IMG/VR virus record: IMGVR_UViG_648276649_000002
Length of the DNA stretch: 28,032 bases
Direction: 5' to 3' (one strand)
Source of the DNA: a virus
Taxonomy: Duplodnaviria; Heunggongvirae; Uroviricota; Caudoviricetes
In this document: positions 1 to 28,032 of the stretch, piece by piece
How the letters are laid out: each line of letters begins with the position of its first letter
Position numbering within the stretch: the first letter of the stretch is position 1
Program-made: the position numbers and the translations under genes
The notes under the pieces: generated by a model
Database searches by the model: none
What the model was told of the DNA's origin: nothing
What the model saw: the letters and a program-made list of their open reading frames with translations, nothing else

Positions 1-258
1 ATGCAAACCGTTATTTTTGGTCGTCCGGGTTGCCCTTACTGTGTGCGTGCAAAAGATCTGGCTGAGAAATTGAGCAATGAACGCGATGATTTTCAGTATC
101 AGTATGTAGATATTCGTGCGGAAGGGATCACTAAAGAAGATCTACAACAAAAGGCAGGTAAACCCGTAGAAACCGTGCCGCAGATTTTTGTCGATCAGCA
201 ACATATCGGCGGCTATACCGATTTTGCTGCATGGGTGAAAGAAAATCTGGACGCCTGA
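1..258 (+). CDS. grxA: glutaredoxin 1
   Basis: 85-aa ORF with CPYC active-site motif; recognised as E. coli GrxA from the translated sequence. Confidence 0.9.
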   Translation: MQTVIFGRPGCPYCVRAKDLAEKLSNERDDFQYQYVDIRAEGITKEDLQQKAGKPVETVPQIFVDQQHIGGYTDFAAWVKENLDA

Positions 259-267
259 TCGTCTGAC

Positions 268-300
268 AAGCCCTCGCGTTGAGGGCTTTACTGATTTTTT
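268..300. terminator. hairpin (aagccctc / gagggctt) followed by T-run, between convergent grxA and ybjM
   Basis: 8-bp inverted repeat with 5-nt loop, then tactgatttttt on the + strand. Confidence 0.5.
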
Positions 301-665
301 CTGTGCTGTGGTTTAAACAAACTACTGATAAATAAGAAACACAGTGCCCCCAGCGCACACCAGAACACCGCGCTTAGTAACCATGCCAGCTCTTGCCAGA
401 ATGAGCGCGTCGGTGAAAAAAACAGCCGCATAATGAGCATCGAACAGGGTGCCGCCAGCATTGCGCCAAACAGAGGTTTCAGGACTTCTCTACGCTGTGA
501 AAAGAAGCTGGCGACTGCTCCAGGAAGAATGAAAAATAGCAAGCCGATTTCAGGATGCCCGGCAGCCCGAAAAGCGCCTTTCATGTGCGTCGCCAGAAAA
601 AGGCACACCACAATGAAGAGGACAAAACAGCAGATTGCCCCCGCCCAACGTTGTTTATGTTTCAC
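288..665 (-). CDS. ybjM: inner membrane protein YbjM
   Basis: 125-aa hydrophobic ORF; position and size match E. coli ybjM next to grxA. Confidence 0.75.
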   Translation of the reverse strand: MKHKQRWAGAICCFVLFIVVCLFLATHMKGAFRAAGHPEIGLLFFILPGAVASFFSQRREVLKPLFGAMLAAPCSMLIMRLFFSPTRSFWQELAWLLSAVFWCALGALCFLFISSLFKPQHRKNQ

Positions 666-934
666 TCGTTCCTCCTGACACTGCGTCTATCGAACACATT
701 TTTCGCCAGTGTGGCGTTCAGTAAGATAAAGCCGCTTCGCATTCCATGCTAATATAGGCCAACGCAATTCATATAGCCGTTGATACCTAATGTGATTACA
801 CTAGTAAAATATATTGTTACTTTACTATCGTTTAGGTGCGCTGAATGAATCTGCGCCCTGAATTCTGGTAAAAAACATTATCGTAAATTACCATTTCTTT
901 CAACAGCTTACTAGTAAACAAGAAGTTAGCCTCC

Positions 935-2620
935 GTGAATATAAACGTCGCCGAATTGTTAAATGGGAATTACATTCTGTTATTATTTGTGGTCCTCGCG
1001 CTTGGGCTATGTCTCGGAAAGTTACGACTTGGTTCGATCCAACTGGGTAATTCCATTGGCGTTTTAGTCGTATCGCTGTTATTAGGCCAACAACATTTCA
1101 GCATTAACACCGATGCGCTTAATCTTGGCTTTATGCTGTTTATTTTCTGCGTCGGGGTCGAAGCCGGACCGAACTTTTTTTCCATTTTTTTTCGCGATGG
1201 GAAAAATTACCTAATGTTAGCACTGGTGATGGTTGGCAGTGCGCTGGTGATCGCCTTAGGGTTAGGTAAGCTGTTTGGCTGGGATATTGGCCTGACGGCC
1301 GGTATGTTAGCAGGCTCTATGACGTCGACACCGGTTCTGGTCGGTGCTGGCGATACACTGCGTCATTCCGGCATGGAAAGCAGGCAGCTCTCACTGGCAC
1401 TGGATAATCTGAGCCTCGGGTATGCCTTAACCTATTTAATCGGTCTGGTGAGTTTGATTGTTGGTGCGCGTTACTTGCCGAAATTGCAGCATCAGGACTT
1501 ACAGACCAGCGCCCAGCAAATCGCCCGCGAACGTGGCCTGGACACTGATGCCAACCGTAAGGTTTATTTACCGGTGATCCGCGCCTATCGCGTCGGCCCG
1601 GAGCTGGTGGCCTGGACCGACGGCAAAAATCTGCGTGAACTGGGTATTTATCGACAAACCGGCTGCTACATTGAACGTATTCGACGTAACGGGATTCTGG
1701 CAAATCCAGACGGTGATGCCGTGCTACAAATGGGCGATGAAATAGCGTTGGTAGGCTATCCCGACGCCCATGCCCGACTCGATCCCAGCTTCCGTAACGG
1801 TAAAGAAGTTTTCGATCGTGACCTTCTCGACATGCGTATCGTCACTGAAGAAGTGGTCGTTAAAAACCATAACGCTGTAGGTAAACGTCTCGCACAACTG
1901 AAGTTGACCGATCACGGTTGCTTCCTTAACCGCGTCATTCGTAGCCAGATTGAGATGCCGATAGATGACAACGTCGTGCTTAACAAAGGTGACGTTTTAC
2001 AAGTCAGCGGTGATGCCCGTCGCGTAAAAACCATCGCCGATCGCATCGGCTTTATCTCGATTCACAGCCAGGTCACTGACCTGCTGGCATTTTGCGCCTT
2101 CTTTGTTATTGGGCTGATGATCGGGATGATCACCTTCCAGTTCAGCACATTCAGTTTCGGCATGGGGAACGCTGCCGGGTTGTTATTCGCCGGAATTATG
2201 CTGGGCTTTATGCGTGCTAACCACCCGACCTTCGGTTACATTCCGCAAGGTGCATTAAGCATGGTGAAAGAGTTCGGCTTGATGGTGTTTATGGCAGGCG
2301 TTGGTCTGAGCGCCGGTAGCGGTATTAATAACGGCCTGGGCGCGATTGGCGGTCAGATGTTGATTGCCGGATTAATTGTCAGTCTTGTGCCCGTGGTTAT
2401 CTGTTTCTTGTTCGGTGCTTATGTATTGCGAATGAACCGCGCACTGTTGTTCGGCGCAATGATGGGCGCACGCACCTGCGCGCCGGCAATGGAGATCATC
2501 AGTGATACAGCTCGCAGTAACATCCCTGCGCTGGGCTACGCGGGCACCTACGCAATCGCCAACGTCCTGCTGACGCTGGCAGGGACAATCATCGTCATGG
2601 TATGGCCAGGATTAGGATAA
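935..2620 (+). CDS. ybjL: putative AAE-family transporter YbjL
   Basis: 561-aa ORF with membrane domains at both ends and a soluble central region; recognised as YbjL from sequence and synteny. Confidence 0.85.
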
Positions 2621-2722
2621 AACTGAAGTTGCCCTGAAAATGAAATTTTTTTGCACAACCGCAGAACTTTTCCGCAGGGCATCAGTCTTAATTAGTGCCA
2701 CTGCTTTTCTTTGATGTCCCCA

Positions 2723-2766
2723 TTTTGTGGAGCCCATCAACCCCGCCATTTCGGTTCAAGGTTGAT
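2723..2766 (+). terminator. terminator-like hairpin in the host-prophage junction region
   Basis: perfect 10-bp inverted repeat cccatcaacc / ggttgatggg with 17-nt loop, followed by tttttt. Confidence 0.4.
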
Positions 2767-2855
2767 GGGTTTTTTGTTGCCTGAAATTTATGCTTTTTAA
2801 AATCATGATGTTAGACGCACTGTTTTTTAATGATGGCGACAAATTGGCGGCAGAG

Positions 2856-3074
2856 TCAAAGAGAGAGCGCCCCCTGTCCTGATTTCATTGGATGCGGCTG
2901 AACCGGATTTGACTCTTTTGGCGTTGCAATCGAACGAACAAAAGTTTCATGGGTTACAAAAGTATGGCTGCAGTTAATATTCTGGCACTGGTTGTAACGC
3001 TCTTTGGTCAATGAAGATACCTGAAAACTGCTGCGAGTATGGGCGGCACTTCCACACAGTGGGCAAATCATCAT
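2856..3074 (-). CDS. ogr: Ogr/B-family zinc-finger late-gene activator
   Basis: 72-aa product from ATG at 3074 (MMICPLCGSAAHTRSS...CQNINC) with Cys4 pattern like P2 Ogr; GGGAGA 9 nt upstream. Confidence 0.8.
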   Translation of the reverse strand: MMICPLCGSAAHTRSSFQVSSLTKERYNQCQNINCSHTFVTHETFVRSIATPKESNPVQPHPMKSGQGALSL

Positions 3075-3164
3075 TTTTCGAGTTCTCCCCATTTTTGCTA
3101 AATTCACAATAATGATACCGCATTATTCCATTTTGCAAACTTAAAAGTTCTCCATTGCGAAGAA

Positions 3165-4265
3165 TCATTCCATTTCGAAATCATCAATCCTCACTTCAAG
3201 CTCCAGACTGGTCGTAAAACCATTATCCGGGCTGACGGTATGTGTCAGAGTCGTAATGGTCCATTCCGCATCATCTATCGGCTGTTTAAAACCACTGACC
3301 TTCACAGGCATTTCCGTGTAGAGATCTGCCCGCCCTTCTGCCAGTTGTAGAGAAAATGACGCAACGCCGCGTTGCAGGCGTTCCCACTGCATTTTCGCCG
3401 CTCGTTCGGCGTTGCTCCGGTTGGCATAAGTGCGATTAAGTACCAGCACGTTTTCATCCGTACCCACCAGGTAATCGCCCTGCTTCGCTTCTGGCTCTTT
3501 CTTCTGCTTCTTAGTTCTGCGCTTACGCTTCACCGTGGTGCTTTCTTTCTTCGCAGGTTCGCGGGTATGCAACCAGCTGGCAATTACGCCCGTGTAGGCT
3601 CCGCGATCTGCCAGGGTAAAGCGGTGACTGTCGCCGTCCTTACGTGTGATAGTGATCACCGGCAGTGGTTTACCGCTAGCACTTTTACCCTGTCCCTGCC
3701 GGATGAATAACAGATTGCCATTTTTCACCGACGCAATAGCACCGTACTGGCGCGCCAGCCGCATCAGAAAACTGCCGTCACTCTCATTAGTCTGGTCTAT
3801 ATGCTCCACAGGCTTATCCGACAGGTCTTTACCCAGTGCCATCTTCAGCTTGTGACGTACGGCTATTTCCTTCACTACTTCCCCGACGGTGGTCTTGTGC
3901 CACGACTTTTCACGGCGGGTATTCAGCGTTTCACGAAAATCAGCACTTCGCGCCCGAATAGTCAGGCGGTCCGGTGCGCCAGTGTGTTCAATCTCGTCCA
4001 CCGTGAATGCCCCTTTCGGGAAAAGCGGCTGCCCCTTCCAGCCCAGCGCCAGCGTAATGACCGCACCACGGCGCGGCAGCACGATTTTTCCGTCGGCGTC
4101 GTCCAGCTCCAGATCAAGCTGGTCCGCTTCAAAGCCCCGATTGTCCGTCAGCGTCAGACTCATCAGACGGTTATCCAGCACAGTGGTGATATCCCTGCCC
4201 TCAATACTGATACTGAATGCCGGAGTTTTGTTGCCTTTGTTAAGCAGTTCAGAGCTGAAATTCAT
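3165..4265 (-). CDS. D: tail protein D (late control D family)
   Basis: 366-aa ORF in the P2 gpD position; basic Lys/Arg-rich central segment; overlaps U stop. Confidence 0.85.
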   Translation of the reverse strand: MNFSSELLNKGNKTPAFSISIEGRDITTVLDNRLMSLTLTDNRGFEADQLDLELDDADGKIVLPRRGAVITLALGWKGQPLFPKGAFTVDEIEHTGAPDRLTIRARSADFRETLNTRREKSWHKTTVGEVVKEIAVRHKLKMALGKDLSDKPVEHIDQTNESDGSFLMRLARQYGAIASVKNGNLLFIRQGQGKSASGKPLPVITITRKDGDSHRFTLADRGAYTGVIASWLHTREPAKKESTTVKRKRRTKKQKKEPEAKQGDYLVGTDENVLVLNRTYANRSNAERAAKMQWERLQRGVASFSLQLAEGRADLYTEMPVKVSGFKQPIDDAEWTITTLTHTVSPDNGFTTSLELEVRIDDFEME

Positions 4266-4747
4266 GACAGCAGCCCTCCCACCGTTTTACTGATATCGCT
4301 TAAGGCAGATGTTGCCATGTCCTGCAGATTATTCAGCTGCGCACTGAGATCACCAAACATATCGGACAGGGATTCATCCACCCGTTTGAGCGACAGGGTG
4401 AACTCAATCCGGCGCGGCATACCGTCGCGGAAAAACTCCGTTTTGGTCTGATTCAGTCCCTCAATCACATACATGCCGTAAATCGTGCCGCTGCCTTCAA
4501 TCAGGGGCCATGCTTTCCCCTGCTCTGCCATCTGCTCCAGTGCCAGCAATGACAGCCTGCCGCCTGTTATCTCCGGCATAAGAACACCAGAAAGCGTCAG
4601 CATGTCGTTGTCCGGTCCCAGAAACTGCGTGGATGGACGACGATTTACCCGACTGTTAGCCGCATGTCGCCAGCTGCGCTGATACTGCAGTTCCTGATAC
4701 GGCACGGTGCGCAGCATAAACACGTACAATCCCAGCACCATCATCAT
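4262..4747 (-). CDS. U: tail protein U
   Basis: 161-aa ORF between T and D, as in P2 FETUD. Confidence 0.8.
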   Translation of the reverse strand: MMMVLGLYVFMLRTVPYQELQYQRSWRHAANSRVNRRPSTQFLGPDNDMLTLSGVLMPEITGGRLSLLALEQMAEQGKAWPLIEGSGTIYGMYVIEGLNQTKTEFFRDGMPRRIEFTLSLKRVDESLSDMFGDLSAQLNNLQDMATSALSDISKTVGGLLS

Positions 4748-6300
4748 GCGTCGTATCCCCCCTGATCGCTGTAGTTACTCCTGGCTTTTGCCTTCAGCCT
4801 GCGTTCACGTTCATCAAGCTGGCGGGCCACCTCCCGCGCAATATCCTGCGCACTTTGTCCTGGCTGCGTCTGAATGATGATCTGCGTCGGTGCCTCAATC
4901 CGTTGAACGGGCGGCACAGTGGCTGCACGACTCACCATCGCTTCGCCGCCTTTCGCGGGAAGTGCCAAAGGATGTAACGGTGGAAGCTCTGTAGGCGCGG
5001 CAGCAACGCCCATCATTTCGGCAACAACCGCAGCCAGTGCAGCGGTATTTCTCCGGCTGGTCACGTTTGCCGGGCCGTTGACAATTTCCGGCCCGTTTTC
5101 ACCGACGATGCCAAACTGCCCGCGCGGGATATAGCCGCCGCTGTCATACATCCCCGCAAAGCCATATCCCCATGACGGAAAACCACCCGATGGCATCATC
5201 ACTTTACCGTCTGCATTCACCGTCGCAGGTTGCTGACGCGTCACGCTTTCCGGCAGTTTCGCCTTTGCGGCCTCTTTACTGACAATGCCGAGCTTCTCCA
5301 GCAACCAGGAAACGCCGGATTTCAGTGAGTCCAGCGGATGCATGACCATATTCAGCCCTTCCGCCAGTGCCTCCCCGAATCGCCGCCCCATTGCCGCTGC
5401 ACTCTGCAGTTCGGCAGAGGTCGACTTAACGGGCGTCAGCAGATCAGTAAACCAGCCCCACAGCGCCTGCACTTTGTCGCCAATCCACTGAAACACAGGC
5501 TTAAGTGGTTCGAATGCAGCACTGATGGGACCTGCCGCCGCTTTGAATCCTTCCACCACGCCACCGAGAAATGCGGTGATGGGTTGCCAGTATTTCCAGA
5601 CAACCAGCGCCACGCCCGCCAGTGCAGTAACCACAAGACCTATCGGACTGAGCAGAGCACCTAACAGACCAGATACGGCATACAGAGCAACGCGCAGCAT
5701 CGCCAGCGGACCGGATGCCAGCACTCGCAGCACCGCGCCTGCGGCGGTCAGTCCACCGCGCAGTACCGCCAGTGGATTCATAAACATCACAGCAACCGCA
5801 CGTAAACCGGATAATCCAGACCGCAATAGTGCAACCGGCGCACCTGCTACAGTTTTCAGGACATTTCCCGTCAGTGATGCCGTACGGCGCAAAGACGACA
5901 ACGGCGCAGTAAGTAAACCCGCTGCGTTACCCGATGAAGCAAGCCCGCGTCGCAGCACTGCCAGTGGAGCGCCAGCCAGCCAGGACAACGCGCTGCTGGT
6001 TCGTGTTACTGCTGCCGTAACGGAAGGTAACGTTTTGATGCCCAGCACAGAGAATCCCAGACGGATGACTGCCAGCGGCCCCAGCACTGCAGCCAGCGCC
6101 ACAGCCAGGGTGCCGAGTCCTACGGTAACCGCAGCCACAATAGCGGCTACTTTCATCAGTGTGCCCGTCAGTTCCGGGTTAGCTTCCACCCAGCGACGCA
6201 ACGCTCCCGTAACGCTTTTCACCGTGTACAGAATATCCATCAGCGGCATAACGTCAGTAACGGATGGCGGCCAGTGAAAAATGGTGGCGATATCAGCCAC
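4744..6300 (-). CDS. T: tail tape measure protein, shortened; no independent ATG, frame continuous with E'
   Basis: 518-aa Ala/Leu/Gly-rich ORF with hydrophobic repeats and a C-terminal MYDSGGYIPRGQFGIVGENGPEI-type segment; only about 1.56 kb lies between E and U. Confidence 0.7.
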   Translation of the reverse strand: MADIATIFHWPPSVTDVMPLMDILYTVKSVTGALRRWVEANPELTGTLMKVAAIVAAVTVGLGTLAVALAAVLGPLAVIRLGFSVLGIKTLPSVTAAVTRTSSALSWLAGAPLAVLRRGLASSGNAAGLLTAPLSSLRRTASLTGNVLKTVAGAPVALLRSGLSGLRAVAVMFMNPLAVLRGGLTAAGAVLRVLASGPLAMLRVALYAVSGLLGALLSPIGLVVTALAGVALVVWKYWQPITAFLGGVVEGFKAAAGPISAAFEPLKPVFQWIGDKVQALWGWFTDLLTPVKSTSAELQSAAAMGRRFGEALAEGLNMVMHPLDSLKSGVSWLLEKLGIVSKEAAKAKLPESVTRQQPATVNADGKVMMPSGGFPSWGYGFAGMYDSGGYIPRGQFGIVGENGPEIVNGPANVTSRRNTAALAAVVAEMMGVAAAPTELPPLHPLALPAKGGEAMVSRAATVPPVQRIEAPTQIIIQTQPGQSAQDIAREVARQLDERERRLKAKARSNYSDQGGYDA

Positions 6301-6314
6301 CAGATCGTCAACCG

Positions 6315-6617
6315 TCAGGCTGTCGGTAAACCGGCAAGCACCGACTTCTTCAACAAAAAAGTGACAACCTCAACCGACATGGCAGTGAGATCTGCCGGGT
6401 CCATCTCTGCAATTTCCTGTGCAGTCAGTGCCGGACTGGAGATGCGGGGGATCACGGTCATCATCGCGTTCACATCCATATCCATAATGGCCTGCAGGCG
6501 TGTACCGCGCAGCGCACCGGACTGCGGTTTACGCAGCACAATTTCGGTGATTTCTGTTTTACCTCGCTTGATGGGGGTATCCAGTTGAATAGTCTTTTCA
6601 GTCTGCTTATCGCTCAT
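6315..6617 (-). CDS. E: tail assembly chaperone E
   Basis: 100-aa ORF directly upstream of the tape measure; contains the slippery heptamer near its 3' end. Confidence 0.8.
   Translation of the reverse strand: MSDKQTEKTIQLDTPIKRGKTEITEIVLRKPQSGALRGTRLQAIMDMDVNAMMTVIPRISSPALTAQEIAEMDPADLTAMSVEVVTFLLKKSVLAGLPTA
6354..6360 (-). other. programmed -1 frameshift slippery heptamer T TTT TTG (E to E')
   Basis: on the - strand reads ACT TTT TTG in the E frame; the -1 frame is open from here into the T ORF. Confidence 0.7.
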
Positions 6618-6671
6618 TTTGCTGTCCTGTAAATTGGGTTCTGGCGCGGTATCCCGCGCCGTTCAGATACA

Positions 6672-7187
6672 TCAGAGGCCGAGGGCGTTGCGGTGCGCTT
6701 CCATCAGGTCCACACCGTCCACAATTTCCACCATGTTGATAAGGTCCACTTCATAGAGCACCTCACCATTTATAGTCAGCTTCGCGTAGCTGTTGGTACT
6801 GGTCACTTTGGTGGTGTTGCTTTCGCCCGTCTTCCACTCTCCGGAATCCACTTCTTTGTGACGTCCACGCACCACAAGCTCCACAGCCTGCACTTCCCCG
6901 GTATCGTCACGCTGGATAGAGCCGGTAAAGCGCAGCTGGATGCCATCCACCGTAGCTTTGCCCATCTGTTTAAACAGCAGCAGTTCAGTACCACCAATGG
7001 AAAATTCTGTGTCCAGCGCACTGTCATCAAGCCCCAGATCCACATCCACTGCACCCGGCATTCCGCCGCCGCGATACTTCTCATATTTGCGGGTGAATTT
7101 CGGCAGCGTCAGCGACTCAACGATCCCCTGCCAGTTGTTCCCGTCATTAAACAGGTTCAGGTGTTTTAATTTGCGTGGTAAAGCCAT
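6672..7187 (-). CDS. FII: tail tube protein FII
   Basis: 171-aa ORF, size and position of P2 gpFII. Confidence 0.85.
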   Translation of the reverse strand: MALPRKLKHLNLFNDGNNWQGIVESLTLPKFTRKYEKYRGGGMPGAVDVDLGLDDSALDTEFSIGGTELLLFKQMGKATVDGIQLRFTGSIQRDDTGEVQAVELVVRGRHKEVDSGEWKTGESNTTKVTSTNSYAKLTINGEVLYEVDLINMVEIVDGVDLMEAHRNALGL

Positions 7188-7196
7188 GTTGTCCCC

Positions 7197-8036
7197 TTAC
7201 GCGCTGACCTGGCTGGAGAAATTCACCAGGTACTGATCGGTGATGCGCTGACGCAGCATCAGGTTTTCAAGTGGCGGCACTGGCGTGTAGTCGTAATCGA
7301 TGGTGAGTTTTCCGGCTTTCAGGGTGTCTTTGTCGTTCACCGACTCGTCCAGCCAGCAATCACCACCAATGAGATACCCCTGACTTACCAGGCTGCGCAT
7401 TTTGGCGCGGATACCCTCGATAATGTCGCGCGCCAGCGACGGGTTCAGCGGTTTGTCCACCGCCCACATGTGCGCTTCTGCCATTGTGTCCGTCAGCACC
7501 TGCGCCGTGCGAGTGTAGTTTTCGAAAGCAAAAAGCGGATCATCGCTCAGACAGCGGGAACCCCAGAAGCGGAAACCATCCTTGCGCACAAGCGTGGTGA
7601 CGTCGTTCTGGTTAAGCAGTCCCGCATCGGTTGCCGGGTCCTGCAGATCCCAGAACACATCAGCAGAAATTCCGGTGACACCGTTCACGCCCACGTTGGA
7701 CAGGCTTTTGTGCCATCCGGTCTGCTCGTCAATTTTGGCGCGCAGACCAAGCGCTCGGGCGGTGGCATATGCCGTTGCTTCGGCATTCAGCACCGTGTCC
7801 CAGCCAGTAAAGTCAGGCCAGATCAGCATCCCTTCGCGCTGGCTAAAGTTTTCACGGTAAGTGATCGCCTCCTGTACCGTCTTGCAGCCATACGCTGACA
7901 GGTAAGCAAATCCACGCAGGCTTTGCGCCACGCTCAGCAACTCAGTAGCTACCGCCTTGGTGTCGTGGCCTGGCACGCCGAGAATGCGCGGTTTAACGCC
8001 GAGCTGTGACTGGGCAGATAATCCAGTTGGTTTCAA
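7197..8036 (-). pseudogene. FI: tail sheath protein FI, 5'-truncated; retains about the C-terminal 280 of about 396 aa
   Basis: strong match to P2-type sheath from [11 protein letters not shown] onward to [12 protein letters not shown]; no N-terminal third and no ATG (the track start is TTG). Confidence 0.8.
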
Positions 8037-8148
8037 GGTCGCCCGTTTTCACCCGGCAAAGCCAGTTATCCCGGTCCACCTCGGTGACTACACCAGTGCG
8101 GATCAGGTTGGTGATAAGGCGCATGATTTCAGTCAGTTGTGCATTCAT
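7993..8148 (-). pseudogene. V: baseplate spike protein V, N-terminal fragment of about 45 aa then out-of-frame tail
   Basis: ATG at 8148; [36 protein letters not shown] resembles gpV N-terminus; runs into the FI remnant. Confidence 0.65.
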
Positions 8149-8159
8149 GAGAGCGATCC

Positions 8160-8188
8160 TTGCACAACCGGGTAGAGTGATGTAATAC
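8160..8188 (+). promoter_or_regulatory. candidate sigma70 promoter for the antisense moron ORF
   Basis: TTGCAC, 17-nt spacer, TAATAC on the + strand about 55 nt upstream of ATG 8244. Confidence 0.35.
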
Positions 8189-8196
8189 AGAGCGTA

Positions 8197-8214
8197 TGTA
8201 TGGAGAACCACACA
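8197..8214. promoter_or_regulatory. TGT-N12-ACA dyad, candidate Ogr-dependent late promoter element (pV)
   Basis: TGTatggagaaccacACA, centred about 57 nt upstream of the V' start codon; shares gaACCACACAAA with the dyad upstream of P. Confidence 0.4.
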
Positions 8215-8243
8215 AAAGAGAAACAATTTCTAAGGTATTTAAG

Positions 8244-9110
8244 ATGACACAAATCGCAATTTATGGATTTAATTTCACTAAAAAAATCACATTTGACGGT
8301 GGTGAGTTAACTCCTATTTTCAGTTCATGGAGTGAGTTAAAAAAAAATGGCTGGGATAATGATAGGTACATCCTCACTGGTTTTTTCAAACCAAACTCGA
8401 ATAACTACGCCACTCAACAGCAGCTTATTTTTGATTTACAAGCAGTTCTTAGTTTTATTGAACAAAAAAATGTAATCATTTCAGGAGAACTTGAAAATGA
8501 TGAAACCCCTTTCAATTTCAAACCATCTCTACCCAAAAAGCTTGACAAAAAAAGAGATAAGGGTGCGGGCATTATCATCATGGAAGATTATTTTGCACCA
8601 AACAGCCGAGAAAATTTTATTTGCTTAGCCATGGAAAAACTAAATAGTAAAGCCATGCTAAAACAAGATGCCTTTAGAACATCATTTTTTAAATCAATGC
8701 TAGCTTTCCGCGACTCAATAAATTATATCGACGTCAGATATTATTTATTATTCTCGGCACTAGAAGCACTTTGCAGATTTATTAAAAATGACTACTCCCC
8801 TGCCAAAACACCACAAATAATCACTCAGGTTTTAAAAGAATATGGTTTTAATGTCGAAAAAACAGGACATACATTAGCTCAAAGAAACATTATGCATTAC
8901 TGCAAACTCCGTCACTCGCTGTTCCACAATGGTAAATACATTGCCTATCTTGATGAAAAAAACTCAGATGGCAAAATTGAAATTCAAGATTACTCATCAA
9001 ATTTGAATTTACTGGTGCCACTTGTACTAATGAAATTCATAGGATTTGATGACAATTATATAAACTGGGACTCATGGATTGATAGGAATCCATTTATCAG
9101 TAAAAAGTAA
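8244..9110 (+). CDS. hypothetical cargo protein, possible HEPN-like (Rx4H) abortive-infection candidate
   Basis: 288-aa ORF from ATG 8244 with AAGG upstream; strongly AT-rich, antisense to the late operon; C-terminal YCKLRHSLFHNGK motif. Confidence 0.7.
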   Translation: MTQIAIYGFNFTKKITFDGGELTPIFSSWSELKKNGWDNDRYILTGFFKPNSNNYATQQQLIFDLQAVLSFIEQKNVIISGELENDETPFNFKPSLPKKLDKKRDKGAGIIIMEDYFAPNSRENFICLAMEKLNSKAMLKQDAFRTSFFKSMLAFRDSINYIDVRYYLLFSALEALCRFIKNDYSPAKTPQIITQVLKEYGFNVEKTGHTLAQRNIMHYCKLRHSLFHNGKYIAYLDEKNSDGKIEIQDYSSNLNLLVPLVLMKFIGFDDNYINWDSWIDRNPFISKK

Positions 9111-9136
9111 ACTAAATTTTATAAATGTGGTTTTAT

Positions 9137-9583
9137 TTATCTCTGTAACCAATTTAGCAAAGCATCCTGAATGACAGTTTCCACATCATCATTTACGCCT
9201 AGGAGACGACGCTCTGCATAACGGACCTCCGGTCCTCTTCGACTGATGCGATCACGCAGGCCGTAGTGATGAACGCGGGCAATGCGCTGCACCTTACCTT
9301 CAAACTGCACGCTGGCAGAATCGGCGCTGGCGGCAGTTTTCAGGTATTTTGTGGTGCGCAGCTTTGTAAACATCTGACGTTTGATGCGCCCCTTTTTGCT
9401 GCGTGCTGTTACCCGTCGCGGCTCATAACTGCTGCCATCTGGATTGCGCTGCATCCTGATGTTCTGCTGCTGTGTCCGGCGCAGTTCCTGCGCCAGCTGG
9501 CGCATCATGCGGCTTCTTGCGGCTGGCTCCAGATTCGCCAGCAAGGCACTCAGCCAGTCGTCCACCTTCTGCAATTCAGCCAC
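9137..9583 (-). CDS. S: tail completion protein S
   Basis: 148-aa ORF in the gpS position downstream of R. Confidence 0.8.
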   Translation of the reverse strand: MAELQKVDDWLSALLANLEPAARSRMMRQLAQELRRTQQQNIRMQRNPDGSSYEPRRVTARSKKGRIKRQMFTKLRTTKYLKTAASADSASVQFEGKVQRIARVHHYGLRDRISRRGPEVRYAERRLLGVNDDVETVIQDALLNWLQR

Positions 9584-10007
9584 GTTTCACCGTCCACATT
9601 TCTTCAGGTTCATCAGGTTCCGCTATAGCTTCAACGCTCGACACACTGCCGTCAGTGCTGACCAGCACACGCTCCGTCAGTTGCAGGTTCAGGCTGATAT
9701 CACAGACATCGTTGCGCAGAATATCCACCTCAAAGGTGAATAGTTTTTCCCGTAACGCCGGGTTATTGATGGCATCGGGCTGGTTATCCCGCAGCCACAG
9801 CAAAACCGGGGCCATCAGCAGATTCTGGTCGCCGCTGAAATCCTCAATCACTGCGTTCAGCGTGTAACGGTACTCCCACGACATGGAGCTGGTCCCCGTG
9901 GCAACCAGCGAACCGTTATCCACAAACAGATGCAGTTTGTCCGGGTTATTGCGGACATAAGGCACTGCTTTATTAAGGGCGTGGCGCAGGGATTGTGGTT
10001 TGTTCAC
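9576..10007 (-). CDS. R: tail completion protein R
   Basis: likely GTG start at 10007 with AGGAG 8 nt upstream; gpR-like size and position. Confidence 0.75.
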   Translation of the reverse strand: MNKPQSLRHALNKAVPYVRNNPDKLHLFVDNGSLVATGTSSMSWEYRYTLNAVIEDFSGDQNLLMAPVLLWLRDNQPDAINNPALREKLFTFEVDILRNDVCDISLNLQLTERVLVSTDGSVSSVEAIAEPDEPEEMWTVKRG

Positions 10008-10260
10008 TGTTTCGCTCCTGACACGCAATAATCATGTCCACTTTGTCTGCACAGACCGCCCAGGCGGCCTCCGTTTCATCCAGCAACGCGTTCAGCTCAC
10101 CGTTAGTGCGCGGCGCTGTCTGATCCAGCCGACACGGCGTCACTCGCGGACAACCACTGACGGTAAGCTGCACCTCCGGTGAGTGCCGGACGTTCCCGCA
10201 GCCGGATAATGTCAGCAGGCAAAGGAGTATCAGCCCAGCGGCGTAAATCCTCATTCTCAC
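9973..10260 (-). CDS. lysC: o-spanin (Rz1-like outer-membrane lipoprotein LysC)
   Basis: starts inside lysB in another frame; signal peptide with lipobox LTLSGC; Pro-rich C-terminus. Confidence 0.7.
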   Translation of the reverse strand: MRMRIYAAGLILLCLLTLSGCGNVRHSPEVQLTVSGCPRVTPCRLDQTAPRTNGELNALLDETEAAWAVCADKVDMIIACQERNSEQTTIPAPRP

Positions 10261-10531
10261 GTTTCAGTTCCTCAATCCGGCGTTGTCGTTGTCTCAGCAG
10301 CGCGCTGGTCTGTTCTGCGTCGGCATAGAGCCGCGCCTGCTCCCGGTTATTGGTTTCAGTCAGAATGGACAGGCTGATAAGCTGGCTGTTGCTCTTTGCC
10401 AGTGCCTGGCTTTTGCTCTGCAGCTCGTCCGCCTGCGTGCTGATGGTCCGGCTGGCATCAGCCAGCCGCCACGTCTGCCAGCCCAGCGCCGCCAGTAATA
10501 ACGCCAGCATAACCAGCAGCAACCGGTTCAT
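10103..10531 (-). CDS. lysB: i-spanin (Rz-like LysB)
   Basis: N-terminal transmembrane helix followed by coiled-coil-like charged region; overlapped by lysC. Confidence 0.75.
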   Translation of the reverse strand: MNRLLLVMLALLLAALGWQTWRLADASRTISTQADELQSKSQALAKSNSQLISLSILTETNNREQARLYADAEQTSALLRQRQRRIEELKRENEDLRRWADTPLPADIIRLRERPALTGGAAYRQWLSASDAVSAGSDSAAH

Positions 10532-10905
10532 GCTGCTACCTGTTGCGCCATCTGATTACGGGTGATCCAGAAGGCAATAACGGTCAGTAGATAAAAGACC
10601 AGGGTAATAGCCCACCCCGTCCAGACGAGACTTACGACAATCAGCAATCGCATCACCCAGCTGATAAATACGTTTTCTTTTCGGGTAATGGTCTTCAGCA
10701 AAGATACCCTCAACTCCTGCCAGAGCGAGCCATTCTTAATTAACGCAGCCAGTGCTACCGGAATTGCCGCCCATGTCAGTAAACAGGCTACCCAAACGCC
10801 GGACGCTGCCAGTACCGAAAAAATCCCCTGCGGATACACCATTGCTGCGATTAACAGCGCCATCCATAACATCAGAAACAGTCCGCTGATTAATTTCTTT
10901 TTCAT
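10528..10905 (-). CDS. lysA: lysis regulatory membrane protein LysA
   Basis: ATG at 10905 with GGGAG upstream; multi-TM small protein after the endolysin. Confidence 0.7.
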   Translation of the reverse strand: MKKKLISGLFLMLWMALLIAAMVYPQGIFSVLAASGVWVACLLTWAAIPVALAALIKNGSLWQELRVSLLKTITRKENVFISWVMRLLIVVSLVWTGWAITLVFYLLTVIAFWITRNQMAQQVAA

Positions 10906-10906
10906 T

Positions 10907-11419
10907 TCAGTTTGCTCCCTGTAAGCACCAGGCCATCTCCCGCGCACGGCGGTTATCCAGCCCCTGATTAAACACACCTTTCACATACACCCAGCGCGGC
11001 AACTGTCGGCACGCATCCGCCCAGCGCCGCTGATTGAGCAATTTCACCAGCGTGGAGCTGCAGGCATTGCCTGTCCCCACGTTGAAGGCAAATGACACCA
11101 CCGCGTCATACACTTTCTGCGGTGGCTGTTGCTTCACACACCTTTCCAGTGACCGCTCCACACGCAGCACGTTGGAGATAAGCCCTTCTGCTGCCTGTCG
11201 TTCCGTAATGGTTTTGCCGGGAATGACGTCCGACGTATTACCAATGCCGTCAGTCCATACACCCGCGCTGCACTGATACGGCTGCAGACGACAGCCTTCG
11301 TAATCGGCAATCAGTTTCAGTCCTTCCACGGAGGTGTGAAGCTGCTGAAAACCCGGCAGCGTGGCAGCAATAGCCAGCACGGCCCCGACAAGGCAGCGTT
11401 TAACGATTGATGGATTCAT
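10907..11419 (-). CDS. K: endolysin, phage lysozyme with N-terminal signal-anchor-like segment
   Basis: 170-aa ORF with hydrophobic N-terminus and lysozyme-like EG...D...T region; P2 gpK position. Confidence 0.85.
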   Translation of the reverse strand: MNPSIVKRCLVGAVLAIAATLPGFQQLHTSVEGLKLIADYEGCRLQPYQCSAGVWTDGIGNTSDVIPGKTITERQAAEGLISNVLRVERSLERCVKQQPPQKVYDAVVSFAFNVGTGNACSSTLVKLLNQRRWADACRQLPRWVYVKGVFNQGLDNRRAREMAWCLQGAN

Positions 11420-11615
11420 AATCCTCCCGCGAGATCTGCCCGTCGCGCAGAAGCTGGTAGGCTTTGTGTTTGTAGTACCAGTTGATAGCCAGCATCAGTA
11501 CACCAATCATCAGGCCGCCCAGCGTTGAGGCATCCTTGATGGACAAATCACCCAGCCAGGCCAGCACGACGGCGATGCAATACGTGATAAAGGCGCTGAT
11601 TCGCTCAAGCGTCAT
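11400..11615 (-). CDS. Y: holin
   Basis: 71-aa protein with two hydrophobic helices and charged C-terminus, immediately upstream of the endolysin. Confidence 0.7.
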   Translation of the reverse strand: MTLERISAFITYCIAVVLAWLGDLSIKDASTLGGLMIGVLMLAINWYYKHKAYQLLRDGQISREDYESINR

Positions 11616-11618
11616 AAT

Positions 11619-11822
11619 TCAGTCCCATAGCTGGACGGTCTGCACGGTGGTGGTTGTCGGAATGTCCGGCAGCTCCACCTGCAGCCCGTGAGGTAAAAAG
11701 GGGCCGTATTCGGCAAGCCCCGGATTTGCCTTCAGTACCTGCTCCGTGACACCCTGCGTGCGCCCGTAATGACGCCAGCAAAGTGCGTCCACCGTGTCAT
11801 ACTGATGCGCACGCACTTTCAT
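11619..11822 (-). CDS. X: tail protein X
   Basis: 67-aa ORF in the gpX position between L and the holin. Confidence 0.7.
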   Translation of the reverse strand: MKVRAHQYDTVDALCWRHYGRTQGVTEQVLKANPGLAEYGPFLPHGLQVELPDIPTTTTVQTVQLWD

Positions 11823-12286
11823 CAGATAAGCTCCACTGTGCAGTGCGGCGCATCCTGCACCCGGCTGATGGCCCAGCGGGCGTCACGCCATAAATCACCG
11901 CTTGCTTCCGCCAGTTCCTCGCCTCGCTTCGCACCGGATGCCGTGGCGTCATAGTCCTGGTAACGTTCGTTGAGCATGGCGCGTGCCCAGCAGTAAACCG
12001 CGTTGAAATAGTGCTGAATGCGCTCGCTTTTGCCGTCCAGTTGTTCCGCCGGGACTTCTGCCAGCGAGGCATACCCCAGCATCTGCTGGCGTCTGCGAAA
12101 CTCATACAGCTCTGCGTTGACCTCCGAAATTGCCGACAGCGCAACCTGCTTTAAACGCGGCTGCGTCACCGTGCCGTCAGTGCGCATGACACTGCGAAAC
12201 TCCGACAGGTCCACATCAGGCCAGAACGGCGTATTTCTGATGATTTCCGCCTGTTCCGGTGCCTGTTCTGGCGCAACAAACTTCAT
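11822..12286 (-). CDS. L: capsid completion protein L
   Basis: ATG at 12286 with AGGAGA upstream; gpL position. Confidence 0.8.
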   Translation of the reverse strand: MKFVAPEQAPEQAEIIRNTPFWPDVDLSEFRSVMRTDGTVTQPRLKQVALSAISEVNAELYEFRRRQQMLGYASLAEVPAEQLDGKSERIQHYFNAVYCWARAMLNERYQDYDATASGAKRGEELAEASGDLWRDARWAISRVQDAPHCTVELI

Positions 12287-12381
12287 GCTGCTTTCTCCTG
12301 AAATAAAGGGCGGTGGACGGGGTTTTGATGTGGCAGTGCCTTTCGCCACCCCGTGCCGCCCGTGCGCGGGGGCACGTTCTG

Positions 12382-13032
12382 TCAGCGGCTGTCATTGCGC
12401 AGTCTGCGCTCCAGCTGCTGTTTGTCTTTTTTCACGCCACAGCGGGGATCGAGCTGTAACGCATGGTTGAGATGATTAAGGGCGGAAGCCGGATTGCTTT
12501 CACTCAGGACAGCGCCAATCGCTTTATGCAGACGCGCCCGTGACTGGTCCGGCATATCCAGACCGTCTGTCAGCTCCAGCGTCTGCAGCAACAGTTCGGC
12601 ATCAAAGCCGGTGGCGGCAAGCATTGCGCTCTGCGCTGCATCTGCCATTTCCTCTGCCAGCACGGTCTGCACGTTGCGGTTACCCAGCGGCATCACCCAG
12701 CCATGACGCAGGGCATGACGCCCGATCTCCAGCGCCCCGGCATAATCTCCGGCATCAATGCGCCACAGCATCACGTACATCAGCACGTCATCCTGTTGAG
12801 CGCCTCCGGCAGCCAGGACGCCCTCCGCCCAGGCGGCATATTTCGGCAGCAGCTCCACCTTGATTTCCGCTTTTTTCACCGTGGACTGAACGCCCTTGAG
12901 ACGGCGGCGGTCTTCCGCCAGTTGCAGCAGCATCAGGTCATAGCCCGACGCGTGGCGAACGCTGCCGCCCTCGCGGGCGGCCTGTTCAGCCTGAACGCGC
13001 AGGCGATGCTGCCGTGCGGGACTCAGGCTCAT
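12382..13032 (-). CDS. M: terminase small (endonuclease) subunit M
   Basis: 216-aa ORF between N and L as in P2. Confidence 0.8.
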   Translation of the reverse strand: MSLSPARQHRLRVQAEQAAREGGSVRHASGYDLMLLQLAEDRRRLKGVQSTVKKAEIKVELLPKYAAWAEGVLAAGGAQQDDVLMYVMLWRIDAGDYAGALEIGRHALRHGWVMPLGNRNVQTVLAEEMADAAQSAMLAATGFDAELLLQTLELTDGLDMPDQSRARLHKAIGAVLSESNPASALNHLNHALQLDPRCGVKKDKQQLERRLRNDSR

Positions 13033-13035
13033 GGG

Positions 13036-14094
13036 TTACGCTCCGGCTTCTGCTGCGGCGGCGCTGAAATCGCCAATCTGGATGTTTTCCACCAGCGCAG
13101 CGCAGCGGTAGTCCTCAACCACATAGGCTTCGTTAACAGATTCAAAGTTTTCAATCCGGTCACGTTTCGGGTTGTCGATAACTGAACGGCGGCGGGTGTC
13201 TTCCTGCCAGTAGATGGACAGGTTATCCAGACGGGTGATCAGCAGCGCATTCGGCGGGAAGAACGGCGCACGCACGGCCTGCAGACCGCCCATGCGTTTC
13301 TGACTGATAATCATATCGGCTGCCAGTTTTTCACTGTTTTCCTGCTCTTTGTTGACCAGCGGGAAATACTTGTCAGACAGCAGTTCACGACCGCAAATCA
13401 CCATCAGATCGTCATCATCCTGGTAGACCACGTCGATAAGCTCATTGACCGCATCCATCACTACAGCGTCCAGGTTGGCATATTCGCCACCTTTCCCGAC
13501 TTTCACCGCACCCGGTGTGGTTTCGCCGCCCGTGGTGGTGCTGCCCATGACGTGATCCGGTGCATCCTCACGGATTTTCTGCAGCCAGCCTTTGTTCACA
13601 TCCTGCAGCAGCGGGTTTTCACTACGGTTGGAGGTTTTCGCACGCTTCACGCCGTTAAAGCCGATCATGATGCGGTCCAGTGCCTGACGTTTCACGATGG
13701 CGTCACGGATACGCACCTGGAAATCCTGAAACTTCGCCCACAGGTCCAGCTTCGCGTAGGTCAGCACCGTGTCAAAGTTGGTCTGCTCGCATTTATATTC
13801 CACATCGACCATCAGCGTCGGATCGACAGGTTCACGCTCTTTCGCGGTGGTGTCAGTGGTTCCGGCAATGGTGCTGCCAACACCCAGCCCCAGCAACTGA
13901 CCGGACTGCTCAGTCACTGGCGTGACGTTAATCAGCGTCAGGAAGGCGGCGGACTGCTGGATCTGGTCTTCCAGCGTCTGCTGCACAGACGGCTCCACAG
14001 TGAATTTGCTGGACAGTTCTTCAACTGCCACACCGTTCAGACGCGCCAGCTGCTGCAGGTAAGCGTTAAAAGCAAAGCGGGTATTCTTCTTCAT
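13036..14094 (-). CDS. N: major capsid protein N
   Basis: 352-aa ORF, P2 gpN size and position. Confidence 0.9.
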   Translation of the reverse strand: MKKNTRFAFNAYLQQLARLNGVAVEELSSKFTVEPSVQQTLEDQIQQSAAFLTLINVTPVTEQSGQLLGLGVGSTIAGTTDTTAKEREPVDPTLMVDVEYKCEQTNFDTVLTYAKLDLWAKFQDFQVRIRDAIVKRQALDRIMIGFNGVKRAKTSNRSENPLLQDVNKGWLQKIREDAPDHVMGSTTTGGETTPGAVKVGKGGEYANLDAVVMDAVNELIDVVYQDDDDLMVICGRELLSDKYFPLVNKEQENSEKLAADMIISQKRMGGLQAVRAPFFPPNALLITRLDNLSIYWQEDTRRRSVIDNPKRDRIENFESVNEAYVVEDYRCAALVENIQIGDFSAAAAEAGA

Positions 14095-14110
14095 CGGGTT
14101 TTGTGCTCCA

Positions 14111-14944
14111 TCAGCAATTGGTCAGAGTGTCAGCGGGGGCGTTACCGCCTGTTGCACGCTGGCGGTAGTCCTGGCGGCTGTCTTCATGACTCAGCTTGTC
14201 CACCAGTTCGTTAAAGGCGGTCTGCTGTGCCTGCAGGGCAGTCTCCAGCTCAGACAGGCGTTCTTCCTGCTCAGACAGGGATTTTTCGGTGCGTGCGCTC
14301 AGGTTCTGCTGCTCAGTGGCGACCAGCTCCACGGCCTTATGCACATCAGAGAACCGGGCGTCATCGGACTGCTCTTTTTTGGTAAACAGCGCCGTGACGC
14401 GGGCAAACAGGGACGGTTTGTCGTCCTGGACTTCTTCCAGTTCGATCACCGTTTCCTCTGCAGCGGTAAAAAGATTGGCGGGATTCTGCTTGCGGTTTGC
14501 CAGCGGGTTATGGGCTGCACTGGCGCTGAATGTCAGCATTTCCGTACCCAGACTGGCGGGATCATCAGTGGCAGCCAGGCCGACCAGATAGGCTTTGCCC
14601 GTATCAGCGAACTTCGGGCTGACTTCCATAGAGGTGAATAATTTCTGGCCTTTTTTCACCAGTTCCACCAGGGACTCCGTTGGCTCAACGTCGGCATACA
14701 GCGCCATCTTGCCTGCCAGCGGACCTTCCGTGATTTCTTCAGCAAACAGCGCCGTCACCTTGCCGTAGCGGTTAAAGGTGCTGTCCGGCAGATAAGACTT
14801 GATGTGCTCAAGGTTAATCAGCGCGGTATACACCGCCGGGTTGTAGCTGGCTGCCATCTGTTCCAGCCATTCACGCTGGATTTCGCGTCCGTCGGTGGTG
14901 GCACCTTCCACCCCGATGCGAAAACGCTTTGCTTTCACTGTCAT
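14111..14944 (-). CDS. O: capsid scaffolding protein O
   Basis: 277-aa ORF with acidic coiled-coil C-terminal half; divergent from P. Confidence 0.85.
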   Translation of the reverse strand: MTVKAKRFRIGVEGATTDGREIQREWLEQMAASYNPAVYTALINLEHIKSYLPDSTFNRYGKVTALFAEEITEGPLAGKMALYADVEPTESLVELVKKGQKLFTSMEVSPKFADTGKAYLVGLAATDDPASLGTEMLTFSASAAHNPLANRKQNPANLFTAAEETVIELEEVQDDKPSLFARVTALFTKKEQSDDARFSDVHKAVELVATEQQNLSARTEKSLSEQEERLSELETALQAQQTAFNELVDKLSHEDSRQDYRQRATGGNAPADTLTNC

Positions 14945-15022
14945 GAGCCGTGCTCCGTTAGAAAAAACTTACTGGAGCCTTATGGTTGCGGAGATAGGGG
15001 CAGTGAAACAATGCGCGGTATT

Positions 15023-15040
15023 TGTACCGACAACCACACA
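15023..15040. promoter_or_regulatory. TGT-N12-ACA dyad, candidate Ogr-dependent late promoter element in the O/P divergent region
   Basis: TGTaccgacaaccacACA centred about 56 nt upstream of the P start codon. Confidence 0.4.
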
Positions 15041-15086
15041 AACCGCAGGCGGGGAAAGCCTTCATTCAAGGCTGTAGGTTTGTGCC

Positions 15087-16853
15087 ATGAACACCACACT
15101 GACACCCGCAGATCTCGATCCCCGTCGGCAGGCCATGCTGCTGTACTTTCAGGGATACCGCGTCGCCCGCATTGCTGAAATGCTGGGCGAGAAAGTTGCA
15201 ACCGTTCACAGCTGGAAAAAACGCGACAAGTGGGGTGACTATGGGCCGCTGGATCAGATGCAGCTCACCACCGCCGCACGCTACTGCCAGCTCATTATGA
15301 AGGAGCACAAAGAAGGGAAAGATTTCAAAGAGATTGACCTGCTGGCGCGCCAGTCGGAGCGCCACGCGCGGATCGGCAAGTTTAACAATGGCGGCAACGA
15401 AGCCGACTTAAACCCTAACGTCGCCAACCGCAACAAAGGCCCACGCCGTCAGCCGGAAAAGAATGTTTTCACCGATGAGCAGATTGAGAAGCTGGAAGAA
15501 ATCTTCCATTCCTCCATGTTCAACTACCAGCGCCACTGGTGGGAAGCCGGAAAAACCAACCGCATCCGCAACCTGCTGAAGTCACGCCAGATCGGCGCGA
15601 CCTTTTACTTTGCCCGTGAAGCCCTGATTGACGCTCTGCTTACCGGACGTAACCAGATTTTCCTTTCTGCCAGTAAGGCACAGGCCCACGTCTTCAAACA
15701 GTACATCATCGACTTTGCCAAAGAAGTGGAGGTGGAGCTGAAAGGCGATCCGATGGTGCTTCCCAACGGGGCCACACTGTATTTCCTCGGAACCAATGCC
15801 CGCACGGCCCAGAGTTACCACGGCAACCTGTATCTGGATGAATATTTCTGGATACCGAAATTCCAGGAGCTGCGCAAAGTGGCTTCCGGTATGGCTATTC
15901 ACAAAAAATGGCGACAAACCTATTTTTCCACGCCATCCAGCCTGACCCACAGTGCTTATCCGTTCTGGTCCGGTGCGCTGTTCAACCGTGGACGCAACAA
16001 AGCTGACAAGGTGGACATCGACCTGTCCCACAGCAATCTGGCCCCCGGCCTGCTGTGCGCAGACGGGCAATACCGCCAGATAGTCACCGTGGAAGATGCG
16101 GTGCGCGGCGGCTGTAACCTGTTCGACCTCGACCAGCTACGCATGGAGTACAGCCCGGACGAATACCAGAACCTGCTGATGTGCGAGTTCGTGGACGATC
16201 TCGCGTCCGTGTTCCCGCTCAGCGAACTGCAGGCGTGCATGGTGGACAGTTGGGAAGTCTGGACCGACTTTCATGCACTGGCCCTGCGCCCGTTTGGCTG
16301 GCGCGAGGTGTGGATCGGTTATGACCCGGCAAAAGGTACGCAGAACGGCGACAGCGCCGGATGCGTGGTGGTGGCACCGCCAGCCGTGCCAGGCGGTAAG
16401 TTTCGCATTCTTGAGCGTCACCAGTGGCGCGGGATGGACTTCCGCGCCCAGGCGGACGCCATCAAAAAACTGACCGAACAGTACAACGTGACCTATATCG
16501 GCATCGACTCGACAGGTGTCGGTCACGGGGTTTACGAGAACGTGAAAGCGTTTTTTCCAGCCGTCCGGGAGTTTGTCTACAACCCCAACGTTAAAAACGC
16601 CCTGGTACTCAAGGCCTACGACATTATCAGCCACCGCCGTCTGGAGTTTGACGCCGGACACACCGACATAGCGCAGTCATTTATGGCAATCCGTCGCGCC
16701 ACCACCGCCAGCGGCAACCGCCCGACCTATGAAGCCAGCCGCAGCGAAGAAGCCAGCCACGCCGATCTGGCCTGGGCAACGATGCACGCTCTGTTTAACG
16801 AACCGCTGCAGGGCGAATCCGCCAATACCAGCAATATTGTGGAGATTTTTTGA
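15087..16853 (+). CDS. P: terminase large (ATPase) subunit P
   Basis: 588-aa ORF; N-terminus MNTTLTPADLDPRRQAMLLY is gpP-like. Confidence 0.9.
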   Translation: MNTTLTPADLDPRRQAMLLYFQGYRVARIAEMLGEKVATVHSWKKRDKWGDYGPLDQMQLTTAARYCQLIMKEHKEGKDFKEIDLLARQSERHARIGKFNNGGNEADLNPNVANRNKGPRRQPEKNVFTDEQIEKLEEIFHSSMFNYQRHWWEAGKTNRIRNLLKSRQIGATFYFAREALIDALLTGRNQIFLSASKAQAHVFKQYIIDFAKEVEVELKGDPMVLPNGATLYFLGTNARTAQSYHGNLYLDEYFWIPKFQELRKVASGMAIHKKWRQTYFSTPSSLTHSAYPFWSGALFNRGRNKADKVDIDLSHSNLAPGLLCADGQYRQIVTVEDAVRGGCNLFDLDQLRMEYSPDEYQNLLMCEFVDDLASVFPLSELQACMVDSWEVWTDFHALALRPFGWREVWIGYDPAKGTQNGDSAGCVVVAPPAVPGGKFRILERHQWRGMDFRAQADAIKKLTEQYNVTYIGIDSTGVGHGVYENVKAFFPAVREFVYNPNVKNALVLKAYDIISHRRLEFDAGHTDIAQSFMAIRRATTASGNRPTYEASRSEEASHADLAWATMHALFNEPLQGESANTSNIVEIF

Positions 16854-17875
16854 TGAAAGAACATATCGCGCCAGACGAAACCGTAACTGCAGAAGAAACT
16901 AAAAAATCCGTTGCGGAGGCTTTCAGCTTTGGTGATCCCATTCCTGTACTGGACCGCCGCGAACTGCTGGACTATGTGGAATGCGTACAGATGGATCGCT
17001 GGTATGAGCCGCCCGTCAGCTTTGACGGACTGGCGCGCACCTTCCGCGCCGCCGTGCACCACAGCTCCCCGATCAGTGTTAAGCGTGACATTATCAGCAG
17101 TACCTATATTCCACATCGCCTTCTCAGCCAGCAGGCATTTACCCGTTTTGTGCAGGACTATCTGGTTTTTGGTAACGCCTACCTGGAGAAACGCACGAAC
17201 CGCTTTGGTGAAGTTATTTCGCTGGAACCTGCACTGGCAAAATACACCCGGCGCGGACTTGACCTTGAAACATACTGGTTTGTGCAATACAGCCTGACGA
17301 CACAGCCGTATCAGTTCACAAAAGGTAATGTCTTCCACCTGATGGAGCCGGATATCAACCAGGAGATTTATGGTCTGCCGGGTTACCTTTCTGCCATTCC
17401 GTCAGCTCTGCTCAACGAATCCGCCACGCTGTTCCGCCGCAAGTATTACATCAACGGCAGTCATGCAGGCTTCATCATGTACATGACCGACGCCGCGCAG
17501 AACCAGGAGGATGTAAACAACCTCCGTAACGCGATGAAAAGCGCCAAAGGTCCAGGCAACTTCCGTAATCTGTTTATGTACTCGCCTAACGGCAAAAAAG
17601 ACGGGCTTCAGATTATCCCGTTATCAGAAGTCGCAGCGAAGGATGAGTTTCTGAATATCAAGAACGTGAGCCGGGACGACATGATGGCAGCACACCGAGT
17701 GCCGCCGCAAATGATGGGGATTATGCCGAATAATGTTGGTGGATTTGGGGATGTGGAGAAAGCGAGTAAAGTTTTTGTGAGAAATGAACTGATCCCGCTG
17801 CAGAAGAGATTATTCGAGATAAATGTATGGCTAGGAGAAAATGTCATTACTTTCCAGCCATACAACTTAGATTAA
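16850..17875 (+). CDS. Q: portal protein Q
   Basis: 341-aa ORF overlapping the P stop; gpQ position and size. Confidence 0.85.
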   Translation: MMKEHIAPDETVTAEETKKSVAEAFSFGDPIPVLDRRELLDYVECVQMDRWYEPPVSFDGLARTFRAAVHHSSPISVKRDIISSTYIPHRLLSQQAFTRFVQDYLVFGNAYLEKRTNRFGEVISLEPALAKYTRRGLDLETYWFVQYSLTTQPYQFTKGNVFHLMEPDINQEIYGLPGYLSAIPSALLNESATLFRRKYYINGSHAGFIMYMTDAAQNQEDVNNLRNAMKSAKGPGNFRNLFMYSPNGKKDGLQIIPLSEVAAKDEFLNIKNVSRDDMMAAHRVPPQMMGIMPNNVGGFGDVEKASKVFVRNELIPLQKRLFEINVWLGENVITFQPYNLD

Positions 17876-17880
17876 TACTA

Positions 17881-17910
17881 TTACAGACACTTTCGTGAAA
17901 GTGTCTGTAA
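17881..17910. other. perfect 13-bp stem-loop between convergent Q and the toxSAS-like gene
   Basis: ttacagacacttt cgtg aaagtgtctgtaa; no clear U-tract on either strand. Confidence 0.35.
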
Positions 17911-17923
17911 TCAAAAAATGAAA

Positions 17924-18928
17924 TTATTCTTCTGAATCATCATAAACATCCATTCCTTCGGTCTGATTTCTAATATAAGAAGCCCCCATAGAATTAGCAA
18001 TCGCAGTCCGAATTAACCCTACATGAGTGAAAAACACCCCTAACCTAGCACGCTTTAACTCAGACTCATCATCATAGTCATCTTCATTACTTATAATTCT
18101 TCTAACCATTGCCTTATCTTCGTCAATAGCCGAAGGTAGCCCACTCTTTAAAGCGTCAATACACTCACCTACAGTTATAATTTTATTTTTAATTAATTCA
18201 GAAAGCAAATCATCATAATTTTCATCATCAGATTTATTATCAGGTGGTAATTCACTTGCAGCTATCATTTTCAGCAATTCTACGTCAAGCATAGTTCCTC
18301 TATCTAGTCTGCTTGTCTCAACATACCCCTCACGCTCTGATAACACTCTTTCAAATTCGAAATCAACGACTTCAAGCAAAGCAGATACTCTATTAATTGC
18401 TCGCCTAAGAGGAAGTGGAACACTTTGCTCTTTTTTGTATTGCAGTTTATGAGATGCTGCAGCCCAAATATGCTGAGAAAGCGTTCGTATTTGCACCTCC
18501 ACTTTCATATTTTTAAAATCACTAAAGGATGGAACTCTTAGCCATTCTTCTGGAGGTTGTATTACATAATGATGAGATTGGTACCCAAATCTATCCTCAT
18601 CCAGTTCATCAAGTTTATTCTCTTGCTTCAAAATAATGAAATGTTCTTTCAGACAAGATATAACCTTTTCAACATCTCGCTTAAATAGCATTATTAATCG
18701 GATTCCAACATAATCATCCAAGTCAACTATTGACTCAATCTTTAGAGGTTTTCGGTTATCCTTATTAATAATAGAACTTAATGTTTTGACACGGCTTTCA
18801 ATTGGAACCCCTAAAGACAATTTATTCTCCGACAAAATAACATCAATTTGCTCAACCATAACTCGTCTGAACAATTCCGCAACTGAGCCGTAAATTGAAT
18901 GCTGTTCTTTTAATTCTTCGTCTGTCAT
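17924..18928 (-). CDS. RelA/SpoT-like nucleotidyltransferase (toxSAS-like) with uncharacterised acidic C-terminal domain
   Basis: motifs RVKTLSSIINK, DYVGIRLIM, GYQSHH and EVQIRTLSQHIWAAASHKLQYK in the N-terminal half; AT-rich; RBS-like AGGT upstream. Confidence 0.8.
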   Translation of the reverse strand: MTDEELKEQHSIYGSVAELFRRVMVEQIDVILSENKLSLGVPIESRVKTLSSIINKDNRKPLKIESIVDLDDYVGIRLIMLFKRDVEKVISCLKEHFIILKQENKLDELDEDRFGYQSHHYVIQPPEEWLRVPSFSDFKNMKVEVQIRTLSQHIWAAASHKLQYKKEQSVPLPLRRAINRVSALLEVVDFEFERVLSEREGYVETSRLDRGTMLDVELLKMIAASELPPDNKSDDENYDDLLSELIKNKIITVGECIDALKSGLPSAIDEDKAMVRRIISNEDDYDDESELKRARLGVFFTHVGLIRTAIANSMGASYIRNQTEGMDVYDDSEE

Positions 18929-19044
18929 CTATCTTACCTAACTTATATAAATGAATCAGATATAAAACATTGCATAATTTTAATTCAAGTGGACAACATA
19001 TAAATTATCCGATCTAAACCACTTAAACAACAGGTTTTGCGCGC

Positions 19045-19065
19045 GCTCGTATCCCCGCCACGCCT
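19045..19065. other. candidate cos (cohesive end) site
   Basis: - strand reads GGCGTGGCGGGGAtacgagcg; first 13 nt match my recollection of the 186/P2 cohesive end. Confidence 0.45.
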
Positions 19066-19443
19066 GCCCGCTTTATGCAGTGGTTTTCATGCACATGCAT
19101 GACATGAGCAAAAGCCCGCCAGTTCTGGCGGATCTGAGCAAAGACGATCCTCAATCGATCATGCGATTTCATGCAGCATAGTCATGCACTGTCAAGGAAG
19201 TGAAAATCCGTATCTGAATGGCCACTTGAAAAACGGATCATACGGGTTTACAAAGATGAATGTTCGCTGTGAACGGGAAGCGGAAGTTAACTTTCAGATA
19301 ACATAATCCATATGCACGAGAACCTCTAAAATAGAATGGGACACCTAAGCGGGGTACTTACAACGATTCTTTCCATATTCACAGTTAACACTCTGTTTGG
19401 CGTATTTTTATTCAAATAGCAAACACCAATAAAAGGAGTTTCC

Positions 19444-19779
19444 ATGAACAATATTCCCCCTATACCACAGTTAGGAATTTATGTCTCAAAAATCGATCCC
19501 ACCCTACGTATCACTGTAACCGATGTTGATATTGTTGATGGTGAGGATGATTCTCCTGATGATGAATTGTTTTATTTAGTCCACTGGATCGAGGGGGAAG
19601 ATGAAAGTGATATGACAGCAATGGGATTTGAGCTAGACCCAGTAGAGTGGCAGGCTTTCGTTGAATCTGAGCAATTAGTGTTTGAGCGTGATCCGTACAT
19701 GGATTCAATCCCCGAAAATTCAAACTTGGCAAAGATTCGGGATTTTCTCATGAAGACTAAACAGAATGATCATTCGTAA
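19444..19779 (+). CDS. hypothetical small acidic protein
   Basis: 111-aa ORF with AAAAGGAG 7 nt upstream of ATG; very Asp/Glu-rich; sits where P2 carries old/tin. Confidence 0.6.
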   Translation: MNNIPPIPQLGIYVSKIDPTLRITVTDVDIVDGEDDSPDDELFYLVHWIEGEDESDMTAMGFELDPVEWQAFVESEQLVFERDPYMDSIPENSNLAKIRDFLMKTKQNDHS

Positions 19780-19971
19780 GTGTAAGCATCCATCAGGAAA
19801 ATGGTTTTGTAAGTGAATCATCAACTTTTAGAGAGTCTCAGACACTCCCACTTCTGCTTCTGACACAAAGCGGACGATCACTTATCAAAATAACCGCCCA
19901 CCTTACGCCTTATTTCACTCATTGCCCAAACTAGCCCCCATCAGAATGAATCCTCCTGGGGGCAACATTTC

Positions 19972-20205
19972 TTAATGCAGCCAGCTGTCGTCCTCCCACA
20001 CCTTCTGCATAATTTTCATCACTTGTTTTCTTTCTTCATCCAGTTGCAGTCCGGTTAGTTCCACACCGTTAGAGCTACCTTTGCGAATGCGAATTACCGT
20101 TTTGGGATACAGGGGGCGCAGATTGCGGTAAAGCTCGGATTCAAGTGCGTCCAGGGTAGACTGGCTAATCTTCTGCTCTTTATCGATCATTATTTCAATG
20201 CGCAT
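19972..20205 (-). CDS. DinI-family protein (Tum C-terminal-domain-like)
   Basis: 78-aa product from ATG 20205 (MRIEIMIDKEQ...VWEDDSWLH) resembles DinI; GAGGTGA upstream. Confidence 0.8.
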   Translation of the reverse strand: MRIEIMIDKEQKISQSTLDALESELYRNLRPLYPKTVIRIRKGSSNGVELTGLQLDEERKQVMKIMQKVWEDDSWLH

Positions 20206-20215
20206 AAAAGTCACC

Positions 20216-20404
20216 TCAGCTGATGACATCCATTGAGCGGTTGTATTCGTGGCTTCTGATTTTTGCCATGAGTTCATCAGTCAATTCAGAAACCCACTGC
20301 AGAGCCAGCCCCTTCTCTTCATCACTACACTCACTAGCCGCTACAAGCTTAAGAAAAAAATCAATGCGCTGGAGCTTCAAAGACTCCAAAAAATAGTCCT
20401 GCAT
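20216..20404 (-). CDS. small protein co-transcribed with the DinI-like gene; possible Tum N-terminal part
   Basis: 62-aa ORF with GGAGG 5 nt upstream of ATG 20404; its stop overlaps the DinI RBS. Confidence 0.5.
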   Translation of the reverse strand: MQDYFLESLKLQRIDFFLKLVAASECSDEEKGLALQWVSELTDELMAKIRSHEYNRSMDVIS

Positions 20405-20445
20405 CTTTCCTCCTATGACACCAAAACAATACTGTATGCATAACC

Positions 20446-20461
20446 ACTGTTTATATTTACA
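20446..20461. promoter_or_regulatory. LexA box (SOS operator)
   Basis: aCTGTttatatttACAGta fits CTGT-N8-ACAG with AT-rich spacer, 42 nt upstream of the small ORF start. Confidence 0.6.
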
Positions 20462-20556
20462 GTATATAATAATCTTACTGATGTAAAACGTTTTTTTACG
20501 TTCATCGGCCTGATATGCCTGGTATTATTAAGAGCACGAATTGTTAACCCGCGTAA

Positions 20557-22971
20557 TTAATACAGGTTCCGCCACTTATCATCTTCCTTCAGACGCTGGT
20601 TCCGATAGAAGATACGCAGGCCTGCTCCTGACGGAATACTGCCGCCGCGAAGGAGCAAATCGACTTCTTTCTCGCTGCCATCAAATCCCCTGGACTTCAG
20701 TTCATAGACGAGCTGCTGTCGCTGATGGTCTGTAATTCGCTGTTTGTAGTCTTTACGCCGTTTCGGTTTCACCTGGCGTAACCTTGCAGCCAGTTCCCGG
20801 CGCTCTTTTTTGCTCATACTGTGCAGGTAATCGTGCAACTCTTTGTCATTCATACGGGTAATATCCGTTCTGGAGTCCCCATCAGCTGATTTGTCTTTCC
20901 CTTGTTGGTTCAAATTTTCAGCAAGGGGACAGTTATTGCCACGAGTCCAAGGGGCGCAAGCGCCCTGGTCGGCTGCCGCCTCCTGAACGTCAACGGCCTT
21001 ACGAACCATTTTCCACTTCACTGCATGAGTGCAGATCTTGCCCTCTGCAATGGGTGACCAGATGCCATAAATACGAATACCGTGATCACCATAGGCGGTC
21101 GGCTCTTCGTTGATTTCATAAGCGGTTCTGATCAAGTGATATTTGCGGGGAACCAACACGCCGCCCTGCTTCATAATGTAGGTGGCAAAACAGCCAGCAT
21201 CAGCAGCAGCCAGAATGGCATCAAGACGCGGATCATCCAGTACCGGCGCACCTGCTTTTTTGTCACCCTGCTGCCTTGCCGCCTGACCAGCCAGCAATCG
21301 CAGTTCACGGTAAGCCTGACGCCCCGGAATGCCAAAGAAGCGGAATTGCTGAACACGATGCAGAGACGCCCAGGCATTAACGTATTCAGCGTTATCACGC
21401 AGGGATTTACCCGTTTCCTTGCTGATCTCGCCAGCCAGACCACGCCCGTCAATGTTCTTACTGATGTATTTCGCGATGTAGCTTGTCGGCGTTCCTTTGC
21501 GCGGGTTAATCAGCTCAGACTTAAAGCGTGGCCCCGTGTTATTGCCCAGTTCCTCGCGGTCTTCACGGATGGCAAACTTACGCAGTAATGCAGTGATGGC
21601 GCGGCGGTCTTTTTTACGCATGAAGCACATGAGATGCCAGTGCACAGTACCGTCATGATGCGGCTCAGCCACCCGCACGCCATACCACCGCAATCCGGCT
21701 TTGTGCATCGCCTTACGAAATGCAGCAAACATGCCGACCAGATAATCACTGCTTTGTCTTACCGTCGCATTTGTCCAGGTCGGGTTTGGTCTGCCGTTAT
21801 TGAGCGTGGAATGGAAACGTGACGGACAGGTGATGGTGTAGAAAACGGCGCAGTCACCGCGCATTTCCGCGATAAGCTCCAGACCTTTAACGCAGGCCAT
21901 CATCTCATTGCGGCGATGTGCCGGGTTGCTGCTGCTGGCGTTTACCACATCTTCCATATCCAGCGTGTCTCCGTCTTCGTTCACCAGTTCATGAGAACGG
22001 AAAAACTCCAGCGACTTGCGGCGCTGCTCACGTTTATGCGTCACTGCTTCATAGCTGACATAGGGAGATGCTTTTTTGCTGACCAGACAGACAGCACGCA
22101 ACTGCTCTTCCCGCCATTCGCAACGCATCTTCCACAATTTTCGATACCACCAGTCGGCGCAAAGCATACGTGCCAGCGAACCCGGTATGAGTTCATAGGG
22201 CACAGGTTTGCGGCGGTTTCTTTTCCGACGAAGTTTCTCAAACGCAGGCGGGATAACATCCAGACGCAGGGTTTCCGCAGCCACCTTTTCCCATGTCTTG
22301 CGGATTTCTTCTGGCTTAACGTCATCGGTGGCGTACAAATCACCACAAGCGGCCTCAAGACACATGCTCATATGCGCTGCTACCAGGGTGGACAGGCGTT
22401 TCACCTGATCCTGGCTCATTTCAGGCAGGATCAGCAGCCCCTCCAGCCCTTGATGGCTTGCCATAAAACGGAAAGAAACAGATAGCTGACTGTCACGTAC
22501 ACAATCCAGTCGCTCCAGACATGGCTTAATCGTCTCACGCAAATAGCGGGAATAAGCCTTTGGCCTGCCCAGGCTGCTGAAGTATTCGATACGTTGCATC
22601 AGCGGCTTGCTGATATGAGAAGGCTGGGCGCTGACATCTGCCAGAATGACCATGTCCGGGTTAAAACGCTGCTGCTCATGCGCCAGCTTTGCCCGGCTAA
22701 TGAGCTTATCCTGCTCCATTTCGCGCTGGACAGGATCACGGGATTCATTAAAGAAATAACGCTCCCAGACCTGCTCACTCAGTGCCTCGCGGCGCAGTTG
22801 TTCCTGCTCGTTATCGGCAGCGTACAGAGTGATCAGGTTTGAAAGTGCAGACTCCGGCGCAACTTCCGCCGGATCCAGATAAGGGTTAATGGCCTTTTTC
22901 GGGCCGTTCCATGAAAATGCTGCGGCAGCCTCGTTAAAGCCGCTAGAGTTGCTCATATCGTCATGACTCAT
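20557..22971 (-). CDS. A: replication initiation protein A (rolling-circle nickase)
   Basis: 804-aa ORF, P2 gpA-like size and position; overlaps the dam stop. Confidence 0.9.
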
Positions 22972-23825
22972 ACACGCACCTCGTACACAGCAGAACTATC
23001 CACGCCACGCGAAGGATCAAATCCCATCCAGCAGCGCGACCCGGAAACAGCAATGATTTCTGTTGCAGATTTACTCTCGCCAGCTGACACGCCGATGCTG
23101 CGTTTTGCCTTGATGTAGTGGTGAGTGAAATTGCGATACAGCGAACGGATCAGGGATGTGTCACTGTTAGAAACAATGACCGGATGACCTTCTGATGATC
23201 GATATTCAAGAACGGATGCCAGGTGATACTGGTCATCTTCAGTGAAGCCGTCAGTGTGATAACCGGAAAACGTGCCGTCATACGGCGGATCGCAATACAC
23301 CACATCCCCCGCCTTCAACATCGCCAGCGTTTCATCAAAGCTGGCGCAGATAAACGTTGCCCGCTGGGCTTTTTCTGCAAATGCGCGAATTTCTTTTTCA
23401 GGGAAATACGGATTTTTATAATTACCGTAGGGAATGTTGAAATGCCCGCTCTTGTTATAGCGACATAACCCACGGTAACCATGACGATTGAGATACAGGA
23501 AATATATCGCTTTCATGAAATCAGTAATTTCAGTTGAGTAATTAAACTCCTGCCTTATGTTGTAATAAGCTAGGTCACTGTTTGCTTCCTCAAACAAAGT
23601 TCTGGTCCGCGATATAAACGCCTCGCAATCAGCGGCAATCTTTTTATAGAGGTTGATTAAATCAGGATTAATATCCGCAACCAGATAGCTGGGGTAATCC
23701 GTCTCCATCATCACAGCACAGGAACCCGCGAAAGGTTCAACCAGTCGCGGGCCAGCAGGTAGGTATTTTTTCAGTTCGGACATAATTGCGGTTTTATTTC
23801 CCGCCCATTTCAGGATGGTGCTCAT
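22968..23825 (-). CDS. dam: DNA adenine methyltransferase (Dam-like, GATC family)
   Basis: ATG 23825; [12 protein letters not shown]-terminus, FAGSCAV SAM-binding motif and DPPY catalytic motif. Confidence 0.9.
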
Positions 23826-24049
23826 ACAGCACCTCCGTTGTAATGTTTGCCTTTCAGCTCTGCGATTTCCTGACAGGTAATGCAAAGCTGCACTCCAGGA
23901 ATGGCACGGCGGCGTGCTGGCGGAATTGGTGCTTCACATTCAATGCAAAGCACGCGAGACACGCCCGGTGTTTTGGCACGGGCAGCACGGATATGGCGCT
24001 GGCGTTCTTCTTCAACGCGCTGCTGTACGAGATCCATTGCATCAGCCAT
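23822..24049 (-). CDS. TraR/DksA-family C4 zinc-finger protein
   Basis: 75-aa ORF with CIECEAPIP...CITCQ four-Cys motif. Confidence 0.75.
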   Translation of the reverse strand: MADAMDLVQQRVEEERQRHIRAARAKTPGVSRVLCIECEAPIPPARRRAIPGVQLCITCQEIAELKGKHYNGGAV

Positions 24050-24288
24050 TAGTGGATCTCCTGCGCTTCGTTCTGGATTGCTTCAGCGGTCACACGCAGC
24101 AGTTCTGCTGCTTCGACGTGGTTTAGCTGGCGGGATGTGATATGACACGCCAGGCTATCAAGGCGGGCAGCCATTGCCTCAGCCCTTGCCCGACGTTCTT
24201 CAAGTCGGGCCTCTGTCAGTAAAAGATTAAGACCTGCATCATCCGGTCCGGTTTTAGTCGTGAGGGTTTCAATATTACGCATAATCAA
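24049..24288 (-). CDS. hypothetical early-operon protein
   Basis: 79-aa ORF translationally coupled (TAATG) to the TraR-like gene. Confidence 0.5.
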   Translation of the reverse strand: MIMRNIETLTTKTGPDDAGLNLLLTEARLEERRARAEAMAARLDSLACHITSRQLNHVEAAELLRVTAEAIQNEAQEIH

Positions 24289-24349
24289 TTCTCCTGAATT
24301 TAGATAAAGAGATGCCCGGCGGGTTTACGCCATGAATTTTATTTATTGG

Positions 24350-24691
24350 TTAATTCGGCATGGTTAGCCGTCTGGGAAATAAGCTCACCACTGCACGAAA
24401 ATGATTCATTGCTTTAATCAACTCCCGCTTTTCGTCAGTGGTCAGCTCATTAATGCTGATGCTATGACGTTCAGCTGGAATTTTTGCCATAAAGAATATG
24501 GCAGCCAGTGCTCGTTTATTTTGTTCGTTATTGATATCCCGTGGATCACGCATATCTTTAATAAACCGCTCAAGCTCTGACTCAATATTCAGGCCAAATA
24601 CTTTCGCCCTTAACTCCGCAATGTGATTAAGTCCATTCAGGCGTTCACCGGGGCTTAATGGAACAGTCGCCGCAGCGCCATTAATTGCCAT
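24350..24691 (-). CDS. hypothetical early-operon protein
   Basis: 113-aa ORF, same strand as the early operon, somewhat AT-rich. Confidence 0.5.
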   Translation of the reverse strand: MAINGAAATVPLSPGERLNGLNHIAELRAKVFGLNIESELERFIKDMRDPRDINNEQNKRALAAIFFMAKIPAERHSISINELTTDEKRELIKAMNHFRAVVSLFPRRLTMPN

Positions 24692-24713
24692 AATTCATAT
24701 CCTCAAAACGCAA

Positions 24714-24938
24714 CTATCGTTCTTTGTTCTTACGGTAACGTTCAAGAGGAGATACATTTTTTCGTATCGTTTCTTTAACCTGCTCTCCCCGTAAAAACGT
24801 CCCATCCCTTAGCGTGAAAAAGTAACTGCCATCGCCCGACAACGACGGATAACAACAGAGCAAATCATCTTCAGGTACTGAATAACTTTCCCCTCTGTAA
24901 CGAAACTGATAAACCACTTCACTTGCCGCTGCATACAT
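24714..24938 (-). CDS. hypothetical small early protein
   Basis: 74-aa ORF with GGAG 9-12 nt upstream of ATG 24938. Confidence 0.45.
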   Translation of the reverse strand: MYAAASEVVYQFRYRGESYSVPEDDLLCCYPSLSGDGSYFFTLRDGTFLRGEQVKETIRKNVSPLERYRKNKER

Positions 24939-25105
24939 TTTGACTTTCTCCGTTTCCTCGTGGTCAATTCAGACAGCAATTCATCTTGTGAATGACATGG
25001 ATGCCAGCGTTTACCATCCTCACCCATGATCCAGCCGTGACCGTAGTGCATTGCCGGGCTTTGTTTTACCAGCAGCGATGCAAATGATGGTTCTTTCGTC
25101 AGCAT
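24809..25105 (-). CDS. hypothetical small early protein in the 186 fil/dhr position; 3' end overlaps the next ORF
   Basis: ATG 25105 with GAGGTG overlapping the cII stop; frame stays open to 24809. Confidence 0.35.
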   Translation of the reverse strand: MLTKEPSFASLLVKQSPAMHYGHGWIMGEDGKRWHPCHSQDELLSELTTRKRRKSKCMQRQVKWFISFVTEGKVIQYLKMICSVVIRRCRAMAVTFSR

Positions 25106-25112
25106 AAGCACC

Positions 25113-25631
25113 TCACAGCAAACCGAATGAAGCACCGAGGCCAGTTACGGTATCAACTGCACTCGCCATCGCAGGGTTAGCCTGTAAACGGGCCTGCAAT
25201 GAAACAGCAGCCAGTGCCATCAGTCGTGTTACAGAGTTAATGCTGCTGATGGCATCACGACGACCTGCACTGGTTTTTACATCGCCAGATACCGCACCTG
25301 CAGCAACACGCCCGATCTCTGCGGTTGCACTCATGACGTAATGTGGCAGTTTCTCTTTTGCCACCTCATTAATCGGTACACATGGCAGACAATGAATCTG
25401 TGCCAGAAAACCGTCTACCAGCGTTGAATCTTCAGTCAGATCGGTAAGCAGCCAGATTTCTGGTGCGGTTAATAAATGAGGTTGAGCTGGGTTCAGCTTG
25501 TTCCGCAGAATCTGCACATTCATGCCTGCACGTTCTGCCAGTTGCACCAGGTTGTGGCGCAGTGCGAATGCACGACAGGCTTCATCAAAATGTGGATGTT
25601 TGGAAACTTGGTAATCAAACATGGTTTTCAA
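25113..25631 (-). CDS. cII: CII-like lysogeny establishment activator (186 type)
   Basis: [24 protein letters not shown]...[17 protein letters not shown] closely resembles my recollection of 186 CII. Confidence 0.85.
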
Positions 25632-25686
25632 CTCCGAACTTATCGCAAAATCGAACTCAGCGTCTTATTGTGAAAATAGACGTCTA

Positions 25687-25890
25687 TTAAGCAGACAAAG
25701 CATCAACAGTCAGAGCAGCCAGGTTAATCATTACCTTTTCACGTTTTTTGTCTTTACGAAGACGATGACGAGGTAGTCGGCCATCAGCCAACATGTCGTT
25801 AATCGTATCAATAGAAAGGCCAGTCAGTTCGCTATAACGTTCGATTGTGACATGTGGTGTATTCAGAGTAATTGAAATGTTAGGTGTCAT
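25687..25890 (-). CDS. apl: Apl-like excisionase/repressor with HTH
   Basis: 67-aa first gene of the lytic operon; [27 protein letters not shown]-like segment; AAGGAA RBS. Confidence 0.65.
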
Positions 25891-25912
25891 AAGGCAACAT
25901 TCCTTCTAGATA
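25884..25912 (+). promoter_or_regulatory. candidate lysogenic promoter pL (faces pR)
   Basis: GTGTCA, 17-nt spacer, TAGATA on the + strand. Confidence 0.3.
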
Positions 25913-25979
25913 TGGCTTGTGGCGAGCCGTTGTTTGTCGTGATTAGTAGTGAAGGCTCCAAAAGAACACTTCTGGTTCA

Positions 25980-26008
25980 ACTTTAAGATCGCTTTTGGAA
26001 TCTGTCAA
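25980..26008 (-). promoter_or_regulatory. candidate early lytic promoter pR
   Basis: - strand TTGACA, 17-nt spacer, TAAAGT, directed into apl-cII. Confidence 0.5.
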
Positions 26009-26035
26009 CGAATTTTGGATTTCTTTGGAGGACTT

Positions 26036-26605
26036 GTGGATTTCAATAGCGGCGGTAAGAAAGCCATAGAACGTTTAGTTGAAGCATATGGGTTCGGTAC
26101 CCGTCAGGCTCTCTGTGATCATTTAGGTGTTTCTAAGAGCACCATGGCAACGCGCTATATGCGTGATATTTTTCCAGCAGATTGGGTAATCCAGTGCGCC
26201 CTTGAAACGGGCACCTCGCTTAATTGGCTAACAACAGGGCATGGTTCAAAGCAAGCATCAGCAAATACAAATACTATAGAAGTAGAAAAATATTTATTGT
26301 CTGATGGAGCATTGCAGAAAGACGGTTTTTATATTTTTGATAAGGGATTTCTACCCTCTACGTTTAAAAAACCTTTTGTCATCACAGATAACAATTCTGA
26401 ATTTATTTGTGATAAAGAATTTGATGATATACGTGATGGTAAATGGGTAATAAGTATTGATGGCGAAATAACGATCCGTGACATTACTCGTTTACCCGGT
26501 GGAAGAATCTTCGTCGAGGGTGGAAACAGAGCCTTCGAATGCAAGATAGAAGACATTGAAATAATTGGTAAAATTATAAGTTTAACAGTCAAGTATGTTA
26601 AATAG
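26036..26605 (+). CDS. cI: CI-like immunity repressor (186 type)
   Basis: GTG start 26036 after GGAGGA; LVEAYGF...CALETGTSLNWLTTG and C-terminal ITIRDITRLPGGRIFVEGG resemble 186 CI. Confidence 0.85.
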   Translation: MDFNSGGKKAIERLVEAYGFGTRQALCDHLGVSKSTMATRYMRDIFPADWVIQCALETGTSLNWLTTGHGSKQASANTNTIEVEKYLLSDGALQKDGFYIFDKGFLPSTFKKPFVITDNNSEFICDKEFDDIRDGKWVISIDGEITIRDITRLPGGRIFVEGGNRAFECKIEDIEIIGKIISLTVKYVK

Positions 26606-26620
26606 TACCGGGAGGAAACT

Positions 26621-26812
26621 ATGCTTGGTAAGGTATTTTTTGTGGTTTTGTCATGTTCTTTGTTATTAAACCCACTAACTACCTATGCTAGAAATTATCC
26701 CTGCTCAGGGAAAAAGGGAGGTGTTTCTCACTGTACCTCAGATGGCAAATTCGTTTGCAATGATGGAACTATTAGTAAATCCAAAAAAATCTGTACTAAA
26801 AACTCACGATAA
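26621..26812 (+). CDS. small Cys-rich secreted protein (cargo)
   Basis: 63-aa ORF with GGGAGG RBS, N-terminal signal peptide, four Cys, Lys-rich, AT-rich. Confidence 0.55.
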
Positions 26813-27000
26813 CTTTTGCTTTTATATCTGCGTCTAAAATAAAAATGAGCCGCATGTTAACCGCAAAAGTTACATGCTCACATAGCAAAAAGAATAGCCA
26901 ACTTCATTATGGCTTCAGTGAGATGTATGGTCGTAGGATTTCATACATTGACACTGGTTATACATACAGTAAAAATGCTCTCTACTGGAGGGCATTTTTT

Positions 27001-28032
27001 ATGGCAGTACGAAAACTCACCACAGGGAAATGGCTTTGCGAATGTTACCCCGCCGGAAGAAGTGGGCGTCGTGTGCGTAAACAATTCGCCACCAAAGGCG
27101 AAGCTCTGGCTTTTGAGCGTCACACGATGGAAGAAACCGAATCAAAGCCCTGGCTGGGCGAATCAGTGGATCGTCGAACCCTGAAAGACGTGGTTGAGCT
27201 ATGGTTCAAATTACATGGTAAATCTCTGACTGCTGGGCAGCATGTCTATGACAAATTGCTGCTGATGGTTGACGCTCTAGGCAATCCTCTTGCAACCAAT
27301 CTCACCTCTAAAATGTTTGCCCACTATCGAGATAAACGCCTGACAGGTGAGATCTACTTCAGCGAGAAATGGAAGAAAGGAGCCAGCCCGGTCACCATTA
27401 ACCTGGAGCAAAGCTATCTAAGTAGTGTTTTTAGCGAACTATCCCGCCTGGGCGAATGGTCGTATCCAAACCCACTGGAGAACATGCGAAAATTCACCAT
27501 CGCAGAAAAAGAGATGGCATGGCTTACCCATGAGCAGATTGTTGAATTGCTGGCTGATTGCAAACGTCAGGACCCAATTCTGGCACTGGTAGTTAAGATA
27601 TGCTTAAGCACAGGCGCACGTTGGCGTGAAGCCGTAAATCTTACCCGCTCACAGGTGACCAAATACCGAATTACCTTTGTAAGAACGAAGGGGAAGAAAA
27701 ACAGAAGCATCCCTATCAGTAAAGAGCTTTACGAAGAGATCATGGCGCTTGATGGGTTCAATTTCTTTACAGACTGCTATTTTCAATTTTTATCCGTGAT
27801 GGAAAAAACGTCTATCGTGCTCCCTCGCGGTCAACTGACACACGTTCTGCGCCATACGTTTGCGGCGCACTTCATGATGTCGGGTGGAAATATCCTGGCC
27901 TTACAAAAAATTCTCGGGCATCACGATATAAAAATGACTATGCGTTACGCACATCTGGCACCGGATCACCTGGAAACTGCATTACGGTTTAATCCGCTGG
28001 CAACACTACCAACATCAATAGCAAGTTTTTGA
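27001..28032 (+). CDS. int: tyrosine integrase
   Basis: ATG 27001 with GGAGGG 8 nt upstream; C-terminal R...HxxR...Y signature (ARWREA, HVLRHTFA, MRYAHL); stop at the window end. Confidence 0.9.
   Translation: MAVRKLTTGKWLCECYPAGRSGRRVRKQFATKGEALAFERHTMEETESKPWLGESVDRRTLKDVVELWFKLHGKSLTAGQHVYDKLLLMVDALGNPLATNLTSKMFAHYRDKRLTGEIYFSEKWKKGASPVTINLEQSYLSSVFSELSRLGEWSYPNPLENMRKFTIAEKEMAWLTHEQIVELLADCKRQDPILALVVKICLSTGARWREAVNLTRSQVTKYRITFVRTKGKKNRSIPISKELYEEIMALDGFNFFTDCYFQFLSVMEKTSIVLPRGQLTHVLRHTFAAHFMMSGGNILALQKILGHHDIKMTMRYAHLAPDHLETALRFNPLATLPTSIASF

Follow-up and report, generated by a model that had tools for sequence, protein, structure and literature searches.

A 1,633-bp deletion places the distal part of tape-measure gene T in the E' frame of a defective P2-like prophage of Escherichia coli

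Gene E, its slip site and the open −1 frame

The window analysed here, a stretch of 28,032 nucleotides filed as IMG/VR record IMGVR_UViG_648276649_000002, is E. coli chromosome. Its positions 1–2900 hold grxA, ybjM and ybjL, a segment that was matched in 5,420 of 5,426 complete E. coli genomes and that is 100% identical to the corresponding segment of strain C2. From about position 2850 to its end, the window is filled by a P2-like prophage, integrated next to ybjL and collinear with Escherichia phage Cartapus (Peduoviridae, Elveevirus). The prophage genes follow one another in the order ogr, D, U, T, E'/E, FII and FI, then lysis, head, terminase and portal genes; beyond the portal genes, the prophage continues with cos, replication genes, the repressor and the integrase. 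In the tail region, ogr, gene D (late control D/hub protein; 3165–4265, minus strand), gene U (tail protein in the FETUD operon context; 4262–4747, minus strand) and gene FII (tail tube; 6672–7187, minus strand) are intact. As set out below, other tail genes are not, and the element next to ybjL is a defective P2-like prophage of the Peduoviridae, Elveevirus/Cartapus-like.

Gene E, encoding the tail assembly chaperone (6315–6617, minus strand), is also intact. It starts with an ATG at 6617, its stop ends at 6315, and its 100-aa product matches Pfam Phage_TAC_7 (PF10109, E=1e-18) and is identical to the E protein of Cartapus. The gene is placed between FII (7187–6672) and the remnant of T, as expected of a P2-type chaperone, and the region in which it lies (window 6240–8021) shows zero nucleotide mismatches to E. 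coli C2. Near its 3' end, gene E contains the slippery heptamer T TTT TTG (6360–6354, minus strand), the −1 programmed frameshift site for E+E', which is the same as the heptamer of P2. The heptamer is in the correct phase (X XXY YYZ), the zero-frame codons being ACT TTT TTG.

Shortly before the slip site, the −1 frame is blocked by a TGA at 6372–6370 (minus strand); from there it is open for 541 codons, up to the next stop at 4746–4744. The first possible start in this frame is a GTG at 6300, which gives rise to a 518-aa ORF. We searched for Shine-Dalgarno-like sequences upstream of this GTG and of two nearby ATG codons at 6249 and 6240, and found none at any of the three; independent initiation of the T remnant at these codons was therefore dropped. 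As no credible start is left for the T remnant, a free tape measure is not expected. An earlier note on this DNA had described an intact heptamer at 6360–6354, a −1 frame running open from the slip site into the 518-aa ORF with the nearest upstream stop at 6370–6372, and a tape measure that has no ATG start and only a GTG at 6300 without a good ribosome-binding site, and it was accurate in all three respects.

The 518-aa ORF is composed of two parts of different origin. Its first residues belong to the retained part of E', VEEVGACRFTDSLTVDDLVADIATIFHWPPSVTDVM(PL), which extends from the slip site to a junction (6248–6354, minus strand) and includes the GTG at 6300, so that the start taken by the ORF caller is an E' codon. 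As far as the junction, this part is identical to the E' of C2 and of Cartapus, and residues 1–24 of the ORF match positions 1–24 of the 37 positions of Pfam Phage_P2_GpE (PF06528). A complete E' would comprise about 55 codons, with a Phage_P2_GpE domain and a stop of its own overlapping the T start; in the window, its final 19 codons (TEVLEWRYKAIQRSGANDE) are missing, as is the stop. The remainder of the ORF is the distal part of gene T (4744–6239, minus strand), that is, residues 528–1025 of 1,025 and the stop codon, now in the E' (−1) frame. Residues 21–518 of the ORF correspond to residues 528–1025 of the C2 T protein, all 498 positions aligning with one substitution, and only 498 of the 518 residues are thus T-derived. 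While the ORF shows clear homology to the C-terminal half of T, both a T-type start overlapping an E' stop and the full length typical of the lineage are absent, the T ATG and residues 1–527 being deleted. No Pfam match to PhageMin_Tail (PF10145) was obtained with the window ORF; intact C2 T has this domain at residues 246–457 (E=1.6e-18). Because the ORF is made up of genuine E' and T coding sequence, the 541-codon open frame is, judged by these alignments, real coding sequence and not a chance effect.

The deletion junction and the intact relatives

The ancestor-like state of the locus is preserved in E. coli C2 (NZ_CP010117.1), where this prophage likewise sits at the ybjL site, with 99.9–100% identity either side of the junction. 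Window positions 1–6247 correspond to positions 1–6247 of the C2 locus with 6 mismatches in 6,247 bp, and window positions 6240–8021 correspond to 7873–9654 of the C2 locus with 0 mismatches in 1,782 bp. In the C2 annotation, a T gene of 1,025 aa stands beside a separate 39-codon GpE-family ORF. The C2 region is undeleted: E' has its own stop, and the T ATG overlaps this stop by 8 nt and lies in the frame of E. Cartapus and P2 share this layout, with the same 8-nt overlap of T ATG and E' stop and with T in the zero frame of E.

Megablast of window positions 4200–7300 against phage genomes returned two pieces that together cover the entire query, the matched span being 4,734 bp in the phages versus 3,101 bp in the window. 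Local BLAST against Cartapus gave two collinear pieces with an 8-base overlap on the window side and a separation of 1,633 bp on the phage side. In a three-way alignment, the window tracks Cartapus E' up to ...GACGTTATGCCGCTGA and Cartapus T from GCCGCTGATGGATATT... on. The octamer GCCGCTGA is found at both ancestral sites, its copies in the C2 locus lying at 6240–6247 and 7873–7880; a single copy of this 8-bp direct repeat remains in the window, at 6240–6247 (minus strand), and marks the junction at which 1,633 bp are missing. At the protein level, ancestral E' reads ...PPSVTDVMPL/TEVLEWRYKAIQRSGANDE followed by its stop, ancestral T reads ...GETLRQPL/MDILYTVKS..., and the fused protein reads ...PPSVTDVMPL/MDILYTVKS.... 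Gone with the deletion are the final 19 codons of E' with its stop, the start codon of T and T residues 1–527, among them the whole PhageMin_Tail domain.

The length of the deletion also explains the frame. T normally lies in the zero frame of E, and 1,633 equals 3 x 544 + 1 (3n+1); the distal T codons are therefore found in the −1 frame of E, which is the E' frame. An in-frame result is to be expected a priori in one case out of three, which suffices to account for the open frame, and the in-frame outcome neither supports nor contradicts selection. By a simple calculation, junctional homology of at least 8 bp at random breakpoints has a chance of about 1.4e-4. The 8-bp repeat at the endpoints points to a slipped-strand or other microhomology-mediated deletion, and we suggest that a single event would have taken place between the two GCCGCTGA repeats, one in the E' frame and the other at T codons 526–528, most likely by replication slippage or another form of microhomology-mediated illegitimate recombination. 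Given flanks that are 99.9–100% identical to the intact C2 prophage, the deletion is recent by sequence comparison. Taken together, these observations make it highly probable that a 1,633-bp deletion joined distal T in frame to E' in a decaying prophage, and none of the results speaks against such a deletion.

The FETUD operon of P2 resembles that of the window in its gene order (FI-FII-E-(E')-T-U-D-ogr), in its identical slippery heptamer and heptamer phase, and in an E' frame without a start of its own; P2 E' is homologous to the E' of the window (…DDLxADxAxIFHWPPS…). In P2, however, E+E' amounts to 142 aa and has its own stop, and T, at 815 aa, starts with an ATG that overlaps this stop by 8 nt in the zero frame of E, whereas the window has lost the E' stop together with the T start and the first 527 codons of T, and its E' frame runs on into what is left of T. 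The P2 layout invoked in the earlier note (a short E' extension and a separately starting T of about 815 aa) is thus correct, as is its proposal, put forward as the simplest reading, that a second internal deletion has joined E' to distal T, which is borne out by the 1,633 bp absent relative to C2 and by the 8-bp repeat at their ends. Its estimate that the tape measure is about 300 aa short holds only when P2 T (815 aa) is the reference; measured against the 1,025 aa of its own lineage, 527 residues are missing.

Further decay of the prophage and distribution of the junction

Separately from the 1,633-bp deletion, another 6,416 bp that are present in C2 have been deleted, with the junction near window position 8021; at this junction (8015–8021), V codon 44 is fused out of frame to about codon 117 of FI. 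Lost with it were V after codon 44, W, J, I, the fibre and fibre-assembly genes and the invertase, as well as the late-promoter dyad upstream of FI and sheath codons 1–116. Of the sheath gene FI, the C-terminal 274 of 390 codons remain (7197–8021, minus strand), the N-terminus and the dyad being deleted. With a separate 6.4-kb deletion having removed V through the sheath N-terminus, the word "second" in the earlier proposal was apt. This second, 6,416-bp deletion shows ongoing decay of the prophage. It took away the baseplate genes, the fibre genes and the N-terminus of the sheath, from which we infer that the window prophage cannot make tails.

By contrast, Cartapus (Elveevirus, NC_070909), with 94–98% nucleotide identity to the window in the tail genes, and the C2 prophage, with 99.9–100% identity in these genes, the same integration site and an identical E, both retain a T of 1,025 aa, an E' of full length and an entire baseplate/fibre/sheath module; compared with the C2 prophage, 1,633 bp and 6,416 bp are missing from the window. 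Decaying cryptic or defective E. coli prophages likewise show several internal deletions in structural genes, with short homologies or none at the endpoints and with flanking host genes unchanged, and do not differ in any essential way from the window prophage. The sole oddity of the latter is that a deletion restores an open frame through a programmed frameshift site.

A 27-mer spanning the 1,633-bp deletion junction was absent from GTDB species representatives and from metagenome contigs, and, of 5,426 complete E. coli genomes, not one contained a 601-bp probe across the junction as a contiguous stretch. The intact E-T stretch, on the other hand, was matched in 1,095 of these 5,426 genomes, at least 80% of the stretch being covered in 956 of the 1,095. 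In IMG/VR, the junction 27-mer occurred in only one contig, which is 100% identical to window positions 2686–11195; this contig probably represents the same assembly as the window and hence no independent occurrence.

The single match to the probe at 82% coverage came from E. coli AREA_497. This strain was ruled out as a carrier of the same junction, its deletion being a different one that affects T-U-D. AREA_497 has the same type of prophage at the same site, with its T-U-D deletion arisen independently.

An assembly or sequencing artefact in a strain that really has an intact E'/T region would produce a similar picture, and the window does seem to stem from a draft assembly, the only other occurrence of the junction being the identical 15-kb IMG/VR contig, which comes from an isolate genome and is not independent. 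However, the 8 bp of homology at the junction are far below assembler k-mer sizes, such that collapse of a repeat is implausible; since 8 bp cannot collapse an assembly, an unfaithful assembly is unlikely. Moreover, the three-way alignment shows the breakpoints to be free of long internal repeats on their flanks, and the 6,416-bp deletion, an unrelated event in this prophage, is in line with real decay. We consider an artefact very improbable and retain a genuine deletion as the explanation.

The earlier note had alternatively raised the possibility that this lineage encodes a G-GT-like fusion of chaperone and tape measure, in which the extension runs into a short tape measure by design. Lambda gpG/gpGT resembles the window arrangement in that a chaperone and its −1 frameshift extension are encoded just upstream of the tape-measure gene (lambda gpH), the chaperone part binding the tape measure and the frameshift extension binding the tube protein (PMC5009743). 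In lambda, G and GT are made at a ratio of about 30:1, and P2-like phages frameshift with an efficiency 2- to 3-fold that of lambda (PMC5009743). In P2, gpE and gpE+E' are produced by a −1 frameshift at TTTTTTG (Christie et al. 2002, as referred to in PMC3091744), and, going by the statements on this point in PMC3091744 and PMC5009743, P2 is the only phage with a P2-type E/E+E' pair in which frameshifting was demonstrated experimentally. Lambda GT is, however, never fused to H, and the fusion in the window is the product of a deletion, not a conserved design.

The sole support for a natural fusion is that the −1 frame is uninterrupted and that the 518-aa ORF has no good start of its own. Against it, the close relatives, including the isolated phages Cartapus, 4LV2017 and 500465-1 as well as the 99.9–100% identical C2 prophage, without exception end E' with a stop of its own and start a T of 1,025 aa at a separate ATG, and T is separate in P2 and in about 956 E. 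coli genomes as well; wherever the region was inspected closely, T begins in a different frame, with its ATG overlapping the E' stop. Functional relatives with the same short, in-frame arrangement were sought, and none was found among 48 phage records, the 5,426 complete E. coli genomes, GTDB species representatives and metagenome contigs. In addition, the fused ORF lacks the conserved C-terminus of E' and the PhageMin_Tail domain, the junction is unique to the window sequence, and the prophage is devoid of baseplate and fibre genes. We therefore reject a chaperone-tape-measure fusion native to the lineage as exceedingly improbable. The comparison with P2 E, E' and T for which the earlier note had called (same heptamer, homologous E', separate T) likewise agrees with a deletion fusion. 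What the window records is ordinary decay of a defective prophage, and not a new gene arrangement.

Predicted products and their significance

Upstream of V, at a distance of about 50 nt from its ATG (8148), a TGT-N12-ACA dyad remains at 8197–8214 and is present at the same position in C2 and Cartapus. The window contains 9 occurrences of this pattern versus 7.6 expected, which is not above chance, and the dyad at 8197–8214 gains weight only from its positional agreement with C2 and Cartapus. The architecture of P2 late promoters is known, and, by reference to it, the dyad is a probable Ogr-dependent late-promoter element, now located upstream of the whole tail-gene remnant. Transcription of the remnant from a V-type late promoter may therefore persist.

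Provided that transcription of the operon takes place, E (100 aa) would still be made by normal translation. Ribosomes slipping by −1 at T TTT TTG would be predicted to give a 624-aa chimera consisting of E(1–88), then truncated E' (38 aa), then T(528–1025), and no free tape measure would be made. By analogy with lambda, such a chimera would be without the conserved C-terminal part of the extension and without the N-terminal half of the ruler. As the baseplate, the fibres and the sheath N-terminus have been lost separately, the chimera could not support tail assembly here, and it would appear to be an accidental by-product of decay without a function in this process.

The chimera might nevertheless have been kept for a different use, as a dominant-negative inhibitor of tail assembly in superinfecting P2-like phages or as a membrane-active protein. 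In keeping with such a use, E' and distal T share one reading frame, both the slip site and gene E have been preserved, the operon remnant still has a late-promoter-like dyad upstream of it, ogr is intact, and the tape-measure-binding chaperone domain is retained, by analogy with lambda gpG (PMC5009743). On the other hand, the 99.9–100% identical flanks bespeak a very recent event, leaving no time for selection to show, and the fusion is seen in one genome only, its in-frame outcome being expected in 1 of 3 cases by chance; we thus regard retention for a useful purpose as very unlikely. It seems similarly doubtful, to the point of being a long shot, that the frameshift chimera, upon activation by Ogr or by delta of satellite P4, would interfere with the building of tails by P2-like phages, whether superinfecting or co-resident, or cause membrane damage, the latter via the hydrophobic T repeats. 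If interference did take place, an accidental deletion product would have gained an exclusion-like activity.

With the fusion regarded as a deletion product, the 518-aa "tape measure" call is better annotated as a pseudogene remnant, namely an E'::T deletion fusion without the N-terminus, and the window prophage as defective and tail-less. The comparison to be made in such cases is with the closest lineage and not with the type phage P2, T comprising 1,025 aa here versus 815 aa in P2. Beyond correct annotation, the finding has little significance; the case shows how a microhomology-mediated deletion can open a reading frame through a programmed frameshift site and thereby mimic a novel gene architecture.

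A deletion at V/FI and the remaining, probable late-promoter dyad

Relative to the near-isogenic prophage at the ybjL site of E. coli C2 (NZ_CP010117.1; locus L006), the first deletion of this prophage removed 6,416 bp, with its junction at about 8015-8021 (window 7993-8226). Gone with this segment are W, J and I, all of V beyond codon 44, the genes for the tail fibre, fibre assembly and the invertase, the promoter region of FI, which encodes the sheath, and sheath codons 1-116. The remaining N-terminus of V reads out of frame into FI, ending at a stop at 7993.

The V ATG is preceded, at a distance of about 50 nt, by a TGT-N12-ACA dyad (8197-8214; TGTGTGGTTCTCCATACA on the minus strand), and dyads are found at the matching position in both C2 and Cartapus, an Escherichia phage (Elveevirus, NC_070909) collinear with the prophage. 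It resembles two further dyads, at 15023-15040 and 15081-15098, between the capsid-scaffold and terminase genes, and is probably an Ogr-dependent late-promoter element. The fused tail remnant, in which a separate 1,633-bp deletion joined E' to the distal part of the tape-measure gene T, now lies downstream of this dyad.

Variable cargo segments

One variable slot, with V on one side and the S/R tail-completion genes on the other, holds a 304-aa ORF (8196-9110, plus strand) that is divergent from V, AT-rich compared with its surroundings, as judged on the sequence near its start, and without a match in Pfam or PADLOC; both C2 and Cartapus carry other genes here. In a second slot, flanked by the portal gene and cos, lies the gene for a 334-aa protein (17924-18928, minus strand) that contains a RelA_SpoT domain (Pfam E=7.6e-20) and matches the PADLOC candidate defence family PDC-S33 (E=1.8e-16). 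A small alarmone synthetase, or the product of a toxSAS-type defence gene, is a possible identity for this protein. In Cartapus, the portal-cos slot contains a DUF4145 gene.

From the CI-type repressor to the integrase (window 26211-26941), the prophage is about 2.2 kb shorter than C2 (L006 33298-36251), which bears three additional cargo genes in this segment (two for hypothetical proteins and a third for a protein with an ASCH domain). The integrase shares about 95% identity with that of C2, but only about 70% with that of Cartapus.

Damage in related prophages

A prophage of this type at the ybjL site of E. coli AREA_497 (NZ_CP123329.1; locus L005, 6363-8102) has decayed independently: the annotation gives its T as frameshifted and incomplete, U is absent and D is truncated. 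The window retains intact ORFs, both on the minus strand, for the replication endonuclease gpA (804 aa; 20557-22971) and the Dam methylase (22968-23885). Their counterparts in C2 (L006 27883-31162) carry annotations as pseudogenes with frameshifts, in a prophage that is intact elsewhere. Thus, a different module is damaged in each copy, unless the frameshifts in C2 reflect sequencing errors.

Follow-up and report, generated by a model that had tools for sequence, protein, structure and literature searches.

Two tail-gene deletions and a recurrent FI endpoint in an apparently defective 186/P2-type prophage of Escherichia coli

The late genes of phages P2 (NC_001895) and 186 (NC_001317) follow the order S-[orf30 slot]-V-W-J-I-H-G-[Z/fun slot]-FI-FII-E-E'-T-U-D-ogr, with late promoters bearing TGT-N12-ACA boxes and a frameshift site in E/E'. 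A 2026 NAR survey (PMC13586616) has described large numbers of defective P2-like prophages with conserved cargo genes, and for EC121, an ST101 bloodstream isolate of phylogroup B1, only incomplete phage regions of P2/Fels-2-like type were reported (PMC7355805). In the available text of these two papers, core genes are lost and accessory genes kept, as in the locus described here, and that text contains neither breakpoint mapping nor any mention of a recurrent FI or cII endpoint. Illegitimate recombination at short homologies is established in E. coli, for instance in the formation of lambda Spi- and bio transducing phages (PMC3375238, PMC11372144).

The stretch of DNA analysed here, referred to as the window, is the 28,032-nt IMG/VR record IMGVR_UViG_648276649_000002, which, judged by its gene content and order, is a 186/P2-type (Peduoviridae) prophage inserted between ybjL and rcdA. 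The late genes lie on the minus strand. Starting from ybjL, the order is ogr, D, U, a shortened T, E, FII, a shortened FI and a short start of V, followed by a plus-strand accessory gene of low GC content, S, R, the lysis genes, X, L, M, N, O, P and Q; beyond Q come a RelA_SpoT accessory gene, a DinI/Tum-like gene, A and a Dam-like methylase gene, and then fil, cII, apl, cI and int, the end of which lies at position 28032. The flank, the intact genes around the damaged region and the accessory gene are located as follows.

935-2620, ybjL, the flank of the prophage.
2856-3074, minus strand, the ogr/B late-gene activator gene, intact (tblastn) and adjoining attR and ybjL.
3165-4265, minus strand, tail gene D, intact (Pfam and tblastn).
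4262-4747, minus strand, tail gene U, intact (Pfam and tblastn).
6672-7187, minus strand, tail tube gene FII, intact, 171 aa and 100% identical to its relatives.
8244-9110, plus strand, the low-GC (34-40%) accessory gene encoding 288 aa (phrog_4373), in the P2 orf30 slot between S and V and bordering the scar.
9137-9583, minus strand, tail-completion gene S, intact, the last gene of the O operon ahead of the scar region.

Membership in the P2/186 group is indicated by the late-gene synteny and P2-family domains, which are present except for a deleted interval (Pfam, PHROG and tblastn), by the Ogr/B zinc-finger activator together with TGT-N12-ACA boxes upstream of the late operons, and, at the sequence level, by the E/E' -1 frameshift site upstream of the tape-measure gene. 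The regulators (cI, apl, cII, fil and the DinI/Tum-like gene) are of the 186 type, and the proteins are only 38-70% identical to those of P2. Compared with P2 and 186, the window lacks the interval from inside V to inside FI and its T gene is halved; compared with P2, a RelA_SpoT gene stands in place of old/tin and a different gene occupies the orf30 slot. Apart from V, FI, E'/T and the deleted genes, every phage gene is full length by tblastn against intact relatives, including the head, packaging, lysis, replication and lysis-lysogeny switch genes and the integrase gene.

Two intact prophages from complete genomes served as reference relatives, one from E. coli BS15R-A (L001, NZ_CP063349) and one from E. 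coli YZLc4-1 (L011, NZ_CP123260). Both share the ybjL-rcdA integration site and the gene order with the window, and their tail genes are 99.9-100% identical to it. In contrast to the window, both retain a 6,343-bp V-to-FI interval and a 1,633-bp E'/T interval. The YZLc4-1 prophage is 100% identical to window positions 6240-8021 and 99.9% identical, with 13 mismatches, to 8022-19900 (from the V remnant, V', through the accessory region), and the undamaged genes are 97-100% identical to its own with the exception of three, encoding Dam, Fil and cI.

The immunity region of the YZLc4-1 prophage is unlike that of the window. Positions 25926-26943, comprising cI, a 218-aa ORF and downstream sequence, have no nucleotide match to that prophage, and the two cI proteins are only 40-50% identical, which indicates an apparent mosaic swap of the repressor module. 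The RelA_SpoT protein (17924-18928, minus strand) is a low-GC-encoded, small alarmone synthetase-like protein of 334 aa located in the known GpA-GpQ defence hotspot; it matches the PADLOC candidate PDC-S33 (E 2e-16), its nearest solved relatives are the synthetases YjbM and YwaC, and it carries an extra C-terminal region of ~130 aa. The Dam-like orphan DNA adenine methyltransferase gene (22968-23885, minus strand) lies between A and a TraR-like gene, and the DUF3850 gene that comes next after it in YZLc4-1 is missing in the window. The 288-aa protein of the orf30 slot has no match in PADLOC, Pfam or PDB, and its gene has been retained by most decayed sister copies, being lost from L014, L015 and L022.

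A deletion scar joining the N-terminus of V to the C-terminal part of FI had been proposed from the sequence alone (the original prediction), and collinear alignment to both intact relatives confirmed it: 6,343 bp are absent from the window, and the flanks on either side are 99.9-100% identical to the relatives. The scar comprises three features.

8015-8021, no strand, the V/FI deletion junction, CAGATAA, where the alignment blocks overlap.
7993-8148, minus strand, the V' ORF of 51 aa, made up of V residues 1-43, eight out-of-frame FI-derived codons and a TAA stop (7995-7993).
7197-8021, minus strand, the tail-sheath remnant FI', residues 117-390 of 390, without the N-terminal domain, its own start codon and a ribosome-binding site.

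The junction thus falls within the range of 8000-8060 that had been proposed for it. The FI parent reads CAGATAA exactly and the V parent CAGTTAA, leaving TAA at 8019-8021 as exact microhomology; since the FI parent is exact and the V side of the best relatives is one base off in this 7-nt repeat, the crossover is placed inside TAA. Against L011, window position 8021 corresponds to 10157 in FI and window position 8015 to 16494 in V.

The predicted gpV-like start at ATG 8148 was correct, as it coincides with the annotated V start of the intact relatives (L011 16627), and the retained part is 43 residues of 192 rather than the 45 originally given. These residues match the V proteins of L001 and L011 at 97.7% and P2 gpV residues 5-45 at 41%, and fall in a PHROG baseplate-assembly family (E 6e-12). 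The FI remnant was likewise recognized properly and starts at residue 117 instead of about 110. Residues 117-390 correspond to P2 FI 122-395, are 100% identical to the intact relatives and contain the Pfam domains Phage_sheath_1 and Phage_sheath_1C, with the motif GVKPRILG beginning at FI residue 124; possible internal starts are TTG 8036 and GTG 7931, both gene-caller choices. One correction to the description of V running straight into FI is needed, in that the two frames differ (127 nt apart, 127 mod 3 = 1) and V' stops at 7993 after the eight out-of-frame codons. An in-frame V-FI fusion protein was rejected on these grounds, and the join therefore exists at the DNA level, with no V-FI chimera encoded.

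Lost with this deletion are codons 44-192 of V and codons 1-116 of FI, the genes W, J and I, the fibre gene H and the genes for fibre assembly, the invertible fibre segment together with its invertase, and the late promoter pF. In tblastn searches with P2 and L001/L011 queries, W, J, I, H, G/tfa, the invertase and Fun(Z) had no match anywhere in the window, nor did the gp53-like invertible segment and both fibre-assembly genes of the relatives. The rest of V, W, J, I, H, G and the Z/fun slot are accordingly absent as predicted, and the missing tail genes are not found elsewhere in the window.

A second deletion, which the original prediction had overlooked along with the recurrence of the FI endpoint described below, affects E' and T.

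6240-6247, no strand, the second deletion junction, an exact 8-bp microhomology TCAGCGGC at which 1,633 bp are missing.
4744-6300, minus strand, the in-frame E'(1-24)::T(526-1025) fusion ORF, a truncated tape-measure gene.
6315-6617, minus strand, the tail assembly chaperone gene E, intact, with the TTTTTTG slippery site at 6360-6354.

E' codons 25-39 and T codons 1-525 were removed by this event. At the slippery site the -1 frame is open into E', which predicts that frameshifting would now lead into an E-E'::T(526-1025) chaperone/tape-measure fusion. With both deletions in one tail operon, tail assembly is expected to be blocked twice over.

Two late-promoter boxes bear on the transcription of what remains.

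8197-8214, minus strand, a putative pV Ogr/B activator box, TGTGTGGTTCTCCATACA, centred 57 nt upstream of the V ATG.
15023-15040, the pO/pP late-promoter box (TGT-N12-ACA) between O and P.

The geometry of the former is that of the annotated pV activator site of P2, which lies ~55 nt upstream of V. The TGT-N12-ACA pattern is not enriched in the window (9 found versus 7.6 expected), and only the positions of the matches are informative. A pF box is found only in the intact relative, 85 nt from the FI ATG in L011 (83 nt in P2), and falls inside the deleted segment; going by the alignment, the end of the V operon must presumably fall there as well. No convincing terminator was predicted in the stretch from V' to FII. 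As pF and the V-operon terminator would both be gone, FI'-FII-E-E'::T'-U-D would now be transcribed from pV only, and it is plausible that pV drives the remaining tail genes, as had been suggested earlier.

The scar is carried by many assemblies. The exact 51-aa junction peptide was found in 33 index blocks of a public assembly collection, at least 24 contigs of which were read, and the carriers come from NCBI, Logan and IMG/VR, having been assembled independently and with different assemblers. GCA_000779655.1 (JSPJ01000019) is 100% identical to window 1-18148, one IMG/VR contig carrying the scar is identical to the window, and EC121 (VYQD01) has the same scar together with a further deletion of 14.3 kb. 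The GenBank protein EFK51475.1 from E. coli MS 107-1 is a 279-aa FI' ORF that includes V-derived out-of-frame residues. The exact junction is absent from the GTDB species representatives and JGI/ENA metagenome contigs, and a relaxed junction pattern in the GTDB/JGI/ENA metagenome search recovered one more independent junction, L025.

We are highly confident that the window holds an ordinary defective 186/P2-type prophage, produced by two clean RecA-independent short-homology deletions, with a clonally inherited scar. The crossover of the first deletion in TAA (8019-8021) would leave the out-of-frame 51-aa V' and a start-less sheath fragment, and that of the second in TCAGCGGC (6240-6247) would fuse E' in frame to the C-terminal half of T. 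By analogy with P2/186 genetics, the element would probably remain inducible and able to replicate, to fill heads with DNA and to lyse its host, and would lack the means to produce a baseplate, fibres, a sheath that polymerises and a correct tape measure. The scar would then have been passed down a clonal lineage whose prophage continues to lose DNA. Defectiveness is indicated by the truncation of V, the absence of W, J, I and H, and the loss of residues 1-116 from FI and 1-525 from T, the essentiality of the lost genes being taken from P2 genetics; the gene losses seen in the sequence thus support the proposal of a cryptic prophage without baseplate and fibre genes.

Other kinds of element with a partial phage gene set fit less well. 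An R-type tailocin would show the opposite pattern: here it is the baseplate and fibres that are missing and the sheath that is truncated, with the genes for the head and for packaging undamaged. A capsid-forming satellite of the cf-PICI kind is contradicted by the full-size phage genome with its own lysis genes and a 186-type switch, by the leftover tail genes FII, E, U, D, R, S and X, and by the loss of head genes in sister copies.

The deletion joints, which show 2-11 bp of microhomology and neither an IS element nor a recombinase site, are like those of classical illegitimate recombination. Simple slippage would not predict, however, that the same endpoint turns up in several lineages, joined to partners 6-24 kb distant, and its recurrence in unrelated prophage remnants suggests that the scar may not have arisen by a purely random slip. 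The FI endpoint GGGCAGA^TAA (8017-8021; FI ending GGGCAGATA(A)) is joined to at least six partners other than that of the window, in various lineages and FI alleles, and the 3' part of FI is retained in every case. The partners are the following.

V codon 43, in this clone.
V codon 159, in the complete genome OHT76-1 (L039).
The pO region, in L014, a contig of the same clone.
A 51-nt fragment of gene S, in L022, which has an intact T and a head module of only 96.8% identity.
Gene A, in L025, a gut-metagenome contig whose FI allele is 96.8% identical.
cII, in the complete genomes SF10 and HL15 (L027).
Unassigned sequence, in protein P0012.

In every contig that has the E'::T' fusion and keeps the 5' end of FI, this FI endpoint is used, joined either as in the V/FI scar or as in L014; L022 combines the endpoint with an intact T and a different partner. 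Two further endpoints recur, as seen in L003, L006, L014, L027, L038 and L040. The cII endpoint at 25289/25290 (CCAGA^TACC; CCAGA^TACCGCACC, 25286-25290) has four partners, namely lysA (EC121), FI (SF10), D (EC06) and an IS66 fragment (ECL27977), and the pO endpoint at 14992-14996 (GGAGA^TAGG; GGAGA^TAGGGGCAG) is used twice. AGA^TA is common to the FI, cII and pO endpoints.

It is a real possibility, which we put forward tentatively, that the FI break was not random and that a site-directed lesion or replication stall at GGGCAGA^TAA left a free end that was joined at a distant microhomology. The sharing of the FI endpoint among several partners kilobases away and the recurrence of the cII and pO endpoints speak for this, as does the clustering of endpoints within the clone, where two endpoint pairs lie at most 5 nt apart against 0.12 expected (simulation P = 0.006). 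Chance hardly accounts for seven partners and at least five different FI alleles, although several of the FI-endpoint cases came from searches that required this endpoint, so that the enrichment is only partly unbiased. Among complete genomes, truncation near the FI site is rare, affecting 6 of 985 records when the query was 300 nt long and 5 of 966 when it was 90 nt; of the six records truncated within 150 nt of the site, about five also appear truncated with flanks of 45 nt on either side, and one of these five was inspected. Other FI endpoints also exist, as in L033, joined at about codon 318. Against a directed break stand the failure to find an enzyme or structure behind it, the presence of CAGATA 18 times on the plus strand of the window with most copies not being endpoints, and the weakness of the hairpin beside the FI site (z = -1.6). 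Were it true, it would alter how the deletion arose and leave the nature of the scar as it is.

Several specific causes of the break were considered and found no support. An integrase-mediated event does not fit, as the att core ATGGGTTTTTTGTT is unrelated to the junction, and neither does Chi-limited RecBCD resection, there being no Chi site within kilobases of the FI site. For a self-targeting CRISPR protospacer, a 90-nt FI query (E <= 10) returned five partial records in 5,426 genomes without a spacer signal, and the PAM geometry does not suit either the cII or the pO site. Cleavage of a pseudo-origin by the A protein was discarded because the origins of P2, 186 and the window lack convincing similarity to the hot spots, and a local hairpin as the cause is weak and not significant.

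A broader version of the same idea, which strikes us as rather unlikely, is that inactivation of P2/186-like prophages in E. coli is partly sequence-directed: a break or stall site at FI codon 117, with companions in cII (codon ~113) and pO, would repeatedly give rise to extensive one-sided deletions in which the prophage ends (int-cI-cII' and FI'-ogr) are always retained, and the scar would be the product of an unrecognised host or phage nuclease, topoisomerase or replication-stall mechanism.

The preferred reading, an ordinary prophage disabled by two short-homology deletions, is accompanied by ongoing decay in the clone. The sister contigs (L002-L008, L012-L016, L021 and L024) differ from the window by 0-1 substitutions over 8-18 kb. 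Between them they show about 11 different extra deletions, which are found on about half of the contigs read, and in one case a split endolysin gene. The extra deletions were mapped as follows, in window coordinates.

10967-25289, in EC121.
3773-7572, in L004.
10063-15030 and 5451-7982, in L005.
15962-17065, 14145-14994 and 2539-5660, in L006, the last clipping the 3' end of ybjL.
12262-17183, in L007, L008 and L016.
8021-14991, in L014.
6919-18040, in L015.
11709-14772, in L024.

In L021 the endolysin gene is split and there is no further deletion. The deletion joints of the clone have 2-11 bp of microhomology and no IS element. Two differing variants of the clone came from the neighbouring runs ERR15823426 and ERR15823428. 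The pO region or lysis genes were lost in about six variant types, which is not significant in this sample; such losses fit selection against a prophage that kills its cell and does not spread, with the sample being too small to establish it.

P2 heads and tails are assembled separately, and the prophage could in principle be a functional tail-less element, kept by selection, that makes DNA-filled heads and obtains tails from a co-resident or superinfecting P2-like phage. In favour of this, the genes for heads, packaging, replication, lysis and regulation are all undamaged, with 98-100% identity, and many E. coli genomes hold at least two P2-like prophages (the median number of matching places per genome being 2). 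This is nevertheless very improbable, since about half of the clone contigs have lost head, packaging or lysis genes or have the endolysin gene split, and the leftover FI', E'::T', U and D were not cleanly removed. The losses of head and lysis genes and the leftover tail genes argue that there is no purifying selection on a head-only design, and the extra deletions in the clone point to plain decay rather than selection for such a design.

Still less credible is a deletion made by the phage's own Cin/Gin-type invertase at quasi-crossover sites. The invertase gene does sit in the deleted segment, adjoining FI, and a genuine join of a crossover site to FI exists in L033 (GCA_019164795.1), where at 2240-2300 the site TTCTCCCAAACCAAGG directly abuts FI at about codon 318, apparently as the result of a rearrangement by an invertase at a quasi-site within the sheath gene. 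At the scar of the window, neither side of 8015-8021 resembles the crossover site TTCTCCCAAACC-AA-GGTTT, and the join lies at the outer edge of a would-be site rather than at its central dinucleotide. An assembly artefact in which two contigs were mis-joined, in whose favour only the absence of the exact junction from all 5,426 complete RefSeq E. coli genomes can be cited, is effectively refuted by the identical junction in independent assemblies from NCBI, Logan and IMG/VR (at least 24 contigs), by an overlap of 3-7 nt that is far too short for a de Bruijn-graph mis-join, and by GenBank proteins translated across the junction.

The scar described here is real but ordinary, a well-mapped new example of its kind, of which the recurrent breakpoints alone might surprise specialists. 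It marks the prophage as defective, which matters for annotation and for predicting phage release by a strain that carries it. The scar-bearing clone, with about a dozen further deletions, constitutes a natural time series of prophage decay. If the reuse of breakpoints reflects a defined lesion, the way in which bacteria disarm their prophages would become testable at a known site.

Follow-up and report, generated by a model that had tools for sequence, protein, structure and literature searches.

The gene that lies between the tail completion gene S and the baseplate gene V of a P2/186-like prophage, antisense to both, encodes what we regard with moderate confidence as a single-protein anti-phage RNase of the HEPN type, acting by abortive infection and carried as self-contained mobile cargo at the orf30 (S-V) site. 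The gene is real, conserved and compositionally foreign, and it occupies a recurrent cargo site. An earlier sequence-only reading had seen in it a foreign antisense cargo gene with a C-terminal HEPN-type domain, and the analysis supports that core. The features of the locus are listed in Table 1; coordinates refer to the window, that is, the whole stretch of 28,032 nucleotides that was analysed.

Table 1. Features of the S-V interval and of the protein encoded in it (window coordinates).
Feature	Coordinates	Strand	Basis or remark
Baseplate gene V remnant, first 44 codons	8015..8148	-	blastn against intact prophage L001
Proposed promoter TTGCAC-17-TAATAC	8160..8188	+	From the sequence-only reading; unsupported
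V-operon late-promoter activator dyad TGTATGGAGAACCACACA (TGT-N12-ACA)	8197..8214		Pattern search
Inserted cargo segment, dyad to S stop	8215..9136		Comparison with empty-site phage 500465-1
Shine-Dalgarno AAGG	8232..8235	+	8 nt 5' of ATG 8244; from sequence
Cargo gene, two-domain protein	8244..9110	+	288 codons plus stop; phrog_4373 member
N-terminal alpha/beta domain, residues 1-118	8244..8597	+	Conserved G-I-Y-G near the N-terminus
C-terminal HEPN-like domain, residues 121-288	8604..9107	+	Helices of the predicted model
E174-A-L-C-R178, Ex3[KR] motif of HEPN helix 2	8763..8777	+	Translation; relatives
Predicted catalytic motif R223-H-S-L-F-H228 (Rx4H)	8910..8927	+	Translation; relatives
Tail completion gene S (gpS)	9137..9583	-	Converges on the cargo gene

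The listed open reading frame spans 8196 to 9110 on the plus strand (304 aa), and its true start is the ATG at 8244, which yields a protein of 288 aa. The methionine encoded there is the first residue in all aligned homologues, counterparts of the Shine-Dalgarno element (AAGGA or GGAG) are present at the homologous loci, and RefSeq annotates the same coding sequence with the same start in E. coli BS15R-A. The 288-aa opposite-strand frame that had been proposed between S and V is confirmed by these data. Its strong AT-richness is confirmed as well: the GC fraction is 0.32-0.34 over positions 8201-9200 and 0.54-0.59 on both flanks, and the gene itself has a GC content of ∼33% compared with 55-58% in the flanks.

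The AF2 model of the protein (pLDDT 90.1, pTM 0.89) shows two domains. The N-terminal domain of ∼115 residues matches no known family and is presumably a sensor or regulatory module. In the C-terminal domain, four helices form the up-and-down bundle typical of a HEPN core; we tentatively assign them in the model as H1 (residues 143-156), H2 (162-181), H3 (216-229) and H4 (251-265). Outside this core lie a helix preceding H1 (121-135), an extra helix (186-199) and a beta-hairpin between H3 and H4 (233-246). HEPN domains are defined by an Rx4-6H motif located where helix 3 ends or the H3-H4 loop begins, whose arginine is followed by a polar residue, by an Ex3[KR] motif in helix 2 and by inserts between helices 2 and 3 (PMC3710099). 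In the DSSP assignment of the model, helix 216-229 ends with the Rx4H motif of our protein; a loop, the hairpin and helix 251-265 come next. Arg223 and His228 are invariant among 41 relatives, and each is found in 72 of 73 diverse relatives with identities down to 19%; the residue that follows the arginine is polar in 72 of the 73 (asparagine in 65, histidine in 4 and aspartate in 3). Judged from these sequences, the conservation of Rx4H is far above chance. Within helix 162-181, Glu174 is kept in 72 and Arg/Lys178 in 71 of the 73 relatives; this second HEPN hallmark, E174-x3-R178, had escaped the sequence-only reading.

The protein thus conforms to the HEPN definition in its motif, the polar residue, the position at helix 3, the Ex3[KR] of helix 2 and an insert between helices 2 and 3, and the predicted fold is HEPN-like with both catalytic motifs at their canonical structural positions. 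The assignment of R223-x4-H228 as a HEPN signature was to have been given up if the predicted structure lacked a HEPN-like fold. [quoted passage not shown]

A HEPN-like fold need not cleave RNA: some HEPN domains associated with nucleotidyltransferases bind ligands or nucleic acids, and the domain here might do likewise, in some other role. Non-catalytic HEPN families are known (PMC3710099), and no search by sequence assigned the protein to a family. The non-catalytic families, however, are those that have lost Rx4-6H (PMC3710099), whereas here the arginine, the polar residue following it, the histidine and the helix 2 glutamate are retained as described above, down to 19% identity, the pattern left by selection on an active site. 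We therefore consider a purely binding function very unlikely.

The protein is a full-length member of phrog_4373 (E 1.8e-142; residues 1-285 align to positions 1-283 of a profile of 283), but this family has no assigned function and membership in it explains nothing. Pfam, NCBIfam and PADLOC gave no match to the protein itself, even at an E-value of 10. The homologues comprise 78 clusters, and an HMMER profile search of 1.84 billion representatives returned 194 proteins, with the same two-domain build in nearly all of the full-length matches, and no bridge to a larger family. When the 73 relatives were scanned, the only recurrent weak profile matches were to Pfam HEPN_Apea (4 of 73, best E 0.0037) and to PADLOC Cas13-ApeA (4 of 73, best E 0.0059), all below threshold; NCBIfam scans of the same proteins gave no recurrent family. 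The UniRef name of the protein is Apea-like HEPN. Together with the weak profile matches, this name suggests that Apea-like HEPN proteins are the closest family. The lactococcal-type Abi HEPN models (Abi_2/AbiD-F, AbiU2, AbiV, AbiJ/Abi_C) gave no profile match. Sequence searches of the PDB with the protein and two profiles returned 9dm3, 2p1a and 1of5, which were dismissed as chance-level hits. Foldseek found no significant match in the PDB (best E 1.6). In another list of structural matches, the MNT-HEPN toxins 8xdj, 7ae2 and 5yep came first, with AbiA, Cas13h and AbiV next. The accession WP_000192048 is not mentioned in the literature searched, and both it and the N-terminal peptide are absent from the portions of the DefensePredictor supplements that were covered.

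The likeness to ApeA (Pfam PF18739), a defence system of Gao et al. 2020 (bioRxiv 10.64898/2026.01.26.701840), extends to several features. Both are single proteins with a C-terminal HEPN domain that carries its motif in helix 3 (R-N-x3-H in ApeA, R-[N/H]-x3-H here), both have a HEPN insertion between H3 and H4, and the nearest solved structures of both are the HepT toxins 5yep and 7ae2/7ae8. ApeA, however, has ∼580 aa as opposed to 288 aa, and its N (1-198) and Mid (199-309) domains are both mainly helical. These ∼300 residues preceding HEPN are absent from our protein, whose N-terminal alpha/beta domain (∼115 aa) is unrelated to the N-terminal region of ApeA and which stays below any threshold for the versions of the PF18739 and PADLOC ApeA models that were searched. 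Tha, a tail-activated protein of S. aureus prophages, is likewise a prophage-encoded single HEPN protein whose gene is antisense to neighbouring phage transcription (PMC11087260). Both therefore face the same problem, how to avoid self-killing on induction. The two loci differ in host, phage type and genomic position, and our gene contains no conserved antisense open reading frame. The integron system 'Esos' resembles the present family in being a single-gene protein with a HEPN-like domain only; a scan of species-representative genomes revealed no locus of the present family in V. cholerae.

The S-V interval corresponds to orf30, which counts among the three variable regions known in P2-like phages (PMC3091744; PMC6823313), and cargo is therefore to be expected there. 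As is characteristic of orf30 cargo, the gene sits between the S stop codon and the pV dyad, is dispensable and is compositionally foreign. Of the 80 nearest gpS relatives, 75 lack the gene and agree with the earlier statement that V normally comes straight after S; P2 itself does not, since orf30 lies antisense at this site. P2 orf30 and our cargo gene share position and orientation: both run antisense in the stretch bounded by the S operon's end and the pV activator site. The 261-aa Orf30, a predicted membrane protein, is not homologous; a relationship was ruled out by an hhalign probability of 0.2%. P2 also has an annotated terminator after S, whereas none is predicted here.

The cargo gene was found at the same S-V site in phages of E. 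coli, Salmonella and Klebsiella, and in 35 viral contigs neither its site nor its orientation varies, with identities of 35-100% among the alleles and of 73-100% for the flanking S and V genes. An IS1 element interrupts the gene in two E. coli strains, which indicates that it is dispensable and may be costly. A small sample of S-V sites contained four unrelated antisense cargo proteins, one of them a PADLOC candidate. Single-gene antisense cargo at the site includes, besides the present gene, the PADLOC candidate PDC-S59 (E 2e-197) and, in phiRSA1, a protein with a PIN domain. In other bacteria, distant homologues stand alone with no conserved partner, and some of them adjoin integron-like integrases, toxin-antitoxin genes, SIR2, GajA or PDC candidates; one Halomonas homologue lies beside an integron-type integrase. 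Many of the neighbours of distant homologues are ordinary housekeeping genes, so that there is a defence-island signal, but not a strong one. The context provided by PDC-S59 at the same site and by the defence and toxin-antitoxin genes near some distant homologues is consistent with a role in defence.

The same surroundings bear on the possibility that the protein stabilises the prophage as an addiction toxin (post-segregational killing) in the manner of HEPN/MNT pairs, with a hidden antitoxin such as a small RNA, an antisense transcript or a host factor. The best structural matches are MNT-HEPN toxins, one distant homologue lies amid PIN/DUF433 and HigB-like modules, and the convergent overlap with S could yield an antisense RNA. 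The minimal HepT toxins (1wwp, 1jog, 8xdj, 7ae2 and 5yep), by contrast, are stand-alone proteins of ∼130 aa encoded beside an MNT antitoxin gene, whereas our protein has an additional N-terminal domain, further helices and a hairpin, and lacks a partner gene. Its neighbours are S and V, with no adjacent minimal nucleotidyltransferase antitoxin gene. Neither an MNT gene nor any other conserved partner was found beside 37 genomic and 39 viral homologues, and none recurs in the 134 ORFs that neighbour the gene at 35 distant loci; nor does the antisense strand within the gene offer a conserved reading frame. An additional domain at the N-terminus is a usual feature of defence proteins of the sensor-effector kind and not of minimal toxins, and the intact state of the gene in a prophage unable to make tails points to retention rather than to addiction. 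An addiction toxin is thus an unlikely explanation.

At the locus itself, every surrounding phage gene is on the minus strand, whereas the cargo gene is on the plus strand. The cargo gene and S converge with 26 nt between their stop codons, and no terminator is predicted between them (best fold −5.4 kcal/mol, z −0.77). On the other side of the insertion, a 6,336-bp deletion has joined the V remnant (tblastn: V residues 1-43 in L049) to the last 279 codons of the sheath gene FI, at its C-terminal end. The junction at 8015-8021 shows 7 bp of microhomology; the V-FI deletion scar had been correctly recognized beside the gene. The element is a defective P2/186-like prophage of E. coli and has lost the ability to make tails. 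The V-side edge of the cargo is the late-promoter dyad at 8197-8214, which is identical at 14 of 18 positions to a dyad at 15023-15040. The distance from the dyad to the V ATG is constant across all homologous and empty-site loci, and the equivalent site in P2 is annotated as the pV activator binding site. In the empty-site phage 500465-1, 4 nt occupy the place of the cargo segment.

Two further claims of the sequence-only reading were not borne out: that the gene has its own sigma70-like promoter, and that this promoter overlaps the V late-promoter dyad. TTGCAC (8160-8165) and TAATAC (8183-8188), separated by a 17-nt spacer, match the consensus at 3 of 6 positions each, and a promoter scan, which gave 2 sites in the region compared with a mean of 3.8 in shuffled sequence, did not pick the pair. 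The presumed -35 hexamer falls in the core of the V late promoter, which reads on the opposite strand, and is conserved in empty-site phages, the presumed -10 hexamer is not conserved across homologous loci, and the hexamers end 9 nt from the dyad. The pair is accordingly unsupported as a sigma-70 promoter and was not used as evidence. No convincing alternative was found upstream of the cargo gene; some alleles have a -10-like TATGAT or TATGGT within the dyad, which is absent from the allele in the window.

The proximity to the dyad could also mean that the protein works for the phage itself, in lytic growth or counter-defence, as an RNase directed against host or competitor transcripts or host immune RNA, and not the protection of the lysogen. 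In all alleles the 5' end of the gene is located 13-29 nt from the late-activator dyad, so that its expression could follow late activation, and the gene travels with P2-like phages of three enterobacterial genera. Yet every late gene is on the other strand, and transcription started by late activation, 55 nt from the centre of the dyad, would begin within the open reading frame. The 75 of the 80 closest phages without any gene at S-V show that it is not required for growth, and homologues exist outside phages, as lone genes and beside integron-like integrases. We judge a lytic function to be quite unlikely.

For an anti-phage abortive-infection RNase, single-protein HEPN precedents are available in ApeA (bioRxiv 10.64898/2026.01.26.701840), Tha (PMC11087260) and DS-11 (PMC13092281). 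On this model, for which we infer RNase activity, dimerisation, a phage trigger, an abortive-infection outcome and expression in the lysogen, the cargo gene would be expressed at a low level in the lysogen because it is opposite in strand to the silent late operons. The protein would be kept inactive until a superinfecting phage provides a cue, which may be sensed by the N-terminal domain or by the HEPN insertions. Two HEPN domains would then build a composite, metal-independent RNase site, and the enzyme would cleave cellular RNA (tRNA anticodon loops, mRNA or rRNA), so that translation stops and the infection is aborted.

The arrangement of S-V cargo leads to a more far-reaching proposal. 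The cargo is antisense in all cases. Its start codon is 13-29 nt away from the activator dyad (Ogr/B) that serves the leaderless V promoter, and at its 3' end it converges on S, where the two stop codons are 1-26 nt apart and no terminator intervenes. On late activation, the promoter region of the cargo would therefore be occupied, and antisense read-through from the S operon would pass across it. The published hotspot surveys that we consulted cover the cos-proximal, Z/fun and tail-CI sites. S-V might be a third P2/186-like defence hotspot whose cargo toxin is switched off by late transcription of the prophage, although we regard this as doubtful. The HEPN RNase would then be silenced exactly as the phage must replicate, which would parallel, at the level of transcription, the way in which Tha/Ith solves prophage autoimmunity.

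If the protein were merely another Abi-type RNase, it would be ordinary, one more prophage HEPN protein among many. If the gene is a defence gene, it would represent a compact HEPN system made of one protein of 288 aa, with an N-terminal domain of a new sensor type, and, as a short relative of ApeA, could show the minimal size of an infection-gated RNase. Its layout between late-promoter elements provides a testable idea of how a prophage escapes its own RNase, and the classical orf30/S-V site would, if this is true, be a source of anti-phage cargo in P2-like phages.

Neighbouring phage genes all lie on the minus strand, the cargo gene on the plus strand. Its true start is the ATG at position 8244, which gives 288 residues and is preceded by AAGG at 8232–8235; this Met is the start in all homologues, and RefSeq annotates the identical coding sequence in E. 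coli BS15R-A (WP_000192048.1). The GC content is 0.32–0.34 over positions 8201–9200 versus 0.54–0.59 on both sides. The V remnant is fused to the last 279 codons of FI, the sheath gene. Positions 1–2620 (grxA-ybjM-ybjL) are 100% identical to sequenced E. coli strains, and the host of the window is E. coli; the first prophage gene thereafter is an ogr/Delta-like zinc-finger gene. The sequence-only reading had described an AT-rich antisense gene beside S and a V/FI scar, a description confirmed by the ORF, the base composition and the deletion.

Coordinates of features in the window, the cargo protein and the P2 locus L168
Feature	Position	Strand	Remark
Ogr/Delta-like zinc-finger late activator	2856–3107	minus	
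Deletion junction	8015–8021		7 bp microhomology; V-FI region 7197–8148, minus strand
Baseplate gene V remnant	8015–8148	minus	first 44 codons only
Cargo ORF as listed	8196–9110	plus	ORF listing
Dyad TGTATGGAGAACCACACA	8197–8214		fits TGT-N12-ACA
Tail completion gene S	9137–9583	minus	beyond S: R, lysis genes, head genes
DinI-like protein	19972–20277	minus	
D12-class Dam methyltransferase	22968–23885	minus	fused in register after gpA
DUF5347 protein	24350–24691	minus	
N-terminal alpha/beta domain	residues 1 to ~118		AlphaFold2 model
C-terminal helical domain	residues 121–288		AlphaFold2 model; beta-hairpin 233–246
P2 Orf30, predicted membrane protein	L168 940–1725	minus	261 aa

Window positions 6358–8021 correspond to positions 1–1664 of the intact BS15R-A prophage locus and 8015–10000 to positions 8001–9986; therefore, 6,336 bp were deleted across the microhomology. 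The lost segment comprised the beginning of FI, the genes for invertase and tail fibres, genes I, J and W, and most of V, and baseplate and tail fibres are beyond this prophage's capacity after the deletion. The IMG/VR contig UViG_2531839147_000003 carries the same deletion and is 100% identical to the window over 4 kb. Elsewhere in the prophage, an AT-rich stretch at ~17.6–20.6 kb, from the portal gene to gpA, contains a 334-aa ORF (17924–18928, minus) with a RelA_SpoT nucleotidyltransferase domain (E 7.6e-20), which also matches the PADLOC candidate PDC-S33 (E 1.8e-16). Because this location is the classical cos-proximal (old/tin) defence hotspot, the ORF is a candidate and may be a toxSAS/CapRel-like defence gene; the adjoining ORF at 19444–19779 gave no matches.

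The cargo protein is real, and its family is compact. Along its full length it matches phrog_4373, which has no assigned function (E 1.8e-142); Pfam, NCBIfam and PADLOC gave no hit even at a cut-off of E 10. When 5.8 billion proteins were searched by word index, 78 homologous clusters came up, in which every source-named match is a 'hypothetical protein', and an exhaustive search with a profile through 1.84 billion representative sequences yielded only 194 proteins, whose full-length members are nearly all ~280 aa long and of identical build. Our literature search found no publications on the protein. In an alignment of 73 family members reaching down to 19% identity, the most conserved columns are G8, P24, E174, R223 and H228, each retained in 71–72 members.

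The AlphaFold2 model, built from 41 sequences, is a confident one (mean pLDDT 90.1, pTM 0.89). Its structural matches are TTHA0636 (1wwp), HI0074 (1jog) and the HEPN toxins 8xdj, 7ae2 and 5yep, further 4nqf, YutE (1ylm), Csm6 (8jbc) and AF0298 (2hsb); AbiA, Cas13h and AbiV come further down that list. According to Anantharaman et al. 2013 (PMC3710099), HEPN domains are defined by an Rx4-6H motif at the end of helix 3 with a polar residue (N, D or H) following the arginine, by another acidic residue in helix 2, typically as part of Ex3[KR], and by insertions separating helices 2 and 3. In the cargo protein the first motif reads R223-H-S-L-F-H228 and ends the modelled helix 216–229, matching the helix-3 position; the residue after R223 is N, H or D in 65, 4 and 3 of the 73 members, respectively. 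The second, E174-A-L-C-R178, lies in helix 162–181 (E174 kept in 72/73, R or K at 178 in 71/73), and helix 186–199 forms the insert between helices 2 and 3. Judged from the sequence, these features fit the HEPN definition and are evidence independent of the structural matches. We consider it very probable that the protein has a HEPN fold. The motif R223-x4-H228, on which the sequence-only reading had based its HEPN proposal, has its R and its H each conserved in 72 of the 73 members, and the HEPN-like model and its matches agree with it; the Ex3R motif had gone unnoticed there and adds independent weight.

When each of the 73 members was scanned, HEPN_Apea was the lone recurrent Pfam family (4 members, best E 0.0037, sub-threshold); PADLOC reported Cas13-ApeA in 4 members, and NCBIfam gave no recurrent family. 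Automatic annotation of the cargo protein in UniRef also points to Apea-like HEPN, and the discrepancy with our local Pfam-A search may reflect a difference in Pfam or InterPro release. ApeA, a defence system of one protein, has been characterised: activated by deoxydinucleotides, it cleaves the anticodon loops of tRNAs. In its HEPN domain there is an H3–H4 insertion, and its closest solved relative is HepT (5yep, 7ae8) (bioRxiv 10.64898/2026.01.26.701840). The cargo protein shares the H3–H4 insertion and the HepT-type nearest structures. However, ApeA is longer (~580 aa) and its N and Mid domains make up ~300 aa, whereas ~118 residues lie upstream of HEPN in the cargo protein. Most likely, the cargo protein is a single-protein HEPN-type RNase acting in abortive-infection defence of the lysogen, a reading supported by fold, motifs and context; activity, trigger, target and expression are inferred. 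Sensing would fall to the insertions in HEPN or to the small domain at the N-terminus. A non-catalytic HEPN is a less likely interpretation of a protein that carries both motifs.

The S-V junction is the orf30 position of P2, whose reference record gives the order S, terminator, nonessential Orf30 on the opposite strand, pV activator binding site and V; older literature gives orf30, Z/fun and the TO region as the three foreign-gene sites of P2-like phages (PMC3091744; PMC6823313). The earlier statement that S is directly followed by V therefore held only in part: among the 80 IMG/VR contigs whose gpS is closest the junction is empty (~60–69 bp) in 75, but at a known variable site cargo is to be expected. 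Three of the 80 carry the cargo gene, one an antisense 231-aa membrane protein (L119 4452–5147, minus) and one an antisense 442-aa P-loop protein matching PADLOC candidate PDC-S59 (E 2e-197; L163 4494–5822, minus). In Ralstonia phage RSA1 the site is occupied by a PIN-domain protein, again antisense (L006 2916–3857, minus). Orf30 was rejected as a homologue of the cargo protein (hhalign probability 0.2%). These four unrelated occupants (PDC-S59-type, 231-aa membrane, PIN and Orf30) all run opposite to the late genes. In its behaviour the site resembles a hotspot for single-gene cargo; the surveys of P2-like hotspots that we found cover the cos-proximal, Z/fun and tail-CI sites and not S-V.

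Of 5,426 complete E. coli genomes, 24 contain the window allele, in each case as a single chromosomal copy; Salmonella and Citrobacter have it as well. In two of the 24 E. coli genomes (strains 61 and 64; NZ_CP048326.1, NZ_CP048322.1) the gene is disrupted by IS1 and is therefore dispensable; it may be costly. A homologue lies between V and S, antisense in every case, in 35 IMG/VR contigs with sufficient flank. The encoded proteins fall into identity groups of about 100, 97, 61, 57 and 36% to the window allele, the flanking S and V proteins being 73–100% identical; the named phages Klebsiella ST437-OXA245phi4.1 and Salmonella RE-2010 are arranged alike. A fixed site with a diverging occupant, or one replaced by homologous alleles, is typical of arms-race genes. 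Distant homologues occur in 37 other species (gamma- and betaproteobacteria, Desulfobacterota, Bacteroidota, Campylobacterales), none beside P2 tail genes. They have no conserved partner gene and stand alone, and a prophage-addiction toxin is a less likely reading than defence. Their neighbours include integron-type integrases, PIN/DUF433 and HigB-like modules, SIR2, GajA, RecD-like proteins and PDC candidates, and likewise ordinary housekeeping genes. In Halomonas (L007 4693–9939) a 42%-identical homologue comes first after an integron-type integrase (Phage_int_SAM_4 + Phage_integrase), followed by small unrelated genes (cupin, DUF6998, acetyltransferases), a row that looks like an integron cassette array; another (L011 1164–3766) adjoins PIN/DUF433 and Gp49/HI1420 toxin-antitoxin-like pairs. 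The window gene and 13 homologous genes have 32–37% GC whatever the host (E. coli, Klebsiella, Salmonella, Halomonas, Acinetobacter, Smithella, Rahnella), and the family appears to retain its own base composition while moving.

The Ogr/Delta-like protein presumably binds TGT-N12-ACA dyads. The dyad before V resembles the one at 15023–15040, located between divergently oriented O and P. The centre of the V dyad is 57 nt distant from the V start codon, a geometry unchanged in the empty-site phage 500465-1 and in all allele-bearing loci. Across all phages examined this distance is 55–58 nt (window 8148–8214; L005 2952–3016; L168 1740–1809). The P2 record places the V transcription start at the first base of the coding sequence, with which the window geometry agrees; no Shine-Dalgarno sequence is visible before V, and the V mRNA appears to be leaderless. 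Merely 4 nt separate the S stop codon from the dyad at the empty site, which together with the dyad position delimits the cargo segment to ~8215–9136. In every allele the cargo start codon is 13–29 nt past the dyad, so the promoter of the cargo gene has to overlap the control region of V. The promoter proposed earlier, TTGCAC-17-TAATAC, was not upheld, as each hexamer has 3/6 consensus matches and the promoter scan made no call. Its '-35' coincides with a pre-V element also present in the empty-site phage (TGGCAA, V orientation), and its '-10' lacks conservation among homologous loci; no convincing alternative was found.

The stop codons of the cargo gene and S are 26 nt apart in the window, 22 nt in the Klebsiella phage and 1 nt in RE-2010. 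In contrast to P2, with its annotated terminator after S, none is predicted between the two genes in the window; late transcription through S would therefore cross the cargo gene antisense. This suggests that late gene activation may silence the cargo gene, which would be a transcriptional analogue of Tha/Ith of staphylococcal prophages (PMC11087260). An RNase of the lytic cycle or of counter-defence is less likely than one defending the lysogen. The architecture of the cargo protein is new, in a kind of system that is already well known.

Follow-up and report, generated by a model that had tools for sequence, protein, structure and literature searches.

Candidate Ogr-type activator sites at two late-operon heads of a P2-family prophage that has lost tail genes

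Late genes, activator gene and deletion

The window, which is the whole stretch of 28,032 nucleotides that was analysed, holds the following genes and junction, identified from Pfam matches and from synteny with annotated relatives.

2856..3092, minus strand: ogr homologue encoding a small zinc-finger protein (Pfam Ogr_Delta PF04606, 6.8e-22, profile positions 2-47 of 47)
7993..8148, minus strand: V' remnant, the first 134 nt of the baseplate gene V running into out-of-frame 'FI, a 51-codon ORF
8015..8021: V'/'FI deletion junction, 7 nt overlap
8244-9110, plus strand: AT-rich accessory gene, divergent from V'
14111..14944, minus strand: O, capsid scaffold, first gene of the O operon (Pfam Phage_GPO, 2.2e-113)
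15087..16853, plus strand: P, terminase large subunit (Pfam Terminase_5 from residue 11, Terminase_6N and 6C downstream)

The ogr homologue is intact, with a CX2CX22CX4C motif, and lies in synteny with the gene annotated as Ogr-like in Klebsiella phage 4LV2017. The N-terminus of P aligns with those of P2 and 186 P to within a few residues of residue 1, and its start at 15087 is also the PGAP start in the intact relative L003. Blastn comparison with the intact relatives L001 and L003, together with the list of ORFs, defined the V' remnant. Window positions 6240-8021 correspond to 3883-5664 of L003 and positions 8015-17787 to 12001-21779, so that about 6.3 kb are absent: V has lost its 3' part and FI its first 348 nt, and W, J, I, H, the fibre-assembly/invertase cassette and the FI promoter dyad are gone. 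Window positions 8149-9179, which span the accessory gene, have no match in L001 and are present in L003.

A third dyad is present in intact relatives, 84.5-85.5 nt upstream of FI and followed by a GGAG-containing leader; this dyad is kept in 48 distinct upstream sequences of at least three visibly different types. In L003 it begins at locus position 6106, with a CATAGG block 38-43 nt beyond it that is similar to the block found on the O side (below). As this dyad falls inside the missing 6.3 kb, the original prediction that the FI-operon promoter was lost with the deletion is borne out. With the FI promoter deleted and V' fused to 'FI, the V promoter would now read into the remaining tail genes, and any residual transcription from it would enter 'FI-FII-E-T'-U-D.

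Position and conservation of the two dyads

Two TGT-N12-ACA dyads lie at late-operon heads, one upstream of V and one in the O-P spacer, and three candidate core promoter elements were placed beside them.

8156..8164, minus strand: predicted V-promoter -10 region TGCAAGGAT, in which AAGGAT (8161-8156) ends 7 nt before the ATG
8197..8214: predicted Ogr-type activator dyad of the V promoter, TGTatggagaaccacACA, which reads TGTGTGGTTCTCCATACA in the V' direction
14979..14984, minus strand: predicted O-promoter -10-like block CATAAG, 39-44 nt beyond the dyad on the O side, inside a conserved CGCAA(A/C)CATA(A/G)GG
15023..15040: predicted Ogr-type activator dyad of the O-P divergent spacer, TGTaccgacaaccacACA / TGTACCGACAACCACACA
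15075..15080, plus strand: predicted P-promoter -10 hexamer TAGGTT, ending 6 nt before the A of the P ATG

Both 18-mers are present where they had been reported, and both are exact copies of the family's inverted repeat (extended form TTGT-N10-ACAA). They had been described as lying about 56-57 nt upstream of the two start codons; measured from the dyad centre to the first base (A) of the ATG, the distance is 57.5 nt for V' (centre 8205.5, ATG at 8148 on the minus strand, 'cat' 8146-8148) and 55.5 nt for P (centre 15031.5, ATG at 15087 on the plus strand), so the two genes, on opposite strands, differ by 2 nt. The shared block noted earlier is an exact 11-mer, AACCACACAAA, preceded in both by GA and one mismatch, and when the 22-mers starting at each TGT are compared by eye, 18 of the first 21 positions are identical. 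The two copies of AACCACACAAA lie on the same DNA strand and hence in opposite orientation relative to P and V' transcription; their orientation agrees with the directions of V' and O. The most apt description is a quasi-palindrome of which the block forms the stronger half-site, TTTGTGTGG.

Upstream of V, relatives of the window have 25 distinct sequences in 12 unrelated families, and each contains one dyad, 54.5-57.5 nt from the V ATG; by eye, 11 of the 12 families lack a Shine-Dalgarno sequence. Accessory-gene cassettes inserted between S and V each carry a V promoter with its dyad at the right distance. In the O-P spacer, about 40 distinct sequences from many genera contain a single dyad, always 55.5 nt from the P ATG; its N12 spacer varies, and the distance to O ranges from 81.5 to 110.5 nt (87.5 nt in the window). 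On the P side a TAnnnT hexamer stands at the identical position, 35-40 nt beyond the dyad, in all aligned relatives (TATGTT, TAGGCT, TAATCT, TATTTT, TAGTCT) and would place the transcription start 55.5 nt from the dyad centre. On the O side CATA(A/G)GG is kept at a nearly fixed distance from the dyad and the length of the leader to the O ATG varies. The retention of TGT, ACA and their position among unrelated flanks and N12 spacers supports selection on the element. In the window itself, a defective prophage, selection on the V promoter copy may be gone.

Alternative readings of the dyads

The bare pattern is not enriched in the window, with nine TGT-N12-ACA matches against 7.64 +/- 2.79 expected, a number reached in 37 of 100 shuffles, and the pattern alone therefore proves nothing. 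If chance were the explanation, two copies of a motif with only six specified bases, which can turn up anywhere, would lie near gene starts by accident. The other seven matches are intragenic and have low matrix scores, and by our own estimate it is in itself nothing unusual for an exact 11-mer to occur twice in 28 kb. Against chance, when the window was scored with a 26-nt weight matrix drawn from 35 non-redundant sites in relatives, leaving out any with four or fewer mismatches to the window's own, the O-P dyad (22.9) and the V dyad (19.5) came first and second. Among 1000 first-order Markov simulations, 12 had one site scoring at least 19.5 and none had two. The positions are kept in the 12 V-upstream families and the 40 or so O-P spacers, and match the annotated sites of P2 and 186. 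As far as sequence evidence goes, these matrix ranks, simulations and conserved positions refute the chance explanation, to which we give almost no weight. Just as little goes to the idea that the dyads are bound not by Ogr but by a host regulator whose motif contains TGT...ACA, such as CRP. CRP half-sites do contain TGT and ACA, but the CRP consensus, TGTGA-N6-TCACA, separates them by 10 nt and not 12. The N12 spacing is kept in the sites of all relatives, which occur once per late operon in a family with a known activator.

Two further alternatives concern which promoter each dyad serves. The dyad at 8197-8214 could be an operator or promoter element of the divergent accessory gene rather than of V': its centre is just 38.5 nt from the accessory ATG, a weak TTGCAC-17-TAATAC match seen by eye would set a transcription start on the dyad, at about 8195, and the gene and promoter region move as one cassette (8149-9179). 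We think this unlikely, since the same dyad-to-V distance occurs in the most frequent spacer family, which matches 4LV2017 over the 100 nt before V (in that phage S and V are 68 nt apart with no gene between them), and is also kept where the upstream sequences are quite different. Rightward transcription starting 55 nt from the dyad centre would begin within the accessory ORF, and P2 has the same divergent layout (orf30) with the site annotated as the pV activator site. A secondary role of the dyad, such as occlusion of the accessory-gene promoter by bound Ogr, may nevertheless exist. Similarly, the dyad at 15023-15040 might serve only P or only O, the other promoter using a different element, as the orientation of the stronger half-site TTTGTGTGG, alike relative to O and V', could suggest. 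We think this unlikely too, as it is the sole dyad in the O-P spacer across the clade, a -10-like block stands at a fixed distance on both sides, and the P2 and 186 records each give one shared site. A second dyad in this region (15081-15098) scores 17.1, a value reached in 5.5% of simulated sequences, and is missing from many relatives.

A model for late transcription in the window

The reading we favour, with a probability of about 0.9 on the sequence evidence, is that the two dyads are DNA sites for the own Ogr-type zinc-finger activator of a P2-family (Peduoviridae) prophage. The original prediction of Ogr-activated P2-like late promoter elements is supported by position, the activator gene and conservation, and agreed with every sequence-level test that was run. 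It named the O-P dyad as the P element; this stands for the P promoter but not for P alone, because one annotated site in P2 and 186 serves both divergent promoters, and 15023-15040 is accordingly predicted to be common to P (rightward) and O (leftward). The shared O-P site, the half-site orientation and the leaderless spacing described below amend the Ogr late-promoter reading and leave it standing. This kind of element is long known, and here it lies in a prophage that has lost tail genes.

Conserved inverted repeats centred at about -55 are bound by Ogr, which requires contact with the RNA polymerase alpha subunit (PMC3152322), and the consensus of the four P2 late promoters is TGT-N12-ACA (PMC3931495). 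All promoter geometry proposed for the window is carried over from P2 and 186. On the model of P2, 186 and P4, Ogr would bind the inverted repeat TTGT-N10-ACAA about 55 bp upstream of a weak sigma-70 promoter having a -10 and no -35, and would recruit RNA polymerase through the alpha subunit. A consensus scan found no sigma-70-type promoter with a -35 element in the O-P spacer (14850-15200), nor in the V' direction near 8150-8214, as for activator-dependent late promoters. The O-P site would sit midway between two divergent starts and serve both: a rightward transcript of P then Q, predicted to start at the A of the P ATG (15087), and the leftward O operon, predicted to start near 14973-14977. 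The site at 8197-8214 would drive the leftward V promoter, with a predicted start 0-2 nt from the V' ATG at 8148. The predicted V -10 (AAGGAT or TGCAAG) is weak, and AAGGA could equally be a Shine-Dalgarno sequence, 8 nt before the ATG, if transcription starts further upstream.

As the rule of about -55 counts from the transcription start and the dyads are 55.5-57.5 nt from the start codons, the V' and P mRNAs are predicted to be essentially leaderless, which would account for the near-equal distance of the dyads from two start codons. Leaderless V has been reported for P2, and PMC4633059 lists P2 among the few known E. coli leaderless genes, citing Christie and Calendar 1985; leaderless P is predicted from conserved geometry. 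We lean slightly towards the view that in the widespread enterobacterial Elveevirus-like Peduoviridae clade (hosts Escherichia, Klebsiella, Citrobacter, Enterobacter, Pantoea, Erwinia and others) P is leaderless, as V is in P2, and that the single Ogr dyad at 55.5 nt also fires the leadered O operon. If so, two of the four late transcripts would begin directly with AUG, a conserved and abundant family of natural leaderless mRNAs would be added in E. coli and its relatives, and late-gene translation might be tuned through leaderless initiation.

The main use of these observations is for annotation, in that the late-gene control sites of a common prophage family are marked, and the correct P start can be picked by a simple rule, since the dyads stand at a fixed 55.5-57.5 nt from the P and V start codons. 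The P start in the RefSeq record of 4LV2017 is 16 codons too late. The window prophage keeps its regulator and two of three activator sites though its tail genes are gone.

Comparison with P2, 186 and other known systems

The two dyads occupy the places of activator sites in the P2 and 186 RefSeq records (the O-P spacer and, in P2, just upstream of V), in agreement with their proposed alignment with known late promoter elements. P2 has one activator site for pO and pP (3057-3087; starts 3127 and 3016, each about 55 nt from the centre), a pV site (10239-10266) whose transcript starts at 10308, the V start codon itself, and a pF site (17555-17583; start 17626-17628). P_P/P_O, P_V and P_F thus hold the same genome positions as the O-P and V dyads of the window and the FI-side site of its intact relatives; P_F is deleted in the window. 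P2 also shares the inverted TGT...ACA about 55 nt from the start, the single O/P site, the lack of a -35 and the location of ogr after D. By eye, the window TAGGTT aligns with P2 TAGCCT, 6 nt upstream of the annotated P-operon start at 3016, and TGCAAGGAT resembles the TTGTGCAAT of P2 pV at the same place. By RefSeq coordinates the P2 sites are TGT-N12-CCA (pO/pP, pF) and TGT-N11-ACA (pV) and those of 186 read TGT-N12-CCA, whereas the window dyads are perfect; the perfect N12 dyad is therefore a family consensus and not a strict rule. In P2 the P gene is preceded by a 23-nt leader and its ATG stands 79.5 nt from the dyad centre, and the 186 homologue is likewise leadered (78.5 nt), in contrast to the 55.5 nt and predicted absence of a leader in the window clade.

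As in the window, the activator of 186, the B protein, is a C4 zinc-finger homologue. The 186 record gives one B site (3798-3817) for 'activation of pV and p12 promoters', which are divergent, and a pJ site with initiation at 14159; the distance from the dyad to the scaffold gene is 87.5 nt, as in the window. No promoter is annotated in that record upstream of the V homologue (orf32), yet TTGTGTGAACCACC is present there. Across P2 and 186, annotated starts lie 54.5-58.5 nt from the site centres. One activator site for two divergent promoters was thus already annotated in these phages, and what the relatives compared here add is that the geometry to either side of the site is conserved.

Klebsiella phage 4LV2017 (Elveevirus) and the E. 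coli BS15R-A prophage are 95-100% identical in DNA to the window over the late genes and have the identical O-P dyad. Unlike the window, both are intact and retain V-W-J-I-H-G, the FI promoter dyad and a tape measure of full length. The V-promoter region and accessory gene of BS15R-A are identical to those of the window, whereas in 4LV2017 the V-promoter dyad is a different one, TGTATCAGCACTGATACA, and no accessory gene separates S from V. Among leaderless mRNAs of E. coli mobile elements, lambda cI, P2 V and Tn1721 tetR likewise start at the AUG and have no Shine-Dalgarno sequence, as predicted here for P of this clade from promoter geometry rather than from a mapped 5' end.

Prophage identity and gene layout

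The ORF layout, Pfam matches and DNA matches identify the window as a P2-family (Peduoviridae) prophage. Klebsiella phage 4LV2017 is 95-97% identical to it at the DNA level, and a prophage of Escherichia coli BS15R-A is about 98-100% identical over the aligned late-gene blocks. On the minus strand the genes run, from right to left, O, N, M, L, X, lysis genes, R, S, V', 'FI, FII, E, T', U, D and ogr, where V' and T' are truncated forms of V and of the tape measure gene and 'FI is FI without its 5' part; P, followed by Q, lies on the plus strand. The features discussed here are as follows.

2856-3092, minus strand: ogr, matching Pfam Ogr_Delta over the whole profile (6.8e-22), with the zinc-finger motif CX2CX22CX4C
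7197-8021, minus strand: 'FI
7993-8148, minus strand: V' remnant
8197-8214: dyad on the V side
8244-9110, plus strand: AT-rich accessory ORF, 288 aa, in the S-V gap and divergent from V'
9137-9583, minus strand: S
14111-14944, minus strand: O, Pfam Phage_GPO (2.2e-113)
15023-15040: dyad in the O-P spacer
15087-16853, plus strand: P
17924-18928, minus strand: ORF of 334 aa with a RelA_SpoT nucleotidyltransferase domain (Pfam 7.6e-20; PADLOC PDC-S33 1.8e-16)

On sequence grounds the P start at 15087 is genuine: Pfam Terminase_5 is matched from residue 11 onwards, and the alignment with the P proteins of P2 and 186 stops only a few residues short of residue 1. PGAP annotation in E. coli uses the equivalent upstream ATG. 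The RefSeq record of 4LV2017 begins P at a downstream ATG (17874 in its locus, equivalent to window 15135), 16 codons late, which cuts off the first six residues matched by Terminase_5.

Two predicted Ogr-type activator sites

Both dyads, inverted repeats of the form TGT-N12-ACA, are predicted to be Ogr-type activator sites, a well-known kind of element. The original prediction had read them as Ogr late promoter elements, and their position and conservation among relatives bear this out. The 18-mer at 8197-8214 is the predicted activator site of the V promoter. That at 15023-15040 had been assigned to P; it is a P promoter site, but not for P alone, and is better described as a single predicted activator site common to the divergent P and O promoters. 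Both 18-mers were located exactly at these coordinates, and the near-equal spacing first proposed (about 56-57 nt) agrees with the distances measured from dyad centre to the A of the ATG, 57.5 nt for V' (start codon at 8148, minus strand) and 55.5 nt for P. An exact 11-mer, AACCACACAAA, is common to the two dyads; this shared block is the stronger half-site, TTTGTGTGG, which reads in the same direction for V' and O and is inverted for P.

The bare pattern is not enriched, with nine occurrences in the window against 7.64 +/- 2.79 expected, which is chance level, and the case therefore rests on position and conservation. A 26-nt weight matrix was built from 35 non-redundant relatives' sites, leaving out any with four or fewer mismatches from the window's own sites, and had the consensus TTGTGT...CACAA. 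It gave its two highest scores in the window to 15023-15040 (22.9) and 8197-8214 (19.5); among 1000 first-order Markov simulations, a score of 19.5 was met once in 12 and twice in none. In consensus scans, neither the O-P spacer nor the V' direction yielded a sigma-70 promoter that includes a -35 element, which is what activator dependence would predict.

A third TGT-N12-ACA on the plus strand, 15081-15098 (TGTGCCATGAACACCACA), overlaps the P start codon and scores 17.1. Two roles were considered for it, that of a further Ogr site and that of an autoregulatory one. Both were rejected, because many relatives have no counterpart of the dyad and 5.5% of simulations reach its score. Relatives without it have TTGGGCC for TTGTGCC, or ACG for ACC, and the dyad occurs in a subset only; it is probably incidental. 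The matrix match at 3346-3363, inside D, was also discarded, its score of 13.7 lying inside the range of simulated maxima.

Conservation of the O-P site

Eighty P/O loci from one-genome-per-species bacterial assemblies were compared, the window's clade being defined by P N-termini at least 81% identical. The clade contributed about 40 distinct O-P spacers, from Escherichia, Citrobacter, Klebsiella, Enterobacter, Pantoea, Erwinia, Buttiauxella, Budvicia and others, and each of these contains a single dyad exactly 55.5 nt from the P ATG. The distance to the O ATG varies (81.5-110.5 nt) and the N12 spacer is freely variable; on the O side, a CGCAA(A/C)CATA(A/G)GG block lies at a near-constant distance from the dyad and the leader is of variable length. 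A TAnnnT hexamer 6 nt before the P ATG (TAGGTT in the window, 15075-15080) is kept in all aligned relatives, and aligns by eye with TAGCCT, 6 nt before the annotated P-operon transcript start in P2. In P2-like and 186-like prophages, in contrast, the dyad lies 77.5-79.5 nt from the P ATG, because of a 23-nt leader. A simple pattern search for TGT-N12-[AC]CA found none in the O-P spacers of more distant prophages (Rahnella, Pectobacterium, Yersinia and others; P N-termini 47-54% identical).

Conservation of the V site

The 100 nt upstream of V were compared in 79 IMG/VR loci with V identity of at least 94%. They comprise 25 distinct sequences in 12 families whose representatives are pairwise no more than 62% identical; the S-V gap is a hotspot for insertions, and the families are mutually unrelated for that reason. 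In all 25, TGT-N12-ACA occurs exactly once, with its centre 54.5-57.5 nt from the V ATG. Inspected by eye, most families show a -10-like hexamer whose end is 6-8 nt from the ATG, and 11 of the 12 lack a Shine-Dalgarno sequence in the last 20 nt. Each family has a dyad and a -10-like hexamer of its own, which means that a correctly spaced V promoter has come with, or evolved in, every inserted cassette. The window's V site falls in one of the 12 families, and its promoter region is identical in the BS15R-A prophage.

Deletions and the FI promoter

FI too is preceded by a TGT-N12-ACA, at a distance of 84.5-85.5 nt, in 80 IMG/VR loci with 48 distinct upstream sequences; a CATAGG block and a GGAG-containing leader follow it, and BS15R-A and 4LV2017 have the same arrangement. 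Positions 5665-12000 of the BS15R-A locus, about 6.3 kb, are missing from the window. They take in the 3' part of V and continue through W, J, I, H and the fibre-assembly/invertase cassette to the FI promoter and the first 348 nt of FI. The missing stretch includes the FI promoter, so the earlier statement that this promoter was lost with the deletion is right. V' and 'FI meet at 8015-8021 with a 7-nt overlap, a junction absent from all 5,426 complete E. coli genomes searched. The V promoter would now read through V'-'FI into FII-E-T'-U-D.

Compared with the BS15R-A prophage, 99.8-100% identical to it, the window has lost a second stretch, of about 1.6 kb (2258-3882 of the BS15R-A locus), with the junction at 6240-6247 and an 8-nt overlap. 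The resulting ORF (4744-6300, minus strand) is an in-frame fusion of the initial ~18 codons of the frameshift product E' with the ~500 C-terminal residues of T. With both deletions the prophage lacks baseplate and fibres, the N-terminus of the sheath and half of its tape measure; it still has head, terminase, lysis, replication and regulatory genes.

Accessory genes

The 288-aa accessory ORF occupies the position of orf30 in P2, but the protein has no similarity to the orf30 product and was rejected as its homologue; it matched no Pfam or PADLOC family. An identical gene occurs in several E. coli prophages. The 334-aa RelA_SpoT ORF comes immediately after Q, at the tin/old accessory hotspot of P2, and may be a small-alarmone-synthetase-type toxin or defence gene.

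Comparison with P2 and 186

TGT-N12-ACA is common to the four P2 late promoters (PMC3931495). The inverted repeats to which Ogr binds have their centre at about -55, and Ogr requires the alpha subunit of RNA polymerase (PMC3152322). By RefSeq coordinates the P2 and 186 sites are imperfect, with TGT-N12-CCA at pO/pP and pF and TGT-N11-ACA at P2 pV. The P2 record has a single 'activator binding site; pO, pP promoters' at 3057-3087, whose centre is ~55 nt from the starts of both the O operon (3127) and the P operon (3016), and a pF site at 17555-17583 (start 17626-17628). Phage 186 likewise has a single B-protein site, 3798-3817, for 'activation of pV and p12 promoters', the homologues of the P2 O and P promoters, and a pJ site with initiation at 14159. 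In its record the V homologue, orf32, has no annotated promoter upstream (9660-9728 of our 186 locus); the spacer there contains TTGTGTGAACCACCACC, which resembles half of a B site.

At the P2 pV site (10239-10266) the V-operon start, 10308, is the V start codon itself. Leaderless genes in E. coli are known from few sources, P2 among them (PMC4633059, citing Christie and Calendar 1985). The -55 rule combined with leaderless mRNAs would explain why the window's dyads lie at the same distance from both start codons. The literature searched yielded no description of P as a leaderless gene in P2-like phages. The original prediction is amended in three respects: one site common to O and P, the leaderless geometry, and the direction of the block that both dyads share. 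A leaderless mRNA is documented for P2 V, and for P of the window's clade a conserved one is predicted, the sole point here that is possibly new.

Follow-up and report, generated by a model that had tools for sequence, protein, structure and literature searches.

A predicted cos site of the Fels-2 type between accessory genes in an Escherichia coli P2-family prophage

A short resemblance to the cohesive end of phage 186, lying among apparent cargo genes, raised the question of whether a stretch of viral DNA (IMG/VR record IMGVR_UViG_648276649_000002, analysed over its full 28,032 nt and hereafter called the window) holds the site at which a phage genome is cut for packaging. An earlier note on this DNA had proposed a candidate cos site at this point, and a nick-anchored, ungapped alignment to the annotated cos junctions of P2, 186, PSP3 and P4 bears the proposal out. 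From comparison with related phages, we consider it highly probable (about 0.9) that positions 19039-19190 represent the cos signal of a Fels-2-type (Felsduovirus-like) P2-family prophage in an E. coli chromosome.

The prophage, a member of the P2 family in E. coli, runs through the window in the opposite orientation to the P2 map, with M, N and O on the minus strand (12382-14944), P and Q on the plus strand (15087-17875) and, after Q, a small-alarmone-synthetase-like (SAS-like) gene, cos, a 111-aa ORF, DinI and gpA. The packaging and replication genes that frame the locus are as follows:

12382-13032, minus strand: small terminase, P2 gpM homologue, 216 aa (Pfam Phage_term_smal, 2.8e-40)
15087-16853, plus strand: large terminase, P2 gpP homologue, 588 aa (Pfam Terminase_5, Terminase_6N and Terminase_6C)
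16850-17875, plus strand: portal, P2 Q homologue (Pfam Phage_portal; RefSeq annotation)
20557-22971, minus strand: replication endonuclease, P2 gpA homologue (Pfam Phage_GPA, 3.5e-128), the outer boundary of the accessory-gene hotspot discussed below

Both cognate terminase genes (the gpM and gpP homologues) are present with full-length domain matches, and we infer that the gpP homologue is the nuclease/ATPase acting at cos and the gpM homologue the subunit that recognises it. The candidate site lies in the interval from the gpA side to the portal gene Q, beside the Q-P and O-N-M packaging and head genes. The locus is 99.6-99.7% identical (over window positions 17800-20600) to one in E. coli YZLc4-1, where the prophage is inserted beside rcdA, its genes are intact from int to tape measure in the extent viewed, and the RefSeq annotation agrees with the gene order. 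The window ends short of the integrase end and the distal tail genes, and the completeness of this copy was judged from that near-identical relative.

On the minus strand, positions 19064 to 19046 read as the 19-mer GGCGTGGCGGGGATACGAG, preceded by cataaagcgggca (in longer context, catgaaaaccactgcataaagcgggca) and followed by cgcgcgcaaaacc. By homology, the cut would be placed as follows:

19046-19064, minus strand: 19-mer GGCGTGGCGGGGATACGAG, predicted 5'-protruding cohesive ends
between 19065 and 19064, minus strand: predicted top-strand nick
between 19045 and 19046, plus strand: predicted bottom-strand nick

The coordinates first proposed, 19045-19065, had the right site and were one base too wide at each end. 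The claimed match of the first 13 nt to the cohesive end of 186 is exact against the annotation of NC_001317 (positions 1-19, GGCGTGGCGGGGAAAGCAT), with 15/19 positions identical overall. The remainder of the 19-mer had been described as diverging; this is true against 186, but the divergence is not random, since the whole 19-mer is identical (19/19) to the 'putative cos site' that opens the record of Salmonella phage SEN8, a record whose end is exactly the base equivalent to 19065. The SEN8 genome announcement quotes the same 19-mer as cos, identified during annotation (PMC5427200). An identical 19-mer is found in Fels-2 (Felsduovirus) and in Klebsiella P2-like phages and prophages. The records of 186 and PSP3 (Eganvirus) annotate 19-nt cohesive ends with cut positions and share the first 13 nt with the window, differing over the last 6 nt (AAAGCAT in 186 and PSP3, ATACGAG in the window). 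The P2 cohesive end (GGCGAGGCGGGGAAAGCAC) is identical at 14/19 positions; P2 and P4 differ from the window in having A rather than T at position 5 of the 19-mer and a different 3' part.

For a wider sample, IMG/VR was scanned with a degenerate core pattern, giving 119 distinct cos regions that were reduced to 111 representatives at <90% identity. The 19-mer of the window was the commonest type in this sample (44/119 segments), and the exact 33-nt core was found in 25 species-representative genomes across the Enterobacterales (Enterobacter, Citrobacter, Klebsiella, Raoultella, Serratia, Pantoea and others). Across the 111 viral representatives, positions 1-12, 15 and 18 of the 19-mer were kept and the remaining positions varied. 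The last bases of the 19-mer and the base that follows (+18/+19, window 19046/19045) co-vary across the aligned phages, in the combinations ...CGAG followed by C in the Fels-2 type and ...GCAT or ...GCAC followed by T in the 186 and P2 types, a pattern that P4 breaks with ...GCAC followed by C.

The earlier note had named alignment to the P2 and 186 cos regions as the check on its proposal. Circular junctions were built for P2, 186, PSP3, P4 and SEN8 and anchored at the first G of GGCG, and the nick-anchored alignment ran free of gaps through P2, 186, PSP3, P4, SEN8, Fels-2, a Klebsiella phage, ENT90 and LPM4. The approximately 55-bp core of P2, P4 and 186 around the 19-mer is present in the window, with 43-45 of 56 core positions identical in P2, 186, PSP3 and P4 and 54-55 of 56 in SEN8 and Fels-2. 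Identities to the window were:

Fels-2: 19-mer 19/19; 56-bp core 55/56; 152-bp island 132/152
SEN8: 19-mer 19/19; 56-bp core 54/56; 152-bp island 139/152
186: 19-mer 15/19; 56-bp core 44/56; 152-bp island 95/152
PSP3: 19-mer 15/19; 56-bp core 45/56; 152-bp island 92/152
P2: 19-mer 14/19; 56-bp core 43/56; 152-bp island 78/152
P4: 19-mer 14/19; 56-bp core 43/56; 152-bp island 88/152

A 55-bp cos core common to the P2-family phages and P4 is credited to Ziermann and Calendar (1990) in passages of later papers (PMC3931495, PMC5694545, PMC9122126).

The conservation extends beyond this core and ends sharply on both sides:

19039-19190, minus strand: conserved cos island, 152 bp, -126 to +25 relative to the predicted top-strand nick

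In a BLAST search of phage records, the sole conserved intergenic block was 19037-19190, present in 83-93 records of Klebsiella, Salmonella, Yersinia, Escherichia and Erwinia P2-like phages that included Fels-2, SopEPhi, RE-2010 and SEN8. The island was found in 1301 of 5426 complete E. coli genomes, the large majority of which match 19037-19190 only and neither flank. Information content across the 111 representatives is about zero upstream of about -126, high in discrete patches within the island and zero after +25, and these edges coincide with the breakpoints of homology among E. coli prophages (19190 in strain C2; 19039 in BL21(DE3) and many others). The signal is asymmetric, with 126 bp on the gpA side of the top-strand nick and 7 bp past the 19-mer on the portal side.

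The island could be a genuine cos by descent that is now a relic, the prophage being defective or never induced so that nothing is cut. Deleted derivatives occupy the same chromosomal site in BL21(DE3) (truncated cII and gpA) and IAL7254 (cII fused near cos), gpA is frameshifted in strain C2, and the window itself is without the int end, all of which would suit a relic. We nevertheless regard this as unlikely, since the island has kept all of its conserved elements in the form most common in the family, the M, P, Q and A ORFs are of full length and their domain matches complete, and the intact genes of the YZLc4-1 relative count against it.

In this cos signal of the Fels-2 type, a heptamer stands directly 5' of each predicted nick:

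19065-19071, minus strand: GCGGGCA heptamer, directly 5' of the predicted top-strand nick, near-invariant in the aligned reference phages
19039-19045, plus strand: GCGCGCG heptamer, directly 5' of the predicted bottom-strand nick, symmetry partner of GCGGGCA

Each predicted nick is thus 3' of a heptamer of the form GCGSGCR (GCGGGCA^GGCG on the minus strand, GCGCGCG^CTCG on the plus strand), and P2, P4, 186 and PSP3 share these nick-flanking heptamers. In the 111 representatives, a conserved patch (AAAGCGGGCA) abuts the predicted top-strand nick. GCGGGCA lay inside the search pattern, so its conservation in IMG/VR is partly ascertainment; positions +19 to +25 (CGCGCGC) lay outside the pattern, and of these +20 to +24 are near-invariant and +19 and +25 partly conserved. 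The paired heptamers give the site a partial two-fold symmetry, as expected for a nuclease that nicks both strands.

It is conceivable that the packaging island is real and that phages of the Fels-2 type nick it elsewhere, with an overhang of another length or register than the 19-mer drawn here. Over its last 6 nt the 19-mer is unlike those of P2 and 186, and published assignments for this variant have all been made by analogy, the SEN8 cos having been assigned 'by annotation' (PMC5427200). The ends of the related Smp131 were set 'by analogy', and those of SEN1, SEN4 and SEN5 likewise. A search of the full-text literature for experimentally mapped ends of a phage with the exact 19-mer found none, the SEN8 announcement being the only match. 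On the other hand, the spacing of the heptamers is exactly that of P2 and 186, with no indel in any of the 111 representatives or the reference phages, and both terminase subunits are clear homologues, which makes shifted nicks improbable. The records of Cartapus, Midge and PHB48 end inside the conserved block but not at the nick, and were judged uninformative on the ends.

The remaining patches of the island consist mainly of short TGCAT boxes and a palindrome, all of them on the replication-gene side of the predicted cut:

19075-19079, minus strand: extra TGCAT at -15 (14/111 representatives; also in ENT90)
19089-19100, minus strand: proximal TGCAT boxes at -29 and -35, with ATGCA at -36, then a conserved GAAAACC
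19116-19131, -67 to -52: palindrome CCGCCAG tt CTGGCGG, the local form of the family-wide GCCAGnnCTGGC (-65 to -54)
19161-19188, minus strand: distal phased boxes, TGCAT at -124 (19184-19188), TGCAT at -111 (19171-19175) and CGCAT at -101 (19161-19165)

The proximal boxes, with TGCAT at -29 in 109/111 representatives and ATGCA at -36 in 81/111, are found at matching offsets in P2 (-29), 186, PSP3, SEN8 and Fels-2. Of the 111 representatives, 77 have TGCAT at -124, 70 have it at -111 and 37 at -101; in the window these distal boxes are spaced 13 and 10 bp apart. Their offsets are the same in P2, 186, PSP3 and P4: 186 and PSP3 resemble the window in having TGCAT at -124, -111, -101 and -29, and P2 and P4 in having boxes at -124/-123, -111, -101 and -29. 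Six boxes in 130 nt compare with 0.25 expected (Poisson P = 2.8e-7), and every other 130-nt stretch of the window holds three or fewer. The IHF consensus WATCAANNNNTTR was absent from the island, even with one mismatch allowed, and an Rfam search over 17800-20600 returned nothing credible.

The palindrome had been placed about 70 bp from the site; it is real and lies 52-67 bp from the predicted top-strand nick, or about 70 bp from the start coordinate used at the time. Its offset is equal in 186, PSP3 (both with cgccag-ag-ctggcg), P4, SEN8, Fels-2 and ENT90. P2 is without it, so the palindrome is not universally required. When its arms are paired in register, 71% of cells are complementary, compared to 25-32% with the partner slid, but most of this signal is conservation of the sequence itself with few compensatory changes, and there is therefore no evidence in it for a folded structure. 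The roles of the boxes and the palindrome are suggested by their conservation.

The block might instead be conserved for a protein, the 49-aa ORF at 19023-19172 (minus strand), or as a transcription terminator of the early operon, with no part in packaging. Several phage records do annotate a 'hypothetical protein' over the block, and on the minus strand the palindrome is followed by CTTTTG and scores terminator-like, facing transcription from the gpA side. The pattern of conservation, short phased boxes and a palindrome held gap-free from the nick with no codon periodicity, speaks against a protein, and the block is shared with the satellite P4, which has homology with P2 in cos and nowhere else (PMC9122126). 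As a terminator the palindrome is unimpressive: its RNA hairpin (-13.3 kcal/mol, z = -1.27 vs shuffled sequence) is not unusually stable, and the T-run present in Fels-2-type phages is missing from the 186 and P4 types, so that a terminator role would be lineage-specific at best. We regard both versions of this explanation as very improbable, and a terminator role for the palindrome could in any case be compatible with cos function. The 49-aa ORF lies entirely over the cos island, and calls over the equivalent block in other records (one of them 'DinI') are probably spurious, the conservation resembling boxes of a DNA site and not a coding sequence.

A cos signal should also be single in the prophage, and the earlier note had taken a better match elsewhere as grounds for giving up the proposal. 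None was found within the 28-kb window by pattern and profile searches. The 13-mer GGCGTGGCGGGGA occurs exactly once, and the two other sites that match it with 2 mismatches both stand without the flanking context. An nhmmer profile of the 111 viral cos regions gave one match in the window (19191-19039, minus strand; E = 2.2e-44), with the next-best matches, at E >= 0.29, being palindromic self-matches. A profile limited to -130 to -11, and so excluding the bases used to collect the set, still gave E = 5.8e-30. That the 13-nt match is a chance GC-rich one, a suspicion to which the shortness of the match first noted lends itself and nothing more does, can be set aside given a unique profile match at E = 2e-44 and 152 bp of positional homology.

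The genes on either side of the Fels-2-type cos signal differ from one relative to the next, and the claim of cargo on both flanks holds, with the SAS-like gene on the portal side and the 111-aa ORF and DinI on the replication side:

17924-18928, minus strand: RelA/SpoT-domain (SAS-like) gene, 334 aa, portal-side cargo (Pfam RelA_SpoT, 7.6e-20)
18977-19004, minus strand: sigma-70-like promoter match upstream of the SAS-like gene, just outside the island; weak, 9/12 consensus positions
19444-19779, plus strand: 111-aa ORF, gpA-side cargo (phrog_17127, 2e-70)
19972-20277, minus strand: DinI-family gene (Pfam DinI, 1.2e-22), a common accessory gene of Fels-2-type phages

The SAS-like gene has a candidate defence match in PADLOC (PDC-S33, 1.8e-16) and is annotated 'GTP pyrophosphokinase' in RefSeq, and the closest solved structures to its product are RelQ/YjbM (2e-16). 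Residues 45-168 of the protein make up a RelA_SpoT synthetase domain, and its C-terminal extension, approximately 165 aa long, has no Pfam match. A comparison with solved structures gave no match to fused toxSAS proteins such as CapRel, and no ORF between cos and Q fits a partner or antitoxin. Among the E. coli matches listed, the gene occurs only in YZLc4-1, C2 and SCU-485. The 111-aa ORF had no match in Pfam or NCBIfam. DinI is also annotated in Fels-2, SEN8 and Klebsiella phages. Its mechanically called ORF runs to 101 aa from an ATG at 20277; in relatives the annotated protein has 77 aa (234 nt), and the true start is probably internal, near 20205.

Two E. coli relatives show the flanks changing separately. 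Strain C2 shares the SAS-like gene and the island with the window (99.3% identity over 17001-19190) and is without the 771-bp module 19191-19961 that holds the 111-aa ORF, the junction falling exactly at 19190. At its locus (NC_012971.2, 873160-881821), BL21(DE3) shares the 111-aa ORF, DinI and the island (99.7% identity over 19039-21000), and in its portal-side bay a retron (St85-family RT and effector) replaces the SAS-like gene. The window itself pairs the SAS-like gene with the 111-aa ORF. The two bays assort independently among related E. coli prophages, with junctions at the island edges 19190 and 19039, and the genes that lie between gpA and gpQ and adjoin cos vary among these prophages.

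Further observations were made on these relatives and on the SAS-like gene's other end. The BL21(DE3) prophage has lost DNA between cII and gpA. E. coli IAL7254 (6670-7309; window-equivalent approximately 19347) carries another deletion derivative of the same prophage type, in which a truncated cII is joined to sequence 157 bp from the cos island and the whole replication region is removed. A match annotated 'phage regulatory CII family protein' was considered as a P4-like satellite and rejected, being a deletion derivative of the same prophage type. The Q and SAS-like genes are convergent, with stops 48 bp apart (17876-17923), and comparison with C2 brought out a 32-bp inverted self-match there, probably a shared bidirectional terminator; a simple terminator scan made no call at 17876-17923.

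The same arrangement (A, small ORF, DinI, cargo, cos, cargo, Q) is found in SEN8, Fels-2 and the Klebsiella phages, with different cargo on both sides. On the Q side, where the window has the SAS-like gene, SEN8 has a hypothetical gene and an HNH endonuclease, and Fels-2 and the Klebsiella phages have a 1.7-kb gene of the AIPR/Abi type. In 186 and PSP3, by comparison, cos lies approximately 180 bp from the portal stop with a terminator and no cargo gene between, and the palindrome has no T-run. Accessory or defence genes also flank cos in P2 (old/tin) and P4 (gop/beta/cII) (PMC9122126).

The earlier note had described cos as displaced about 1.2 kb from the Q stop by a toxSAS-like insertion. 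The distance from the Q stop (17875) to the 19-mer is indeed 1170 bp and the interval does hold the 334-aa RelA_SpoT ORF, but such a distance is ordinary in the family. P2 (167 bp) and 186 (176 bp) are short by comparison with IMG/VR loci in which the end of Q could be located, where the median from cos to the Q stop is 1386 bp and a P2- or 186-like distance (<300 bp) occurs in 25 of 86. The distance from the A stop to cos has a median of 957 bp in IMG/VR loci compared to 1492 bp in the window. A gene stands between cos and Q in Fels-2, SEN8 and the Klebsiella phages alike, and the 1170-bp distance is typical, displacement being the normal state in the P2 family.

Taken with what is established for P2 and 186, these elements suggest the following course of events. 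After induction and replication, the gpM/gpP terminase would, by homology with P2 and 186, recognise the island, probably through the phased TGCAT boxes and the GCCAGnnCTGGC palindrome. The large subunit would then nick each strand once, directly 3' of its GCGSGCR heptamer and 19 bp from the other nick, to give a linear genome with 19-nt 5' single-stranded ends (GGCGTGGCGGGGATACGAG and its complement) that would re-anneal after injection. The packaged genome would open, after its left cohesive end, with the SAS-like gene and close, before the right one, with the 111-aa ORF. Everything outside the signal would be free to vary, and because of this the intervals from cos to its nearest essential genes, Q and A, may act as accessory-gene bays. 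P2 DNA maturation is said to proceed by site-specific cleavage that can use closed circular monomers, work reportedly due to Pruss, Wang and Calendar in 1975 and Bowden and Calendar in 1979.

A wider reading can be proposed tentatively, as a possibility rather than as the expected outcome: that the P2-family signal is a 152-bp bipartite element in which TGCAT boxes (-124/-111/-101 and -36/-29) bridged by GCCAGnnCTGGC form the binding array of gpM, and that its base-pair-sharp edges at +25 and -126 are preferred junctions for exchange of two independent defence-gene bays between phages. Recombination primed at cut cos ends is one conceivable route for such exchange, recombination inside the shared island another. 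The literature searched held no description of the box architecture or of independent assortment of two bays at this resolution, though the boxes may already have been treated in the cos paper of 1990.

A variable locus of P2-like phages was reportedly treated by Odegrip in 2006. The interval between gpA and gpQ adjoining cos is a P2-like hotspot of antiviral systems, in which 18,150 E. coli gpA-gpQ loci resolved into 1,650 gene arrangements (Rousset et al., 2022; PMC9122126). The cosL-Q interval had been noted earlier as an insertion hotspot by Dodd and Egan (1996) and Nakayama (1999), according to a passage in PMC5694545. The window has the same locus and the same logic as the hotspot of Rousset et al., with variable accessory genes abutting cos, and differs from it in nothing essential; it adds one combination, with the SAS-like gene on one side and phrog_17127 and DinI on the other.

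The site is an ordinary cos in a published arrangement, both it and the gpA-cos-gpQ hotspot being already known, and the finding leaves accepted ideas unchanged. Its main value is for annotation, in that it predicts the ends of the packaged genome at 19065/19064 and 19045/19046 and puts the SAS-like gene and the 111-aa ORF at the termini of the virion chromosome, one in each half of the known P2 defence hotspot. Because of that position, both genes are reasonable candidates for an anti-phage or lysogenic-conversion role; for the SAS-like gene this putative role draws on the RelA_SpoT domain and the PDC-S33 match. The 152-bp island could also serve as a minimal packaging cassette for cosmids used with Fels-2-type helpers. 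Finally, a number of IMG/VR loci (L044, L045, L052, L092, L028 and others) are contigs of 12-13 kb that carry the cos core with no Q or A homologue; they have the size of a P4-like satellite and several 19-mer types (the P2 type, ...CTACGAG and ...AGAGCAT), which suggests that these putative satellites track the cos variant of their helpers.

Follow-up and report, generated by a model that had tools for sequence, protein, structure and literature searches.

An acidic protein of 111 amino acids is encoded beside the cos site of a defective prophage, and the most likely reading of it, held tentatively and with somewhat less than even confidence, is that of an acidic decoy expressed in the lysogen and acting in mobile-element conflicts. 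We infer three parts of this reading: that the gene is expressed in the lysogen, that its product works as a decoy, and what kind of target it has. The DNA analysed is a stretch of 28,032 nucleotides, referred to here as the window. The gene is ybl33 and its family is catalogued as DUF8087. A small acidic protein on a mobile element is a familiar kind of thing. The predicted scaffold of this one, and the integrase-side contexts of its relatives, are not.

The gene and its product

The gene and its translation signal are located as follows.

19444-19779, plus strand: ybl33 (DUF8087) open reading frame, ATG to TAA, 111 amino acids, 12.8 kDa
19431-19438, plus strand: Shine-Dalgarno sequence AAAAGGAG, 5 nt before the ATG, read from the sequence

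The original prediction described a small, highly acidic 111-aa open reading frame with a strong ribosome-binding site. Its coordinates, AAAAGGAG and both of its acidic runs were verified, and the observation of a small acidic cos-proximal gene is confirmed. The core of the ribosome-binding site is AAGGAG, and AAAGGA is kept in six other genera. Ybl33 contains 26 D/E residues versus seven K/R, which gives a net charge of -19 and a pI of 4.05. The acidic runs are DGEDDSPDDE (residues 32-41) and EGEDESD (residues 50-56). The product reads as cytoplasmic and without a catalytic motif. The GC content of the gene is 40%, versus 50.5% for the window.

Family, conservation and distribution

It is clear that ybl33 is a real coding gene under purifying selection. 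This conclusion follows from 61 homologues in the Enterobacterales (50-98% identity, with gaps confined to the acidic loop and the C-terminal tail), a dN/dS of 0.10-0.22 against 11 homologues and a full-length profile match to phrog_17127 (E 2e-70, residues 1-111 to positions 1-111 of 111). The exact window protein is named Ybl33 in UniRef and is identical in REL606 and BL21. Assignment to Pfam PF26332 (DUF8087) is indirect but consistent: the precomputed label is on 61 of 61 homologues, including a cluster representative that is 98% identical, and RefSeq gives the name "DUF8087 domain-containing protein" to copies that are 99.6% and about 89% identical. PF26332, phrog_17127 and the E. coli B gene ybl33 (WP_001059831.1; ECB_RS04395) are the same family as the window protein, with no difference between them.

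What is already known amounts to the family being catalogued as a DUF and the gene being annotated in RefSeq. A literature search found no publication on DUF8087, PF26332 or WP_001059831 and no relevant one on ybl33. Pfam, NCBIfam and PADLOC scans of Ybl33 gave no informative match; the Pfam scan, with a model set that did not contain PF26332, returned no family at E <= 1. Pfam and PADLOC scans of 29 DUF8087 members were equally uninformative and matched no known defence family, and a PDB sequence search with two profiles (A1 and A3) gave no match at E <= 10. No relative of DUF8087 could be detected among characterised proteins.

Acidity is a conserved trait of the whole family. The net charge ranges from -15 to -22 in 40 close homologues and from -8 to -19 in 28 distant ones, which have a pI of 4.05-4.53. 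A profile search of 1.84 billion cluster representatives found only 35 clusters, and the distant ones (68-132 aa, matching the first 80 positions) are all acidic. Just three residues, P8, G11 and W69, are invariant in an alignment of 62 family members. The near-invariant positions are hydrophobic and otherwise only acidic (D56, E63), so DUF8087 shows no enzyme-like motif and no part of it looks like an active site. The loop EGEDExDM (residues 50-57) is also conserved.

The distribution of the gene is uneven. The 661 bp around ybl33 are 100% identical in E. coli B REL606, BL21(DE3) and many other strains. The cassette is present in 132 of 5426 complete E. coli genomes (at least 80% coverage), and its DUF8087 part is found at 99% identity or more in about 137 of the 1301 E. 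coli genomes that bear this cos segment. In tblastn searches the gene was absent from 50,697 deposited phage genomes and the family appeared in one of 72,556 plasmid records. The gene is therefore narrowly spread, in part perhaps because it has hitch-hiked with one prophage lineage.

The prophage and the cos-proximal slot

The window holds a defective 186-like prophage of the P2/186 group. The order is host permease, then tail genes, capsid, terminase and portal, then a small alarmone synthetase (SAS)-like cargo gene, cos and ybl33, followed by a DinI-like SOS operon, gpA and Dam, and finally CII, CI and integrase. What is left is a remnant of about 25 kb in which the baseplate and tail-fibre genes are missing and the sheath open reading frame is truncated (it matches phrog_23 positions 151-475 of 496). 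Nevertheless, ybl33 is intact and 100% identical in this tail-less remnant. Other prophage features are located as follows.

3165-10028: region of the sheath remnant and the missing baseplate and tail-fibre genes, especially 7197-8036 (minus strand) and 8196-9110 (plus strand)
19046-19064, minus strand: cos cohesive end, reading GGCGTGGCGGGGATACGAG on that strand, a 14/19 match to P2 cosR
20216-20404 and 19972-20277, both minus strand: open reading frames of the SOS operon

The sheath remnant is separated from the tail-completion genes by a 304-aa open reading frame (phrog_4373, no Pfam or NCBIfam match). On the other side of ybl33, a perfect LexA box, CTGTTTATATTTACAG, is found at 20447-20462 upstream of a 62-aa open reading frame (phrog_698) and the DinI-like gene. 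This operon is the positional counterpart of the p95-tum SOS operon of phage 186, and the 62-aa protein has no similarity to Tum. Could ybl33 stand in for 186 Tum? This idea was rejected because the SOS operon is present separately. LexA control of ybl33 was likewise rejected: the window's one LexA box is that of the dinI-like operon.

The flanks of cos are conserved relative to P2 cosR. cos parts the DUF8087 side (the right genome end) from the side of the SAS-like cargo (the left end), and ybl33 starts 380 bp from it. In P2, transcription of old and tin, which are exclusion genes of lysogenic conversion, begins about 150 bp from cosR, is directed away from cos and is convergent with the A operon. 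The earlier placement of the gene in the slot where P2 carries old and tin is therefore borne out by both position and orientation, in that ybl33 too lies in the interval from cos to where the replication operon ends and is directed away from cos. No homology links the genes. Old is a 586-aa ATPase/TOPRIM nuclease and Tin is 253 aa long, whereas Ybl33, at 111 aa, is free of enzymatic motifs.

The boundaries of the insertion can be drawn by comparison with a related phage and with homologues in other genera.

19191-19961, no strand assigned: inserted cassette, relative to the empty slot of P2-like phage vB_EcoM-813R9
19266-19443, plus strand: upstream region that travels with the open reading frame, containing a putative promoter and a leader of about 130 nt

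Phage vB_EcoM-813R9 aligns to window positions 19037-19190 and 19962-20600 and joins cos to dinI by only 68 bp, which sets the insert at about 19191-19961. The presence of ybl33 here and its absence from this relative show it to be true cargo of a cos-proximal hotspot. It lies between gpA and gpQ, beside cos, and is variably present, as P2 hotspot genes are. In P2 relatives, anti-phage genes are described as clustering in both slots in which ybl33 relatives occur, the cos-proximal one, where P2 old and tin also lie, and the one between repressor and integrase (PMC9122126). In Table S5A of that paper (Rousset et al., 2022) WP_001059831 appears at P2 hotspot loci as a "hypothetical" entry next to several of the cargoes found across cos; the accession is not present in the other supplementary tables (PMC9122126).

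The upstream DNA is 87-90% identical in Serratia, Symbiopectobacterium, Lonsdalea, Proteus and Morganella. In these five genera the similarity starts at 19266-19322 (120-180 bp before the ATG) and ends at the stop codon. Since it spans the upstream region and the open reading frame only, ybl33 moves with its own upstream DNA, and it is a self-contained, one-gene accessory cassette. A conserved GGTAACATAAT marks the 5' edge of the upstream region and a -10-like CATAAT is present at 19302-19307. A strict promoter scan of the plus strand of this region found no sigma-70 promoter and no convincing -35. A structured or covarying 5' leader was considered and rejected: RNAalifold found no compensatory pairs and no covarying structure, and one homologue has an internal 29-column deletion in the leader. 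An Rfam search of 18900-20600 gave no match.

Genomic contexts of relatives

The relatives of ybl33 fall into several settings. In Klebsiella-type P2-like prophages (loci L002-L007, L013 and L058-L061) the operon order is HTH repressor, Flk_N protein (phrog_5825), DUF8087 and integrase. Here the DUF8087 stop codon overlaps the int start by 4-14 nt, which argues that DUF8087 is transcribed with the lysogeny genes. The Flk_N protein has about 210 aa and weak similarity to the C-terminal domain of Ant/KilAC antirepressors. It is not an obligate partner, as phage 520873 has Flk_N without DUF8087 and the window has DUF8087 without Flk_N.

A distant subfamily, with a basic N-terminal tail (MGQAKLRGSKEERIAQ), is found in small integrative islands (loci L022, L023, L064-L066, L068, L069 and L075). 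Their order is integrase, 0-1.2 kb of variable cargo, DUF8087, a control region, a divergent HTH_17(AlpA)-GpA operon and defence cargo. DUF8087 is fixed in these AlpA-GpA islands: in seven loci, the integrase side of the divergent control region has it as its sole protein gene. The control region has 340-390 bp and no protein open reading frame, so no protein repressor is encoded in it. It does contain a conserved TTGACA and hairpins, which makes RNA-based immunity conceivable. Examples of the defence cargo are a TIR-STAND protein, or Gabija together with a BglII restriction-modification system.

The cassette also occurs free in ICE or CP4-like islands of Morganella, Proteus, Lonsdalea and E. 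coli 4973, where it carries about 170 bp of its own upstream DNA. It often adjoins large helicase genes there. The neighbour in Morganella encodes a 1169-aa SF1 helicase with a PLD nuclease domain (L015, 1242-4751) and that in E. coli 4973 a 1589-aa DEAD/DEAH helicase (L025, 8595-13364). Four unrelated island contexts (L010 6538-6921, L011 6538-6921, L056 538-921 and L025 7659-8042) also encode a 127-aa protein whose N-terminal segment is hydrophobic (phrog_26730); in each, exactly 201 bp separate its gene from the DUF8087 gene upstream. An obligate partnership with this membrane protein was rejected, given that it is present in only those four contexts and absent from the window.

In Xenorhabdus DUF8087 stands alone beside a filamentous prophage. 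In Pantoea (L020, 6001-6309) a 33%-identical member stands alone beside pgsA-uvrC-uvrY. The pgsA-uvrC site is also the integration site of the Klebsiella P2-like prophages, and the Pantoea member may be all that survives of a prophage that has decayed.

Predicted structure and comparison with known mimics

AlphaFold2 was given two sets of sequences. With 40 close homologues the five models disagreed (pLDDT 81, pTM 0.65), whereas with 62 diverse sequences they shared one common topology (pLDDT 81-84.5, pTM 0.71). The predicted fold is a five-stranded SH3-like beta-barrel with acidic loops at residues 32-42 and 51-59, and it would be completed by a packed helix and a C-terminal amphipathic helix. 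In the AlphaFold2 model the strands are at residues 11-15, 22-31, 43-50, 60-64 and 78-82, and the helices at 66-75 (between strands 4 and 5), 84-87 (short) and 94-108 (C-terminal). The acidic stretch 32-42 is modelled as a loop of low confidence and its length varies across the family.

The best structural matches of the predicted core are SH3/Tudor-like domains. Foldseek searches of BFVD and the PDB gave no match to the model at E <= 1e-3. DUF1653 (PDB 3be3) and the small barrels of the FeoA/CarD/Tudor type share 5-15% sequence identity with Ybl33, and their match scores are what any small SH3-like barrel would be expected to give, so that no function can be transferred from them.

Is Ybl33 a mimic of the Ocr or ArdA type, as had been proposed on the basis of its acidity? 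Like Ocr (T7 gp0.3) and ArdA it is acidic, small and carried on mobile elements. However, the folds of those proteins are helical or elongated and imitate bent B-DNA, whereas the fold predicted for Ybl33 is a compact beta-barrel, and there is no Pfam or PDB sequence match. The suggested comparison of structures thus showed neither the elongated helical fold of Ocr nor the three-domain fold of ArdA, and speaks against a mimic of this type.

A precedent is CarS1 of Myxococcus xanthus, an acidic SH3-like mimic of operator DNA that acts as an antirepressor and has a pI of 4.1 (PMC2926617). CarS captures a repressor by its recognition helix, which is part of a winged-helix domain of the MerR type (PMC2926617), and acts by protein binding and not by catalysis. 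Both proteins are small and very acidic. CarS1 has a five-stranded SH3-like sheet, and a five-stranded barrel is predicted for Ybl33. DNA mimics have a reported pI range of 3.8-5.5 (PMC2926617), and the pI of Ybl33 falls inside it. Acidity by itself does not identify a mimic.

Possible functions

If Ybl33 is a lysogen-expressed acidic decoy, it would be made while the element is integrated and would work stoichiometrically, not as an enzyme. It might occupy a basic nucleic-acid-binding surface of a target protein, by analogy with the SH3-like mimic CarS, and the outcome of a mobile-element conflict would be altered, for example by the exclusion of another phage or satellite. Several observations point to a product made in the integrated state: the position and orientation shared with old-tin, membership of a lysogeny operon in one lineage, the immunity-side location at the control region of the AlpA-GpA islands and the retention of an intact gene in a tail-less remnant. 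The conserved strong acidity, the lack of a catalytic motif and the compact predicted barrel suggest a binding protein rather than an enzyme. The reproducible topology of the five models also counts for this reading, and CarS1 provides a precedent for the mechanism. On the other hand, no credible -35 lies upstream, so expression in the lysogen is something that we infer, and the lack of a PADLOC defence match counts against a decoy. Were the decoy reading correct, Ybl33 would add a new beta-barrel scaffold to the few known nucleic-acid mimics, and the P2-family hotspot would gain a cargo that acts by binding and not by enzymatic attack. The gene is present in BL21(DE3) and REL606, two widely used E. 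coli strains, and so can be tested directly in natural carriers.

The original prediction also mentioned anti-defence and immunity proteins. Such a role is possible, and no finding favours it over a function expressed in lysogeny. In its anti-defence form, which is unlikely though not implausible, Ybl33 would be a DNA mimic of new fold that inhibits host restriction or DNA-targeting defence when the element enters a cell, akin to Ocr and ArdA by function and not by ancestry. Its small size, its pI within the reported mimic range, the restriction of DUF8087 to mobile elements, the single-gene format with its own upstream region and an ArdB/KlcA-type antirestriction gene within a few kb in the Morganella and Proteus islands would all suit such a protein. 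However, it resembles neither Ocr nor ArdA nor any solved mimic in sequence or fold, it is nearly absent from plasmids and absent from deposited phage genomes, one lineage has it in a repressor-integrase operon, and the E. coli copy is kept in a remnant that lacks a tail and is incapable of infection. The reported rarity of anti-defence genes in P2-like phages (PMC13586616) also argues against it. There is a further difficulty with one particular target, type I restriction enzymes. Classical E. coli B restricts through EcoBI. That this strain carries ybl33 and yet restricts counts against a type I restriction inhibitor that is expressed constitutively. Another reading places the target in the element itself. 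Ybl33 as a CarS-like decoy for AlpA/HTH_17, 186 Apl, P2 Cox or the GpA nickase is a rather unlikely reading, under which it would stabilise the integrated state and, as a free cassette, could target rival P2-like phages or satellites. CarS does capture the recognition helix of a MerR-type winged-helix domain, and the integrase-side place recurs in three element types (the AlpA-GpA islands, the repressor-integrase operon and 131-aa members next to integrase). The place in the AlpA-GpA islands, where the control region is without a protein repressor gene, suggests possible protein-based control of the lysis-lysogeny or excision switch. Nevertheless, the argument is purely positional and by analogy, int and CI lie about 7 kb away from the window gene, which occupies a cargo slot, and elsewhere the gene is found among the variable cargo of ICE and CP4-like islands. 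Moreover, about 90% of E. coli genomes with this cos segment are without ybl33 (132 of 1301 carry it), so it is not needed for the switch. What if DUF8087 were the protein "immunity factor" of GpA-type elements in general? As a decoy for AlpA/Apl/Cox or GpA it would hold the integrated state, replace the repressor in the small AlpA-GpA islands and, as a free cassette, be turned on the switch proteins of a rival P2-like phage or satellite. This broader idea is probably wrong. Other roles taken together (orphan immunity to a secreted toxin, chaperone activity, or modulation of a host nucleoid protein, H-NS or HU, that relieves the silencing of AT-rich cargo) are quite unlikely. The gene lies near T6SS genes in Proteus and Morganella (a PAAR-like open reading frame recognised by eye, and Hcp), its neighbours are AT-rich cargo such as the SAS-like gene (35.6% GC), and HU-binding DNA mimics exist, DMP12 being a known one (PMC3643605). 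However, no context contains a conserved toxin partner, the proximity to T6SS genes is confined to two genera and coincides with island boundaries, and no finding bears on H-NS or HU.

The remaining alternative concerns the neighbour across cos.

17924-18928, minus strand: SAS-like gene (RelA_SpoT), 334 aa, in the portal-cos slot, 35.6% GC

The two genes had been described as divergent, with cos and about 500 bp between them, and indeed 515 bp separate their start codons. From this arrangement came the suggestion that Ybl33 works in trans as an antitoxin or immunity factor against the adjacent small alarmone synthetase of the RelA/SpoT type, and acidic proteins are able to neutralise basic toxins. 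The distribution of the genes contradicts this reading, which is now highly improbable. The SAS-like gene and the cos-ybl33 segment occur together in one of 5426 complete E. coli genomes (YZLc4-1), whereas ybl33 is found alone in about 132; put another way, one of about 132 cassette-bearing genomes also has the SAS-like gene. Identity between the window and the REL606 prophage starts at cos (19039); left of it, the place of the SAS-like gene is taken in E. coli B by retron Ec86. Among 29 loci with a protein that is 96-100% identical, the portal-cos slot shows at least 20 different arrangements: the cargoes include STAND-like ATPase, reverse transcriptases, OLD-family nuclease, PIN_12, a DprA pair, AAA_13, Schlafen/AlbA_2, GmrSD and TIR/SEFIR, and the slot may be empty. 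Thus identical copies of Ybl33 face Ec86, OLD-family, PIN, DprA, Schlafen, GmrSD, TIR or STAND genes, or nothing, and the conserved adjacency and co-occurrence expected of a type II toxin-antitoxin pair are not seen. In addition, the two genes sit at opposite ends of the packaged genome with cos between them, and no RelA_SpoT neighbour is found beside the homologues in other genera. The SAS-like gene is therefore without a dedicated partner at the ybl33 position, and its control must be sought within the SAS-like protein or elsewhere. In that protein the synthetase core spans residues 43-209, and the roughly 125 aa that extend it at the C-terminus are without a match. A fused toxin-antitoxin of the CapRel type was considered, and solved structures of small alarmone synthetases match the synthetase core only. 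The PADLOC candidate family of the gene is PDC-S33.

Follow-up and report, generated by a model that had tools for sequence, protein, structure and literature searches.

The tum locus of a Fels-2-like prophage: a probable SOS induction operon in the split tumA-tumB form

The module at positions 19972-20461 of the window (the whole stretch of 28,032 nucleotides that was analyzed) is very probably the SOS induction operon of a Fels-2-like prophage of the P2/186 family, present in the split tumA-tumB form. The initial annotation had described a 62-aa ORF and a DinI-like ORF behind a LexA box and had left two alternatives, a natural split module or a tum gene broken by a frameshift. The two ORFs are a natural split module and not a frameshifted tum. 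The split layout as such is already documented for Fels-2 and PSP3, in both of which tum is divided in two (Lemire et al. 2011, PMC3121763), and the present copy is nearly identical to that of Fels-2. The points that are new here are minor ones, namely, the profile-level homology of the Fels-2-type TumA, a colicin-like double LexA operator, and the decoupling of TumA from CI. The 62-aa protein is recorded as "hypothetical" in hundreds of clusters, yet it is likely to be the induction trigger of a very common enterobacterial prophage family, and both the double operator and the absence of TumA/CI co-variation provide leads on induction threshold and prophage cross-talk. A literature search for tumA/tumB by name returned no papers, and tum is not mentioned in Nilsson 2011.

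Position and layout of the module

The whole module is encoded on the minus strand and immediately follows a gene for a P2/186-type replication endonuclease (gene A; 804 aa, 20557-22971, minus strand), with which it shares the direction of transcription. Read 5' to 3' on that strand, the stop codon of gene A is followed by a -35 hexamer, a -10 hexamer that forms part of LexA box 1, LexA box 2, the 62-aa ORF, and the DinI-like ORF. As tum of 186 is likewise found downstream of gene A, the proposal that the module occupies the place of tum is borne out. The same neighborhood recurs among related loci, for which a comparison set of 40 genome loci was assembled from Escherichia, Citrobacter, Enterobacter, Serratia, Kluyvera, Pantoea, Erwinia, Tatumella, and other genera; a gpA-like gene stands upstream of the tumA-type gene in 35 of these 40. 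About one-quarter of complete E. coli genomes match the module region. The region is approximately 97% identical in DNA to Salmonella phage Fels-2, with the same order of gene A, 62-aa ORF, and DinI ORF. Bunny, Liu and Roth 2002 is said to be the primary source on tum of Fels-2.

The tumA-type gene (20216..20404, minus strand, ATG start) encodes 62 aa, and the tumB-type gene (19972..20205, minus strand) encodes a 77-aa DinI-family protein. The features named in the initial annotation are thus present within 19972-20461, apart from the edge of the LexA box, which extends 1 to 3 nt past 20461, and the -35 hexamer, which also falls outside that span. The two ORFs are indeed in different frames, as had been noted, with an offset of +1 and 199 nt from start to start, and tumB begins 10 nt past the tumA stop. 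The presence of two ORFs, separated by 10 nt and in different frames, where 186 encodes a single polypeptide (Tum, 146 aa), identifies the split tumA/tumB variant rather than the fused 186 form. In keeping with that variant, the ORFs are adjacent and co-oriented behind one predicted LexA-controlled promoter, the Tum-N-like product being encoded first and the DinI-like product second.

A natural split of tum

The frameshift alternative would make the two ORFs the debris of a 186-like fused tum and would leave the SOS switch of a defective prophage dead. It draws on the different frames of the ORFs, on their summed length of 62 and 77 aa, which approaches the size of 186 Tum (146 aa), and on the loss of tail genes from this prophage. 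Against it, the same ORFs occur, identical or nearly so, in the inducible Fels-2 and in hundreds of prophages of E. coli, Klebsiella, and Salmonella, and both are equipped with an ATG and a Shine-Dalgarno sequence of their own. Across the 40 loci, a DinI-like ORF, where one follows tumA, starts 9 to 13 nt later, may occupy any of the three relative frames, and always has a separate G-rich Shine-Dalgarno sequence, and intact relatives show no single fused frame that differs from the window by one indel. Both ORFs also experience strong purifying selection, with dN/dS values far below 1, at 0.03 to 0.19 for the 62-aa ORF (against 34 species-level homologues), which is therefore a real gene, and at 0.06 to 0.12 for the DinI-like ORF. 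Finally, close relatives of the N-terminal half of 186 Tum themselves occur as stand-alone 63-aa genes annotated as "Tum protein." The conserved layout, the variable frames, and the low dN/dS exclude a frameshifted tum for all practical purposes, and we regard that origin as scarcely credible. The natural split, by comparison, agrees with the conservation of the two-ORF layout in Fels-2, PSP3, and many prophages of Enterobacterales.

The same loci bear on how the two genes relate to each other in function. No DinI gene follows tumA in approximately 18 of the 40 loci, and in about 4 more (L012, L023, L026, and L047) the DinI-like gene is truncated or interrupted, at 8 to 60 codons; in both groups, tumA and the operator of the predicted LexA-controlled promoter are intact. 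The occurrence of tumA without a DinI gene in so many loci marks it as a self-sufficient unit. The small N-terminal unit is an autonomous functional gene, the DinI-like gene is an optional companion, and the fusion in 186 is one variant.

It could instead be proposed that antirepression needs both products, with TumA and TumB forming a heterodimer that rebuilds a 186-like Tum, or that the DinI-like protein is itself the active antirepressor. The two parts are one polypeptide in 186, the genes are tightly linked, with a hairpin that may tie translation of tumB to that of tumA, and about half of the loci conserve both genes together. This proposal is nonetheless very unlikely given the loci that retain the predicted promoter and tumA while lacking a complete DinI-like gene. 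It also sits poorly with two observations from other phages. Phage 186 makes, from an internal start, a separate 77-aa DinI-like product that is annotated as only modulating induction, and induction of Gifsy prophages was not significantly altered when dinI was removed by nonpolar deletion (PMC3121763).

The 62-aa protein and the N-terminal part of Tum

The 62-aa ORF is preceded by an AGGAGG Shine-Dalgarno sequence 4 nt 5' of its start. Its product is identical to RefSeq WP_001154431.1 and matches STM2728 of Fels-2 at 60 of 62 residues. It belongs to a large family, comprising 484 clusters in one protein search and, at the 50% level, 87 in another, of which nearly all named members are labeled "hypothetical protein."

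The initial annotation had proposed aligning both ORFs to 186 Tum and had made the interpretation depend on a similarity of the 62-aa ORF to the N-terminal region of Tum. For the DinI-like ORF the alignment is direct (41% identity to residues 71-145, E = 3e-24). For the 62-aa ORF, BLASTP against 186 Tum gives no alignment, a result that is overturned by profile comparisons. The two proteins match the same PHROG families in reversed order of strength, with the 62-aa ORF matching phrog_698 at 6e-38, phrog_8554 at 1e-8, and phrog_1993 at 2e-3, and 186 Tum matching phrog_1993 at 1e-22, phrog_8554 at 1.4e-11, and phrog_698 at 2.4e-5, always via its N-terminal 60 residues. When a 42-sequence profile that includes divergent members of the 62-aa family was compared by hhalign with an alignment of relatives of the 186 Tum N terminus, residues 4-45 were aligned to residues 4-45 with a probability of 96.8% and E = 3e-10, and hmmsearch with the same 42-sequence profile scored 186 Tum at 33 bits. 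A shallow hhalign profile (Neff 1.4) gave P = 0.0016 and a probability of 16% against 186 Tum, so the divergent family members are needed for the match. PSP3 TumA is barely matched by the 62-aa family profile. The 62-aa product can therefore be placed as a homologue of the N-terminal, non-DinI part of Tum by profiles, though not by BLASTP. The motif shared by the family and the Tum N terminus reads roughly E-x3-(Q/E)R(I/V)-(E/D)-hydrophobic x3-(R/K)L-x6-C-x3-(D/E)(K/R)-x-(L/I)A(L/I)-x2-(I/V)(A/S)E(L/I).

An AlphaFold2 model of the 62-aa protein (pLDDT 88) predicts a helical hairpin, with helices at residues 2-23 and 28-61 and the conserved Cys in the turn. Foldseek comparison of this model with the PDB returned generic helical hairpins only, none at E ≤ 0.001, and the family profile likewise matched no PDB sequence. 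The 62-aa ORF has no match in Pfam, NCBIfam, or PADLOC, and a deep-profile protein search with the family gave close relatives only among the matches listed. A subset of distant TumA-family proteins (P0266, P0276, P0281, P0296, P0303, P0304, P0305, and P0313) carries Gly-rich C-terminal tails that end in LQ or FQ (for example, ...NPQNGGESGRGALQ); the protein of the window is without such a tail.

A family of this kind invites the question of whether the 62-aa protein, while SOS induced, does another job, such as that of a toxin, an inhibitor of division or replication, or a modulator of RecA or LexA, in which case induction, if any, would take another route. Its "hypothetical" label in all databases and the empty Pfam, NCBIfam, and PADLOC searches are compatible with such a role, as are the generic predicted fold, which lacks an informative structural neighbor, and the fact that the sequence does not co-vary with CI type. 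Several lines of evidence nevertheless render it improbable. The profile homology is to the non-DinI part of 186 Tum and is aligned from the same N-terminal position, the locus and the predicted architecture of the LexA-controlled promoter are those of p95 in 186, and the tumA-type gene stands beside gpA (in the 35 of 40 loci given above) in P2-like prophages that carry a 186-type CI. Furthermore, the upstream gene of PSP3 is stated to carry antirepressor activity (personal communication quoted in PMC3121763). A presumed role of the 62-aa protein as CI antirepressor is thus the reading that we retain.

The DinI-like protein and the junction

The DinI-like character of the second ORF, which had been read from the sequence at 78 aa, stands, while its length is corrected to 77 aa (78 codons including the stop). 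The product matches Pfam PF06183 at 6.6e-23 and 81.3 bits, against a gathering cut-off of 24.2, and it aligns along its whole length with E. coli DinI (residues 1-75 to residues 1-77 of PDB 1GHH; E = 2.7e-6), which together place it in the DinI family. Its score lies below the NCBIfam equivalog cut-off (42.7 versus 111), so that it is a family member and not an orthologue of chromosomal dinI. It is identical at 77 of 77 residues to STM2726.1 of Fels-2, annotated as "DinI family protein." RecA-filament binding and SOS modulation by this protein are suggested by its family membership.

At the junction between the genes (20210..20227, minus strand), the tumA stop codon TGA (20218-20216) overlaps the tumB Shine-Dalgarno sequence GAGGTG, as the initial annotation had recognized. 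The overlap lies inside a small hairpin, GTCATC-AGCTGA-GGTGAC, which is followed by TTTTATG and is conserved in Fels-2. It is conceivable that this hairpin couples translation of tumB to that of tumA or attenuates tumB.

A further GC-rich hairpin with a 7-bp GCCCCCA/TGGGGGC stem lies 3' of tumB (19934..19963, minus strand) and was considered as a possible operon terminator. It is not convincing in that role, with a z-score of only -1.27 and no clear T run. Homology with Fels-2 extends precisely as far as the tumB stop codon, and this hairpin is accordingly part of the variable cargo.

Promoter and double LexA operator

The predicted SOS promoter, equivalent to p95 of 186, consists of a -35 hexamer TTTACA (20482..20487, minus strand) located 17 nt 5' of a -10 hexamer TACTGT (20459..20464, minus strand), which is the same -10 as that annotated for 186 p95 and coincides with positions 1 to 6 of LexA box 1. 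This distal box, TACTGTAAATATAAACAGTG (20445..20464, minus strand), agrees at 17 of 20 positions with the consensus TACTGTATATATATACAGTA. At the level of sequence, the promoter thus overlaps a LexA operator, in the form TTTACA-N17-TACTGT with a 17/20 box starting at the -10. The CTGT-N8-ACAG core at 20447-20462 occurs once within the window; the bare core is not significant when taken alone, being found also in 30 of 100 shuffles. The 20-mer TACTGTAAATATAAACAGTG, by comparison, is the sole site in the 28-kb window with three or fewer mismatches to the consensus, and no such site arose in 100 shuffles. The claim of a near-consensus LexA box upstream of the 62-aa ORF is further strengthened by conservation, as a box with five or fewer mismatches is retained at the corresponding position of every one of the 41 loci examined and is situated 38 to 97 nt 5' of the homologous ORF in all 40 genome loci.

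A generic sigma-70 promoter scan called no promoter at the module, because TACTGT matches TATAAT at only three of six positions. The predicted -10 is assigned on the basis of conservation and by analogy with the annotated p95 of 186. In about 36 of 41 loci, TT(T/C)ACA precedes box position 1 by 16 to 18 nt, nearly always 17.

The operator is double. LexA box 2 (proximal), CAGTGGTTATGCATACAGTA (20430..20449, minus strand), begins exactly 15 nt after box 1 and matches the consensus at 14 of 20 positions, that is, with six mismatches, and the 16-nt cores of the two boxes share one base. A second box with six or fewer mismatches is found at exactly +15 nt in approximately 26 of 41 loci, and a count of the double-box pattern gave 20 of 48 loci. 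Such boxes are rare elsewhere, since about 69 20-mers with six or fewer mismatches occur in 128 kb of loci and almost all of them are operator boxes. A single LexA box is present in 186, in PSP3, and in the loci of Pantoea and Erwinia.

The arrangement resembles that of colicin operons. The cea gene of ColE1 has two LexA boxes at a 15-nt offset, located at or after the -10 (CTGTATATAAAACCAGTGGTTATATGTACAGTA, just 5' of the colicin E1 start), and the pattern CTGT-N8-(A/C)CAGTGG-N8-ACAG is shared between the module and the colicin operators, with 30 of 38 bases identical to ColE1 by manual count. Box 2 of Fels-2 is identical to the proximal box of ColE1 cea at 20 of 20 positions. The likeness is limited to the operator, as the genes downstream are unrelated. 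Two LexA dimers bind the double boxes of colicin genes cooperatively and thereby prevent untimely lethal expression (PMC2994835), and by analogy the same logic may suit a trigger of prophage induction.

CI as the presumed target and a proposed mechanism

In phage 186, induction depends on Tum, an anti-CI factor expressed from the LexA-regulated promoter p95, which sequesters CI (PMC7708051). By analogy with 186 (PMC7708051, PMC3121763), the presumed target of TumA in the window is the 186-type CI immunity repressor encoded at 25949..26605 on the plus strand (Pfam Phage_CI_repr at 3.3e-31 and Phage_CI_C at 4.7e-29); Apl- and CII-like genes are also present in the window. Placing the module into this physiological context, the following sequence of events can be hypothesized. 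In undamaged cells, LexA would sit on the two overlapping boxes, which cover the -10 and the first 20-odd transcribed bases, and the promoter would be off. Upon DNA damage, RecA-stimulated self-cleavage of LexA would free the promoter, and a single transcript would then encode the 62-aa helical-hairpin protein of the TumA type and the 77-aa DinI-family protein of the TumB type. TumA, as a homologue of the Tum N terminus, would most likely bind the 186-type CI, block its binding to the operator, and derepress the early lytic promoter. TumB would most likely adjust the SOS signal in the manner of DinI, through RecA filaments, and would be dispensable for antirepression. LexA binding, the interaction of TumA with CI, and the role of TumB are proposed here from work on 186 and on PSP3/Fels-2 (PMC3121763, PMC7708051).

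A comparison of TumA with CI across phages gives an additional perspective on selectivity. Against the repressors of 186, Fels-2, and a further E. coli prophage, the CI of the window shows 31 to 46% identity. Phages with a TumA 96.8 to 98.4% identical to that of the window carry CIs that are only 38.6 to 58.4% identical to its CI, and an E. coli prophage with an identical TumA carries a 292-aa CI that is 46% identical. Near-identical antirepressors are thus combined with repressors of 38 to 58% identity, which indicates that antirepressor and repressor do not co-vary. The CI of the YZLc4-1 prophage (L006, 13802-14680) has 292 aa and contains a duplicated N-terminal HTH segment.

Such decoupling is unexpected if TumA is immunity specific, and either TumA targets a conserved surface of CI or the specificity lies elsewhere. 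It could be speculated, as a tentative reading that we hold to be doubtful rather than probable, that Fels-2-type TumA is a broad-range antirepressor directed at a conserved surface on heteroimmune 186-type CIs and that the double operator releases it only at high SOS levels. If this were true, one copy of TumA could trigger several co-resident P2-like prophages, and the copy in a tail-less, defective prophage would be included among those able to do so.

State of the prophage and its cargo

The prophage is defective. The tail deletions reported in the initial annotation are real, with genes V, W, J, I, H, and G missing, the sheath gene reduced to a 3' remnant, and a tape-measure ORF of 518 aa that has a GpE-like N terminus. 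The deletions lie at approximately 7197-9110 and 4744-6300 of the window. Near 8015-8036, a remnant of the baseplate gene V abuts the 3' part of the sheath gene, and from the S gene (9137-9583) to the tail tube gene only a 304-aa ORF and the 279-aa 3' sheath remnant are present. An intact relative carries V, W, J, I, the tail fiber gene, and a full sheath gene. A search of 5,426 complete E. coli genomes found the tail deletion junction in none of them.

The SOS module, CI, gene A, and the head and lysis genes appear intact. With switch, repressor, replication, head, and lysis functions in place and the tail deleted, DNA damage would be expected to derepress the prophage, and possibly to lyse the cell, without release of infectious phage. 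The SOS switch is therefore probably still inducible, without yielding infectious particles on its own.

Additional genes were observed around these regions. The 304-aa ORF between S and the V remnant (8196-9110, plus strand) lies on the opposite strand and has no match in Pfam or PADLOC; the intact relative has an opposite-strand gene for a "hypothetical protein" of about 288 aa between its S-type gene and V (L006, 31890-32756). The variable cargo that separates the tumB stop from the portal gene includes a 334-aa RelA_SpoT-domain protein (17924-18928, minus strand), which matches Pfam RelA_SpoT at 7.6e-20 and the PADLOC candidate defense family PDC-S33 at 1.8e-16, and a 111-aa ORF (19444-19779, plus strand) that is assigned to DUF8087 by PGAP.

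Comparison with known systems

The closest counterpart is STM2728/STM2726.1 of Fels-2 (NC_010463), in which the gene order, the promoter, and the double LexA operator are as in the window. It differs in a few base changes in LexA box 2, with GCA in place of the ATG of the window in the spacer, in the cargo 3' of the module, which is an orf97-sized gene in Fels-2 and the DUF8087 and RelA_SpoT-domain genes in the window, and in CI, which is only approximately 39 to 41% identical between the two.

PSP3 (NC_005340) similarly has a LexA box, a small ORF, and a 77-aa DinI-like ORF downstream of gene A. Its tumA (60 aa) is annotated as "similar to 5' end 186 tum; UV induction of prophage" and its tumB as "similar to dinI and 3' end of 186 tum." PSP3 TumB resembles the DinI-like protein of the window over its whole length, whereas PSP3 TumA belongs to the 186-like subfamily (phrog_1993) and can hardly be aligned with the 62-aa protein. 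The two ORFs of PSP3 share one frame and are parted by a stop and one codon, while those of the window are in different frames, and the single LexA box of PSP3 is perfect, unlike the two boxes found here.

Phage 186 shares the site after gene A and a -10 TACTGT inside the LexA box, its p95 being annotated as TTCACA-N18-TACTGT. It differs in that the N-terminal antirepressor part and the C-terminal DinI-like part of its 146-aa Tum are fused in one frame, in its single LexA box, in the presence of orf97 downstream, and in an N-terminal part too diverged for BLASTP.

A more distant parallel is provided by the Gifsy/Fels-1 operons (GfoA, GftA, and FsoA), which likewise combine a LexA-repressed DinI homologue with a small antirepressor of a noncleavable repressor. 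In those operons dinI comes first, neither the antirepressors nor the repressors share sequence similarity with those discussed here, and the prophages are lambdoid rather than P2-like. Antirepressors of the Gifsy/Fels-1 type can act in trans on other prophages (PMC3121763).
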